In this document: one piece after another, positions 1-64,000 of the stretch
Layout: every line of letters starts with the position of its first letter
Position numbering within the stretch: the first letter of the stretch is position 1
Origin: Lepidodermella squamata
Taxonomy: Eukaryota; Animalia; Gastrotricha
Direction of reading: 5' to 3'
DNA: 64,000 bases
Assembly (NCBI GenBank): GCA_047495785.1
Contig: JBLDXI010000032.1
Coordinates: forward strand, 186,001-250,000
Translations under genes and position numbers: made by a program
Notes under the pieces: model-generated
The model's database searches: none
What the model was told of the DNA's origin: nothing
What the model saw: the letters and a program-made list of their open reading frames with translations, nothing else

Positions 1-3000
1 TCTCTGATGAGAATGAAGTTCTTACAATCCAACTGATCTAAAAAATATTATGCGTGGAAAAGTTGTTTCAAGTAAAACAGGTATAATCACTGACTTAAAG
101 ATTCCAGTCGTCCTGGCCGTTCGGGGAAACCAAACACTAGTCCGCTTGTGTTACCCTAGCAGCTAAAAGTAGCAGTAAGTTTGACACGGAAAATATTCCT
201 ACTGTTTTAACAATCCATGAACAGCTCGAATTTTGATTGTTAGGGCTAGCGATATCAACCGTAGTACAAGGCGGGACGTAGATTTCGCCGACACAGCCGT
301 TTGCCGGATCCGTCGGGTATGAAATGTCGCAAAAATCGCCGCCGAGGCCAGGCGGACACAAACATTTTGTGCAGTTGACGCTCGGATTAGGATAACCCCC
401 ATTTCTGCATGTGATTGTCGGGTTTTTGCACGGAGCTGAGTCTGTCAAAATAATACACCGAGACATTCATTTTGCGTATAATACAGCGTGTCCCATAATA
501 CATAACGCAAACAAAGAGAACTACCCCCACTTGCGCATTTCCCATTTGTGCATTAAATTTTGTTAAATTTTGTATCACTTGCGCATTTATTTTCAAATTA
601 TGAGGTTGGCTCAGTTATTTAGCATATCATAGCATTTTCTTTATTTTATCTTTTCCTTCATTAATCAACAATAACATAACAAAAACAATTGAGTACGTGT
701 ACAGAGACGAATAAAAAATGATAAAATAAAATTCACTCCGGTGTTCGCCGGTGTAAAAGTGAGGAGTAACTCCCTACAAAATTACTCCCGGAGTTCATTT
801 TTGCTAGGAAGTATCAACTCCGAGGAGTTTTTAGCGCCTAGTGAAGGAACACTCCTACCAGGACATTATGACACGGGTCTAATAAATATAGAAATATAGA
901 AATCGAGGTTGAAACCATGTCGTTTCAACTTAATATTCATTGCAATCCTTGAAAAGATATCATTTGTTTTCTTTAAATTATTTCAATTGGGAATTGAACA
1001 AAAGAAAACTAGGAATTCACTTAAATAAACAAAATAATATAAGTTATCAATGCCGCGAGGCGCTTTGCACCAGAATCCTTTGGGAATCCTCTACGACGCG
1101 GAGTGTGTTGTCCGCGAGCTTCGGGTTCGGCAACATCTCTGGGGCAAAGGGCTCCCGATAGTGTGGTAGAAGAGGGTGATGACACCAAAGTTGTCCTCGC
1201 ACTTGTTCGCCCGAATTTTATAAAGCTTATATGTTAGCTTTTGTGTTAGCTTCTTGCTAGCTTATCCACGTGACTTCAATCAATTCGGTTTCGGTGTATA
1301 ATGGGAAATTTAACAAGTGTGTTTAATTGGTTTAAGTTATGTTATTCCTACATGCGCATTGACATAGGAGCCATAGGGAAATTGAACTTCTCTAAGGCTG
1401 AATTTATGTTTTAAAGGGGGAATTATTATTCCGATTTTTATGCTATTTTCACAAGAGTATGCCTGTAAACCTCAAAAAGTGGCTCCAGATAGTGCGCATT
1501 TGGGAATAAGATTCCAGTCTCTAGAACCCCTCGATTCGTTTGGCTGCGCCAAACTCACTCGGGGTTCCAGATCGGGGGCTAGCCGTAGATTATTCCCTTA
1601 TTTAGCTCTTAAATTATCGTTTCAATATTTCCGGAGAGAGTGGATTTTACCGGCGGAAAAAATTGCACACGGAGTTGAAATTAACCGGAATTATTGACTC
1701 CGGAGTTAATATTTTCGAGTGTTACACCGGGCGTGATGTAAATTTTGTTCACGCCAAGCGAGCCGAGTGTCGGATGAGGACCTGTAGCAAGCTACCTATC
1801 CTGATCGTCAACCTCAAAAACTCACCCTTAATAATCTGATATTTCAATTCCACCAAAATAACTATGCATTTTTTGTCTCCAAGTATTTCTATCATGGGCC
1901 AGGGCGTCGGCCTCCTCAAAATTTGAAATCGCTATTTTGTTCGGACGTTTTTTGATGCAATCAATCCACCTTAATTTTGGTCGCCCTCGAGGTCTACTCC
2001 AAGTATTATCTGGCGGCTGCCAGTACCGCATCTGGCTTGCCAGCCTTCCGGGGTCCATGCGAGCGACGTGCCCGTACCAGCCTGTACCATCAGTTACCAT
2101 GCCTAGCGAAGTTGCTAGGCGGCGCGGCAACTTCGCTAGGCATGGTAAATGATTTTTAGGGTGAAAATACGCAAGATAAGGCTTAGTTACCGGACTCATT
2201 TGCCGATTAAAATTGAATGTTAGGGTTCGCAGATCCGCTGCGAATCTAATATCAAACGACTCCCCATCATTCACTATATCCATTCACGATTCATAGTAAT
2301 TTCGTAAATTCTTTCGTACGGTGATCATTTCATAACGTAACGTTTTCATATGGAGTAAATTCATACAAATACAGTTTCATATCAAAAGTGGTGATCTTTT
2401 CGTGACAAAAATTCAACTTGAATTGTAGTTCGCAAAAGGCGATCGTATTCGAATTTTATCGAAGTTCTAATCTAACACGGTTTAGATATGCCTTTTCATA
2501 CCTTCAATTATCTGGCCTAGTTAGTGATCGAGGTTAGGTAGAAGTGAAGGTTACAGACAGACAGACCAGACAGACCACGCGGTTTTCCAAGTACCGTATT
2601 TCTCGAAAACTTACCATGGGCTCTAATTATAAACGAAGGATTTTTTATTCGGGTTGTATTGGGTAGTTTTATGCAGATTTATGTCACCCTAGAGTGATTT
2701 TAAATGTTTGCCTTTTTTGACTTCCAGCAACAATGGCTCCCTAACGGTGAGGAATTGGCTCATGAGGTTGTGTGAGCTTACTCGAATGGGTTCTGACTGT
2801 TAATGGTCAAAACATGAGCCCAGAGAACCTCATGGTTATGGAATGACGAGCGTTTAAAAAAAGTAGAATTTTTTTATGCAGATTTAGGTAACCTTACTCT
2901 ATTTGTTCGAAACTTCACCAAAAATAAACGAACGGTGCTAGAATTTAGGAAAAATTCTCGAAATATCCGAAATCGCATCTTTGCAGGTAATTTACCTGGA

Positions 3001-4856
3001 AGTGGCTCTTTAAAATTTACTGCTCTTATCTAAAAAATTACAAGCTAACGCCAGCATCATTTTGGTATAAAAAATTCTATCTAAAACGGCCGAGGTGAAG
3101 AGATCCAGGTGGGCAATTTTAGGGTTTTCGAGGGTTCGATTCTAAAAATCAGCAGTCAATAGTGGAATCGAATTCGGGAAAACAAAACCAATACTATCAT
3201 TCTACAGGAGGCAAGGGATTTTTTAGATATTTTTCCAGAATTTTAGAAAGTCAACCGCAGTTTGGCGATTAGGTAGAATTTTTTTTATCAAACTAGTAAC
3301 TCTCAAAATTGTATCTCTCTCCGGTCTATAAACACCAAAGTTTCAGGCATTACGTCATCAAGGAAAAACTCACAGGTGAAGCAGAAAAGGCGGTTTTTAA
3401 ATTCTACTTTTTGAGAAGAATCAAACGATACTAAACTTATGCTAATAGTGTACCTGGATGAGGTGGCCGAATATTTTGGAATTTTTGAACATCTAGCCAG
3501 ATTCCTCACCTCTCACCTCAGATTAGCGCTAAAAATCTCGACTGCGTTTTAGAAAAAACATCAACATTTATTGCGCAACGAATAATTGATGCAATAGAAA
3601 CTTATTTTTGAAATAGCATTTTCGCCGGTAAACCTTGATGCCCATTTTCTCAGCAGCTCTGATAAACCCGATTTTTCATTGTTAACGGTCATTGATTTTT
3701 AGCTGTACAACTTATATGGGACAAGCTGTAAGTTTTGTGCCCTACGATTTTAGAAATTAGAAATTACACGCTACAATATCGATTTATAATTTTGAGGAAA
3801 TATATGTAGTTTGCTCACCAAAGCACTTGTATAGCGTGTTCAGCTTGATCGTGTCGAACAATGACAGCCAGGCAGACTGGCCAACAGAAGCAACGTAGCG
3901 CCGATCAATCGGGTACATCCTGGGAAGCTTTATCCCACCTAGTCGTCCCATCGCCGGGTCGAACAGCGACTCATAGTCGAAGGGCGTTGCGTTGTAGTAC
4001 GTTTGCGACGGGTTGATGGGGAAACTGATAAAACAGAAAATTCCTTGTTTTGCTAATAATTTGAGAATTTTAACATGTCCTCGTAGCCAGGAAAAGGGAC
4101 GAGGTATTGACCCCGATCTGGCCGTCTGAGCTCATATGTAAGTCCAAGGACATATCCAATCTTCATGATCGCGTAAGAGACCTATAATCCAAATTATTTC
4201 ACTCAAATAATACCACGGTTATAATAAAAGATTGAAACTTGCTGCGTAAATAAAATCCGTACTATCAGGGTTGCTTCGGAGCGCGACAACCCTCAGAGGA
4301 TAAGAAGTTGAATGATAGCCGGTTGTGTCTCTATATACGCGCAATACAAATGGCAGATAGGTTTTTTTGAATCGCAGGTTAGGAAACAAAACTCACCCAA
4401 GATTTCCTATGAAGAGGATAGAGTTGGGCTCATTCAAACCGATGGACGATCTTTCCACGAAGCGCAAGCAAGTAACCGATTCAATATACGCTATGGCCAG
4501 CTTGTAAACCTGTCTGTCAACTGGGGCTGATAATAAAAAATGATGGGGTCATCATTAATTTTTTCGGAAATGGTAACGCAGATTAACTTACAGACATCAG
4601 AATTGCCGGGCGCATAAATATACCAGGTCCCATTGTTGAATGTATATGGGATAGGCAAGGGCCACGGGGTTGCAGGTGGCTGACCGGGTGAAAAACCATC
4701 AAAAGTACTCGCGTGCATTGTCAAATTAACCGATGGTACGTTCGGGTCCGCATTTTGGAATAAGAAAATTTGTGTAACCTCCTGATCGAGGAGAATGCTC
4801 CACAGCACGCGGAGCATGCTGAACATGTAAACAAGCGCAAACAAATATCGCGACAT
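1..4856 (-). CDS. Astacin-like (M12A) pseudo-metalloprotease with EGF and CUB domains, copy A (multi-exon; 3' end outside window)
   Basis: Hydrophobic N-terminus from ATG 4856. Spliced exons give VSYAIMKIGYVLGLTYELRRPDRGQYL, PFDYESLFDP and VGQSAWLSLFDTIKLNTLYKC (astacin core), then CRNGGYPNPSVNCTKCLCPPGLGGDFC (EGF) and a CUB start. Close paralog of 11007-14311. One intron is expanded to about 3.4 kb (~446-3818). Confidence 0.8.
1845..2082 (-). mobile_element. 3' fragment of an RTE-clade non-LTR retrotransposon ORF
   Basis: WYGHVARMDPGRL...RPRGRPKLRWIDCIKK...LAHDRNTWR matches the typical C-terminus of RTE-type reverse transcriptases. It lies inside the astacin A intron. Confidence 0.75.
2094..2620. 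mobile_element. Probable Helentron-derived non-autonomous element (HINE/DINE-like)
   Basis: Perfect 22-bp hairpin TTACCATGCCTAGCGAAGTTGC / GCAACTTCGCTAGGCATGGTAA at 2094-2148, an (ACAG)n microsatellite at ~2553-2576, and a second TTACCATG at ~2611. The 3' boundary is approximate. Confidence 0.5.
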
Positions 4857-5879
4857 CGAATTCTTGTAAATCAGTAAAAATAAATTTAAGCCGGTAGGAT
4901 AAATTTGTGAAATAATTGAGATTATTATTGAGATTTTCGGTATCAAAAAATGCTTCGATATAGCAAAGGGCGCGCGATCTTCCTGGCACGAGCATCCCAC
5001 GTGATTTACTTTTTTATTCGAACCGCCTCAACTACGCCGCCATTATTTCTCCCGCGAACCTGTTTTCAATTCAATCTTTTAGAAAAAACTGTTCAACATT
5101 TTTTTTATTATCATCAAAAAATTATCACAAATCAGTCATTGAAAGAGCAATAGTTTAAGAATTGACCGATAATCCAAATCAGCTAATCATTACTCGAGAG
5201 GGCGGCTGCTGCAAGTCGAAAAAGTGACAAAATTTGATTTTTTTCCCCGAAAATTAAATCGAATTTTATCGTCCTAATTTCGGCAGAGAGCCATCTAAAA
5301 TAATCTATAAGTTCAAACGTCGCTGAATAAACACCAATGAAACACCGATTGAAATTAGCTGAAGCGTTCTCCAATGTTTAAAATTTAGGATTTCACCGGA
5401 GAAAAGGATAATTTCAGCGGGGAAAAATCCAAAAGACCCGACGGTAAAAAATGGTTCGGAAATAATTAATATTTTGCGTATACTATTTCATTATTGTCAA
5501 TAATCAATTCGTTGATTGATTAATATTTTTATGCCACTGAATCCTACAAAATTCAGAAACCAAAAAATCAGAGAAAAATCGGTGTGCGAAAACTCCGAGA
5601 TCCCAGAATTTAGAGATTTTATAGCTAACGCTAAAAATCTCGAATTTGATCTGATGGTTCTGCTAATCGATGTAAAATGTAAAATGAAGACTAGTTTTCG
5701 AATTAGGCCAGGAGTGTTCCTACGAAAAAAAATTCGGAAAAAAAAATCAATTTTTTGATGTAAATTCGGCCAAGTTACGCCGCTACAGAAGAAAATAAAA
5801 TAATTTCGAAAAATTATGCCAAATATTCCAAATTTATTTGAACGGCCACATTTTTTAGCCAACTCTGGCGAAACCCCGC

Positions 5880-6400
5880 CGAACACGATGCCGAGTTGCG
5901 CGAAACTGATATGTTTTGATAGATTCGGATGACTGCTAGCAGGTTATGCTCGATAACGGCCCGTTCGACCAGGCTGACCGACCGGCCGCCCATCCACACG
6001 TCCTGGTACGGGGAAGTCTAGGTAGTAGCAATAACGCGTCTAACAGGGCCAAATCAGCCGGGCGAGGAGTCGCTCGAGGTAAATGGATTGCAACAACATG
6101 TGAACAGCCATTCGATGGGTTCTATCGTCCTTAATCAGCGACGCCAAGGCCGGGGCGCTGGCTGCGAATAGCCCGTTGTAACACGTCGATTCAGAAACGA
6201 TAGGGCGGAGTGATAATTCGATGTAAAGTTGGCTGATTCTTCGAAGAATTTGCGATTGAAATCGGAGCAGGCTTGGTATTTGTTAGTAGGGCTCGTTGTA
6301 CTTGGTAACCGTGCGATCCGAATCAGCATAGACTCATCTTTTCCTCGCCGGAGTATTTCCTGTAAAACTGAGAAAGTTCCATGTCTGAATTCTCTATGTC
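5880..6400 (-). pseudogene. COPS4: COP9 signalosome subunit 4 pseudogene fragment, copy A
   Basis: Frameshifted pieces KYQACSDFNRKFFEE, KDDRTHRMAV..IYLERLL and [23 protein letters not shown] correspond to CSN4 YKVCYARVLDYRRKFIEA, FKDER..MYLDRII and [22 protein letters not shown] (recalled sequence). Confidence 0.75.
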
Positions 6401-6975
6401 TTCGGATAATAAAATTTAAAAAAAATGAAAAATAATCCTGAATATTGCTGAATGGCCAGTAAAATCTAAATTGGCACCAGGCAATAATTTCAGCTAATTT
6501 ATGGGCCAATTCTCAGCAATTTCATCTCAGCTTGGTGCTTTCCAATAAGTTGGTTCGAAAACTTAAAATTGAACGATTCAAAATTAATTTTCAAATTTCT
6601 CAAAATTTAGAGATTGAAATTGTAGCTAGCCCGGGCTGCTGTAGGATCAAGTAAGGTAATTCTGAAATATCTCCTAATAAATCAGTGATGCGCAAACTTT
6701 TGTAACTACCGGTGATTTTGGCGGCCGGATATATGTCCCTAACCGGAAATGTCCCGCAACACTCTCGGCATCTCCAACTGACCGCACTGCCGGATTTTAT
6801 TTGTGCGTGTCATCGGCCAAAGCAACTGATTTTCTTTGTAAACATTTTCTCTAAATCAACGTTTCGATGAGAAAATTCAACATTGAAACGTATTAACAAT
6901 TTTCTATGATGGATGATGCAGAACCATAGATATAATCCAGTAGAGATCGCCCACTAGCGTGAAAAAAGGTGTACA

Positions 6976-7810
6976 CCATGGGCGCCAGATGGTCAGCTGA
7001 TTCATCAGAGGCTTGGAGGCCAAGTAAACAAAATATTCGATTCTTTTTTTGCTGCGGTTCCGATCACGGTTTAAAATTTTCCCAATATTTTGTGATGGTT
7101 CCAGGTAGGTGAAATCACAACGAACGCGCTGGTTGTTTTTCCAAATTGTTAGAAGCAATATGAACCACTGAAATTAAAGAATTGAATTTCGCTGATGCAA
7201 TTAGAATAAATTTAAACCTCTAATTGAACCGAAATTGAAGCAATTTTTTAGTGGTCCGTGTAGCACAGATCGAGCTCTATAATTTGATACTTGGAGCGAA
7301 CTTGGATGAATTTTTATCGATTTTCTGGACATTTTTGAAAATCGAAGCTGAATTCATCCACTATAAAAATCTGGAGTAGTTGGTAGCGGATTCAATTCAG
7401 AACTTTTGTTGACGCGCGTGTGCCGCATGCACATCTTGTGGTTGGAAAGAGAGTCTACGCTACGCCATGGGCGCCAGATGGTCAGCTGATTCATCAGCGC
7501 TCGGAGGCAAGGTAAACAAAATATTCGATTGGTTTTTAGCTGGTTCCATGACGGTTTCGATTTTCCCAAGGGTTTGGTTGATGGATCCAGACAGAGGAAA
7601 TCACGAGGAACCCGCTGATTATCTTTTTGAAATTTTCAAACAAATTGTAACTGGTGTTATTGACAAAAAATGGTTTCGCAGTTACAAATAAAAATAATTT
7701 TCATGATCATTTAAATTGAAATTGAAGCAGTTTTTTAATGGTCCAGGTAGCCCGCGTCATGGTCCACATGTCGATACTTGGAGCGAACTTCGATGATTTT
7801 TTACTTCAGT
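6976..7810. repeat. Diverged tandem duplication, period about 490 bp
   Basis: CCATGGGCGCCAGATGGTCAGCTGATTCATCAG starts at both 6976 and 7465. Similarity persists to GATACTTGGAGCGAACTT (~7285 and ~7773). Confidence 0.8.
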
Positions 7811-9096
7811 TTTGGATAGTCGTACAGTGCTTTTTCAGGAATCGGCGATTCGGATCCATCGCAGACCATCTATCTCAAAAAAACTTGAAGCCTCTGGCAA
7901 TTGTCTGGCAAGAGAGACAATTAACTCAGGCCACATCGGATGCAAAAATAGCATTTATCAAAAATGAGAATTTCAGATAAAAATCGCGGGCTGCATTTTC
8001 GTCATCAATTCTTTCTCTCGGAGCCCCTTCTATTGAAAATTTAAAGAAAGTTTACCGCAGACTAGATCTATCGACTGGTGAAATCCGCTTCAAAAAATTC
8101 CTCGCGACTATAAAGTTATTGAAAAATGCGATGCAAAAAAAAAGATTTCGCATACTTTATTTTCCAGTCTCGAATTGAGTTGATCTGCTTCCATTTTTAA
8201 CTCAACTATAAAATCAACTCAACGATTTTCAAATAGCAAATAGCCAATTTGGCACCCATTGGCGCAGCTGAAAATCACTCGAATCAAATCTCGGCCTAGC
8301 TTTGGCACCCTGCGTCCAGCCGGCCGCCAAAAATGCCGGAAAATAAACCGAGTTTGCGCACTAATTGACACGTTCATTTTTATCACGTCGAGATAGATGG
8401 AAGATGGAACCTATTAGCTTGCTATGATGTCACTCGGCATCCTGTTTAGATGCCAACATAACCAGCTGGGATTTGGGACCATCACAACTTTGAATCCTCG
8501 CATGACTTAACATTAGTAATAAGTAAATTGAGAAATTCACGAACATCATTTTAAGGGCAAAAAAGTCGCGAAAAATGCCAAGTTCAAGATATGCGTGATT
8601 CATAACTTCTTTGTTCGAACCTTGAGCCAAAGGGTTGACAAGAATTAAGCTGATGTAGACGTGGCCGTTGTAAATTTTGCAGCCGAAATTCGCCAAACTT
8701 TCGCGTAATTTTTACCGCGCGAGAACAAGACATTTAGTCACGGGTCAGATCGTGCCCATTACAACAATCGTAGACAAGAATTTTTTGAGAATTTCGGTTG
8801 CAAATTTTCGGACATGGCCGGTCGTGTTTGTTGCCATTTGCCACTGTGACTGCGCATGCGGCTGAAATTAAATGAAAATAAACATCAACTACTTGATGAT
8901 AGCAAAAAATCAGGTTATTTCGATTCTTAACCTGCAAGCTTTTCCTGGCATTTTGGAACTTCGAGTCACGTCGCTGCGAGTATCGGAAATCAGAAATTTA
9001 TTGGAGCCCCTTGATTTTTCAGTAGTTAATATTAAAATAATTCGAGAAATTTCTATAATTTTTTAATTAAATTTTGTCGAAATTTTATTAAATTAA

Positions 9097-9495
9097 CCCT
9101 TAGCCGCCGGCGCAATGACGTGTTAACTCGAGCACCTTTCAAAAAATCCCAGAAAATCAAGAAGAGGCTAAAATCAAATTCTGAGTCGGCAGAAAGTCTT
9201 ACATTTCTTAGATTGAAAGCCGAACCTCTTTTTCAGAAGAAATTTACCTGGGTTGCCGTTGCTATGACGTGTTAACGCGTTTTCATGACGTGTTAACAAG
9301 TCATTTAAATTTTTTCTCACTATTTTCGACCTGGTCGGAATGGCTTTGAAAATTTGGATTTTCGGGGAGTGCTTGTTTCTTGCTATTGATTTATCATAAT
9401 TTATGACGCAACAATGAGTTCGATAGCCCAAATCCTCCGACAACGGTGAATTTTCTCCGGAATTAACGCGTGTACACGTCTTCGGCGGCTAAGGG
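9097..9495. mobile_element. piggyBac-type MITE
   Basis: TTAA on both sides (9093-9096, 9496-9499); TIRs CCCTTAGCCGCCG / CGGCGGCTAAGGG; internal repeated ATGACGTGTTAAC. Confidence 0.85.
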
Positions 9496-9690
9496 TTAAT
9501 ATATGACACCCACGCCCAGTAATAATAAATTTATTTCCAATTCGCTTTATTTCGGGTATTATTTTGTCATTCATCTTAATTTTCTTAATTTTTCTTAATT
9601 ATTAATCTTGAATTTTCACTAAGCATTTTTACAATGTTAGCAAGCGTAGACTTGGGACTAACTCGATCCCAAGGCCGTACAAGTCTGAAT

Positions 9691-9987
9691 GGAAAGGGTA
9701 CAAATAAGACAGGATAATTAAGATAATTTATTATTAATTGTATAACGGGACAATTAAGACGAGGACAATTAAGACTAATCCTGATCCTAACTCCAACCCT
9801 AACCCTAACCCTAACCAAAATCCCAACCAAAAGCCCAATAATATTGTTATTTTTTATTCGTCTTATTTGCCCCGTCTTATTTGTCCTTGTCTTAATTGTC
9901 CCATTATAAAATTAATAATTAATTATCTTAATCGTCCTGGTTTTATTTGTCCCGTCGTATTTGTCCTCATCTTATTTGTCCCCCTAC
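9691..9987. mobile_element. Foldback-type MITE with internal (CCCTAA)n
   Basis: Long imperfect inverted arms built from GGACAA(A/T)TAAGAC / GTCTTA(T/A)TTGTCC units. Flanked by direct repeat GTCTGAAT (9683-9690, 9988-9995). Central CCCTAA repeats. Confidence 0.7.
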
Positions 9988-11006
9988 GGTCTGAATATCC
10001 TCATCGCAGAACATGTGGTACTTACGCCTCTCTTGGGCAGCTTATTTTCACTTGATTGCTCGAAAAATTATCAAATTAAATCGAAAAATTAAGGTTTGCC
10101 GAACTGCGCAGGCTGAACTGCCATCGGCCCTTTCATCTGGCTGCCGTTGAAGGTTCATTCGCATGATTATACAGCTTCCTCTAAATTTATCAAAAAACCG
10201 ATGATGAAGCATTCTAGCAAGAATTGCAATTTCGATTCGAACAGAAATTGACACAAAATGGGAAGGCTTTGTTTGAATTTTACCTCGTAAAAATTTAAGA
10301 ATTAATTATATAAGAATTATTCAGGTCAGCCCAAGGCTCGAGATAGAATTGGCAATTTGGTTTCCAGGTATAGCGGAGCTCCACGAAAAATTGATCACAA
10401 CTCTGCGAGCAATAGCTCATCGGGCAGAGTAAGAAGCCCACCTTAAATGAATTGCGAATTGCATGTCGTTTATTTATTTGGCATTGAAATATTTCCAATG
10501 GAGTTGTCATTGTTAATCATGCCCGATTACGTAATCGTGTTCAGCCGCGACCGTCTTTCTCGCTTCTATCCGTCGATTAGCCGTTTTTATCCGTTTTTAC
10601 TCATTTTTTATCCGTTCATAATGCGTTGCTATCCGTATACCTAGTATTTTAATAGTTGTTCGTGAAAACTGACTCGCTAAAAATCCAAGGTTTTCGGTAA
10701 AAGCCCGGCTGCGCTAGGAACATCAACAGGGTCAATAAAAATTATTGTCAAGCCATAAGAAATATTTCAATTTCAATAAAATAAATGAAATATCTACGCA
10801 ACCTACTAATATTTATTATTTAGGTATCTATGGTTTTCCATCACACAAAAAATCACATGTATCATTGTTCACTTTGAGCCTACCAATGTTGCCAACCGAT
10901 TTATGAACAGTGGCATTGTCCTGGAGCAAAAATATTGATATGGGTTCAAAACTTAAATTAATCATGAAAGTTCATCAATTTTTCATCAAAGGTTCTGCTG
11001 TTTTAG

Positions 11007-14000
11007 CTAAACACCTTGGTAGCATTGGTTAGGATCCGAGTACGGCGGCGACTGGCCATCGGAGACCTGAAAAAGAGAAATGTTCAAGTCTTAGACATCA
11101 CCGCGGCAAAAACAACCTCGGATGGCGCGCGGCAGCCGAAATCGGCACGTCGACAATCGGCAAACGGCTTGTTCGTAGCATTTCGATAACAGCGAACGTA
11201 TTTCTGCAAGTAAGAAAGTCTAACATTGAGGCATTTGCGAAATTTAGAACGAGACGTACCCAATTGAGATCAGCTCGATGGTTGCAGGCGAGGAGATTGC
11301 GACCGAAATACGCGAAAGTATTAAACAGCGGCGACTAAGAAATTGTTGCTAAAAGAGATAAATTTGATTTTAAGATCAAAATTCCTTACAATTTTTGTCT
11401 CATTTGCAAGGCAGCCTTGGTCGCCAGCAATGCATCGGAAAGTTGAACCGCTGACGCATTTTCTTACGTTCTGAAACATGCAATTTTGATAGAATTTACT
11501 TGGAATTTACAAGCAATTAGAAAATCAACTCACGCCTTTGTCGCAGGTGTCCGTATAACGAGGTTTCCATTCCTTGAACGCAGTTTCGCCTTCACGGCAG
11601 TACGGCCTACAGGCTACGAATTGCCCAGTTTTCGTATCGATGCATCGATAAGCCAATTTGGCTAACGAATAAATAAATTAATATCAGCAGATGGAAGTAG
11701 ATTTTGGTTTCAAACAACTATGGCCGAGAGAATAATTCCTATCATACTTCTTCAAAATGCAAAGTGCGAAGTATGACAATCTTGCGATGATCGAAAAATC
11801 CTTTTGGTCTCGTAATGTTTAAAGGGAAACCTTTTCTAGCGCAGTCATTCTTCCATTCTTGAAAACGGGGTAGTGACCCTTTTTAGGGCCACGAATGATT
11901 ATGAACAGGCCTTTGGGGTCACGAGAGTCACGAGAGTCAGGTAGAAAGCAATTTAGGACTATTTTCAGCCACAATAGTCAAAAATACCGATAATTTCGGT
12001 GGCCGCACCAAAGTTCTTTGGACCTTTTGTTGGACCTTTTACTTATTCACCCAATGCTTGATATTTGAAAAGCGGTTGGTGACTTAACTGGAAATAACAA
12101 TGTGGGTCGCGTAAAACGAATAATTTAAGTTTGGCGACATTTACGGAATAACTCTAGATTTGACGGTAACTTCGACCTATGGTTAAATGAGACTTATGCC
12201 AAAATGCAAGCGCGGTGAATTCCAGCGAAAAAAATCGTGTTTTTGACTTACTGCAGCTTCTGACTTTGTCATCGCCTTCGCATAGGGAAAACAGGCCATA
12301 AGAATTCACGCAATGCAAATTATTAAAGCTCGAAGCTCTACACTCATTTCCAGCCGCATTGAAATCGCCTCTCGGCACCCAAACGTAACTAAGTCCAACC
12401 ATTTTAGTGCTATTGGTGCTATTCCAGAGCGAGCAAGTTTCACCCTCTACGGTTTTCGAAAGAGAGCCTTCGTAGTCGTACAAGTTCTTCGTGATTGCGC
12501 ATTCCCGGCTCAATTCGGTCGCTTTCACGCCTGGACAAGTTGCGTAAACTGTGACTGTGGCGCTCTCGCCTGGCTTAGGAAGGTTGAAGTACACCAAGGC
12601 TTGATTCTTGTTTGTAACGAAAGCGCGTCCGAAAAAGGGACTGGACTTGCAGAACCTAATTTTTGCAATGCCAAAAGTGAAAGCACAATACTTTGTCGCA
12701 GCCAACCTTACCTGAATCCAGGATAACCCTCGGCTCCTAGATCTCTGATGAGAATAAAGTTCAGACAATCCAACTGATCTGGAGAATATTATGTGTGGAA
12801 ATGTTGCTTTCAGTAAATCTGGTATAATAACTGACTGTACTTTTCCAATACTGGCCAGTCAGGGAAACCAAACACCAGTCCGCTCGTATTACCCTAGCGG
12901 CAAAGAATAATAGCAAGTTTGACAGCAAGTGAAATATTTCTACCGTTTTAACAATCCATGAACAACTCGAATTTTGATTGCTAGGGCTGGAAATGTCAAG
13001 TTTTGTACAAGGCGGAACGTAGATTTCGCCGGAACAGATGTTTGCCGGATCCGTCGGGATTGGAATGTCGCAAGAATCACCGCCAAGGCCAGGCGGGCAC
13101 AAGCATTTTGAGCAGTTGACGCCAGGATTAGGATAGCCTCCATTTTTGCATGTGATTGTCGGGTTTTTGCACGGAGCTGAGTCTGTCAAAACATACGGAG
13201 GAGAGCATTTTACGTATAATAAAAGAATAGGCTCGATTTAATATGAAAAATACTTCATACTTCACACTTCTCCCAATAAGTTGAGAGTTAATTTGCTCAC
13301 CAAAGCACTTGTATAGCGTGTTCAGCTTAATCGTGTCGAACAATGACAGCCAGGCAGACTGACCAAGAGCAGACAAATAGCGCTGATCAATCGGGTACCT
13401 GTCTGGAAGCCCTAACCAATTTCTAGGTACAATCAAAGCCGGGTTAAACAGTGACTCATAGTCGAAGGGCGTTGCGTTGTAGTAAGTTTGCGCCGGGTTG
13501 ATGGGGAAACTGTTAGCACAGAAAATTCATCGTTTTGTTGATAATTTGAGAATTTAAACCTGCTCCCGCGACCAGGGTAAGCAACGACATATTGATCCCG
13601 ATCTGGCCGTCTCAGCTCATATGTTAGTCCTAGGGCGTAGCCGATCCTTCTAATCGCGCTAGGCACCTGATAAAACAACGATTTTGCTCAAATTATACGA
13701 CGGTTAAGAGGAAGACTGAAACTTGCCGCGTAAAAGAATTTCTTGTCGCCAGCGTTGCTTTTAATTGCAACAACCCTCAAAGGATAAGAAGTTGAATGAA
13801 AGCCACTTGTGTCTCTAAACGTGGAATACAAATGACACAAGTAAGAATTGCAGCTTGGAAACCAAACTCACCCAAGCCCTCCTACAAAGAGGATCGAGTT
13901 TGGCTCATTCAAACCGATGGACGATCTTTCGACAAAGCGCAAACAAGTAACCGATTCGATATACGCTATGGCCTGCTTGTAGACCTGTCTGTCAAGCGGA

Positions 14001-14311
14001 GCTAATAAAACATGTTAATGTCATCGTTAATGGTAAAAAAAATTAAACTTACAGACATCTATAAAGCCGGGCTTGTTAAAATACCAGGTGCCATTGTTGA
14101 ATGTGTAAGGGATAGGCAAGGGCCACGGTGTTGCAGGTGGCTGACCCGGTGAGAAGCCATCAAAAGTATTCTCGTACATTGTCATGTTTATCGATGGTAC
14201 ATTCGGGTCCGCATTTTGGAATAAGAAAATGGTTGTAGTCTCTTGCCCCAGCACAGCCCACAGCACGCAAGACAGACTGAACACGTAAACAAGCGCAAAA
14301 TATGGCGACAT
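11007..14311 (-). CDS. Astacin-like pseudo-metalloprotease with EGF, CUB, kringle and Cys-rich C-terminal modules, copy B (complete, multi-exon)
   Basis: Signal-like MSPYFALVYVFSLSCVLWAVLG; VPSAIRRIGYALGLTYELRRPDRDQYV; LGQSAWLSLFDTIKLNTLYKC; EGF CKNGGYPNPGVNCSKCLCPPGLGGDSC; CUB (CSWIVK..CLNFILIRD..RFC); kringle-like YEGSLSKTVEGETCSLW..GNECR. Small Cys-rich exons follow, down to ..NQCYQGV* at 11007. Confidence 0.8.
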
Positions 14312-14462
14312 CGAATTCTTATAAATCAGTTAAATAAATCTAAGCCGGTAGGATAAATTTGTAAAATGTTTCAGATTATTATTGAGATTTTCCGTCTCAA
14401 AACCATCAAAAATGTGATGATATTGCAAAGGGCGCGCGACCTTCCTGGCACGAGCATCCCAG

Positions 14463-15394
14463 CAAGGGAAGGAGACAATGGTTTTTAATCTGTGTCCAAG
14501 CACACAGAAGCGAGAAAAAGACATCGAAAAGTGTGTTTTACGAAAGTGCAAAAAATTGAAATTGAAAAAATCGCCCTGCATCTTTCCATGCAAAAGTATC
14601 GTAGGGGATAACTCATCACATAGGCCTCCGATTTTCGATCTGAAAATATATTCTTACTCGTCACAACGAGTAGACCACGATAGGCTATTTCTTTTTGAAA
14701 ATTACCCTAAAACTATATTTTTTTAAATATTTTTGGCTACGGAAAACATTCGTTTTTCATTTAATTTTATGGCTAAATATAAAAAAGATCGCATGTTTGG
14801 ACCTCTCGCGACAGAACTCGGGTTCATTTCCAGTTATTAGCATGTGTTAGTTTTATTTTTAGTAGGCCCTCCGCCGGGCGGCGCTATAGGCACGAGTTAT
14901 TTGAATGAAAAACATTGGCTCGTCAGAAGAAGAAAAATTTGATATTAAATATAATAATTTTGAGGAATTTTGATTTTGGTGTCTATTGTTTCTAACCTCT
15001 GTAAAGAGCCTAAATTTGTTGGTTTCCCAATATGTAATGCGAAATAAGCTGCGAAATAAGTAACGCCGAGTGAAACGTGTTTTGCAAATTAATGAATCAT
15101 GCAAAAAAAGATAAACAACTCTGCTTATATTCGCGCTCTGCTTATTTTAAATTTCGCGCGAAAAAAACATGTGTCAAGGTCGAATTTTCAAAAAAATAGC
15201 CTATCGTTATGAGAAACACGAGTTTAGGTAAACTTGAAATTATCAAGTCGTGGAAATTCCTATTTCAATAGTTATCCCCTAATAATCGATCAAAAAAATC
15301 GATGAAATTTCGGCACACACTTTTGAGGACTTTTTTTAAAAAATTCTGAACGCCAGAAGGTGCAAAATTAATCCATTTTCGCCTCCTTCCCTTG
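14463..15394. mobile_element. Non-autonomous DNA transposon (P-like CAAGGG ends) absent from the paralogous locus
   Basis: TIRs CAAGGGAAGGAG / CTCCTTCCCTTG; flanks CATCCCAG / CATCCCAC. The empty site GAGCATCCCACGTGATTT is seen at ~4990. Confidence 0.8.
14602..15281. mobile_element. Nested TIR element (TAGGG ends, possibly hAT-like)
   Basis: Inverted TAGGGGATAACT (14602-14613) / AGTTATCCCCTA (15270-15281); no clean TSD. Confidence 0.45.
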
Positions 15395-15556
15395 CATCCC
15401 ACGTGATTTAATATTATATTCGAACCGGCTAAACTACGCCGCGATTCTTTCTCGCAAACCTGTTTTCAATTCAATCTTTTAGAAAATATTATATAGTAAA
15501 AAAATATTACTATACTATTACTATAATATTACTATTACATTCTCAAATCAGTCATT

Positions 15557-15617
15557 ATAAATATAGCTAGTCTGACGTTTACGTTTGGTCTCGGCCTAGA
15601 GACTCATCAGAGTTAAG
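15557..15617 (-). ncRNA. Degenerate minimal type I hammerhead ribozyme motif in a 61-bp insertion
   Basis: Minus strand reads CUGAUGA-GUCUC(UAGGCC)GAGAC-CAAA-CG(UAAA)CG-UC-AG. The core GAAA appears as CAAA and stem I is weak. Flanked by AAATCAGTCATT / AAATCGTCATT and absent from the paralogous site at ~5130. Confidence 0.55.
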
Positions 15618-16167
15618 AAATCGTCATTGAAATAGCAATAGTTTGACAAGTTCAAGACATGACCAATAACCCAAATCAGCTAAACACCGCTATAACAGTT
15701 GTGATGGTCAAGAGGTCCAAATGATGCTCGTGAAGGCGGCTGCTGCAAGTCGAAAAAGTGACAACAGTTATGGTAGAGAATTATGGTCAGTTTTGGAAGA
15801 CTCGGCCGACTGCTAGCAGGTTACACTCTCATTTTTAGGACGGGTTTGATGAGGCCTAAGGCGCCTTAGAGCCGCTCCAAGGCGCCTTTAAGGCGTCTTC
15901 AAGTCGCCTTGCATCATGATTCATCACTCTAAGGCGTCTTAGAGGGCTGTGATTCACAGCCTAGGCTGATTAATGACAAAAAACTCGGTCAGCCGGGGAC
16001 TTTGACAAAAAATCAAAAATTTTAAGGCGCCTTGCCAAGACGTCTTCGTCATGGACGCCTTACCCAGGCGTCTTCTTAAGATGACTTACCAAGGCGTCTT
16101 CTTAAGACGTCTTACGAAGTCGTCTTTTAAAGATGCCTTACCAAGTCGTCTTCTTAGGACGTCTTTT

Positions 16168-16576
16168 CGGTTGTGTGCGAAAAGAGCAATCGAAATAAGA
16201 GCAACGATATATGAGCAATGCTATAAGAGCAAAACGATATGAGAGCAACGAGATAAGAGCAGAACGACGAAAGAGCAATTATTAATGATAAATCAAGATA
16301 AAATAGTGGCACGCGATCAGATTTTTTTTCTTATAACAGACAAGTGATTAGCGGAGCGGTTTAACAGCAATTCGAGCTACTTAATGGGTCGAGAATCACT
16401 TGTCTGTTATAAGAAAAAAAAATCTGATCGCGTGCCACTATTTTATCTTGATTTATCATTAATAATTGCTCTTTCGTCGTTCTGCTCTTATCTCGTTGCT
16501 CTCATATCGTTTTGCTCTTATAACATTGCTCATATATCGTTGCTCTTATTTCGCTTGCTCTTTTCGCACACAACCG
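16168..16576. mobile_element. Young nested foldback MITE
   Basis: Near-perfect inverted arms of about 180 bp, starting CGGTTGTGTGCGAAAAGAGCAA and ending TTGCTCTTTTCGCACACAACCG; 6-bp direct repeat TCTTTT on both sides. Confidence 0.9.
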
Positions 16577-16666
16577 TCTTTTCAGGGACTTGACATTTTT
16601 TGCGAGTGCAACTGACCAAAAAAAAATCCAGATCAAGTAACAAAAAATCGCACAATGTTTTCAAGA

Positions 16667-16745
16667 GCAGTGGTGGCGTAGTGGTTAGAGAGGATGATGG
16701 GTTGTCTGAGAGGATGATTGTGCGTGGGTTCGAACCCAACAGCCT
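16667..16745 (+). other. tRNA-derived / Pol III type-2 promoter-like segment (SINE-head-like), not a functional tRNA
   Basis: A box TGGCGTAGTGG (16674-16684) and B box GGTTCGAACCC (16727-16737); no convincing acceptor or anticodon stems. Confidence 0.55.
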
Positions 16746-18006
16746 ATATAGATTTTTTTAATAGATTTTTTTAAAGCTCAATTCTGCCACAAAGACGTCT
16801 TGATAAAGGCGCCTCAGCAGGCTAAGACGTCTTAGTAAAGGCGCCTCGAAGACGCCTTCAAGGCGTCTTACGAAAATACAGGGCGCCTTAGGCTAAGGCG
16901 CCTTTATGCGGTTTTTTTGCATTACGCTAACCCGTCTTTTCTGTGAGAGTGTATGCTCGATAACCGCTCGTTCGACCAGGGTGACCGACGGGCCGCCCAT
17001 CGGCACGTCCTGGGACCGATGTCTAGGCAGTGGCAAAGCGTCTAACGGGGCTAAATCAGCCGGGCGAAGCAGTCGCTCCAGGTAAAGGGATTTTGGCAAG
17101 CTGTAAACAGCCATTCGATGAGTTCTATCGTCCTTAGCCAGCAAGGCTTTGAGGCCCGGCTGGGGCGAGGGCAGTGCTGTCGAGGTCATTTTACCTCACT
17201 GATATTACGAGAACTGATAGCTTATTTTTGTCCATCTATAGGCATTTTAACCAAAACATCAGCCGCTTTCAAAATATTAGACTCCGATTCGTAAATTCCA
17301 GCAATCACGTGGCAAGCCGCGGTAACAGTTCTTCGTATGACATCAGCTTGGATTTTTCGTGGAAAAATTCGCTGATCGGTCTAGCGATATCGGGCGGATA
17401 GCGGGGAAAACGCGCGACGACCTCGCCGATCATCTGCTTACAAGTGCTGCTGTGCGGAATCAAAGTATCGAGTCACTGAAATTGACCACATGTTTTTTTT
17501 GTAACAAAAGTCAACGCTCGCTCAGTAAGGTATCAGTTTTTTATTTCAGGACAAAAATAACCAAGGTTCGCGGTTCTTGCCGAACGGTTTCATATGATTT
17601 GAACCTATTGCATTTGTAGGACTACGATCGAACGTACAGAAATTTTATATACACAATAGCACCATTGAATCAGCAGTTTTCCACAGCGTTGCCCGAAGCC
17701 GGGCGCCACTTGTCGAAATGATTAGCACGTTATTGATTGTTCCGAGATATAAATGTGAACTGGAATAGAAAAGTGTATTGCAACCCTTCTATTCGAGTCC
17801 AGACTTTGTACACATGAATCTTTGGCAGTAGCGTGTTGTGTTAATCTTGAAATCATCATCGTACAACTTACAGTAATAACATTGAATCGATAAAACAATA
17901 AGTTTGAATATTGATTCTGAGTAGAGATTCAGTTTATAGGGGTTTTGAAACAGGTATGAAGCTGCGCATTGTTTCGACGGCGACTACTTAGGTAGACGCG
18001 CGGCGT

Positions 18007-19822
<1,816 letters not shown>

Positions 19823-20170
19823 TTATACAGCAAAGCGCAAAGGCGAGTTAATGCAGGAGAAACTGCTTGTTACTTTACAGCTGGAAAAAACGTACAATGA
19901 CCCGCAGCGGCTGCCTGCTCGGCTTTCGGCTTGAGATGTAGACAAATGATGATTATTCAAAACGAAGCAGCAGCAGCACGGCGATAGATACCTGTATGAT
20001 GTTACGTGGCGCGGCTACTATCCTTTGTTAAACACGCGGCGGATATACACAAAAGAACGAGCGAGCGCAGAAACGCGATGACTTTCGCTCTCTTTTTGCG
20101 CCGTTGTATATGCATGCTCCAGGTACCTGTACGCGAACTTCTTGTATAACAAAGCCGAAAGCTGCTCCGC

Positions 20171-20180
20171 CCTTATAAGG
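20171..20180. promoter_or_regulatory. CArG box (SRF site) upstream of actin
   Basis: CCTTATAAGG = CC(A/T)6GG. Confidence 0.65.
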
Positions 20181-20775
20181 CAATAAGAAACGGCTACTTA
20201 TATACACGCTGCCGGCTAGATATACACATCATCGCCATGTGCCGACGGGCACCATTTTTGCAGTAGGTAGGATGACGCACGGGCAAAAACAGGCGGCCCA
20301 AAAACTGCTGCCTGCCATTGTTGTTTAGGCAGGCAGGCAGCAGCAGCAATCATCTATTGGCCGCTTCAACGATGTAAGCCCGGTGATGTTGTTTCGCTAA
20401 AATCTACATAGCATACAATGCATCACTGCCAGCAGTCAGTCAGGCAGTCTGTTAGCTCCAGTGCGCGGTCAAAACAACGGCGCGCGGGCGATGATACTTG
20501 ATATTGTGCGTCGATGGGGCTGCTGATAGGCCTGCCTTTTCAGCAGCCATGTGTGTGTGCATGCCGACAGGGCTCTATAAACGGACTCCGAAGTGCGCAT
20601 TATTACGTTGTTCGCGCTCGCGGCGGGCCTGGCCGGTTAAAACCCGGAATTTCTCGGTACAGCCCGGTTTATACAACCGGTGTATAACATATAGTATGTG
20701 TGTACTGTGTACTCAATAATTAGCGGTATAGCGCGACAACGGTTACACACGTCGAGTGGTTTTTGAGGGAACGCG

Positions 20776-20785
20776 CCTTATATGG
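20776..20785. promoter_or_regulatory. Second CArG box upstream of actin
   Basis: CCTTATATGG = CC(A/T)6GG. Confidence 0.65.
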
Positions 20786-23668
20786 GCAAGTCGGTTCCGG
20801 GTAAACAGTGGCGCGTGTTTATGGTTTTCGCACAGAGGAACGGCCCGGCCCGGCAGCGTGGGCATCTCAGATTCGCCGCCTGTCATCGACGCCATTGTTA
20901 TGACCTATATTTAGATGCTCAGCCGCTTTTGCACCTGTATTTATTGTCTGCCCGCCCGATAGGAATAAACCTAATAATATGCGGCGATGACTCTGTAAAA
21001 AAACGTTGATGATAATGCGTTAATAGCCCGAAACGGCATTACGCGCCAGTGGTCATGACAGGTAGCTTCTGTACGTGCCGCGCGGTAATTAGGCCGCCCC
21101 TATGTGTTTTATTTCCAGAGTGCTCAAGTGCCGCGCCCGCTTTGCCGGTTGTTCAGAGTATGCATTATGTTATGATTAAGCAAGCTGTCGAACCGATTGT
21201 TTTTTACACCGGCCACGTGTTTTTTTCTGCTTTCACGTCGGTTCAATTTCGAGTTCGAAAAGCCGTTCCTAATTAATTCATAAACATCCATTGTAATTTG
21301 TCCTAATGAACCCATTATCTGTCAGTCAATATCAGCTGTTGGTATTTTCGATGATGAGGGCAAAATGGGAGGTAAAAAAATCTGAATCACTCAATAAGGC
21401 ATCAATCTTACCTGTCTGTATAAAAAAATGCGGATGTTCTCGAAACGATAGAATCTGAGGAAATAGCATAAGCGGAACAGCTTAAGTTTTGGACCTTCCT
21501 GATAGAAATTTTCTGCGATGAAATAATGTGACCGTCACCAAATGAAAATTTATATTTTTTGACGATTTTTCACGCTTTCCAGCTAATTCTTGTGTTGACT
21601 TGAAGAAGAAAAATTATTGGCTACCAATACGGTACCTATCTTGTGTAGATAGAGAAATTCCAAGCTTTAGAGGTCTGGGAAATCCAAGTGTAGCCAAAGA
21701 ATCGTACCGTTTCATGTTGACGTAGAGACGCTGGAATAATAATTTACCAATTTTTTAATTAGCTAGTTCGATTTCCAACTTCAGAATATTATGGATGCAC
21801 ACAATTGAATATTTTTAACCCATTTTCTTTCACCCTGATGGCTATGGGGGCTTTCACCCGTGGGGGCGGGTGACTGATTCTTTTGGTTTGCCTTGCCTTC
21901 GCCTTCCTCAAAACCCGAAAGGGTATAGACGCTCAGTCGCGGGGAAGTGAAACAATAAAATAATTTTCCTGATGGCTATTAGCCTCGATTCTTTACTCCT
22001 GATTTATTGACCTTGGATGTCGTAATCTCATAGCATCAGCAATGTTGCCAAAGTCCAGTTTTCACTTGACGTTCAAGTCGAGTTCTAATTGACGAAATTG
22101 GTCAAATCTAATATTAGAAGTTTGTTGAACAATTTATTGATATCGCTCTGTTCCTGTTCATTATTAAGGGAGATTGCGAACTTTCTCTGCGCGTTAGAAA
22201 TTCACGATATGAGCTCTTGCTTACATATTCTGACAATTGAGGGATCCTACAAGGTCTCAGCAGTAAAGTGATCTTTTCGGTCTTGGTTGCAAGAACATAA
22301 TTCGTGACAAGAAGGAATCTCCTCTCTGAATCCATCACGACTCAGCTATTTAACCAGTTATACATTTACATATTTGGTTATATTATGTTCCGCCCTGAGT
22401 CCGATGGTACCAAACGGAACGGATGAAGCAGCATCTGAAGGAGCTATACCTCAATGTTTTGACATTCCATTCTTTTCAGCTCGAAGTATTCAAAGAAGCT
22501 TGAAAAATACGTTGCTTCAGTCACTTAGCTACATCAATGCGTTAATGATAGCAACAAGGTTCTGGATCCAGCAGCTTGGTGGAGCTGATGTAGGTGTGAT
22601 AATATTTGACCGTTGACAAGTGGGATTTGGCGAAGTTTCTGAATTTTCCAGAAAATCTCAATAGATGTGTGTTTATTCGAAAAAGAACGGACCTGGTATT
22701 CTGCGTTGTCCTTATCCATTTTCCTTGCAGATTTCAAACATTTTTTTAATTACTGACCTACAGGATGCTCAAATCCTTGTTATAAGTCTGTAAACCCGGC
22801 GCCTCGCCGTCAAGTAATATCGTTTCAGGTCAACGTGGAGACCCAATGGGAATCGACCCTTCGTTTCCTGATTTTGACGGCGGCATTTCAAGATTCAATT
22901 TTTTTGCCAACAAACCTCTCTTTACCCTTGTAGACAGTAATTTTTGTTTCCAGAAGCATACTTATTGCGTCACTGGGTTAATCCACAACTCTCAAGCCCT
23001 ACGCGACTTTTCGAACTCAAAAAATAACTGTTGAGCTATTCTGCGAATGGTGTGCCAAATTATGCGGAAAGGCATGATTCATTTACCAATACAGCTTGAT
23101 TTTTTGTCAACCAATAGCCGCGATTCACGCCAACCTGATCAGTTTTCGTTCCACCGGACAAAAAAATACGAGATTGTTTCATTTTTCTATTATTTATTCC
23201 AATTACTGAGTTTTCAAATCAGGCAAAAATCGTCGATATTTCTTTGAAATATAGTAGCAAAAAACACGAAAGAAAAAAACACGCTTCAAGCATCAATTAC
23301 GTACGCGCAGGAGCCAAATATACTCGCAATATAAACACGCGCATACCTTAAAAATCCGCATTTTTGCAATTGATAAGTACATAAAATCTTACAACAATAC
23401 AAAGCAGTATATCGGCGGCGGAGATTTTTCACGGAAGAAATTGCAAATTTTTTGTTGTTTCGTAGTCAATTATATATTTATATATAGGCATCAAAATGAG
23501 CAAACTCAACAAAATTGGAAATATTTTTTTTCAGCCCCAACACATCGCCATACAAAAATACACACAAAGCAGATGAGCGCCGAAAAATTCAGAGAGCACG
23601 ATGATTATTTTTGTTTCAGAGATAAATAATAATTTTAAAAATTTACAGAAAAAAACGCGCAAATTTTA

Positions 23669-26600
23669 TTAGGCGAAACTGCTCGCAGTCGATTGCGATC
23701 GTGTGTAATTGCCCGGCGTGGCGCCGGGTGATCGAAGCGAGGCCGGGACAACGCTGGACGACTCAGCGCTGAGTCGCGCAATCGGGCGCCGCCTCAGCTC
23801 AGCCTGAATGTCTGTCATTTGCTGCTGCAGCACGTATTGATAGATCAAATTGCGCGGAATCCGCTGCCCGGTCGGCGATCGCAACTGAGCCGGAACGGGC
23901 GGCGCCGGCGAGTGGCTGACAATCAGCGACCCTGGCAGCGGTTTCGACTTGTCGTGGTGAGGCTTCACCTCCTTGCATAGCGACATCATCTTCGAGATAT
24001 TCTGACCCTCGGCCGTGCCAAATTTCGGCGCAACGGGTGCAACCGGCGTGACCGGGTAGTTGTTCTGCGCCGACGAGCTGGTCTTCGAAGCGGAACCAGG
24101 TACCACGTCCGGCTCGCACAGCCGCGACAACACCATCAACTGCCGCTCGTCGATGCAAACCTTCGCCAACTCGTCAACAACCGGTATCGCCTCGGGCTTC
24201 ACCGCCGGGAAGTGCAGCCGGCTGTTCAGGTAGAACTCGATCTGTTTCCGCGTTCGAATCGCCGCGAAAATCTGCTTCGGACCAGCCGAGGCGACGTCTG
24301 TCCCGGTAACCCGGCCCAGGGTCGAATGCGCGGCGCCTTTCCGCCGGCCTAGCGTTAGCCACCCTGTTGATACAACGGCCTTATGCCCAGGATCCGCCCC
24401 GGCGCCAAAGTACACCTGGTCGAATAATTCCTTACCCGGGTAGCGTTCGGCGCATAACTGACGAATTTGCCTCACCTCTCGGCCTAGCATCCTCAGCTTT
24501 TCAACATTAATCAAAGTCGCGCCCGAGTTAGGATCGGCGTCATTTTCCGAGACGAAAGTCGAATTGCCAAGGTGGACAAAGGCGAGGTCTTTTTTGACGA
24601 GGGGGAACAGCGGAACAGCCGGGCACAGTCGGCCGTCTCGTTGAAGCCTCGCAATGTGATTTCGATAGCGAGACATGTTTCGACTCGGGTCGAATAATTC
24701 CCGATAATCTTCGAGTAATTTCTTGTATTTCGGCGAAACCCGAGCCCAGGTGTTATTAAGGCGGACCACGGCCGAATGTCCCAACCCGGCGACTACGGCG
24801 AAGGTCGACTCGAAGTTATTCAGCCGCAAACAAAATCCGGCTAATTTAATGAAAAATTGGATCAGTTGAACCCTTCGCCTCAGCTTATGTTCCGCGGTGA
24901 TTTCCGATACTACCCAGAATAATTGCCGGTTCGATAGGTTTGTCATGGCTTCAACCCTAGCGTGACCGCCGCCTTTTGAGAGTAGGGCTGGTCGCGTGTT
25001 GTGGCTGTCTGTTAGCGCGAGTACGTCGTCGATGTAGTCGAGTGGTTGGATTTGTTCGAAGGCGTCGAATTCCGCCAGGGTGAGTACGAGGGCGACGAGG
25101 CGGGGTCGCATTGTCAGCAGGTTGACTTTGGACATTTCACCGATCACTTCGTTCACCTCTTGCGGGCCAATCAACGATTGAGATGAAGCGGAAGAAATTT
25201 GACGAAGATAATACCTAAAAATATGAATAATTTAATAATTATAATAATTATTAGTGCGAAAATATTAACCATTAAAAATTAAATTAAAAAGTTTAAAATT
25301 CTTGGATCTAGAATATTTGCGCCTCAAAAATTGAGGTTCCAAATAAATTTTAATTAGTAAATTTAAAATTAATTTTAAGCGTTATAAAAAAATTCTGATT
25401 TTTGTTCCCATTCCGAATTCTTCCCTCGATTTTGATGCCCAATGACCTTGAAGGTATGAAAATGTCCTTTAGTGGTTTCAAGACTTCTGAAATCGGAAAA
25501 ATCACTGATTTATAAATTCGATAGCAGAAATCGATAAGGGCCGAATAAGACCGACTAAGCGGGATGATAATAATAAATAAAAGTGTGATTCAAAAATTGA
25601 GAAAGCTCGTAAAATCAGGGTTTTTGGGGAAAATTGAACCTAAATTCAAAAAAATTTAAAAATTTGAAAATTTCTAAAAATAATCTTAAAAATCTGTTGA
25701 TTTTCAATAACTCGTAGAAAAGAAGATCACACTGATATCAATTTGAATTTTATTGTGAAAATTTTCGAAAAAATTCGAAAAAATTTTGCGAATTCAAAAT
25801 CGAAATCAAAGTTTGTAAATTTTAATTACGGATAAACACTAATAATCAGAAATTATCAATTTGAATGTAAAACTTGAAATTTGAAAAACTTGAAAATTAG
25901 AAAATTTAATAGAGTTGATCCTAAGTAAAAATGAAGGGAACTTTGTTTACCTGGCACAGACCGGTAACCGGTCAGCCAAATCAGACCGATCGTCCAAAAG
26001 CCGGCGCGTTCTAACCGACTGCGTCGTCGGGTGAACAGTCACCTCAAACAGCGCATAATTCGCCAGCGGATCGCCGCGACCAACCTCCCGAACCAGGTTA
26101 AACTCCCGAACAGCCATGCCTATCAAATCAGCCGCCGTCGTGTCAGATCGAATCGCAAAATAGCGATGCTCCTGCTCAGGCGTATACACCATAACGGCCT
26201 GGTCAGGCGGGTCGGGAAACGGGCTGCGTTTCGGTAAAATCCCAGACACTAAATCCGGGTTCGACCTCGATCGCACCAGGTTAGAAGCGGGTAAAATCGG
26301 CGCGGGTAAATTAGCGGCAACATCCTGCTGTTGATTTTCACTGACAACAGATATCGCCGGATTGGAGGCTTTTCCCGCTAATTTTTTCGAAACTTTTGCG
26401 ACGAGTCGTGATAACTTTGTGCCATGCTTTTGATCGGCGGACGATGCCGATCGAACGTTGCCACTTGTTGCCGAATTTTTCATAGCAGTTTGATGTTGAT
26501 GAGCGGCGGGTAATGACGGCCGGTGTTGTTGTTTAGCTGACAAATTGAAACCTGGCGCCAGACCGGATATTGACTGAAGGCCTGTTATTGAGGATTAAGC

Positions 26601-29600
26601 AAACAATTAACGACCTAAGAAACTCGTAATAGGCGCCATCATGACTCACCCAACTTGTTGTATCTGACTGTTAGCGCAAGATGACTAGTGCCCTGCAGAA
26701 TGTCGACCGCTCGGTTGTATGTTATCGACGCGAAATCGTGATTGTTAACATGTAAAATCTGTTTTTCGTAAATGATAGAAGATGGGAATTAAAATACAGT
26801 GTTTATCCAGCGCGAATCCCATTGCGCAATCGCAGCGGCGCGTGCGATATAATCCGCCTTAATAATATCGCATTTCCGCCCGCACTCCCAATTTTCACAC
26901 ATCAAAGTTAAGTGAGTGAGTATTTACCTGATCGCCGCGCCTCAGTCCCGCTCGCCAAGCCGCGCCGTTTTTGACGACGTGCGACACGAAAATTCCGGCC
27001 CGCTGTTCCAGGCCGCCTGTAATCTGGAATCCCGCCGCGTCCAGGTTCGGCAACCCCGGCGTCATCGCCGCCTTTGTAATCACCACAGGCCGCGCCCGCG
27101 ATCGGCTATGCGTCGCCAGTAGCAACAACTTCAACTGCGGTATCTGCCCGCTTTCCTCCAGAATTGTCTCAACCGTCTCCAGAAATTCGCCCAGCTCGTT
27201 AACCCGCTCGAACAGGCCGAAATCAGCCGAAATCCAATGCGTTATAACATTCGCCGCCTTTTTCTGCCGCGACGGGTCTTTCAACGCGGCGAGCAGATAC
27301 TCACAAATCGGCGTGACTGTGTCGATAAATAGCGGGAATGTCGTGAGAAAATCCTCGGAAAACGTCGGGTCAGCATTTGCTGAAACCGAAGCCGGCGAGT
27401 CATTTTGCCCGGGCACGACTAATTGAATCAGCCGATCTGCTGTGCCGCGAATTACAACCGGCACGCGGCGTGATCGATGTGGCAGTGGCGGCAGGGTCGG
27501 GTCGCCGCCATTATTACGCGGCAGAGTAGCAAATTGGGGCACTAAACCAGGCTGTAGCACGAAATCGCGTTCTTCCATCACGAGTACAACATGACCTGAA
27601 ATGTGAGCGGGCAATTTTTTCGTGAGTAAAATCGCGTTGGTGTAATTATTGCCGTTCGTCGTCGTGATGGTTGTTGTATTGATGGCGGTGAAATAGTAAT
27701 CGGGAAAAAATTCCGCCGACCAGCCCATTACGGCGCAGATTTCGCGCGGTGTTTTAAAAATAATTACGACGCAAATTAGCCCGGTAGAATTATTAAGGTG
27801 GACTTTTTTATTAATAACACTACAAGGCCAGGGCGGCGCAACGGCTAGCATGGTATTTTATTATTAGCAGCTATTCACGCTCGTCGCATTCGACTGGAAG
27901 GCGATGATAAGAAATAAGTGCGTAATCATAATGACGGGGCCATAAAAATTGCAAGTGAAGGTAATAATACGCTGAGCTGTGAGTTTTTGTGCGACACAAG
28001 CGCGCAACAAAAACAAGTCACAGTGGTATTTCTTAGCACGGCGCAAACAAAAACAGGCACCTGGCGACGCGTCGCGAGCCGGGCTCATCTTGTGGCTTGA
28101 AAAGGGCCGTGCGCGAGAAATTAAAACGCGCGGCAAATAATGCCGTTATAATCATCATTTTTTTCGCATTCTAACTGCGAAATTCCAGTTATAATTATGG
28201 CATTATAACGCTGTGTATTCAAAGCTGAGAGGTAACGACATCTCCGCTGCTCATCTCGCGAAAAATTGATGAAATAGCACTCGAAATGAACTCGCGCGGA
28301 GATAATCCGTTGAAGTGACACACTTCGCGTCATAAAGTGTGAACTTGAATGGGACACTGAAAATAGGTATGTTGAACAAATTATGCCGAAAATTATTTGT
28401 ACGCGCCGCAATGAAAAATTAAGGCCATTAATTTTAAGAAAATTATTTGCACAACCAACCATCACGAATAACGAACGAGGCAATATACCTGAAAAAATAG
28501 TGCAAAAACAAACCTTTATCGCGGACGACTTGTTTGTCCTGTTCGGCGCGGCTCAGCACGGATACGTAATCGGTATGGCTGACGACGATGAATTGACAGT
28601 AGGCGACGAGGGTGCGCAAAACACCGCTGTGCCGCCGCGCCGGTTTGTCGCGCGCCGATTCGACGCCAAAGCTGGACGTGATTTAACGCGCAAAGCGCAC
28701 AAATATTAGTTAAAAATTCATGAATGTGAATAATTTTCATACAAACAATAACAAGTAACAGATTTTGGCTAGGAATTTTTTCCAAGTATTTTTAAAAGCT
28801 CTATCAGTTCTAATTCGAGTGGAAATGGCTGAAAATGGTATAAAAATGATCCAAATTTTCACAAATCTTCCCAATATTTTATGTTTCCCGACTGAAATAC
28901 CAATCGAAAGATCTGATTTTGCCCATAAAATCGGGAGATAAAAGCTGGGTAATAAGGGCAAGGTAACACTCGGCACTTTTCCAGTTGGAAGTCAAGAAAA
29001 ATCGAAATTTTCGCTCAAATCATCACCTCATCGCCTGTCTCATCACCTCAAAACAAGGTGAATGGAGCAAAATTCGATTTTCAGAAAAATTTAATTAGTT
29101 TTTACATCCCCATTCGAAAAAGTCAAATTTACCGTGTTCACTGATGATTTTCGGACACGATGAAAATTAAAAAAAATATTGAAAAGTTTGTTCTTAATTT
29201 TCTTCACGATTCTAGCCAAAGTTTAGAGACGAATGTTGAATCTCACAAGTCACAAGGCCATTGCAAATGCAAATTAGCCAAAAATTGTCCCAGGCTAGCT
29301 AAATCTCTTAAAATTCTAAAAATCAGGAATAATTTTGCTCACCATTGTTTGAAAATTTCAGAATTTTCAAGCAAAAGCTCATTTTTAGCATGGAAAATAG
29401 GTTTGCTCTATTGTTAAGGTCGGGCCAGTTCATTTAAATACAAATCAGGTGAAATTAGCTAAAAAATTTAAAAATGTTTACGATTTTTCCAGCTTCAATA
29501 CCAATCGAAAGATCGGATTTCGTCCTCAAATTCGAGATAGGGAAATAGGGTATATATCCCAAAATGTGTTTGTGAGGTTAGGACAAAAGTTCTTTTATTT

Positions 29601-32097
29601 TTCTCGAGTAAAAAAGTGTCGATCATTAGCATACCTTTCACCGACGCCGAGTTCTCGCACATTGCCGTCGGGCGATCGGTGCTCGAGGGCGCCATTGATT
29701 ATGACCGACCATGAATCAACGTCGTCACCGTCCGATAGAATAACAGCGCCGGCCTCTTCGACCATAGCGTACGTCATAACTTGGCACAGGCTGCGCTTCG
29801 CATTCTGCGTCAAATCGGCAAAGGCCGGGAAATTTTGTACGAAATCGACGAGCAGATCGATTTCGCGCTCGCTTCGCTGGCCTGGGTTTTTCTCTAAACA
29901 TTCGCGGTACACGTCGGAAATCTGAAACAAACAAACAACGCAAACGTAAACAAAACAATTATTACACGCGCATAGCCGCGAAAAATCGAGTGGGCCTTAA
30001 TTCATAATTCATGAGTCTCGTTAAATAAATAAACTACGCTGATTTCAAAAATGCGAAAAATAAACAAAAAATAAATAACCAAAATTAACAGAAAGTCAAC
30101 TGTTTCAAAGACTAAAAGCTCAGTTCTGGTAACAAACTATAATAACAAAGAAGCTCTCTTAAAATCTTGAAACGGGAACTCCATGAATCAGTTTGGAAGA
30201 AAAAAGGAGAGGATATCCAATATTTAATCCTTTTTCGAAAATTTGGGACACTAAAATTGGGCGCAAAACAACAAATTCAATCTCGAGTATGATATTTTAA
30301 AAATTTTATATTTCGAGACTTGAATTTTTTGATCCCGATTGAAAACGACCCATTTTTCGCTGATGGTTGAGTTGAGGCGATCGAAACCAATATAACATAC
30401 ATAGGATGTAAATTTTTCTACCACGAAATGTGGGCTTTTCACCATTAATTTCGGGACTTTGACTATCAAACCCGAAAATTACAATTTTACCACCAATTTC
30501 GGGTTTTCTACCATCAAATTGAAGCTCTCGCCAACGTTACGGAAACCGCCATCAATTTAGGTCCTCTATCTATCAAATCTTTCTCACAGTTTGAGTGATT
30601 TGAACTATTACCAAGGTTCCGATATTGGAGAAATTATGGGTTTCTAAAATCGAAATTGGCTCCAATATAATTTGTCTGTTGTTTTGCAAAATATGCGAAT
30701 CATAGACCATTTCTATTCGGCAGAAGGCCATTTTAGGTCAATTTTAATTTGAAAAGCACATTTTTCATAAATTTAGAATGTTTCATGGTAGTGCTAAAAT
30801 TTGGGCTGAAAGCGAATGGCCCATTATATTTACAATATTTAAAATACAATCAAGATCATAACAAAGGTGATTTATGTTTCAGCTATGATCGCCATCGGTA
30901 AATGCAAAGGAAATTTGTTAATCATTCGAGACGAAAGACAGCTTTTAGGAAACTACCCAGCAACAGATGATAAATGGTGGAAAATGGCAAAAGAACCAGT
31001 CAAGACTATTCGAGAAAATCGAGAAAATTTAGCAAAAAAATGGAACAAAAATGACCAAATTAAGGGCGAAATGCCTCGAACTCTTGCATCAATTAAAAAC
31101 TGTCTGAAATGAGTAGTTTTCATGGAACCTCAGTCATTTCCCATTTCTAAGAAAATTTCCGTAAAAACTTTAAAATCCAGGAAATTTTGCTGATTTTCAC
31201 CAAAAATTGTCTTTCAAAAGAACGCGGATTTCCTAATCGAATTTGCAATAGAAATTTAAAAACGAAACTTACATCTGAGGTTGAAGTTTCCTCGGTAGGG
31301 CTCAACAGATCGTCATCCGAATCCACGGCCGACTCGGTCAAACCCGTCAAATCAATATCATCCACAGTCAGGGACGAACCCTGCTGCGTCGTACTGCCGC
31401 GTCTCATGCCTACATGACTCGAAGCCGGCACGATATTCGACGAAGCAAACGACGAAACCGAGCTGGCATCATCACTGATCGGCCGCCTTTTAACCGGCGA
31501 TTTATTCGCCCCGCCTCGCACAATCGCCGACGCCTCGTGGTTGCTAGGCGAGCGGTTCGAGGGCGGCAGATCCGGGGTCATTTCCACGACATCAACGCAG
31601 GATTCCTCCAGGTAAGGATCCGTCAAAATGTGCATGTAAGCCTGCTGGTTTTGATAGCTTTTCGACGATCGACTCGGCGTTGTAGAGTAATTAGCTCGGG
31701 ACATTCCAGCCGAGCCGCGTCGCGTAAAATCGACGGCTAAAAATTCGGACGGCTCAAGGACGATGCATTCCGTCAGCCGGCCGCCGGCTCGACTGCCCCG
31801 GATTACGGCGCCCGGGTAGGCGAGTCGGTTGTCGACGTAGACCAGCCCTGAAATCAGGATGAAACACGTCGATTCGGCGTCGTCTTCCGATGTGAATAAC
31901 AACTCGTCGGCATCGCGCCATTCGTAACGAGATTGGCCGGCTAGCAGGCGCGTTTCTTCCTGTGATAGCCCGGCGAAAATCGACTGGTCATCGGCGCATT
32001 TTTTCATAAAATCAACAGCGAGGTCAACGTCCTTTGAACTGCGCTCATTCGCCGGCTTTTTCAACGCCCGAATTAAATGGCGATCAGAGCTAGTCAT
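23669..32097 (-). CDS. RAPGEF2: PDZ-domain Rap guanine nucleotide exchange factor (RAPGEF2/6, pxf-1-like), multi-exon
   Basis: Domains in order: two cNMP-binding-like domains (31273-32097; ~29633-29922 plus ~28508-28673), REM (DPTFSEDFLTTF), PDZ (GFQITGG..GIFVSHV..AGLRRGDQ), SRSNPDL, RA domain, and CDC25 RasGEF (FIKLAGFC..NNFESTFAVVAGL..DPSRNMSRYR..PLFPLVKKDL). Confidence 0.92.
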
Positions 32098-33213
32098 TTT
32101 TTTACGTTACAGCAATCGAGACATTTCTTTAAACAGTAGTTTTTCTGTTTTTATCTAATCTCTCTTTTATAAATATACCTACGATGAAAACAAACGAGGA
32201 GTGGTTGTAGTATATTATAGTAGTAAAAGAGTGGGCTGCTAGTAATGATGCGTGATTCATTATAGTGAGCACACACAAAAAATTTACTACAAACATCTGC
32301 TACTACGATTTTTCAGTAGAAAAATTAGCATTTATTCGTACCAACCGACTTTTGCCTGACCGTGTGTCGTTACTAAACAGTAGTTACCTGGGGTTAGGAA
32401 TGCGTAATTAATTATTATTAGTATTGTAGAATGGGAGGCTGCGAAATGTTGCTAACACGTGTGCGTTTGCATGTTTATTTTTAGAATTTCGATCTGACAC
32501 GCAATTTCACGGAACAAGTGAGTCCCGACGGGAAATTGCAAAATCAGAACTAAAAGACGAATAATTTTCCAAGAGTAAAAGAAATCAGGTTAAACTACTC
32601 CAAATTAAAAAATAATGCCTCTGAAAAAGTCCACCTTAATAATTTTGAAAACTGAATAATTCACAAGTCAAGCTGTTAAATGTCGCTCGTTTTTCGGCTA
32701 CTTTCGAAAAATTTTCCAGTTAAGAATTTTTTTTAAAATTAGAACATGAATAAGACTGGTTGAAATGACAGTCGGATTTATATGTAAATAAATAAAGTAA
32801 TTAATTATTCAAAGTGGCCATAAAAATTAACTTTTACACCTGCACAATGGAGGAAAAAATACCCGATTAAACGTCTTGAACACAGCGACAATAGCCTAGG
32901 TATCACCTTAACGCTAAAAAAATTATTATTTTACAGTCGAAAAAATAACCGTTTTCAAATAGCAAACAGCCGCTCGCTTTTATTGTCAAATTAATTGCTG
33001 CTGCGGTATTTTTTAATGGTATATTATTAAGAAAAATACCATAATTGTGAAAGTGATTGTTCCGCAATTTTTTTCGTACCTCGCACAAAATATCTACAAA
33101 ATGCGATCAAGAGATGAGAACAAAAGAAGTAGTAAAAAAAAAAGAGCCAAAAGTAATAACAAACAACAGAAGCTGTGTGTTGTTTTTCGGCTGACACGTT
33201 TGAGAAAATTTCA

Positions 33214-33579
33214 TCAAGCAGGAGTAGAAGTTATTTGACTTGGTGTGTTAGCAGCCGAGCCATCTGATACCGATGTAAGATGTTTACCGTAGTAGAGTGT
33301 GTAGTAAATAGACAGCGCCGTCAGTGCAAGACTCGTCGCTATGCCTAAACAGCTTAGTACGATGGAGATGGCCTGATGGCGGCATGTTGTACCTCGGAAG
33401 GCCAAAATCACGGCCGGAATTGCGATTGGCAAACAGCAGAGAGACAGTGAGACGGCGGCTAGGGGCCGCGAAATTCGACGCAATCGACCACACCTACTCG
33501 TCCGCCTTAACGATGACGGCAAAAGATCGCCTTCGTTGCAATTCGATTCGAAATCTTCCGAATCGTTCGCGTCTTTCAT
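33214..33579 (-). CDS. Small two-hydrophobic-segment membrane protein, dispanin/CD225-like
   Basis: LAAVSLSLCCLPIAIPAVILAF followed by AISIVLSCLGIATSL; same layout as 38298-38876 and 46550-47059. Confidence 0.6.
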   Translation of the reverse strand: MKDANDSEDFESNCNEGDLLPSSLRRTSRCGRLRRISRPLAAVSLSLCCLPIAIPAVILAFRGTTCRHQAISIVLSCLGIATSLALTALSIYYTLYYGKHLTSVSDGSAANTPSQITSTPA

Positions 33580-36254
33580 AATGCTGTTATTTTATCATCC
33601 GAACACGACGTCAAAAACTCGACAATTTTTCGAGTGTGTGTGAAATAAAAACGCGTTTTTTATAATGAAGCCAGATATTTTTGCGATGTTTTAAATAATC
33701 AAGCCCCTTACAATAATAATATATTGTGTTGGCATAGCGCGACTGCGCGATTGATCGATATCGGCTACACGCGTGCTATAAAGGAAACGAGGGGAAAAAA
33801 AGCAATTGATCGAGTAAGCGGACGGAAATATTTTTTCGCCGCCGCCATCAGGTGAGGGCTGTAAGGACATGGCTATAGGCAGTAATTCTAATTTTTTCCG
33901 CGTGCAAATGAAAACATGATTGCTATATAACGAGATGGAGGTGTGTAAACATAAATCGATTGATTTAATGGTAATTAATGACTGATCTCAAAAATTCTGG
34001 GAAAACATAATGTTTTATACCTCAATTATTAATCGCAAAAATTAGCGCTATAATTTGCGCAAATATTCCAATTAAAAATCAATAAATAAATTAGGGAAAT
34101 ATTTGCTCAGCAAACCTCAAGATAAAAAGATTACGGCCAAACAAAAATGTTCTCGTTAAATTATTTCTTTAATTAAAACCTGGAATATTTTAATAAAAAA
34201 TCAAGAAGATGAGAGCCGTGAGCGAGAGAGATGAATAAAAGCCTACCTAGGTCGGTTAATTGTCAAGAATACAGGCGAATGAGGTGAATGAAGACGAGTT
34301 TAATAAGACTCTGTTGGTTATGCATTCAGCTTAACGCAAGCGTAATAACAACGCCCGCCCTCTGTGTGTGTGTGAGAAATTCTAAAGAGAGGCGAGAGAA
34401 TAAAGACACAGAGCAGAAAGGTGGCCCTCGCTATACATTGCCATCAGTGACGTGTGGCAAGCGACGGCAAATACTGATAATAATAGCAGAGCGGCACTCA
34501 GCACGGGGTCATCGCACTTGAAATTTGAGACCGGAAATAATTTTGTCGGAATTAAAATCGATAGTTAATTGAACTCTAGTCTTCGGCGAGAGATTCAAGT
34601 GCTAAATACGGATTTGCCTATACTTATTTCTTGCCTGATGCTGAGACGCGGCAAACAGGTAAATACGACAGTGGCGGCGACGAGAATAAGAAATAATCAT
34701 AAATGTAGTAGGGACACGGCGGTGGCGGCTGGAGATGGAACGGCCGGCCTAATGTCTCATTATTAGACAAGCGGGCGGATGGTCGCAGCCGTAAAAAGGC
34801 ATCGAGGAATAACACACACAACTCAGATATAAGACTGAGTAACATTATTGTGGTTGGTTAGTTGCTAGTAGTCGTAGTAGGTAGGCCTGCCATGGTGGTA
34901 AATAATAATATTAGTATTTTTACATGCATGCAGCGTGTTTTATTATTGCGATATGTGTTTGCGTGAAGGTAAAACGCAGGTAAGGTCAAATAATGGTCGC
35001 CGTATATGTGTGTATGTTTAGCGGGTACAAGGCTTTTTCGTCATCATCAGCTATCGCCCGGCGAATAAAGAGCCTGACCTTGAAGAAACAAGCCTCAAGT
35101 GCGTGTTTGTCGAAGCAAGAAAAGATCTACTGTTTCGCTGGTGAAAATAAGACGGCAACTACTTACTACTACGACGACGAACAGGTCTAATAATAACCGC
35201 GATGGAATAGTAATAAAAATTTTGTATCTATATAGGCCGTTGCGTTATCTCATATCTGGGTCACATCAGTCGTTTTTATTGTTATCGCGCGCCAAGTGCG
35301 GAAGTGCGCGGCGTGTTGAAAGATGAAAGGAAAGATGGCGTAATAAATTGAAAAAGGCAACACCTTAAGCCTTAAGCAAATACCTGAGCAACTTTCACGA
35401 ATACCGAGACGTGGAAAAACAAAACTCTCACCACACTGGTAGAACCAGGAAAACACCGCGACTAATGGGAGCCACATAGCATGCGGAATTTCGGTGGTGT
35501 GTCTGGTTAATTACAACAACCATCGCGCTACGAAAACACGCCAAGATTTTGTTTGCCAGCACGCGATGTTTAAAATATTGACATTTAGCGGTTTGGTTCG
35601 AGTCGCCCACTCAGCGACGCGTTGGCGCGCGTCTCTTGCGGGCGATTAATTGGCGATTAAGCATCAACTTCACTGCTGTTGTGGGTTTGGCATTTGCACC
35701 TCACGCACCTGGCGAGGCGACGTGATTAAAAATCACGGGCTAATGTCAACAAAACCGAGGCGACAATATCACACGCCCCAACTTTCAGAGGAGCGGTTCC
35801 GAATTAACATGAATGAATGATTGAAAAAAAAATTACTTTCTGATTCAACCAATTTTACCTGTTTTTTTCAAATTGCTTCAAATAATTAGCAAGATAAATA
35901 AAATTGACCCTTATGGTTTATGTTGCGTCACACATTTTTGGGTGACAACGCACTGATAAATGTCCTTGAACAATCGAATTTTTATAACGGCGTGTCTCAA
36001 ATTGAAAAATAATCCACAAATATTTGAGACGATGAATAAATTTTTTTTAGCTGAAAAATGCCCGCCATATTGGATTAATTCACACACGCGACTATCAAGT
36101 TCAGCATCATCTGCTACGCCGATTTAGGATAAGTCGTAGCCTTCGCAGTCGCCTGTCATTTATCTACAGAAAAATTATTTTCCACTATTTTTATCCATGA
36201 TGGTTATTTTTGTCAAAATTAATTCTTATTTCAAACCTTGGAATAGAATTTTAC

Positions 36255-38265
36255 ATGATGAAAGTTGAAGTCAAACAACAACCCGAAGAAGTCCCCGACG
36301 ATGAATTGATTCCTGTTGCCCCACTGCAAAACTGTCAAAATGCGCCGGATAGCACGAATCGAAAATCCAAGAACACCGCGAAAACAATCAAATTCGCTCT
36401 TGGTTCATTCACGACCTGGCGGCAAGAAACTCTTAAAAAGCCTGATAACGAAATTCCTGAGGGTAAATATTGAAAATCAATTTTTTGTATAATTTTTTAA
36501 ATAATTTCTTTTAAGATGAATTGCAATTTTGGACAATGGATATCCATCTGCTACCCGAAGACCAAATCGTGAAGCAAATGACTCGATTTCCTGTTGAAAA
36601 TCGGCGAGCTGATGGCACTCCTTACAACGGCCGTAGCATATGCCAAATGGTCGATTGCCTCATGATGCACCTGCGCGAGAAGGGACGGCAATTCGCTTGG
36701 CGAACCGATCCAAGCTACTCATCCATCAAGCAAGCAGTTGAAGTCGCGCTGAGAAATGCGACACCGCCCCAGCCGAATAGTCGGCTGGCTTCGAAGCGGC
36801 GATTGTGGGACACAGCTGAGGCGAGGGGTGTCGTGAAATGCGGCAAATCGGATCCGAATCAGCTGATCACTTCGTTGATCTACAAAATTGGACTGTTCAC
36901 CGGTGCGAAAAGCGGCGAGGAATTGCGGTATTTTGAATTCAGGCACTTCGATTTTGTCGATTTGGAACTTGGCAAAGCTTTGCGGATCACCTACCCCGAT
37001 TGTCTCATCGAAAAATGGAAACCTGAGAAAAATGTGAGCCACAAAAAAATTACAGCTTGAAATTCAATTTTTCCTTAATTTTTAAAATTAAAAAATTGAA
37101 AAATGTTGGACATCTAGCCTGAGGGTACCAGGATGCTGAAGTAAAACATTATCAATAAAAAACACGGAAAATTGAAAATAGCAAAATATCGGAAAATCAA
37201 GTGCTTAAATTTAGGGTTGAAACCTGAATTTTACTCACTTGCAAATAATATTTAGACCTTAGAAACATAAAATTGAAGAATCGGCGAATTTCCAATGTGA
37301 CCCAGTTTTTTTTAATTTGGTAACTTTTTGTATGAAAATTCAGGTAATTTTTTTGATTAAACCTACCGAGAGAAAATTCCATCTTTTATCGGCGATTTAA
37401 ACGGGGAAATAAAAAAAAATCGGAGAAAACCCGGAAAACCCCATGGTAACTGGTTCGGTAATTTTCGGTATTTTACTTGAATGCTATTATCGGGATTTTT
37501 AGAACTTTTCTACAATTTTTCTGGCCATGAGATGTGACTTCGTCTCTCTTTTTAGATTTACTGAACCCTTTTTCGTGTCTAAACAATCATGAATAATTAT
37601 CAACTAATTTTGTTGACCCAAGGACTATTTTTTTGTCATAGTTTGTCGATGTGTACCCGTTTTCCGACAGCTACAACAACGACGACAGTTGTCTGGTTCG
37701 CCTTTTCGAATTTTACATGTCCAAGGTACCGCCAGAAAGCCTTCAGAAACCTTGGTTCTTCGCCCGACCTTTGAATGTTCGCCGTGATACCGATCGGTGG
37801 TTCGCCGATTCTCCAGCCGGTATCCACTCACTCGAAAGATTTGTCCGCGAACTACACACCCAATGCGGATTAGACGGGCAGCAGCAAAGTTCGAAAAGTC
37901 GAAATTCACGCGACAATTTGGACGGGTCATCTTCAAGTTGCGACAGCACCCAGCCGAATTTCGAGCCTGTTTCACCGAAGCAAATGAGATTAAGCTGCGA
38001 TGTTGAACCTACTATCGAGTCTACTAGTCGATGTTACTCAGAATCAGAGAATAATCAATCAGAAAGTGATGGCTGTTTGGACCTTTCCTCGGGCAGGAAA
38101 GTCGAGCAATCTATTTTGTTACCTGGAAATTCGTCGAAATCTTCGGTTAATATCGGCGAAATTTTGGCGCAATTGAACATGCCAACCGGGCAAAATGCGG
38201 CGCCCTTTGAAGTTAACATTAAATACGAGCCAAACGGAGCTTTCAGCATAACGATTAAGAAATAA
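36255..38265 (+). CDS. Crypton-derived DUF3504 protein (ZMYM/QRICH1/KCTD1-type domain), exons 36255-36462, 36516-37033, 37642-38265
   Basis: RFPVENRRADGTPY..LMMHLREKG; QLITSLIYKIGLFTGAKSGEELR; CLVRLFEFYMSKVP..FFARPL..WFADSPAGIHSLERFVRELHTQCG. In-frame GT-AG splicing. Confidence 0.75.
37425..37470. repeat. Dispersed repeat, inverted copy at ~60055-60095
   Basis: ATGGTAACTGGTTCGGTAATTTT here; AAAATTACCGAACCAGTTACCAT at ~60055; a looser copy at ~5435-5460. Confidence 0.6.
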
Positions 38266-38297
38266 TAAAATCATTCATTTTTTTACTGAAATATTGT

Positions 38298-38876
38298 TCA
38301 CCAATATCTAAAATAAAATCTGAGTACGAGTAGGGCGGCTGTGATAAGGCCGCCGACGATGCCGAGCACAGCCAGGATGATTGCCAATCGGTATTCGTTG
38401 CGGGAAGCGACGCCGGGCGGTCGGCATGCGAAAATGAGCGCCGGCATGGCGCACGGCCACGCGCACAAGATGAGCGCAATTATTGCGAGGGGCAGCGCGG
38501 CGCGGCGCATGCCTAGAATTTGCGGGTCATCAACTACAACCACACCGCCGCCTGCATCATGCTCGTCGTGATACGGCGCTATCCCGGCTCCGTAACTAGC
38601 CGCCATCATCGACATGCGACCATGGGGCGTCATCATGTGAGGGTTCTGCCCCATTTGCTGATAGGTTGGGTAGGGTGAGAAGAACCCGGGTGTCGGGTAT
38701 TGCGGTTGAATCGGGGATGTTGCGTTGTAGGCGATTGAGGGCGGCCGGTTTCGAACGGCGTCGTTGTAGGATGGGGGTTCGGGTAGTCTAGGGGAGGCAT
38801 TGCTGTTATTCGAGCCGGCATTAACGACTCGGGACCTGCCAGTGCTCGATGGTTTAGGCTCGTTTGGTGCAACCAT
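38298..38876 (-). CDS. Proline-rich transmembrane protein, dispanin/PRRT-like, with PY motif
   Basis: P/Q/Y-rich N-terminus with PPSY; C-terminal ALPLAIIALILCAWPCAMPALIFA and LAIILAVLGIVGGLITAALLV. Confidence 0.7.
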   Translation of the reverse strand: MVAPNEPKPSSTGRSRVVNAGSNNSNASPRLPEPPSYNDAVRNRPPSIAYNATSPIQPQYPTPGFFSPYPTYQQMGQNPHMMTPHGRMSMMAASYGAGIAPYHDEHDAGGGVVVVDDPQILGMRRAALPLAIIALILCAWPCAMPALIFACRPPGVASRNEYRLAIILAVLGIVGGLITAALLVLRFYFRYW

Positions 38877-39195
38877 AACAAGCCTAACATAACCTCTAAA
38901 TATGAGAGATTAATTGTATTTAATTTGGAATTGGGACGAGTTCGTGTAGTCTTATAGATGAACCAGAAATGGGATACGCACCTGGTTTTTCAATGCACTG
39001 CGCATGTTGTAGCGTGGCAACTTCATTAATGGAAGTTCTTTTGATCAAAAGATTTACTATACACCCGGTCTTTTCCAGGATAAAATGTCATTGAAATTTC
39101 ATCTGCGCGTTTTATTGAATACAAGATACCGAAATATGCACAAATGTACCTATTTTGAGTAATTAGTTGTTTATTGGGTGCACCCTAAATGCTTT

Positions 39196-39519
39196 TCATA
39201 TATAATCATAGCCATGTAAGACAAGGATGATAATAACAAAGCTGAGCAATAGATACACTGACATGATTGAGAATATGATGCATTTAACATTTGATTTCTT
39301 GCAACCAGTTTCGCTTTCGACGAGCTTCACATCCGGAATGTCATCGTCATTTTCGGCATCATTCGGCGGGTAAGTGACGAAGATATGGGAACCATTGATG
39401 TCGTCGGCAGTTGGAGCCTTTGAATCCAAGTTGCGGCCAGGGAAAATGCTTGTCATCCCATCGAACGGCTCAATGTCCTGAGTCAGAGGTGACGCATGAA
39501 AGCCGGAAGATGAGCTCAT
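39196..39519 (-). CDS. Small tail-anchored membrane protein, unknown
   Basis: Intronless ORF with an acidic N-terminus and a single C-terminal TM (IIFSIMSVYLLLSFVIIILVL). Confidence 0.5.
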   Translation of the reverse strand: MSSSSGFHASPLTQDIEPFDGMTSIFPGRNLDSKAPTADDINGSHIFVTYPPNDAENDDDIPDVKLVESETGCKKSNVKCIIFSIMSVYLLLSFVIIILVLHGYDYI

Positions 39520-40419
39520 TGTTGGAGGTTATTCTATATTCCTTTTAGAAGCTTTAGTTGCAATCTTTCAGCGGTTTTATGTGTAAGGAACGTGGCAAGT
39601 ATTGCCGCAAATTGAGTCCTCAATGAACGGCGTTCATTTTTCGTGAACATTACTCATCATAGTATGTGCATACTGTATATATCATAGTATGTCCTATAGC
39701 CAAACAAGAATGGCTAAGAGGCGTGCCTTTTAATCACATGAAAATTTGAGTCATTTATTCACGTTTGACCCCGGCATATTTCATAAACTTTAAATTAGAT
39801 TAAATTGTCGCCTTGATCCCGGAGAAATGTCAGTTGTTCAAAGCAGTCGACTCACTAATTTATAATACTGGCTTTAACGTGACGAAGTTTTTGAACTTGG
39901 GTTCAAAATAATATGCCGGCATAAGTATCGTTATTTGACAACAACAACTTACACCTCCCACGTTAAGTTTTTCAATAATGACCCCAATTTACAAAGCAGA
40001 ACGCAAGCGTCATGATTCATATACAGAAACATCAGCATCAGGAATGGGTACGTCATCTCTTCGAGCATCAATAACCGTTGGCCAATCGTTCTGCTGCGTT
40101 TCGAATTATCTGCGCACTTCGCAATCCGACGTCTTGGGTTTATTTATAACGATATAATTAACTTGGAACTTATTAATATTCAAGTTCAATCTTGAGGATG
40201 AATGAAATCGGGTTGTCGGTTCAAGTAATTTGAGGAGGATTTTAAGACACCCGGAAAGTGCGGAACCATCAAGAAAATTGTCAACAAGAATGATTTTCCT
40301 ATTAACGTTAATTAAATGCGAGGCAAAGACCTGTCAGCTTCAAAGAGCAGCGGAATACGAATCCCATAATCTAAGAAAGCCTGCAAATCGGCTAGTCATT
40401 TGCAATATAATTTGGAAAA

Positions 40420-43400
40420 ATGACCTTTTGCCATCCACTGGTAATGATCGCGACTTTCTTCACTGTAGTCGAAACACAGCCTTCAAAGTTCAACTGGACT
40501 CTACCAATGCCGGGCCTCATAACATCCTCAAGCGGCTTGAGGAGCGGGAAATTGCGACTGAACATTTTAGCATCCATAAATTACGGTAAGACTTTGTCTC
40601 AATATCGTTTTCTGATCTCAATCTGATGTTTTCTTGAAGACGGAGCGATATACCCATTAGGACCACTATGCACTGAAGCTTTAAGGATCGGGCTAGATGC
40701 CCTAGAGCAGGCCAATGTTCTTCCTGAATACGAGCTTGCGGCAGAGCTTATCGATGATACGGTGAGCATTTTTTCCTATTGTAATTTCTGTTATACTCTG
40801 ATCGATCTCAGTGTTACCAGTACCCTGGAGTCGAGCGAATTGTTAGACGGTTTAATTCGGAGGACCCGGGCATCAACCGTGTCCCAATTATGACAGGGCC
40901 AATGTGCTCCCTCCATCGATACACTGGGCGGATGCTCCAGCATTATCAGATGATTGGGGTAGTATGATTTTTCAGTATTTCCTGGCTTTCTAATCCCATT
41001 TTAATACATCTCAGATCACAGCGATATCGCCAGTTCGCGAAGTTCAATCAATGCGAAATGCGTATCGCAATCTTTACGTAATGAATCCACCGGCCGAAGT
41101 CACATATCAAGCTCTCGCCGAGTTTGTTAATTCAATGGGATGGAGAAAAATTGCTGTGATAACTGAGTCATCCAGCTATTGGCAAGAGGTTGGCTTCAAA
41201 ATTTCATTTTTACGTGTTAAAAATTTCATTTTTGCGTGTTTTGCTCAACAGGTTGAAGGGTGCATTACTAAGGAGCTGAAATCGCGCAACATATCGATTG
41301 CAGGAGTTACTAAGGTGGTTGCTGATGCTGATCCGTCTATGATGGATTTCGAATCTGCTGTAGTCGAAACGATAAAATTTGACTCTAACATATTTCTGAT
41401 TAATACGTATCATACCGCCGCAGTTGCTTGCTGGTTCCACCGCTACAACATATCGGGAAGTGGCTACGTCTTCCTAATAGAAGGCCACGGAATCTTTTAC
41501 CCGAACGATCGAAGCCATCAGTTAAGCTGGTGCAAAGAGGCTATGTTACTCAAGGTAGGTTGATCTAGATTCGGTGGAGATTGGCATCGTATTTTCTGTA
41601 GATGTTGCTTAGCACCTTTCTCTATGATTTCTCATCCGCGGCGAATGATGATTCTTTGGGAGCCCAGAGTGATTCTCTCGGAATGACGGCACGGGACTTT
41701 GAAAATCGCTTGAAATCACGCATTCAACGTCCAGAAACGAATTCGTTGTGGTGGGAGTGGAGAACTTATTGCTACAGCCAAATCGTTGCGGCTGGCTTAG
41801 TTCTAAATACTACGGAATCTTATTTGAATTCAAGTTATTTTAGCTATCTACTTTAATTTTCAACTCAGTAATTTATTCAGGGAACGAAAGCTTGATTGAT
41901 TGGGCAACTGGCAGCAAGAACTTCCGCAACAATGGTCAAGTTATCGAGGAAGCTTTAAAAAAGGAATTGCATCGGCTACGATACAAAACCCTGTTAGGGT
42001 ATGATCTGCGATTCGATAACGTTACCGGTGCAAGCAAGGCGATTAGAAACGCCACAATTTATCAGATTAGGAGCCGTTCGAATGGAACAAGTATCTTGAT
42101 AGAAACAATTAAAATTGAGAAGGTCGGATCGTACTGGAGGAACTACTCTGGAAAGGGGTTATATACCCCAGGACAAGTCATCTGGCAAACGAAATCAGGC
42201 AAACCCCCTTATGATTCCATTCGAACTATTGTCATCGGCAACAATTTAATCTCTCCTTCAATCCGTACAATATTGCTAGGCAAGTCCACATACCAAATAT
42301 TTCTTGTTCAATAATGTTCTTGAAATGTAATAGTTATCGCAGCCACTTTGCTTGTTGGAATCTTTTGCATTTCGGCTATCAATGCTATCAAAGTTCGCCA
42401 GAAGAACCGCGCAGTTTTGAACTCATTCCCGCTGCAAAACTATCAGATCCTAATGAGTGATACGTTTTTGCTTCTGGGCGTTTTAGCTACGCCAGCGGAG
42501 TTTCAGGATGTCACTTCGACAAGGTGCATGGCAACAATTGGTCTACTCAACATCGGGCTGATCAACCTTATAACAGCCATGTCAGTCAAAATGATGGCAG
42601 CTATTTGGATCCGTGAAACTATTACTCTGAAGTTTGAATCAGCAAAAAGAATGAAATTCAACAGCAACTGGTCATCGAAACAGCGTTCTACGCATCTAGA
42701 GGCGCTCAAGCAACGGGAGAGAAAGCGCGTTGAAGACTACAAAAAGAAGCTGCGACCGCTATGCACCATCGGCCCTTCGATCATGTTGGTTTACAGTATC
42801 ATCTGGTTTACCGTAGAGCCACTTACTGTTTCAGTTGTGGACAACTACTTCGAAAATGCAGTTGATAGCATTCGAATTCGGCATTATACGAGGGTCTGTG
42901 CCCTCCCTCCGACTCTTGCGTCAAACGTTCTGCTCGGACTCTTTGCCACAATTTACGCCATATTGCTTTTAAGGCAAATACCACTTGCTTTCTATCTTCG
43001 AACGGTAAGGAATTTAGTTGAGTTATGTTATTCAGCTATTTCAAAATTCATTAGAGCTCACTGGAGTATATGAATGATTTGCACTTGGTGTCGACATCCG
43101 CTTATTGTACCTGCATATTCGTGCTTGCCGCAACCACTCTCCTTGCCTGTTTCTTCAACAACAACGGAAGTGTTGTTCAAACCGGCATCGCATTCACTTC
43201 CGTTGTTATCGTGTGCATAAGCCTAGGGACAGTATTTTTACCTAAGGTAAGTCTGTTTTAGGCCTATTTGCATTATCATTCCAATTTGTTCGTCATTGCA
43301 GTTCCGGCAAGGCTATTATCTTCAAACTCGACCGAAGAGACGTACTAACAATAAAGATATGCCAAAGATAGAGATTTCTACTCCCGTTCCGAACAATGAT

Positions 43401-43520
43401 TCCCAGCCTCCATCACAGCCAGGATCCAAATTCGACTCTCAGCCCGGTTCCCTCAACACTGGCTCTAAAGAAACAGGTTTAGACTCGGAGCCAAGCTCCA
43501 GCTCCAGTTTGCCCAAGTGA
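40420..43520 (+). CDS. GABA-B-like class C GPCR 1 (Venus-flytrap + 7TM), about 9 short introns
   Basis: Signal-like start; ELIDDT-C..GPMCS; FVNSMGWRKIAVI; 7TM with WFTVEP, MNDLHLV and VFLPK; no Cys-rich domain. First intron 40586-40639. Confidence 0.8.
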
Positions 43521-43582
43521 TTCATTCACAAATGAAAAATGGCATTAAATGCTTACAAGCGCCAGCAATTTTAATGTTTGAC

Positions 43583-45266
43583 TCATAAAAGAATGGCTTC
43601 AAGATAGATACATTCACGATTTTGAAATAAATGCGTCACCTTTACATCAGAGTCCAAAGCATCATCGCCGTACAAAGCACCTCTTTGATTTGCTAGTTGA
43701 GCAGGCCCGAGAGCCTCGTAAATTTTGTATAATTTAAAACGTGGGTGAGCTATAGTTGAGTTTAACCTTCTTCCTGTTTCGTCGCGATAGTTGCTCCAGA
43801 TTGGTCGATATAAAAACGGCTTTAGTGGGTCATTTTCAGAATTGAAGCTAAAAGCTTCTGAGATAGCGGTTAGAATGCTATCGAGATTAACTTGTTCAAT
43901 TGAGACAAACGCGTCGAGAAACTCGAATTTCCCACGCTCTCGAACAAAGAAATGAAGATGATACGTACTACCGTAAGACATGCAGCCTGAGGCTGGAATT
44001 TGCTTCAATTCAGCCTGCCGAATGCGATCAGCGACATGAATGCATAGTCGACAATTAGAGTGAACATTAGCAAGGTCTATAAGGGCGAGGAATTGAGCAG
44101 ATGGACCGGTTGTTTTCCAGGATAGATAGGCTTCATAAGCCGAGTCATCTTGCGACAATGAGATCATTTGACTAGCTACGGCTTGTACATCTTCCAAGGT
44201 GTTTATAACCAGTACTGATTGATTCGAAGGTTGAAAATCTGCGATATTAGGCGCTCCAATGATTACAGGCACGGTTCCTTCTTTTAGGGCCTGGAAGAAC
44301 TTTTCAGTAACATAATCGATCTCAATCGAGTTTTCGAAAGCTGAAAAATAGAAAAAGTGAGCAATCACAATCCAGCTAGATAATTAGCATACCTAGGTGA
44401 AATTTGTATCGACCGATGATGTGTTCTTTCTGCTCATACAGGGCGTTGCGCTTACGTCTGTATAGCGACTGCGCACAGCCGCCGAAAAAATCGACCAATA
44501 CAGGAGATATACTTTGAAGAGTCTCAACAGCTTTCAATCTGAAATTCATAGCATCACAGTTTGAAATGAAAGCTGAAGATAGAGCGATGGCTGATTTTCG
44601 CCTCGGAGGAGCCATGTAGTCGTGGAGAGCCCATGAAAAGTAAGGTACTGGTACGTCGCTGTCGAGGCGAACTGTCATCACAACATCGAAAAGCCGCCTG
44701 GCAGTCTCGAGGTCATTTAATTTAACGTATGCTGCTGATTCCATCGAACGATACACGGATAACACAGTTGATCGATTTTCGAAGGGCCAGAGGGTGAAAG
44801 CTGCGTCCATATCAGGCTGCTCACCAGTTACTACCTCCTGTTCCACCGAGGGCAATAAGATGCACCTTATAGAAGCCAGAATTATTCAAAATGAAATGGG
44901 ATAGCAGTCATGCGCCTACCTGATATCGCAATCAGTGACCTCCTGAGCAATCGTAACGGAATCTGAGTTCCCGATCACAATAGGTTGAGACTTGAAATCT
45001 CTGCTAGATAACTTTCGTCCAGAGTAAAATTTGTTAAACTGACGCCGTTTTGCGTCATACGCAGCGAATCGCCCAGACATGGCACCCCAAGCTAAAGAGT
45101 TGTTGGCTAATTTTCTGCTACGAGAATTCAGGCGCGGGCTGCTGGTGCTTAGTGGCATGAAACTAACATTCTCGTCCAATGTGTCTATGCTTGCGATGGC
45201 CAAAAGTCCGATGAATAATACTATTTCGGCCCCGATCACGATAAAAATCTTCGAAACTTTCTTCAT
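43583..45266 (-). CDS. GT10 alpha-1,3-fucosyltransferase, plant core-FucT-like, copy 1 (exons 44920-45266, 44393-44865, 43583-44340)
   Basis: Type II TM; RSMES; SDVPVPYFSW; FISNC..NFRL; YKFHLAFENS..DYVTEKFFQAL..GTVPVIIGAPN; HSNCRLCIH; VRERGKFE. Confidence 0.9.
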
Positions 45267-45718
45267 CTAGTTAATCTAGTCTTCTTCTAGTAAGGTGAAA
45301 CAACAACTGCTCTCACGCTAATTCATAGCTGATAAAGATTGTGAATGCATTCTGCTACGGGATCGGAGAAAAAATGTAAAAATCCAAGTTTCCTATAGAA
45401 TTGGTCTATGCAAATCAGAACGTGCTTTCATCCGGTGATGGCTGATCATACATAATTTTGTGACCACTTGTTTTATTGAGATTATTTATGCGCCTCCGCT
45501 GAATGAAGACCGGTAGTGGAGTGGCGGTTCCGTTTTGATCTCCCACTCATAAAGCAAAACTCTACAGATCTGTCAACATGTGTAATTTGCCCAGAGCCCG
45601 CGATTCAATATATGGGTTTGAATTTGCGCAGATCAATAGATCGAGATGAGACAAACCAATATTTGCTTCCCTTTCACAGTGGGGATACTTCTGTGGGAAT
45701 AAAACACCAGCAGATATT

Positions 45719-46018
45719 TTATTGAAAATTATATTGCATCAAAACAAAAGTGATCACTGCAGTTAAAATCAAAATAATTGTAAACACCAGGAGAGTTACC
45801 ACTAGGTGGTGCCATAGCCTGTTGTTGCTACAGCGGTCGGTTTTTGAGGTAGATACCAAGTTGTCATGACTACTCAATCTGATGATGTAGGTAGGATTAT
45901 TGACAGGTTTGAATGCATTATCCAGCGATTCGCGTGAAATAGTGTCGATGTTGTACGAACCGTCTGATATTGATTTGATAGCTGTTGAAGTGGAGCTCTT
46001 TTCCTGTGGTTCTTTCAT
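45719..46018 (-). CDS. Small tail-anchored membrane protein, unknown
   Basis: Ser-rich N-terminus and a single C-terminal TM (LVVTLLVFTIILILTAVITFVLM); architecture like 39196-39519. Confidence 0.45.
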   Translation of the reverse strand: MKEPQEKSSTSTAIKSISDGSYNIDTISRESLDNAFKPVNNPTYIIRLSSHDNLVSTSKTDRCSNNRLWHHLVVTLLVFTIILILTAVITFVLMQYNFQ

Positions 46019-46549
46019 CTCAGAATGTCTCAACACCGATTGAAAAACTTCATGCGTAAATGCCGCTTCGCGCGATTATATACCATAAAATGTCTGTCTG
46101 TCGTGCTGAGGTTAAATTGTTGTGCTAAAGCATATGAATTTCTTACCAATTCGTGAGTAATAAAAGCTTCACCTGCGTTAACAAAAAATCCACAAAAACG
46201 TTGGTTTCCGGATGCAGTGCTTCGTCATCTGAAAGATATGTAGGATTGCTGATGATTTAGATGCTACAGTTGTACTTTCTTGGGCTCTTTTTGAAACAGT
46301 CATGTCGTGTTTTAAAAATAACTCACATTGAGTCAAGCGGGTGTCACTTTGCGCCTCTGATGAAAATGCATCTAAAATGTACGCACTTTGCAGCCATCCG
46401 GTTCATGGCCTACCTCTTCGTCGTTCGTCTTTCGTCCTGTTGAAGCAAACATCTAAACAGTTCAAAAATAGTGATTCGGCCTCTGCATAATCCAGCCTTT
46501 TTACTTCGAAAAACCATGACAGTGGAAAAATTGCTGCCATTCAAAGTCA

Positions 46550-47059
46550 TCATATTGTTACAGAGAAAAGTGTCATGAGCCTCGCCCCTACTCCAATCCC
46601 AATGCATATTCCGACAGCAGATAGGCTGAGTGAAATGAAGTAAATCCGAGTTTTATTCGCCTTCTTCATCGCTAGGACGATTCCAGGCACTGAAAAGAAC
46701 CAAATGCCGAAGAGGAAAGAGATAACAGCCAAAGCGATTGCAGCTTTTCGAACCCTTTTCACCTCGTGGTCGATGTTATCTGTATCTGTCACGACTATTC
46801 GCGGCCTGACAAGATTCGGATTGCGCTTATTCAAGGCTCCAAGATTCGGCGCTGAGAACACAGATCGCAGTGGGGAATGTTTCATCGGTATAAACCTGTC
46901 CGGATACGGTGCTCTTGGAACCGGAGGCACCTCGGCAAGGACTCTGGGCAAAGATTCACGGGACAACAAAATATTACGGCAAGACGGTGGTTGCTCTTCG
47001 AGCGTGTAAATTGGTGATGCATAATCGGGGGTTAAAGTTACAGATTCTGCTGTGACCAT
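46550..47059 (-). CDS. Dispanin-like two-hydrophobic-segment membrane protein
   Basis: AAIALAVISFLFGIWFFSVPGIVLAM and YFISLSLSAVGICIGIG; Pro-rich N-terminus. Confidence 0.6.
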   Translation of the reverse strand: MVTAESVTLTPDYASPIYTLEEQPPSCRNILLSRESLPRVLAEVPPVPRAPYPDRFIPMKHSPLRSVFSAPNLGALNKRNPNLVRPRIVVTDTDNIDHEVKRVRKAAIALAVISFLFGIWFFSVPGIVLAMKKANKTRIYFISLSLSAVGICIGIGVGARLMTLFSVTI

Positions 47060-47585
47060 CGATGGATGCCACGGCTAGCAGCAGATTGTAGTTGAGCGAT
47101 TATTTACGAAAAATACTAAATTTCCTCTTAAAACTCTGTTTCAGCGTTGATGTGCTCCCGAACTTCCTGTCATGCGGAAAGCTATCGATTCTACGTAGGA
47201 TAAGCTTGTCTTTATATGATACTCTGCTTGGATACTTATTGAACTCCGGCCAAACTGGCATTGAAGCATCAGAACTAACCAGAACACTAAAAAAGCTCAT
47301 ATTTTAACTCTAGGGGTTGCGAGGGAGATCCGCTCATTATTTTTACGAGCGATGCCTGGTCACGTTGTATCTTGTATCACAATATGCTGTTGGAGTGCAT
47401 TATTTACTCGCATGGTCGAGAAAAACGTGATAAAAATACGTTCACATTATTAACACGTCAGAGCATACGCTCATATTCACAGCATTTAAGGGAGATTCTA
47501 CGATAAAGCCAGAGAGATTATTTCTTGGTCTGAAGTGGCCGTACATGCTGCAGCTCAACCTGACTAAGCACAACAAATACGCATT

Positions 47586-48233
47586 ATGCTGAAACGATTC
47601 TTTAGATGGCAGCTTCCATCCATCAGTGGGGCGGTGAAATTCTCAGTGCATCTTCTTAGATCCACCCTAAGAGCTGTAGTTCTAATATGGATAATGATCT
47701 GGATTGAATTGCTGTATCGAGCTTTCTTGTACCTGAAGGGAGAGGAATCAACAATAATTCCTGTAAGCAAACCCGAGCCTACGATCTCTCATTCTTCATC
47801 TGTAAGTAATTTTGGACAAGAAAATCAAGAATTCATTCCTGTTCTCCAGATAAAGGCATCTAAAGGACGCCCGAGACAAATTGCTGTGTTGAGGCCTTAT
47901 TGCCATTCAACTTTCAAGAAAAAATCACCCGTTCGAGAACATGTTGTACCGCTCAAGCTAGAAGCTGGTGATTTCAAACTTGGGATGGATGACTTCAATC
48001 AGTATCGTCAGATCGATGTCGACCACAACACGGGAAAGAATCTCATGCTGAATGGTGGCGAAGAATCCATTCGACCCGTGCAAGCAAGATCTGAACTATT
48101 AAATGAGGCCCCGAGCTCTACAACAGTGTTGCCACGGCTCGCTTTGACGAAACAAATCCGGTCACTGAGTCGAAACATCAATTTCTCTGCAATCGCTTAC
48201 GAAATTTTTGGGTTTAAATTACATTCTTCTTGA
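47586..48233 (+). CDS. Hypothetical protein with N-terminal hydrophobic segment
   Basis: 215-aa intronless ORF followed by AATAAA; no recognisable motif. Confidence 0.4.
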   Translation: MLKRFFRWQLPSISGAVKFSVHLLRSTLRAVVLIWIMIWIELLYRAFLYLKGEESTIIPVSKPEPTISHSSSVSNFGQENQEFIPVLQIKASKGRPRQIAVLRPYCHSTFKKKSPVREHVVPLKLEAGDFKLGMDDFNQYRQIDVDHNTGKNLMLNGGEESIRPVQARSELLNEAPSSTTVLPRLALTKQIRSLSRNINFSAIAYEIFGFKLHSS

Positions 48234-48651
48234 TATTATTTTTTTTATAAATTTTAATAAATGATTTTGACGTTCAAAAAATAAAGGCAAGTGGTTTCTT
48301 TTTATCCCGCACTTTCGCACAGCACAAAGCAGCCTGGCATTCAAATGCGGCTAAAATAGCAGCAAATAACGTTGAGACGAGAGACGAGAGAATAGAAATT
48401 GTTAAAATAACAACACATTTACAGGTGTGTTGTGGCATGAAATGACTGCGGTCATTCTCTTGACAATTGCAGTCTACGCTGAATAGTGCTATGAGCACAC
48501 GCTGTGTTGTAGTCTAGTCTCATGCAGATAACACTTTTATTATATTTAATATATATGCACTCCAAGATTAAACTATTTCTTAGCATTTATTAAAGTTATT
48601 GCAGCCTTTTTCACAGTGGGGAATGCTTTCAAGTCATGCTTTGCTGACGTT

Positions 48652-50162
48652 ATGAATCGAAGAATGCTAATCAAAGCTATTTCAATTACTGTGATCGCCA
48701 TTTTGGTTCTCGCGAATTTCAAAACCGCAGTCCAGACTCTGTTTCCAAACAACAGAAAGACCGAAAGCAGGATTCTACCCGCATTTCAAGATAAAAACGT
48801 CGGCGCCCTTCATCGGGAGGAAGTAAACTACGATGCTGATCAAGATGAAGCCGTAGAGAGAGATGACGATTTCGGTTCGCTTGCAACGATTTCTATTCCT
48901 TACAAACAACCGTCTGAGCAGAAGACGCAGGACGCATTTAATCAAGGACAAGGGGAAGACAGCTATATACAGTCTGTCTACGAGCCATCTTCGGAACTTG
49001 AAGAGCCGGGCCTTGCCGAGCTAGATCAAATCAAGGACAAACGGATTGAGGAGGAGATCGAGAAGAGGAAACATCGAGCTGCTGAAATCTGCAATATTTA
49101 TTATGGGAAACCGAAAGCTACCGTTGACGATAATCTGTTGCTGTCGATTTTGAGGTCAAGATCTCAGTAAGATACTGCTGAACTTCTTAGTCTGAATTAT
49201 CACCTGAGATTTTCAATTTTCCAGTATGGTACATGAAAAGTACAAAATGATTGTCTGCCTGTAAGTTTGCGTATAAGTTGCTGCTCATAATTCCTATGCC
49301 CTTTGCCCATTAGAAATTACAAGGTTGGAACGACAAATCTGTTGAATTATCTCATTCAAATCAGTGAGTCGCTGACGAAATCTTACAGCTACAACCGAAC
49401 AGCAGTGAATAAGGTTCACTCCCGCAACTTCACTACTCCGCACCTCAAATGGTTGATTCACTACCCAAAAGAGAAAATGCTCCAAATGCTGAACGATCCA
49501 AGTTACAAGCGAGTCATGCTGGTCCGTGATCCGCTTGAAAGATTTGTCTCCTCCTGGAAAGATAAGCTGACCAAAGAGCCAGCATCTCGAATGCCATCGG
49601 CTAACAGGCATTATCAAATGGTAGGTCCTCTTGAAAACACTTTCTTGATCAATATTGAAGGGTCCTTTGCAATAGGAGTTGGGAAGAACTGTGATAAAAA
49701 ATGTGCGGAAAAATGCAACAAAGGAAGAGATCCAGCGAGGTTACCCGGTTGCTTTGAGCGAATTGTTCGAATTTATGAAATTAGTCGATCAAAATGCTCA
49801 ACAGTGGGATCATCATTGGTAAGTGTTGATTAGATTAGTTTGGACTGCATAAGAACTTTTCCTAATTTAGGCGGCCTTACTTACACAACTGCCTCCCTTG
49901 CCACCTCAGGTACGACTTCATCGGCCATCTTGATAGCAAGGAAAACGGCGGCTTCGGCGCGGAGCTGGAGTACCTTGCACGCCAAGCTACTGGGGCAACA
50001 ACCGTACCAAGGGTTCCTCTACCCCCTGAGCGTTACGTTGACAAGAAAGCTGATTTGAGGACAGTTCCGCCAGAACTAATACGTGATATTATTACTCGAT
50101 ACTATCTGATGGACTATGCCGTATTCGATTATCCAATGCCGGATGCGTTTTCTAGCAGATAA
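48652..50162 (+). CDS. Carbohydrate sulfotransferase (Sulfotransfer_2 / CHST8-14-like), multi-exon
   Basis: Type II TM; 5'PSB VCLNYKVGTTNL (across the 36-nt exon 49225-49260); 3'PB LVRDPLERFVSSWKDK; HW..CLPCHLRYDFIG; DYAVFDYP. Confidence 0.88.
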
Positions 50163-50579
50163 ACCTCAAAATAAAAGAACACGCCGCTTTCTCAGTAATC
50201 GCTTAACAGTTCAAACATTACCTGACGGATTACAACCCACGAAAAATCTACGTCATTTTCATTTTCAATAAATCCTGCTATTTCGGCCCATCGATTTTGC
50301 CACCCTAAAATAATTACTGCTCATTAGTATTCAAGCCTCTCATTCCGCTGTTTTGGCAAGGCGTTATTTTTCGAGCTTGGGATACATTTCGAAGGTACGA
50401 GATGCTCAGGTGCACACACTGTAGTCAGTATCCTAATTTTGATGTGCGTCTGGTGCTTCATCGTGATTTATTAGCCAATATCTCAAATCAAAACTTTGTC
50501 AGGCGGCTGCACATATTTTTGTCTGGGGGCGTCAACCAGATCTTAGAGACATCAAATTCAAATCACATAATTTGCAAAA

Positions 50580-53010
50580 ATGATTCTTGCATCGTCCATA
50601 GCAGTCATTTATCTGCTAGCAACTCCACTGAATGCCCAAACCTTCAAATATGTTGCGAAAGATGACGGAAAGGTGTTAGATCAAGTTCCTCTAAGGATTC
50701 CATTGATTGCGAATCAACGTGAGTTTGTCTCTCAATGTGGGACGTCAACCTTATTTTCGTGTTATTTCAGGCGAACATGGACAACTGGCCACAGAGGGTA
50801 TCAAAATTGCCCTTGAGGCTATTCGAAATTCCTCGACGCTTATCACAAGTTACAACCTTGAAATTGACACAACTGATGACCGTTGCAACTCTGCTGTTGG
50901 AGTCTCAATGGTCGTCAGCATCCTGAATAGCATAACAGAAGGTGGTTCGCATACTTTTCCTCTGATACTGGGTCCACACTGCACTGGGGGAACCTTTTCA
51001 GGCTTAGCTTTCCGCCCGAATAATGTAGTCAGCTTCTCGACCTGGATTCTAGCAGTTGGTGACTCCAGGTTTGGCTTGATGCCTTCTTTTGATTCAGTCT
51101 TCATGGCTTTACCGTATTTCATCAACGGCAACGGCTGGAAACGCGTTTTTCTCTTCGCCGACAGTCTCATCACGCGTCGTAAACTCAATGAATTTCTCGC
51201 GGAAGGATTTCAAAAGCTGAATATAACTTTAGCCGGGGTCGTAACAGTAATTTTTGACGGGGCGGAACCACCCAGCTACTCAGTTATCCAGAGCTCTGTT
51301 GGCGAGTTAGCAGTAATGGACCCTCGTATCATAATTTTGAATACTGCATTGACAGTGAGTGTTGCATGCGCACTATATGATTTTAATCTTTTCGGTCCTC
51401 AATACGTGATACTGGCACCAGGTAATGCAATTTTCCTCCCTGATGCCCCTAACAAACCTCCAGGCTGCAGCGAAAAGATGCTGTTCGAAGTTCTTCAATC
51501 CGTCATCTACTTCTCACATGGAAAACGGCTTGATATCTATCCAGATTTAAAAGATGTTCTTGGACTGACTGGTCGGCAATTTGATGAGATCTTAAAGTCA
51601 AGGGTTCCAAATGCTGAGTTCCTACCAAGCTGGCATTTTGTTCGAGACCATTACTACACAGAAGTCGTTGCTGCTGCTGTTGTGCTCAACAAAACAGAAG
51701 CTTTACTTAGAAACCGTGGCGAGACCCTGGCGGACTGGGTTTCTTACAAAGAAAAATTCAAACAAAATGGAACATTTATAAGTTCTGTCATTCGTGAACA
51801 AGTCATCAACTTGCGTTTTGATAGCTTCACTATGGAGCCTGAACAACCTCTACGGACATTGAAAGCTCTAAGTGCTTTCTATCAAGTTCAAACAATTGAT
51901 GACCCTAGAATTCCCCTCACCCAGCGCATCAGATCAGTTCCGATTGCAACTGTCGACACAAAATTCGAACCTCCCAAGTACGGGCAAGGGCCAGCGAAAG
52001 TGAAATGGAGGACCTTCGATGGACGTGCACCTCTAGACAGATTCACAATTTACCAGATAAATATACCTGCAATGAATATTTTGGGAAGCATAATTTTCAA
52101 AACTCTGGCGTCAATTCTTGTCGCCATCCTCCTTCTATCCATACTCTTGAGCTTGGTCCTACGCAAATCACCGAAGTATCAAGATTCCACTCTACTTACA
52201 GCTATGCTTATCCTTATCTCACTTGGCACAATCATTTTAGCGATTTCCATAATTTTGTTCCCTCAAAAAGGATCGGCGAATGATCACTTTTTCTGCATGG
52301 CGGGGGCTGCGACAATCGTAGCAGGGATTTCTATGATTTCTTGCGGATTACTGGGTTATCTTCATGTTGCATACGTCGTTGCATTCTTCCACAGCAAAAC
52401 TGTTGTTAAAGAAAAGCGGAAGAGCAAACCCTCAATACAGCCAGCGTTGTTAGCCAATCAGATGAAGAAACTAACGCCTCCGAATCCCGAAATAATTCGC
52501 TTGATCAAAGCGTCTCAGAGGCCTACTATACTGCTTTCTTTGGGCTACTTTTTTATGCACGTGGCTGTTACAACCGCTTGGTTTCTAGCTGATCCATATG
52601 AAACCTACTTGTTTTACAGCAGTTTGGAGGTAGTTAATCCAAGTCTGGCTTTACAATACGTGAAATATGGTTGCAGGTTCTCAGCTGGGTCAAATCACTC
52701 TATCGGTTTCTCTTTATTTCTGGCCGCAACTTATCTGTTGCTATATCTGAGAACTCTTTATTTGGTGTTTTGTCTGCGGAAGTTTAGAACGGCCGAACTG
52801 AGCGACATTCATTCGACTCGGTTTGTGAGCTATAGCATTGGTATCGTAGTAATTGCGGCGGCGACCGCTATTCTAGCGTTCTTCAGGGAGGCAGATCCAG
52901 AAACCTTGGATATCATCATTTTTCTGGGTGTATTAGCGATTTGTGGAATTGTTGTTTGTGTTTTAGTGGTACCTAATACTCGCAAAAATGTGAAAGTTTT
53001 GCAATCCTAG
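50580..53010 (+). CDS. GABA-B-like class C GPCR 2 (one intron, 50719-50770)
   Basis: Signal peptide; VFT (DDRCN..LILGPHC, GWKRV); seven hydrophobic segments, with WFLADP and ELSDIH; very short C-tail. Confidence 0.85.
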
Positions 53011-53552
53011 CCGAGTGGAATACAAAATGCCAAGTAAATATCCGGTAAATATCGCACATCAGGAGCATTTTGAGATTTAACAGTTGTGCCGAAGCTATTT
53101 TGTAGCATTCGAGAAATAAGACCTCAATGTGAATCAAATGCAGAATTGACATTGTCCACAATGAAGCGGTTTCAGCCTTCGTGTGAACAAATCTTACATC
53201 ATAAGAGTATTTCAGGTTCTCCGATGTCAAGATATTAGCGTCCAGCTTCGAACATAATTCTCCCTAGCTTCGATTCAAAACATTTAAAGTGTTGTGTTTC
53301 TTTTTGTTGCCAGCCATATTCGGCTGAAAAGGAAACATAGTTTAGCAGTAAATCTATCATTCGCACGGAAATAACATCATAGGAGCCCCTTGAATTGATG
53401 TAGGCACAACATACCGCCTCCATCTATTCAAGCCACCGCCCCCTCAGAAAGATGAAAAATTATTCGCAAGGTCAGCGTCAGGTTTCGCGACGTTTGTTTT
53501 TGAACTATTTGAAGATCAGCAAGATAAAAAAATCAGTCATCCCTTTTAGAAA

Positions 53553-56115
53553 ATGAAATCATATCTAGAACTAACAAGGATCTTCGTTTTGACAACCATT
53601 TGCTCAAGCTCACTGCTGGTTTTTGCTCAAGCTCCGTCAGAATGGCCGAAAATAATGAGAGCCAATATGTCGAATACACTGCAATCAAACAAGTCGCGGA
53701 CTCAAATTAGGATCCCTCTTATTGGAAGCATCGGTAATTTCTTGTTTATTACGCCGCTCAATAACAGTGATAACCTTCTTTTTCTGGTCTTCAGCTGGTC
53801 TTCAAAACGCCCATGGACCTCTTGCATTTGAGGGCATTCAAATCGCTCTCGACGCCCTAATGAATTCCACGAATCTATTCTCGAACTACGAAATAGTCAT
53901 CGAGCTGTTTGATGACAGGTGTAATGCCGCTTTCGGCGTCGATATGCTCATTAAAATGCTCGACAACATGTGGAACGGTAAGGTGAATTACGCTCCACTA
54001 ATGCTGGGTCCTCACTGCCCAGGTGGTACTTTCGCTGGCCAAGCATTTGGCCCTAATAATGTGATAAGCTTCACAACTTGGGCCGTATCGGTTGGGAGAT
54101 CCAGGATGGGCTTGATGCCGTCATTTGATGCTATTTACAATGCGCTGCCGTACTTTCTCGCCTCGCAAAATTGGAGGAGGGTTTTCCTTCTGACAGAAAC
54201 CTTACAAACTCGCAAGTTTCTTGACGATTCGATAAGTCTTGGTATGCAAGATGTAAATATGACTGTTGCTGGGGTAGTACGAATAACGTTCGATGGCACT
54301 AATCTCCCAACTCACGAAGCAGTTGGTCAAGTGATTGGAGAGCTGGCTAGTCTCGACCCTCGGGTCATGATTTTCAACACAGCCATGACAGTCGTAATTT
54401 CGTGCTATTTGTATAAATTCAAGCTCTACGGCTCGCAGTATGTCATACTCTTCAATGGAAACACGATTTTCTACCCTGACTCGCCTGCTAAGCCTCCATT
54501 CTGCTCGGAAGATCATTTGTTTGAGATATTGAAGTCTGTCATCTACTTCTCTCACGGCAAGAGGTTGGATGTATTCCCCGATGCAAAAGATGTCGTTGGC
54601 ATGTCAGGGCGTGTTTTCGATAATATGATGAAATCTAGAATTCCTGACGCTGAATTTCTGCCGCAGTGGCACTTTGTACGTGACCATTATTACAGTGAGG
54701 TTATTTCTGGCGCAGTCGTGCTTAATCGAACGGAGGCGCGTTTGGCGGAAGCTGGTCTAGGAACCATTAAGGATTGGCTCACCTCGGGCGGAAATTTTAG
54801 GAAAAATGGAGATCTCATAAGTTCTATTATTAGAAGTGAAACTGAAGATCTGAAGTATGAAAGCTTCACCCTCGAAAGCACTCTGCCCATCCACAGCTTC
54901 AAAGCCCTGAGTGCGGTGTATCAAGTCCAGGTGTCAGATGATACAAAACTAAGTTATCGAAAGCGGGTCCGCTATTACCCTGTTGGTTCTGTTGACACGA
55001 CTTACAGCCCTGTTCTAGTTCGCTATGGTCCATTCAACATCAAATGGAGAACTACGGATGGCCAGGCACCGGCCGACTCGCTCAGGATTCTTGCTACCAA
55101 AGCCCCGATAATGACTTTTTTAACCGACGTAGTTGTATCGATTATTGCAGCAATCCTACTCACACTGGACCTTGGTGTGATGCTCATCTTTTCCCTCAAG
55201 AGATCATCTCCTATCATACAAAATTCAGTGGTACAGTTGAGCACCCTCGTACTTATTGGTAGCATCCAGATGGTATGCACGGTCTTCATCTTCCCTCGGG
55301 CCTCTAGCCACGAAGCTAGTAAGTACTGTATGGCAGGGTCCTTCTCGTTCACTATCGGCTTTACGATGATAGCAGTAGCTTTGTTGGGTAAACTCCATCT
55401 TGCCTATGCCACTGGTGTTAAAGCGAAGACTTTGACTGCAAACCTGAATAGCTCCAGAGCCTCAACAAATAAATCCGGAGCTTCTCGTCCAAGTTTAGGG
55501 GTAGCTCCAGCACCCACCCCTAGGGCCAGCGCTAATAGCCGAGGGCCTAGCCAAAGTGCTAGTAGCATGATGATGACTCCAGCCCCAAAAGTCAAAACAA
55601 TAATAGACCGTCAATTTTTCGACCGAAATATCAAGCGTTGCTGCATTGCTGTGGTCATGTATGTTCTCATCGAGACCGCATTTATGAGTCTTTGGTTCGC
55701 CATCGAGCCGATAGGAACGTCTGTCCGTCATGGCGACCTTCAAATCGTTCATGAGAGTTTGGGCTACAAACCCTATCAAATTGGCTGTGAAATAGCGGCA
55801 AGTTCAACTATTTCTGTTGGCTTTATCGGTTTCTTCGTCATTTGCTACGTGCTGGTGTTCTTGCGTTCGTTGTACCTTGTTTTCGCTTTGAAGAAGTTTG
55901 AGCTTGATGAAATCAACGACTTGCATTTCACCAGAACTGTCACCTACTGTATTGGCATAGTTTTCATAGCTTGTGGCGCTTTGATTGTCGCCGTTTTCAA
56001 AGATAGCGATCCTGGCACTATTCAAACGGTATTTTTTGCGGGAATCTTCGCCATCCATGGACTATGCTTTAGTGTGATCTTCGCGCCCAAAGTAATCATG
56101 GTGCTAAAGACATAA
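53553..56115 (+). CDS. GABA-B-like class C GPCR 3 (one intron, 53734-53794)
   Basis: Tandem paralog of GPCR 2 (shared SVIYFSHGKRLD, WHFVRDHYY, LKALSA); 7TM ends IFAPK. Confidence 0.85.
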
Positions 56116-56715
56116 GTGCTAGTCTGTAAACAACGGCTGGAACTATTCGCTTCGGTGTGGTCTTCGTTACTGAAGACTTAGACTTGTCCATTGGGACTCT
56201 TAGACTCAACCTAACGCATTACTGAGCGTAGTTTTATACCAAACGTATACATTTGTAATATTCTTGAATTGTAATAAAGTGTACAGTGTACGAATGTTGT
56301 ATCATATCAAATCCACCTTAATCGCACCCTCATATGAGCGATCGATTAGATAGAGGCGACATTTCTGGTGGAACGTGGCTATCTACGCTCATAAAAAGCA
56401 CAACGCGAGGTCAGGTTAAACCTTACGCCGTTGTAATTGCATTTGCTGTTGCAGTATCTAGGTATGCGTTGGCACTTATTACACACGACACAAAAGGCTG
56501 TTTACAAGATCACACTGTATGCGAAACCGTGGTCTCCTTTTACAGTACGTCTAGCATTCGCATTGTTGTGAAAGTTTCAAATTTGTGCATAAAAAACTGG
56601 CTAGCTAACGGTGTTTCACACATTAGTCCACAAATTGTGCACAATTTCTCATTACGGATGACCCTTTGTTTAGGATGGTAAAATTGCTTAAACAGGCGAT
56701 GCTTTTCGATCAATT

Positions 56716-57910
56716 ATGACTGCTTCCCCTTATCGAGCCGCGTTAGTTGTTGCAGCGGTGATTTCAACTGTTCCAATTTTCCTGGTCCTTCGCGGGTTGT
56801 ACCATCAATGGCAACTCGAAAGGCTCTCCAACAAATGGCAAAGGCTGGATGCATACAGCCAGTTCCCATCTCAAGCGGGAGACATTTGCGCGGGCCAAAA
56901 CAAAACTTACAACGCTTCCTTAATGCATGATCCTTACTTTTTTGGGCAAATGCTTCTAAGTGGGAATTTGTAAGATTTTTCCAATATAGCTTCTAACAAA
57001 ACGATCAATTTTCCCTATTTTACAGTATTGTGAACGAACGCTACAATTTCATCGTATGCTTGTAAGGAATGCAGTGTTTCTCATGCACTTCTGGTCACTT
57101 TCTTTTGCCTCTGTAGTAATCGTGACGAGCCAGCTTTCGAAGCTGTTCAGCACTACTTTGACTTCATCGGAAGTCCGTCGCCGAAATACGAAGCTCTAAT
57201 TAGCGCCCTGCAGAAAATGCTAGCTGCAGAGTCGAAGAAACAGGAATATCTGGAAACCAAGCGTTTAATGCTTCTTGAAGACCAAGCGATTCGATTGGCA
57301 AATCCACGACTCCCAAAAGGCTTTACATGGATTGCTTTGGTCGGGAACCCACTGAATCGACTACTCGATGTGCTACAGCTGATGAATAGCAATCTTGATG
57401 ATTACATCATGCGGCCAAGATATTCGTTCGACCCTGTAGCGGTAATTAGGAATCCCAGGCAAATACCCACCTTAATATGAATTTTTGTTGTAGGATTTAG
57501 TTGTGAGGATTATCAAGAAGATGCGACCAAAGGCGATTTTGGCATACTCTCAGCCAGACATTACCTTCGAAGAGTTTTTCACCTTTCTCAATACAATGAC
57601 TCCAGCTGACGAATCTGTGCTGCTCGGAGGTGGATTGTTCACGCCTTACTACGACATCTGCAAGCCTTGTGATATCAAATACGACCACCGCTTCCGTCTG
57701 GAGACTTTCACGTCTGACTTCCAAGATTTGAGCCAAAGACTGGTCGGGAAGGACCAAATAATGGAATTTGGACCAGTGCTACAGCCTCTCCCGGATTTAG
57801 TAACTGCTGAACTTGACAAATTACCTCGTAATATTGTTTCTCAAGTCTTAACTAAACTATTTTCAACTGATTACAAGTTATTTGGTTACGAAATTCCGGC
57901 TCAAAAATAA
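56716..57910 (+). CDS. Carbohydrate sulfotransferase-like protein with degenerate PAPS motifs
   Basis: Type II TM; 36-nt exon 57026-57061 homologous to that of ST1; ITFEEF, PYYDICKPCDIKYD..RLETF and DYKLFGY. KVGTT is replaced by RDEPAF and VRDPLER by VGNPLNR. Confidence 0.75.
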
Positions 57911-57940
57911 ATCATTGTTTTTATTCATGAAAGACTTTTG

Positions 57941-59524
57941 TCATACAAAAATCACTTCGAGTTGGATGCAGTCTTTTTTCGAGCTGAAGAGACGAACAAC
58001 TTTCTCGTCGGAATCAATTGCCGAACGACCGAATAGAACTTGACCATGAGGTGTCCCGACCTCGTAGATTCGGTACAGGTTGAAAGAAGGTGCTTTGTTA
58101 CGAGGGAAAGCTCCTGGCGGGTGCCGACGGCCAATTTCGTCCCTAACCCAACTCCAAATCGGCCAGTACTCCTTGCCCTTAGTTACCGCCTCGAAAATCG
58201 TTTGATTAAGGCGGTGATATGTTAACTCTGAGCTGTAGATGAAACCTTCGCTGAAGTTGAATCGGCCCCGTTCTCGAACTTGAAACCGGAAGACACTTGT
58301 CGTTGAATTAAGCTGGCAGTTACAGACTTCCTGTTGTTTCGACTTTGCCCTCTCCAAACTTCTAATACGGTCTGCAATTTTGATGCATAGCCTGCAGCTT
58401 GAATGGACCACCGATAGATCAACCAACGCCTTGAATTGTTGCGAAGGGCCAGTTTTCTTCCAGGCCAGCAATTTTTGATACTCATTCTCATCAGCGGAGA
58501 GTTGTTGCATCTTATCCGCAATATTTAAGACCTCAGCCAGGGTTTCGATGACTAAAACTGAGTTAGTCGAGGGTTGAAATTGGCGAACGTTAGGAGCTCC
58601 GATAACAACAGGTACAGTCCCTTCAGCTAGACTTTGGTAAAACTTCTCAGTTACGTAATCAATATCGTTCGAGTTTTCAAAGGCCAAATGGAACTTGTAC
58701 TTGCCCATGATTGCCAATTTGTCAGAGTCCAGCCGCTTTTGGTTAGGCCCACATAAGCCATAGACCTCGACTATCGGCACAGGAGATCGCCGGCTTTCGT
58801 CCTCGAGGACTTCAATAGCCTCTGGTCTGAAGTTGCGAGATTCGCAGTTGGAGACAACAATCGACGACAGAGCCGCGGCAGTTTTTTCTTGAGGTGGCTT
58901 CATTATATCGTAGAGTTCCCATGAAAAGTAAGGGACAGGCACGTCGCTGTCCAGTCTAGGCGTCATAACTAGGTCAAAAGCAGATTTCGCCTCTTTCAGC
59001 CTAGATTTTTCGCAGTAGACACTCGATTCCATGGTTCGGAGGACAGATAGGCCAAGGTAAGGCTTTTCCCGAGCACTCCCGGGTTCTTCCACAAAACTAG
59101 CGTCGAAATAAATGCCCTTATCTTCGTCGCTCAACTTCGATTCGGGTGGGTAGTGAATGCAAGGAACTGGGCAGTTGTTGATTAGGGAAGATTCGTCGAA
59201 ATTAGAGCCGCCCATCCTAATAGGATTTTTCAAAAAATCTCTCGCGGGGCCTGAATCCTTATCTCTTTTAGTTCGGAAAAATCGCTGGGACCACCACAGC
59301 TTTGCAGATTGGCAGGTTCTAAAGGCCTCCTCAGCGCTGCCTGGGTTACTCCTCAAGACATTTGGAAGATGTTGATTCAAGGTGATGGCTAAATTGTTTC
59401 GAGTCTTCACGCTTGAGTAGTATAGGAAAATGACGGCAATCTCGACGAAAACACCTGCAATCAGGAATATTGAAAAGAAAGATGGCTGGCGAAAATTCCT
59501 CGGCAAAAATGCGAGAATTTTCAT
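57941..59524 (-). CDS. GT10 alpha-1,3-fucosyltransferase, plant core-FucT-like, copy 2 (intronless, 527 aa)
   Basis: RTMES; SDVPVPYFSWELYDIMKPPQEKT; SNCESRNFR; YKFHLAFENSNDIDYVTEKFYQSLAEGTVPVVIGAPN; WKKTGPSQQFKALVDLSVVHSSCRLC; VRERGRF; ends LEVIFV. Confidence 0.93.
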   Translation of the reverse strand: MKILAFLPRNFRQPSFFSIFLIAGVFVEIAVIFLYYSSVKTRNNLAITLNQHLPNVLRSNPGSAEEAFRTCQSAKLWWSQRFFRTKRDKDSGPARDFLKNPIRMGGSNFDESSLINNCPVPCIHYPPESKLSDEDKGIYFDASFVEEPGSAREKPYLGLSVLRTMESSVYCEKSRLKEAKSAFDLVMTPRLDSDVPVPYFSWELYDIMKPPQEKTAAALSSIVVSNCESRNFRPEAIEVLEDESRRSPVPIVEVYGLCGPNQKRLDSDKLAIMGKYKFHLAFENSNDIDYVTEKFYQSLAEGTVPVVIGAPNVRQFQPSTNSVLVIETLAEVLNIADKMQQLSADENEYQKLLAWKKTGPSQQFKALVDLSVVHSSCRLCIKIADRIRSLERAKSKQQEVCNCQLNSTTSVFRFQVRERGRFNFSEGFIYSSELTYHRLNQTIFEAVTKGKEYWPIWSWVRDEIGRRHPPGAFPRNKAPSFNLYRIYEVGTPHGQVLFGRSAIDSDEKVVRLFSSKKDCIQLEVIFV

Positions 59525-60709
59525 GTTTGTCGGCAGTGAATGAAAATTACTATAGGAAATTGTCCTTTAGAGATGCAGCCGGCATTGTCGATTATTTACG
59601 CGGCACGAGTGTGAGGGAAAGTCTCTTTGCGAGCTCATCTTAATAATGAAGTGTCGATGCGAGTTTTAAATATTAATAATGCGGTGCTGGTATATATCGA
59701 TTTAGGGTGGATTCTATCTCTCTATTATATGCAAATTATTCCCAGGCCACTTGTTTAGGAAACAATGCTTGATATTGTTGCATCCTTGGTAATGATGAAT
59801 GCTGAATGATGAAAAACGAAAGAAAAATTCAGGTAAAATGTACGGTAGAAGAGAGGCCTTGTTAAATCACAATCCCATAAGTAACGCAAACAAAAAATAC
59901 GGGGAAAAGGGATCAGAAACTCTAAAATGAGAGGCAAAGTCATTTCTCATGGCCAAAAAAACTTAGAATAATCCATAAGAATATTTATCAAGTATTTTTC
60001 ATGTGAATGGGGTTAAAAAATCCGAAGAAATGTGATCCAACCAGTTAAAAGCCAAAAATTACCGAACCAGTTACCATCGGGTTTTTCTCCGGTAAATTTT
60101 AAATCTCTTCGGTAAAATCATGGATAACGTATGGGAGATCCTTCCAGTGCGCTCAATTTCAAAAAATTAGTTTAATTTTCTCCAAAAATTTGCGAACTTA
60201 CAAAATGGTTGCGCAACTTAAAAGGGCACGCTGTAATGATCAATAAAATGTTTGGATAATTGGAAAATTTTATGGTATAGGTAATACTCATACTTAATTA
60301 GCACATTCATATTTTTGTTCGAATCTTTCATTCCAAATTCATGAGTATAACGATCGAATTATTCATTTTTTATACATTAGTGTTATCTTTATATCGAAAC
60401 GTAGGGATAACCGATATCTTCGCACACTTAACGCAGTGATTTCCACCACGCAAAAATGGGATAAAACAATAAAAATAAACAACTAGTTCTTTCAAGCACT
60501 CGTGCAACCGACTTGGGATAAACAAACAAAAGCAGCAGACGAAAAGCTAGCCATTTTTGCAATGTTTTTACGTACAAACGCGTTCTACCTTATCTACGCC
60601 CGCCCGCAATAAGCCGATTTCTGATGGAGGCATCAGAAAAGCCGGGCCGCTACATTTAAAAAGTTCCAGATTTTTTTTTCATCTCTTCCACCAAGAGCGA
60701 AATTTCTTC

Positions 60710-63700
60710 ATGAAGACAAGATGGTGGTTGCTATTACTGTTTCTGCTTCTTCTCTGCAGTGGACTTCTCTTTCTTGGGGTGGTACTTAAAATTCGCCAAG
60801 ATTACATTCGAGACCTCGAAAATCTACAAGCGATCACCGCCAGAATCCGCGAGGAGCAATTAACCGGAGCTACGGCGGCTTCGAGTTTAAATTCCAGCCT
60901 TAAAATCACCGTAACTCCTCGGCCGCGATTTCCACCTCTGAACAAAGCCGCGGCGTTAGGCTCATGCCAATCGTCGAATATTTGCGAAGATCAAATAAGG
61001 GCCATGTTCGGCCATATGAATTTACGAGCCGATCCTTGCGATAATTTTTACGAATTTGTATGCGGCAATTATCAACGCGTTCATCCCGTTGATGAGGGCG
61101 ATAATTACACGACTTACAATGGATATCTTGGAAAATTGGCAAAAACTAAGATGATTAATCTCTTTGGTAATTTCAAATTCTTTTACATTTTCAAAAATAT
61201 AAATAAATTCTATTAAAATTGCTTACAAATTAAAAAAGCCAGTTTATTAAATTTCTTTTAATTGAAATTGAAATTGAAATTATTGAAATTTATTAAAATT
61301 AATTTTGAAATTTTAAAATCCATAGTTTAAGCAATACCGTAGATCGGTACAATTTTGAACAAGTACAAAGTTGAACATTTTTTCAAAAGTACAATTTTGA
61401 ACGAGCGTTTGCATTGAAAATTTCGTTAATGTTCAAAATTGTACTTCACACTCACGAAAGTACAATTTTGAACACTTTCATTTTTTTCAATGCAAAAACG
61501 TTCGTTCAAAATTGTACTTTTGAAAAAATGTTCAAAGTTGTACCCTGTTCAAAATTGTACCGCTCTACGGTATCTCAGATTTGAATTCTTTTAATTAATT
61601 TCAGTAAAATGCAATTTAAATTTTAAATTTTTCAACAGGCGATCCTTCAAAATTTATGGAAGATTCTGAGCTAAAGGTCAAGGCCTTTTATGATACCTGC
61701 ATCCGAGCCAGTGATTGGGCGTCAAATGACGCCAGTTTCCGAACTCACCTGGCCCACCTCGGTGGGTGGAGTTATTACCGCTCGAAAACCGGCGCCGAAA
61801 TTTTAAGTCTCAACGAACGCATCAATCGTCTAAGCTACTACACCCATGACCATTTATTCAAATTTTACGTCGACAATCTTGAAGGCTCTTCAAACCAGGT
61901 TTTTGTCGTTTCTGTCGGGTCGTTTCGCGGCGCAGCGATGCCAGATGAACATGCCGAGAGCGTTTCCGTGCTTTTCGAACGCCTCCTCGGGCCTTATTTC
62001 TCGCGAGTTCGTGGTAAAATTAAAACCTTCGAGAAGCAACTGGTGGAGGTGGATAGCGGCTGGCGAGACGCGTCTTACGTTGAGACAAGCGCCGTGCGTT
62101 TGAATAGATGTTGCAATATGTTGAACTGGACGTCGATAATCGACAGTTTTGCTAAAAATGTCGGCTATAACGAGATGCGAATTCAGATTTTCTACACTAC
62201 ATCTACGTTTTGTTCGTATTTGACGAGGCTGTGCAAATTTATGGAAAATCAAATGAGCACAAAACAGGTGAGTGGAAAAACAATAATAATTAAATTAAAT
62301 TAACTATTATTTTTTTTATTTTTTAACTTCTTAAACTTTTTAAAATTTGAACCGAAATACCAAGATCAACCGTATCAAGACAATTTTGAGAAAAAGTTTG
62401 AAATTAAAATTGAAATTCTAATTTCATGATAAAGGAATGATTTTTGGTTTCTATTTCAAAGTTCTCAAAAGAAAATCTAGCACCAATTTTGGCTGGATGG
62501 GTCTAAAATTTCAATATTCCTACTTCAAAATTGATGCACCCAATTACCCTTGGATTTTGTATTACCTAGTATGCCCTCAATTATGTAGGTAGGCACAATT
62601 TCAATGTTAATTTCTATAAGTCGGGTGACATCGAAAAAATCACTGATTTTTGGAATCGATACTCGATACGGTAAATCGATATCGGCTCAGCCATCAATCG
62701 GTTGGGCAAGATACCCAATAAAAAGTTTAGATTCCAAAGTTAACTTCAACGTTCAGCTCGGGAAACCATTTATTTGGGGAAATTGAGTGCTGGAACCCCA
62801 TTGGAACCCCGAATTTAGCGCGCCCAACTTAGGTTATTAGGCGCCATAATATTATGATGATATTTTTTATTTTTTTTCCCCAGGGACGTGATATTCTTGA
62901 AGACTACCTCATCACAAAAGCTTTCCTACCTTACGTCGATATAATCAACCAAACCGATGCCCCGAATATCACAGCTGAGCTGCAACAAGCCTGTCTCACC
63001 GAAACCGCTACCTCCCTCCCATTCGCAGTAGCCTCAATCTACCGAAAACACCTATTCGACGGCTGGCAAAATATAGACGAACTGCGGCAAATCGCGTCAG
63101 AAATCATCACAAGCTATTCGACAGCAGTATCCGACTCGCCGCTATTGTCGCCTGGGTCAAAGTCTGAAATTAGGTCAATTTTGGACAAAACCGCATTTCG
63201 CGTCGGTCCGCCTAATTGGGCGCTCAATCAAACGCAACTAAACCAATTTTACCAACCGTTTAATTTCGTTACTAATGCTAGTTATTTTACTAACAAACTT
63301 CAAGTTCGAGCATTTAATTTTCGCCAACATTTACGGGCCGTTTTCTCGGGCAGTCGGAACTTCGAACTAGGCACCATGTGCCCGTTAGACGTTGCCGTTG
63401 CGATGTTTAACCCGACTAATACGGTGGTCTTTCAATACCCGGCAGCTCAGAGGCCGAATTTCGACCCTGAATATCTGGACGCTGTTAGGTTCGGCAATGT
63501 CGCGACAGCTATTGCGCACGAACTTGGCCACATTTTAGCGCGATTTCTCGACCGAAATTCGCCGTTCTACATCCGCGACGACCCTCGATTACTCTACCAG
63601 CACAAGTCTTGCATAGTCGATTTCTACTCATCCCTCGCAGGGTCGTATAAAATCGATAGAAATTTCGCGCAGGGGACATATCTGCAGGACATTGCCGATG

Positions 63701-63972
63701 TTGTAGGCCTCCAGGTGGCCTATCGTTGGTACCAGCGGCGGCGGAATCGGGATAACCAGTTTGATAGGTTGTTTTTCATTGCCCAGGCGCAGGGCTATTG
63801 TTCGGCTATGGCGCCTGGTATAACCTGGGCGGATTTAGCGGCTTCAGAACCGACTTACAGCCCAGCTCCACTTCGAGTTAGAGGAGCGGTTATGAATAAT
63901 AAAGACTTTGCGGCGGCTTTCGAGTGCCGGCCAACGAGAAAATTTTGTTCGATTTTAAACAATTACCAATAA
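60710..63972 (+). CDS. M13 neprilysin-like metallopeptidase (exons 60710-61166, 61639-62267, 62884-63972), active site degenerate
   Basis: Type II TM; DPCDNFYEFVCGNY; KVKAFYDTC; IAHELGH; QDIADVVG; FFIAQAQGYC; SPAPLRV..N..DFAAAFEC. Confidence 0.88.
61337..61570. mobile_element. Tc1/mariner-type (pogo-like) MITE in neprilysin intron 1
   Basis: TA|CCGTAGATCGGTACAATTTTGAAC ... GTTCAAAATTGTACCGCTCTACGG|TA; internal repeats of GTACAATTTTGAAC. Confidence 0.85.
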
Positions 63973-64000
63973 AAGGTGTCATTTTTACTATTTTTGTCCG

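Follow-up and report, generated by a model that had tools for sequence, protein, structure and literature searches.

Copy 1 of an AtFUT11-like fucosyltransferase family in Lepidodermella squamata: a three-exon gene with two short introns probably gained after gene duplication

In the 64,000-nucleotide stretch of Lepidodermella squamata DNA analysed here (the window) we identified a gene, referred to below as copy 1, that is likely to be an intact and spliced three-exon GT10 fucosyltransferase gene whose introns were gained after duplication, whether the family itself came by vertical descent or by an old transfer. The sequence-only reading of this DNA had placed two GT-AG introns of 54 bp and 52 bp in the gene, and on re-reading of the sequence both their coordinates and their lengths proved exact. 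The gene model is as follows.

45266 to 43583, minus strand: copy 1 gene, three exons totalling 1578 nt, 525 codons plus stop
45266 to 44920, minus strand: exon 1, with the ATG at 45266, ending after two bases of an Arg codon (phase 2)
44919 to 44866, minus strand: intron 1, 54 bp, GTAGGC...ATAAG, phase 2, splitting the Arg codon of C-D-I-R-C
44865 to 44393, minus strand: exon 2, acceptor subdomain and beginning of the donor subdomain, with matches to PF00852 and PF17039
44392 to 44341, minus strand: intron 2, 52 bp, GTATGC...TTCAG, phase 1, splitting the Ala codon of KFHL-A-FENS
44340 to 43583, minus strand: exon 3, remainder of the GDP-fucose-binding Rossmann subdomain and C-terminal extension, including the stop codon at 43585 to 43583

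Exon 1 encodes a hydrophobic signal anchor at the N terminus (IFIVIGAEIVLFIGLLAIASI) and a stem. It also contributes the RDFKSQPIVIG motif and, of the CxxxC pair, the first Cys, and its tail aligned with the RDFxKxP..G motif of plants and of the paralogs. Exon 3 carries the N, E and K of FENS..DYVTEK, the HSNCRLC motif and a C-terminal extension of the AtFUT11 type (VRERGKFE, PIW, LYKIY, LEAILL). The plant-like motifs named in the sequence-only reading (HSNCRLCIH, VRERGKFE, LYKIY and LEAILL) were all found in the translation of this exon, residues 1-250 of which align to the C-terminal end of plant, algal, Rozella and aphelid proteins. The similarity of copy 1 to the AtFUT11/FucTA-like subfamily is of the full-length kind that marks this group: it takes in the acceptor subdomain on the N-terminal side and, past the GT10 core, the C-terminal extension. 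If intron 1 were left unspliced, an in-frame stop would follow directly past the donor, and an unspliced intron 2 would shift the frame, since 52 bp is not a multiple of three. An AAG acceptor such as that of intron 1 is usually rarer than CAG or TAG.

Searches and trees with copy 1 were run exon by exon, the spliced 525-aa protein never being used as a query. The match to the GT10 C-terminal model PF00852 breaks precisely where intron 2 lies: exon 2 covers profile positions 8-62, and exon 3 covers 64-173. The bit scores of 30.3 for exon 2 and 68.6 for exon 3 (E 7e-19) lie above the cut-off of 23.9, which places the gene in GT10. The reference for the comparison with a known enzyme was AtFUT11 (FucTA), a core alpha-1,3-fucosyltransferase of Arabidopsis thaliana. 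Copy 1 has a GT10 sequence match to AtFUT11 (PDB 9s6a; PMC12929593) over both exons 2 and 3, query residues 20-155 of exon 2 falling on residues 52-178 of the chain in the structure (E 6.6e-28) and residues 1-182 of exon 3 on residues 182-357 (E 2.6e-40). FUT9 (8d0o), by comparison, matched exon 3 at E 2e-5, and the animal Lewis/FUT9-type and FUT10/FUT11 (POFUT3/4) enzymes share PF00852 with copy 1 but only about 30% identity over the catalytic core. At the junctions themselves, joining the split codons gives the Ala of KFHL-A-FENS and the Arg of C-D-I-R-C, which restores the C-x3-C pair common to every relative, and no residue is missing at either junction when copy 1 is compared with the intronless paralogs. 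This full set of residues indicates that the introns are precise insertions. Intronization of former coding sequence was considered as a source of the introns and ruled out, because the residues are complete at both junctions relative to the intronless paralogs.

Copy 1 has a RasGEF-PDZ gene, class C GPCRs and an M13 peptidase among its neighbours in the window. The label "host-style" that the introns had been given is borne out by other introns of the genome. Neighbouring genes contain ORF-joining GT-AG introns of 54 bp (40586-40639) and 50 bp (43005-43054), which also diverge fast between C32, the contig of the window, and a second genome copy on contig C7, and the exon gaps of HSP70 paralogs elsewhere in the genome are roughly 47-58 bp. 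The 54 and 52 bp of copy 1 fall in this host minimal-intron class. The GC content and GC3 of the copy 1 exons are those of host genes. We also searched the genome with each copy 1 intron and 4-5 flanking bases and found no further copies, intron 1 matching only its C7 counterpart in addition. Introner-like or transposon-derived introns were rejected on the ground that neither intron has similar copies elsewhere in the genome.

The second genome copy provided an independent view of the gene. Positions 34569-61198 of the window correspond to an inverted collinear block on C7 (2129466-2155999), which extends over 26.7 kb at 95.4% identity, the synonymous divergence in copy 1 being 0.14-0.23. The assembly therefore contains either two haplotypes that have diverged strongly or two homeologous segments. 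Most non-intron sequence of the block is far more conserved than neutral. Copy 1 has a counterpart in this block that is about 95% identical and retains both pairs of splice sites. The exons of the two differ by 4.2-5.5% with no indel, intron 1 differs by 20% with a single 1-bp indel and intron 2 by 23%, GT and AG being retained in both introns. The introns of copy 1 diverge 4-5 times more than its exons, and both intron-bearing bins stand out from a regional C32/C7 divergence that averages 4.6% per 200-bp bin. The plus-strand neighbour converges on copy 1, the two stop codons lying 62 bp apart (window 43520-43583), and the low divergence of the 3' flank of copy 1 is explained by this gene end lying so close.

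Selection on copy 1 was estimated with the NG86 method from the C32/C7 pair. Copies 1 and 2 were unsuitable for such an estimate, since at a protein identity of roughly 47% their synonymous sites are saturated. The dN/dS values were 0.067, 0.030 and 0.153 for exons 1, 2 and 3, at dS values of 0.23, 0.19 and 0.14, respectively, and by this measure strong purifying selection acts on each of the three exons. The intron divergence of 20-23% against dS values of 0.14-0.23 indicates that the introns evolve at about the synonymous rate, and the dN/dS values of 0.03-0.15 together with the kept splice sites argue that copy 1 is selected as a spliced gene. Both introns show the marks of spliceosomal introns: they have GT-AG ends, their removal restores frame and homology, and their splice sites are kept while the interior diverges. 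The comparative evidence thus supports the view that both are genuine.

These observations make it very improbable that copy 1 is a decaying pseudogene whose "introns" are merely frame-breaking insertions. Decay does occur in the family: in the C7 counterpart of copy 2, a 7-bp deletion within the conserved LDSDVPVPYFSW motif (C7 position ~2131705, matching window 58938-58944) shifts the frame. This counterpart, which elsewhere has 95.6% identity to copy 2, is probably a pseudogene, an assembly error being less likely. In copy 1, however, all three exons are open in both genome copies with no exon indel and with the low dN/dS given above, both insertions have GT...AG ends in both copies, their excision restores conserved motifs exactly, and the catalytic and donor residues are intact.

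The genome (121 Mb) holds at least four paralog lineages of AtFUT11-like fucosyltransferases, the other three being represented by the following genes.

57941 to 59524, minus strand: copy 2, an intronless single frame of 527 aa, about 47% identical to copy 1
C32 262745 to 264124, same strand as copies 1 and 2: copy 3, uninterrupted, found by genome search
C32 1311791 to 1314223: copy 4, found by genome search, with an intron of 705 bp

Copies 1, 2 and 3 form a same-strand tandem array of no more than 35 kb and have C7 counterparts, and the genome search found no C7 counterpart of copy 4. Copy 4 carries an acidic insertion after the CRLC motif. The earlier description of copy 1 as a second, strongly diverged paralog of an intronless gene agrees with what we found, namely about 47% identity to copy 2, membership of the same AtFUT11-like subfamily and a single 527-aa open frame in copy 2. 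Beyond this subfamily, some 40 further GT10 matches at about 30% identity are present in the genome, several of them in tandem clusters (C24, C19, C45, C9), and judged by similarity the genome holds a large expansion of more usual animal-type fucosyltransferases.

The public protein searches returned nothing close to copy 1, the best match being 51% identical. The public proteins nearest exon 3 are all environmental (P0121 at 51%, P0002 at 49% and P0001 at 48%). P0002 and P0004 form an intronless tandem pair of 583 and 591 aa on an environmental contig (L014, 435-4101), where they adjoin INTS15, CCSMST1 and an HMG-box gene. These neighbours indicate that the contig comes from an animal, and the pair indicates that the family has been tandemly duplicated in a related, unsampled animal too. 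A scan of JGI metagenomes returned 72 loci, none of them above ~39% over the full length; short partial matches at 47-53% (L027, L052, L054) were found in these data, none of them informative for the intron sites.

In the exon 3 tree (236 columns, careful search), all copies of this genome and P0001, P0121, P0002 and P0004 form a clade of 11 rows with support of 100/95, the branching inside which is a polytomy, and the land plants form a clade of their own (100/99). The exon 2 tree recovered the same set at 97, together with one very long stray branch. A tree of 380 columns, in which the clade was represented by its intronless members, supported the clade at 98/98 and placed copy 2 as sister to P0001 (100/96). 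This pairing indicates that the duplications predate the split from the organism that bears P0001, and with at least four paralog lineages it agrees with the earlier description of the gene as old and duplicated. The trees, which were built without Drosophila FucTA and C. elegans FUT-1, put copies 1 and 2 in one well-supported clade as had been expected of them, but do not resolve them as sisters. Copies 2, 3 and 4, P0001, P0121, P0002 and P0004 share clade and architecture with copy 1, to which they are 47-51% identical, and differ from it in having no introns at the copy 1 sites.

The sequence-only reading had offered either intron gain in copy 1 or loss in copy 2 mediated by reverse transcription. 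The frames of copies 2 and 3, P0001, P0002 and P0004 are uninterrupted across both copy 1 intron sites, and copy 4 is continuous across them as well. Its own intron, of 705 bp and phase 0 (GTGAGT...CAG), lies at a third site, VRE/RGRF (L006 2881-3585; C32 ~1313171-1313875). For plants, exon boundaries were read from plant-derived metagenome contigs and fall at P0091 residues 118/119, 172, 251/252, 288, (340) and 416; those of copy 1 fall at about 126 (intron 1) and about 267 (intron 2) on the same scale. The first plant intron, which is in phase 0, precedes the site of intron 1 (phase 2) by 7-8 codons, and intron 2 (AtFUT11 residue 268, phase 1) falls within a plant exon. Two environmental eukaryotes (L019 and L029) have introns after FENSQ and after FENS, both in phase 0 and 5-6 codons from intron 2, and three protist or fungal-type contigs (L021, L023, L026) are intronless. 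Neither copy 1 intron position was found among the relatives examined, which comprised plants, environmental relatives, the intronless paralogs and copy 4.

With these positions unshared and the copy 4 intron placed elsewhere again, the sequences favour gain in copy 1 over loss mediated by reverse transcription. The most economical reading of the sequences would be that introns were gained independently in single paralogs, namely in copy 1 and in copy 4. Two short introns would have been inserted precisely into the intronless ancestor of copy 1, without loss of a codon, after the copy 1 lineage had separated from the other paralogs but before C32 and C7 diverged. An unlikely alternative is that the introns are ancestral to the clade and were lost in copies 2 and 3 and in the environmental genes, for example by recombination with reverse-transcribed mRNA. 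The polytomy of the clade leaves room for a single early loss, one joint loss in the ancestor of all the other copies would be about as economical as two gains if copy 1 branched first, and the intron of copy 4 shows that the clade is not uniformly intronless. However, neither position occurs in plants, L019, L029, L021, L023, L026, P0001, P0002, P0004 or copy 4, and the tandem, same-strand arrangement of copies 1, 2 and 3 points to duplication at the DNA level, which would carry introns along. With the copy 4 intron at a third site, the ancestor would moreover need three unshared introns followed by several independent losses.

The gene had also been described as an acquisition of a plant-type enzyme. 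Among named proteins the best matches come from plants and green algae (36-43% identity), and the Atlas clusters nearest to the gene belong to Streptophyta. No named animal protein was found among the 30 nearest cluster representatives looked up. Named relatives in plants and the green lineage comprise land plants, Selaginella, Chara, Mesotaenium, Spirogloea, Closterium and Coccomyxa. Outside the green lineage they comprise Rozella, Amoeboaphelidium, Heterosigma, Pinguiococcus, Leptophrys, Salpingoeca and Naegleria, and the subfamily includes sequences of early fungi and aphelids, a choanoflagellate, stramenopiles, Rhizaria and algae. Given this spread across eukaryotes, resemblance to plant enzymes is not enough to demonstrate gene transfer, and the label "plant-type" is misleading.

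The position of the clade was then considered in the trees and in AU tests. In all trees the clade lies outside the land plants and the streptophytes, the latter forming a clade with support of 96 in a quick tree, and in none of them did we find supported nesting within, or a sister position to, a plant donor clade. On the set of 380 columns, which was built from intronless copies and has more power than exon 3 alone, holding the clade with land plants was 18.9 log-likelihood units worse (p-AU 0.047, a borderline rejection). Grouping it with the named early fungi, as against the named plants, algae, stramenopiles and Rhizaria, was not rejected on the same columns (p-AU 0.152), which leaves room for vertical descent with losses. 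The AU tests on exon 3 alone, which have low power, rejected neither land plants (p 0.377) nor seed plants (log-likelihood 45 lower, p 0.142). The plant-derived transfer was therefore not upheld by the spread of the subfamily, by the position of the clade or by the test against land plants, and a land-plant source of the clade appears disfavoured on these sequences.

A broader version of the proposal has the whole clade enter long ago by horizontal transfer from a plant, an alga or another non-animal eukaryote, with later duplication and a domestication of which the copy 1 introns would be part. We regard it as possible but rather doubtful. The matches to plants and green algae, the lack of named animal proteins among the representatives looked up and the failure of the exon 3 tests to reject a grouping with land plants or seed plants are in its favour, and the absence of every plant intron position would fit a transfer via cDNA. 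Against these stand the presence of the subfamily in Rozella, Amoeboaphelidium, a choanoflagellate, stramenopiles, Rhizaria and Naegleria, the position of the clade outside the streptophytes with the test against land plants, the unrejected grouping with early fungi under which the gene could have descended vertically with losses, and the host-like base composition and GC3 of copy 1. In particular, an ancient transfer from an alga or a fungus-like eukaryote into this invertebrate lineage, with introns then gained separately in copies 1 and 4, can be put forward only tentatively. If it were true, the introns of copy 1 (52-54 bp) and copy 4 (705 bp) would be separate new spliceosomal gains in a once-foreign intronless gene, and the gains would be datable between the paralog splits and the C32/C7 split.

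We next considered what the copy 1 protein may do. AtFUT11 residues were mapped onto copy 1 via P0091 (offset -1; 14 of 14 residues match), and the roles of these residues, i.e. the catalytic base E158, the GDP-fucose contacts and the acceptor contacts, were taken from PMC12929593. Copy 1 and its C7 counterpart conserve E158, which is residue 42 of exon 2. Copy 1 also retains the GDP-fucose contacts F216, S218, N219, R226, K256, N271, E280 and K281 (AtFUT11 numbering), of which F, S, N, R and K sit in exon 2 and N, E and K in exon 3, as well as Y192 and H361; the contacts from S218 to K281 in this list are conserved in the C7 counterpart too. Copy 1 and AtFUT11 are both of about 500-525 aa with an N-terminal membrane anchor, and they have in common Glu158, the GDP-fucose contacts, the CxxxC pair, HS.CRLC and the C-terminal extension (VRERG.F, PIW). 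In contrast, copy 1 is only about 38-40% identical to AtFUT11, none of the 5-6 plant intron positions is common to it, and its residues at the acceptor contacts Y163 and E197 are V and L. R248 is replaced by Q, and the whole animal clade varies at these three positions. From these features we infer that copy 1 encodes a GT10 fucosyltransferase of the Golgi type, with a type II signal anchor and GDP-fucose as donor, which would add alpha-1,3-fucose to a glycan.

In AtFUT11 the E197A substitution nearly abolishes activity, with a minimal remainder (PMC12929593). E197 is replaced by L, T or I in all members of the animal clade, copy 1 and its paralogs sharing a hydrophobic residue or Thr at this position, and Y163 is replaced in all members except P0121; Rozella and Coccomyxa retain E and Y at these two positions. 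There may have been a clade-wide shift in acceptor specificity. With two acceptor-contact residues replaced in copy 1 (Y163 to V and E197 to L), the enzyme may act on an acceptor other than the plant N-glycan core.

For the glycobiology and antigenicity of these animals, the acceptor-contact replacements across the animal clade mean that its glycan product may differ from the plant/insect core alpha-1,3-fucose epitope. As a case of intron gain specific to one paralog, copy 1 is ordinary but tidy, and specialists would not be very surprised by it. The case is a clean one of paralogs from a single family told apart by short introns with precise insertion points, the intronless copies and the C7 copy serving as controls, and copy 1 may accordingly be useful for studying the timing and mode of intron gain in compact animal genomes.

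What the first reader, a model, noticed from the sequence alone, without database searches (positions are those of the whole stretch)
57941..59524. Plant-type core alpha-1,3-fucosyltransferase in an animal genome: candidate horizontal gene transfer
Seen in sequence: a GT10 enzyme with SDVPVPYFSW-x-YDIM, SNC..RNFR, W-x-GPSxxFKALVD..VHSSCRLC and a C-terminal domain (CxC..VRERGRF..PIW..LYRIY..EVIFV). Established, from recall: these motifs, and especially the C-terminal domain ending EVIFV, typify land-plant core N-glycan alpha-1,3-FucTs (Arabidopsis FUT11/FUT12, mung bean FucT). Drosophila FucTA, C. elegans FUT-1 and vertebrate FUT3-11 lack that domain. The neighbours are clearly metazoan, and the gene ends 30 bp from a host sulfotransferase-like gene, which argues against contamination. 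Inference: acquisition from a plant, alga or other microbial eukaryote, possibly altering N-glycan core fucosylation.
Basis: partly seen in the sequence, partly recalled or inferred. Interest (0 to 1): 0.9.

Follow-up and report, generated by a model that had tools for sequence, protein, structure and literature searches.

The report
Plant-type fucosyltransferase genes in an animal
An invertebrate genome carries an intact, host-integrated gene for a fucose-adding enzyme built like the plant enzyme AtFUT11, but it belongs to an old, multi-copy animal branch of a family found across eukaryotes, so a transfer from plants is not supported.

Summary
Window 57941-59524 (-) is an intact, intronless 527-aa GT10 gene. 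Its sequence (E 4e-78) and predicted fold (TM 0.90) match Arabidopsis FUT11 over the N-terminal subdomain, donor domain and C-terminal subdomain.

It is truly in the host genome. DNA depth is even across both junctions, two haplotypes are present, composition is host-like, and it has its own AATAAA signal. Contigs of a spliced RNA run lie on parts of it.

- The "plant-specific" C-terminal domain also occurs in diatoms, a raphidophyte, Rozella, an aphelid and green algae. A shorter form occurs in a choanoflagellate, a rhizarian and a chytrid.
- The gene sits in a six-member clade (100/98) with a second, intron-bearing copy in the window (43583-45266) and four metagenome genes, three of which lie beside animal-type genes.
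- This clade branches outside the group that holds all plants. AU tests disfavour union with land plants (p 0.028), Viridiplantae (0.027) or Holomycota-like rows (0.031).

My reading is an old acquisition from an unsampled non-plant eukaryote (about 0.5), with an ancestral relic as the main rival (about 0.3).

All six clade members lack the acceptor-binding Glu197 of AtFUT11, so the acceptor may differ.

The scan's first readers flagged at least five further copies elsewhere in this genome.

The parts
57941..59524 (-). FucT1: intronless gene for a 527-aa type II membrane GT10 fucosyltransferase of AtFUT11 architecture (stop codon at 57941-57943).
   Evidence: ORF. Pfam PF00852 E 1.6e-29. PDB 9s6a_A E 4.2e-78. 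AlphaFold model pLDDT 89.2. Foldseek top hit 9s6a_A, TM by target 0.90.
59414..59479 (-). Signal-anchor (transmembrane) segment, about residues 16-37, followed by a low-confidence stem to about residue 90.
   Evidence: Hydrophobic run in the translation. Long helix 16-47, then pLDDT below 60 for residues 41-90 in the model. The Golgi type II topology is inferred from the family.
58904..59323 (-). N-terminal acceptor subdomain (about residues 68-207, AtFUT11 88-200). It carries C71, C118, C122, the catalytic base E166 and Y199. L204 stands where AtFUT11 has Glu197.
   Evidence: Alignment to Arabidopsis P0091 with AtFUT11 numbering. Residue roles from PMC12929593.
58445..58903 (-). GDP-fucose donor (Rossmann) domain, about residues 208-360. 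S225, N226, R233, K269, N284, E293 and K294 are all conserved.
   Evidence: Pfam stretch 219-388.
57944..58444 (-). Second Rossmann / C-terminal subdomain (about residues 361-527, AtFUT11 348-501). It holds HSSCRLC (H374, S375, C377, C380), C403, VRERGRF, PIW, LYRIY and the terminal EVIFV.
   Evidence: C-terminal HMM built from the 28 plant-type sequences listed (the two window proteins plus 26 homologs). Model pLDDT is mostly above 90 here. Foldseek alignment to 9s6a_A spans 465 columns.
57911..57940 (.). 30-bp spacer between the convergent stop codons of the sulfotransferase gene and FucT1. It holds an AATAAA for the minus-strand FucT1. The plus-strand gene's AATAAA overlaps its own stop codon.
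   Evidence: Sequence read directly. Use as poly(A) signals is inferred.
43583..45266 (-). FucT2: second paralog, 525 aa after removal of two GT..AG introns (44866-44919, 54 nt; 44341-44392, 52 nt). About 44-46% identical to FucT1.
   Evidence: ORFs, tblastn, splice junctions and in-frame translation, tree placement.
56716..57910 (+). Neighbouring host gene for a type II carbohydrate sulfotransferase (Sulfotransfer_2), with at least one confirmed intron (56970-57116). It is convergent with FucT1.
   Evidence: Pfam. A contig of run X2 joins 56969 to 57117, removing a GT..AG intron and keeping the frame open.

Best explanation
FucT1 is a working host gene for a Golgi type II, GDP-fucose-dependent, inverting alpha-1,3-fucosyltransferase. 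It has the three-part architecture of Arabidopsis FUT11: an N-terminal acceptor subdomain that supplies the catalytic Glu, a Rossmann donor domain, and a C-terminal Rossmann subdomain tied on by disulfides.

It is one of several diverged copies of a clade that so far contains only sequences from this genome and from metagenome contigs, most of which also carry animal-type genes. That clade is a deep branch of a family spread over many eukaryotic groups, and it does not derive from land plants or green algae.

The most likely history is a single old acquisition from an unsampled non-plant microbial eukaryote by an ancestor of this animal lineage. The gene then duplicated, took on host composition and, in one copy, gained introns.

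Shown: gene integrity, fold, conserved donor and catalytic residues, host integration, clade structure.

Inferred: enzymatic activity, Golgi location, direction and age of the transfer.

Because the clade has replaced the acceptor-binding Glu197 (and mostly Tyr163 and Asp120) of AtFUT11, the acceptor is probably not recognised as in plants and may not be the plain GnGn N-glycan core.
For: Identity and fold:
- Pfam GT10.
- AtFUT11 structure 9s6a: E 4.2e-78 by sequence; E 4.8e-43, TM 0.90 by fold, against 0.61-0.64 for human FUT9.

Catalytic and donor residues: E166, S225, N226, R233, K269, N284, E293, K294 are conserved. So are Y199, H374, S375 and six Cys positions: C71, C118, C122, C380 and C403, which align to five of the six disulfide Cys that PMC12929593 names for AtFUT11, plus C377 of the CxxC motif (residue roles and disulfide list from PMC12929593).

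Host integration:
- DNA run X1 covers the gene and both flanks at about 70-140x.
- Contigs bridge 57596-58072 and 59415-59932.
- Two haplotypes are present at about 40 of 94.
- GC 0.47, GC3 0.51 and RSCU correlation 0.60 with neighbours.
- AATAAA 13 nt after the stop codon.

Function retained: the listed allelic differences in the ORF are 12 synonymous to 8 non-synonymous. Contigs of the spliced, RNA-like run X2 lie on parts of the ORF and on no intergenic bin except the high-copy repeat.

Old animal clade:
- FucT1+P0001, FucT2, P0121 and P0002+P0004 form a clade with 100/98 support.
- P0002/P0004 lie beside INTS15, CCSMST1 and HMG-box genes. P0121 lies beside an EGF_TEN gene.
- Paralogs are only about 44-46% identical.

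Not from plants:
- The clade branches outside a 97/85 group holding Heterosigma, Rozella, an aphelid, Coccomyxa, charophytes and land plants.
- AU p is 0.028 and 0.027 for union with land plants or Viridiplantae.
- FucT2's introns do not match the six conserved land-plant intron positions.

Foreign origin favoured:
- No named animal appears among the 120 best 90%-clusters or the roughly 35 looked-up representatives of the best 150.
- Five of six clade members are single-exon.
- Union with the Holomycota-like rows is also disfavoured (p 0.031).
Against: - The family exists in other opisthokonts: Rozella, an aphelid, Batrachochytrium and the choanoflagellate Salpingoeca helianthica. An ancestral gene lost in most animals therefore cannot be excluded.
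- No donor clade encloses the animal clade, so no positive phylogenetic signal of transfer exists.
- The AU p-values are only about 0.03, and the groups were partly named after seeing the tree.
- The host phylum is unknown. Absence from other animals rests on hit lists in which most rows carry no name.
- No ordinary animal GT10 (FucTA, FUT-1, FUT10/11) could be placed in the tree.
- P0001 carries no flanking animal gene. In principle it could be a further paralog of a close relative rather than an ortholog from a distant one.
- Activity, linkage and acceptor are untested.
Confidence: 0.5

Rival explanations
1. Ancestral relic. The AtFUT11-type enzyme was present in the opisthokont and animal ancestor and has been inherited vertically in this poorly sampled animal lineage. 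Most other animals lost it and kept only the FucTA/FUT10/FUT11/Lewis-type GT10 genes.
For: - Family members occur in Holomycota (Rozella, Amoeboaphelidium, Batrachochytrium) and in a choanoflagellate.
- The animal clade is a deep, separate branch rather than nested in a donor.
- The paralogs are old and diverged, and composition is fully host-like.
- The host's own gene families are barely represented in the databases: a 797-aa GPCR finds a single weak hit. Relatives of the host may therefore simply be unsampled.
Against: - It needs many independent losses across animals.
- Union of the animal clade with the Holomycota-like rows costs 28.6 lnL units (AU p 0.031).
- The choanoflagellate sequence lies in a different (sister) clade with a shorter C-terminal domain.
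- Five of six clade members lack introns, although neighbouring host genes have them.
- No named animal appeared in any list.
Confidence: 0.3
2. Transfer from a land plant or green alga. The deep position in the tree would then be an artefact of fast evolution after transfer.
For: - The best named hits are all streptophytes or chlorophytes at 36-43% identity, E down to 1.8e-81.
- The nearest Atlas clusters by features and by fold are streptophyte.
- Long stem branches (0.3-0.8 changes per column) inside the animal clade leave room for attraction artefacts.
Against: - AU p 0.028 for land plants and 0.027 for Viridiplantae.
- Rozella, an aphelid and a raphidophyte are closer to plants than the animal clade is.
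- No plant intron position is shared.
- Plant dominance of the hit lists reflects the number of sequenced plant genomes. At the level of 50% representatives, Rozella (245 bits) scores about as high as plants (about 257 bits).
Confidence: 0.1
3. Contaminant or chimeric contig, or a dead gene. The ORF would belong to an alga or plant in the sample, or would be a decaying insert.
For: Only the plant-like best hits. Run X1 may be the sample from which the window was assembled, so it is not fully independent.
Against: - Depth is even across the gene and both flanks, with half-depth haplotype variants as in the neighbours.
- Short-read contigs bridge both junctions.
- There is a second copy with host-sized GT..AG introns 13 kb away.
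- Composition is host-like.
- The ORF is intact with all catalytic and donor residues.
- Synonymous allelic changes are in excess.
- RNA-like contigs lie on the ORF.
Confidence: 0.03

Closest known systems
Arabidopsis thaliana FUT11 / FucTA (core alpha-1,3-fucosyltransferase, GT10; PDB 9s6a; PMC12929593)
   Same: - Same three-part architecture, including the N-terminal subdomain that the paper calls distinct to AtFUT11 among solved alpha-1,3-FUTs, and the C-terminal Rossmann subdomain.
- 36% identity over the fold alignment, TM 0.90.
- Catalytic Glu, all listed GDP/pyrophosphate ligands, Tyr192, His361/Ser362 and the disulfide cysteines are conserved.
   Different: - Glu197, whose alanine mutant keeps only minimal activity, is Leu here and never acidic in the six clade members. 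29 of 31 other plant-type sequences have Glu or Asp there.
- Tyr163 is Cys and Asp120 is Leu.
- The gene is intronless, against six conserved introns in land plants.
- It sits in an animal genome, in a separate deep clade.
AtFUT11-type GT10 of protists and early fungi (Rozella allomycis EPZ31356.1, Amoeboaphelidium KAI3662589.1, Heterosigma, Stephanodiscus KAL3789308.1, Coccomyxa, Chara GBG84902.1)
   Same: Full-length C-terminal domain, the HSxCRLC motif, Glu158/Tyr192, and similar length. These show that the family is not a plant invention.
   Different: They keep Glu197 and Tyr163. They group with plants to the exclusion of the animal clade.
Animal GT10 enzymes: Drosophila FucTA, C. elegans FUT-1 (core alpha-1,3), FUT10/FUT11 (POFUT3/4), Lewis-type FUT3-7/9
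   Same: Same CAZy family and GT-B donor domain. FucTA and FUT-1 perform the reaction that the plant enzyme performs (PMC11949838, PMC6935376).
   Different: - Human FUT9 aligns only over residues 179-357 at 41.8 bits and TM 0.61-0.64.
- The nearest chordate FUT10 cluster scores 0.90 against 0.97 for plant clusters in the Atlas.
- Whether FucTA, FUT-1 or FUT10/11 carry a related C-terminal domain was not tested here, because no such sequence could be fetched.
Plant-to-animal and microbe-to-animal transfers of carbohydrate-active enzymes (for example the whitefly Bemisia tabaci; PMC11800479, PMC9599486)
   Same: A carbohydrate-active enzyme whose closest named relatives are plants, integrated and apparently functional in an animal genome.
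   Different: In whitefly the genes nest within plant clades. Here nesting in plants is disfavoured, the clade is old and multi-copy, and no donor can be named.

Membership tests
CAZy GT10 / Pfam Glyco_transf_10 fucosyltransferases | Significant match to the family profile above the curated cut-off | tested here: met
   PF00852 scores 103.3 bits against a cut-off of 23.9, E 1.6e-29, residues 219-388.
CAZy GT10 / Pfam Glyco_transf_10 fucosyltransferases | GDP-fucose binding residues of the donor Rossmann domain (AtFUT11 S218, N219, R226, K256, N271, E280, K281) | tested here: met
   S225, N226, R233, K269, N284, E293 and K294 are all identical, in all six clade members.
AtFUT11-type (core alpha-1,3) subfamily | N-terminal acceptor subdomain with the CxxxC pair and the catalytic base Glu158 in the M-E-S motif | tested here: met
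   C118, C122 and M165-E166-S167 are conserved. 9s6a aligns from query residue 94. The fold match has TM 0.90.
AtFUT11-type (core alpha-1,3) subfamily | C-terminal Rossmann subdomain after the HSSCRLC motif (AtFUT11 348-501), tied by a disulfide to the N-terminal part | tested here: met
   The domain is modelled with pLDDT mostly above 90. C71 and C403 align with C91 and C391. The other clade members match the C-terminal HMM at 1e-35 to 1e-48.
AtFUT11-type (core alpha-1,3) subfamily | Acceptor (G0 N-glycan) contacts shown to matter in AtFUT11: Tyr192 and Glu197 | tested here: not met
   Tyr192 is kept (Y199). Glu197 is L204 in FucT1, and L, L, T, I, F in the other five. E197A leaves only minimal activity in AtFUT11. 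FucT1 and P0001 have a Glu one position earlier (E203), whose role is unknown.
AtFUT11-type (core alpha-1,3) subfamily | Core alpha-1,3-fucosylation of the innermost GlcNAc of GnGn-type N-glycans | not testable with these tools
   Needs a recombinant enzyme assay or glycomics.
Horizontally acquired gene (eukaryote to animal) | Physically part of the host chromosome | tested here: met
   Even depth, bridging contigs and shared haplotype structure. Host genes lie on both sides.
Horizontally acquired gene (eukaryote to animal) | Gene tree nests the recipient's gene inside a donor group with support | tested here: not met
   The animal clade is sister to, not inside, the group of plant, algal and Holomycota sequences. 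AU disfavours union with land plants, Viridiplantae or Holomycota-like rows.
Horizontally acquired gene (eukaryote to animal) | Absence from other animals | tested here: inconclusive
   No named animal appears among the 120 best clusters or the looked-up representatives. However, most of the best 150 representatives carry no name, the host phylum is unknown, and no animal genome collection could be scanned.

The most novel reading that the evidence does not exclude
An under-sampled animal lineage captured a protist AtFUT11-type fucosyltransferase long ago and expanded it to at least half a dozen copies. It then re-tooled the acceptor pocket, with Glu197 replaced by hydrophobic residues in every copy. 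The enzymes would now fucosylate a new, lineage-specific acceptor rather than the plain N-glycan core. They may act together with the carbohydrate sulfotransferases that sit tail-to-tail with them, which would give this animal a glycan epitope unknown in other animals.
Probability: 0.2. Interest if true: 0.7.

Novelty: new member of a known kind. Interest (0 to 1): 0.55.

Why it matters
Core alpha-1,3-fucose is the cross-reactive "anti-HRP" epitope shared by plants and some invertebrates. In the invertebrates studied so far, the enzymes that make it are described as animal-type GT10 proteins.

Here an animal carries enzymes of the plant/protist architecture, now understood structurally through PDB 9s6a, as an old, expanded gene family.

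- **If the family was acquired:** it is a rare case of a eukaryote-derived glycosyltransferase domesticated by an animal.
- **If it is a relic:** it shows that the AtFUT11-type enzyme predates the plant-animal split and was lost from most animals.

Either way, it corrects the idea that the C-terminal domain marks a plant enzyme.

The clade-wide loss of Glu197 gives a concrete, testable prediction of changed acceptor specificity.

Tried and rejected
- **Host identity.**
  - A search with the neighbouring 797-aa GPCR gave one weak unnamed hit.
  - The gene's exact product is not on record.
  - Rfam found nothing in the window.
  - An Atlas look-up of the RasGEF exon gave no useful taxon.
  - Sample accessions occur in no held paper.
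  - The phylum therefore stays unknown.
- **Named animal GT10 sequences for the tree.**
  - A profile of the 45-row outer clade (A1) again returned plants, plus Batrachochytrium and protists. That clade is therefore not an animal clade.
  - P0169, from the outermost clade, resembles chordate, cnidarian and arthropod clusters in the Atlas. It lies, however, on a gene-dense, protist-like metagenome contig.
  - I therefore do not call that clade metazoan.
- **JGI metagenome scan** with the animal-clade alignment found no confirmed relative.
- **Viral vector.** IMG/VR holds only distant GT10 cores (at most about 30% identity, residues about 180-360, no C-terminal domain).
- **First structure prediction,** run without an alignment, was useless (pLDDT 35). 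It was replaced by the alignment-based model.
- **Shared introns with plants:** none.
- **Papers.** No held paper reports a plant-type GT10 in an animal. Both et al. 2011 and Rendic et al. 2007 are not held.
- **GC3 of the FucT2 exons** was computed out of frame and is not used.
Full report
**1. The observation**

One search lists an ORF of 527 aa at exactly 57941-59524 on the minus strand, from ATG to stop without interruption. Two spacers differ slightly: SW-EL-YDIM and W-KKT-GPS.

Pfam places residues 219-388 in Glyco_transf_10 (E 1.6e-29). The best solved structure by sequence is 9s6a_A at E 4.2e-78 over residues 94-462. Human FUT9 follows far behind at 5e-10. PMC12929593 identifies 9s6a as Arabidopsis FUT11 bound to GDP and the G0 N-glycan.

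The plus-strand neighbour is a Sulfotransfer_2 exon that ends at 57910, so the two stop codons are 30 bp apart.

**2. The gene is part of the host genome**

Laying three public runs on 55800-61300 gave the following.

- Run X1 (DNA, probably the source species) covers the gene and both flanks at about 70-140.
- Its contigs bridge both junctions (57596-58072 and 59415-59932).
- Variant positions sit at about 40 of 94 in the gene as in the neighbour, which means two haplotypes.
- Of the 20 listed allelic differences inside the ORF, 12 are synonymous and 8 are not. This points to purifying selection, although the list is incomplete.
- Run X2 holds a contig that joins 56969 to 57117. This removes a GT..AG intron of 147 nt from the sulfotransferase gene and keeps its frame open, so X2 is spliced RNA of this species.
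- X2 contigs also lie on parts of the FucT ORF at low depth. They lie on no intergenic bin except the high-copy repeat at 59848-60215.

GC (0.47), GC3 (0.51) and codon usage (RSCU r = 0.60 with pooled neighbours) are host-like. The 30-bp spacer holds an AATAAA for the minus-strand gene 13 nt after its stop.

The surroundings are of animal type:
- three class C GPCR genes;
- two Sulfotransfer_2 genes;
- an M13 peptidase;
- a RasGEF/PDZ exchange factor;
- an actin whose best matches are vertebrate, C. elegans and Drosophila actins.

Contamination or a chimeric contig is therefore rejected.

**3. It is one of several old copies**

tblastn of the protein against the window finds a second gene at 43583-45266 (-). 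Removing two GT..AG introns of 54 and 52 nt gives an open 525-aa protein with all the motifs. It is about 44-46% identical to FucT1.

Earlier first-reader notes of this scan flag at least five more copies. Two lie beyond the end of this window, 12.7 kb and 1.06 Mb away. Others lie on other pieces of the genome. I could not read those.

**4. Relatives**

Among 5.8 billion proteins, the best hits are three unnamed metagenome proteins from one ENA sample, followed by hundreds of land plants and green algae.

| Hit | Source | Identity | Coverage |
|---|---|---|---|
| P0001 | ENA metagenome | 42% | 99% |
| P0002, P0004 | ENA metagenome | 36% | 81-82% |
| Land plants and green algae | named records | 36-43% | mostly 82% |

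(All.)

P0002 and P0004 are tandem genes on a contig that also carries INTS15, CCSMST1 and HMG-box genes, which are animal-type families.

The exhaustive search of 1.84 billion representatives ranks the hits as follows.

| Protein | Bits | Note |
|---|---|---|
| P0001 | 439 | metagenome; no flanking animal gene |
| P0121 | 347 | beside an EGF_TEN gene |
| P0122 | 300 | unnamed |
| P0002 | 300 | metagenome, beside animal-type genes |
| Plant representatives | about 257 | |

Look-ups of representatives show that the family is not a plant family. It includes:
- Rozella allomycis;
- the aphelid Amoeboaphelidium;
- a sequence on a gene-dense, fungus-like contig;
- the diatom Stephanodiscus;
- the raphidophyte Heterosigma;
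- Coccomyxa, Chara, Mesotaenium and Closterium.

In neighbouring clades it includes the choanoflagellate Salpingoeca helianthica, the rhizarian Leptophrys and the chytrid Batrachochytrium salamandrivorans. No named animal appeared in any list.

**5. The C-terminal domain**

I built an HMM of the region after HSSCRLC from 28 plant-type sequences.

- It matches full-length (positions 1-136) throughout the 56-row plant-type clade, including Rozella, the aphelid cluster, the diatom and the animal clade.
- It matches from position 33 on in the sister clade with the choanoflagellate.
- It matches in part in the chytrid-containing clade.

The consensus of that chytrid-containing clade still reads SDVPxPYFSW, VHSxCRxC, VRERGxF and ends in FV.

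According to PMC12929593, this region (AtFUT11 348-501) is the second Rossmann subdomain of the acceptor domain, tied by disulfides to the N-terminal subdomain. It is therefore an integral, ancient part of this enzyme type and not a plant addition.

**6. Phylogeny**

A FastTree of 145 rows and a careful IQ-TREE of 55 rows under LG+C20+F+G4 PMSF agree on the main points.

- FucT1+P0001 (100/96), FucT2, P0121 and P0002+P0004 form one clade (100/98).
- That clade lies inside the full-C-terminal-domain clade (100/99).
- It is sister (95/85) to a group (97/85) that unites Heterosigma, Rozella, the aphelid group, Coccomyxa, the charophytes and the land plants.
- The diatom pair branches first.

AU tests of alternative groupings:

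| Animal clade forced with | Log-likelihood cost | p-AU |
|---|---|---|
| Land plants | 27.1 | 0.028 |
| Viridiplantae | 28.6 | 0.027 |
| Holomycota-like rows | 28.6 | 0.031 |

The p-values are modest, and the groups were partly chosen after a first tree. I read them as "disfavoured", not excluded.

FucT1 is closer to P0001 than to FucT2. This suggests that the duplication predates the split from whichever organism carries P0001.

**7. Introns**

Arabidopsis and Physcomitrium share six intron positions, after residues 118, 172, 252, 288, 340 and 416 of P0091.

The two introns of FucT2 lie elsewhere. One is inside the CxxxC pair (codon 116, phase 2). The other is just before AFEN (codon 274, phase 1).

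The Batrachochytrium gene and five of the six animal-clade genes are single-exon.

**8. Structure and residues**

With a 66-sequence alignment, AlphaFold gives pLDDT 89.2 and pTM 0.84. Foldseek's top PDB match is 9s6a_A (E 4.8e-43, TM by target 0.90, 36% identity). FUT9, mango FUT13 and H. pylori FucT all score 0.64 or lower. The nearest Atlas fold cluster is streptophyte and is aligned over residues 26-527.

I mapped AtFUT11 residues through the Arabidopsis sequence P0091, whose numbering is offset by one.

- **Conserved:** the catalytic base (E166); every GDP/pyrophosphate ligand (S225, N226, R233, K269, N284, E293, K294); Tyr192 (Y199); His361/Ser362 (H374, S375); and the cysteines (C71, C118, C122, C377, C380, C403).
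- **Replaced:** three acceptor contacts. Glu197 is L204, Tyr163 is C171 and Asp120 is L114.

Position 197 across alignment A2 (FucT2):

| Group | Glu or Asp at position 197 |
|---|---|
| Other plant-type sequences | 29 of 31 |
| Chytrid-type sequences | 17 of 20 |
| Animal clade | 0 of 6 (L, L, L, T, I, F) |

E197A leaves AtFUT11 with only minimal activity. FucT1 and P0001 carry a Glu one residue earlier (E203), and its role is unknown.

**9. Reading**

*Shown:* an intact, host-integrated, apparently transcribed and constrained gene for an AtFUT11-type GT10 enzyme. It is a member of an old, multi-copy clade associated with animal-type contigs.

*Inferred from family knowledge:* a Golgi type II inverting alpha-1,3-fucosyltransferase that uses GDP-fucose, with E166 as the catalytic base.

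*Uncertain:* the acceptor, because of position 204, and the origin.

| Origin | Probability | Main argument |
|---|---|---|
| Old acquisition from an unsampled non-plant eukaryote | about 0.5 | Needs one event; fits the intronless copies and the lack of named animal relatives |
| Ancestral relic | about 0.3 | Fits the presence in other opisthokonts and the deep branch; needs many losses |
| Plant or green-algal donor | about 0.1 | Disfavoured by the tree, the AU tests and the introns |

**10. Limits**

- The host phylum is unknown.
- No named FucTA, FUT-1 or FUT10/11 sequence could be fetched. Their position, and whether they hold a related C-terminal domain, was therefore not tested.
- Most representatives carry no taxon.
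- X1 may be the assembly's own sample.
- RNA evidence for FucT1 is patchy contigs only.

Noticed in passing
window 43583-45266 (-): Second AtFUT11-type paralog (525 aa), with two short GT..AG introns (54 and 52 nt) at positions not shared with land-plant genes. It also lacks Glu197 and Tyr163.
   Followed up: yes
window 40230-43073, 50707-53010, 53722-56115 (+): An array of three diverged class C GPCR genes (ANF_receptor / 7tm_3). Two are single long exons. The 797-aa one finds only one weak relative among 5.8 billion proteins, so this is a fast-evolving, lineage-specific receptor family interleaved with the glycan enzymes.
   Followed up: partly
window 48616-50058 and 56716-57910 (+): Two Sulfotransfer_2 (carbohydrate sulfotransferase-like) genes in the same array. 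The second is tail-to-tail with FucT1 at 30 bp and has RNA-confirmed splicing of a 147-nt intron (56970-57116). Functional pairing of sulfation and fucosylation is possible but untested.
   Followed up: partly
window 59848-60215: High-copy repeat upstream of FucT1. Summed contig depth is 4,000-17,000 against about 90 for the flanks in run X1, with many variable joints and loose ends. It is probably a short interspersed or miniature element.
   Followed up: no
window 59540-59560 (-): A polypyrimidine tract ending in AG (tttcctatag) lies about 27 nt upstream of the FucT1 ATG. It may be a 3' splice or trans-splice acceptor. Earlier notes of the scan suspect spliced-leader operons in this genome.
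   Followed up: no
window 18007-19810 (-): Actin gene in two exons with very high GC3 (0.78-0.82), against 0.42-0.67 in the other genes. This is a strong codon bias typical of a highly expressed gene.
   Followed up: no
window 55800-61300: High heterozygosity. Runs of allelic differences appear at about half depth, several per 100 bp in places, in both the FucT gene and its sulfotransferase neighbour (run X1).
   Followed up: partly
L002 435-4101: On a metagenome contig with animal-type genes (INTS15, CCSMST1, HMG-box), two clade members (583 and 591 aa) sit in tandem 140 nt apart. Each has long inserts between the HSSCRLC motif and the C-terminal domain.
   Followed up: partly
PMC12929593, section 7, versus alignment: The paper lists a disulfide C124-C326. 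Residue 326 aligns to Met in all sequences, and the conserved Cys of the CxxC motif is at 364. This is probably a misprint in the paper.
   Followed up: no
window 1828-2283 (-): ORF with the C-terminal tail typical of a non-LTR retrotransposon protein (RPRGRPKLRWID-like motif), probably a transposon remnant. The motif was recognised from memory only.
   Followed up: no
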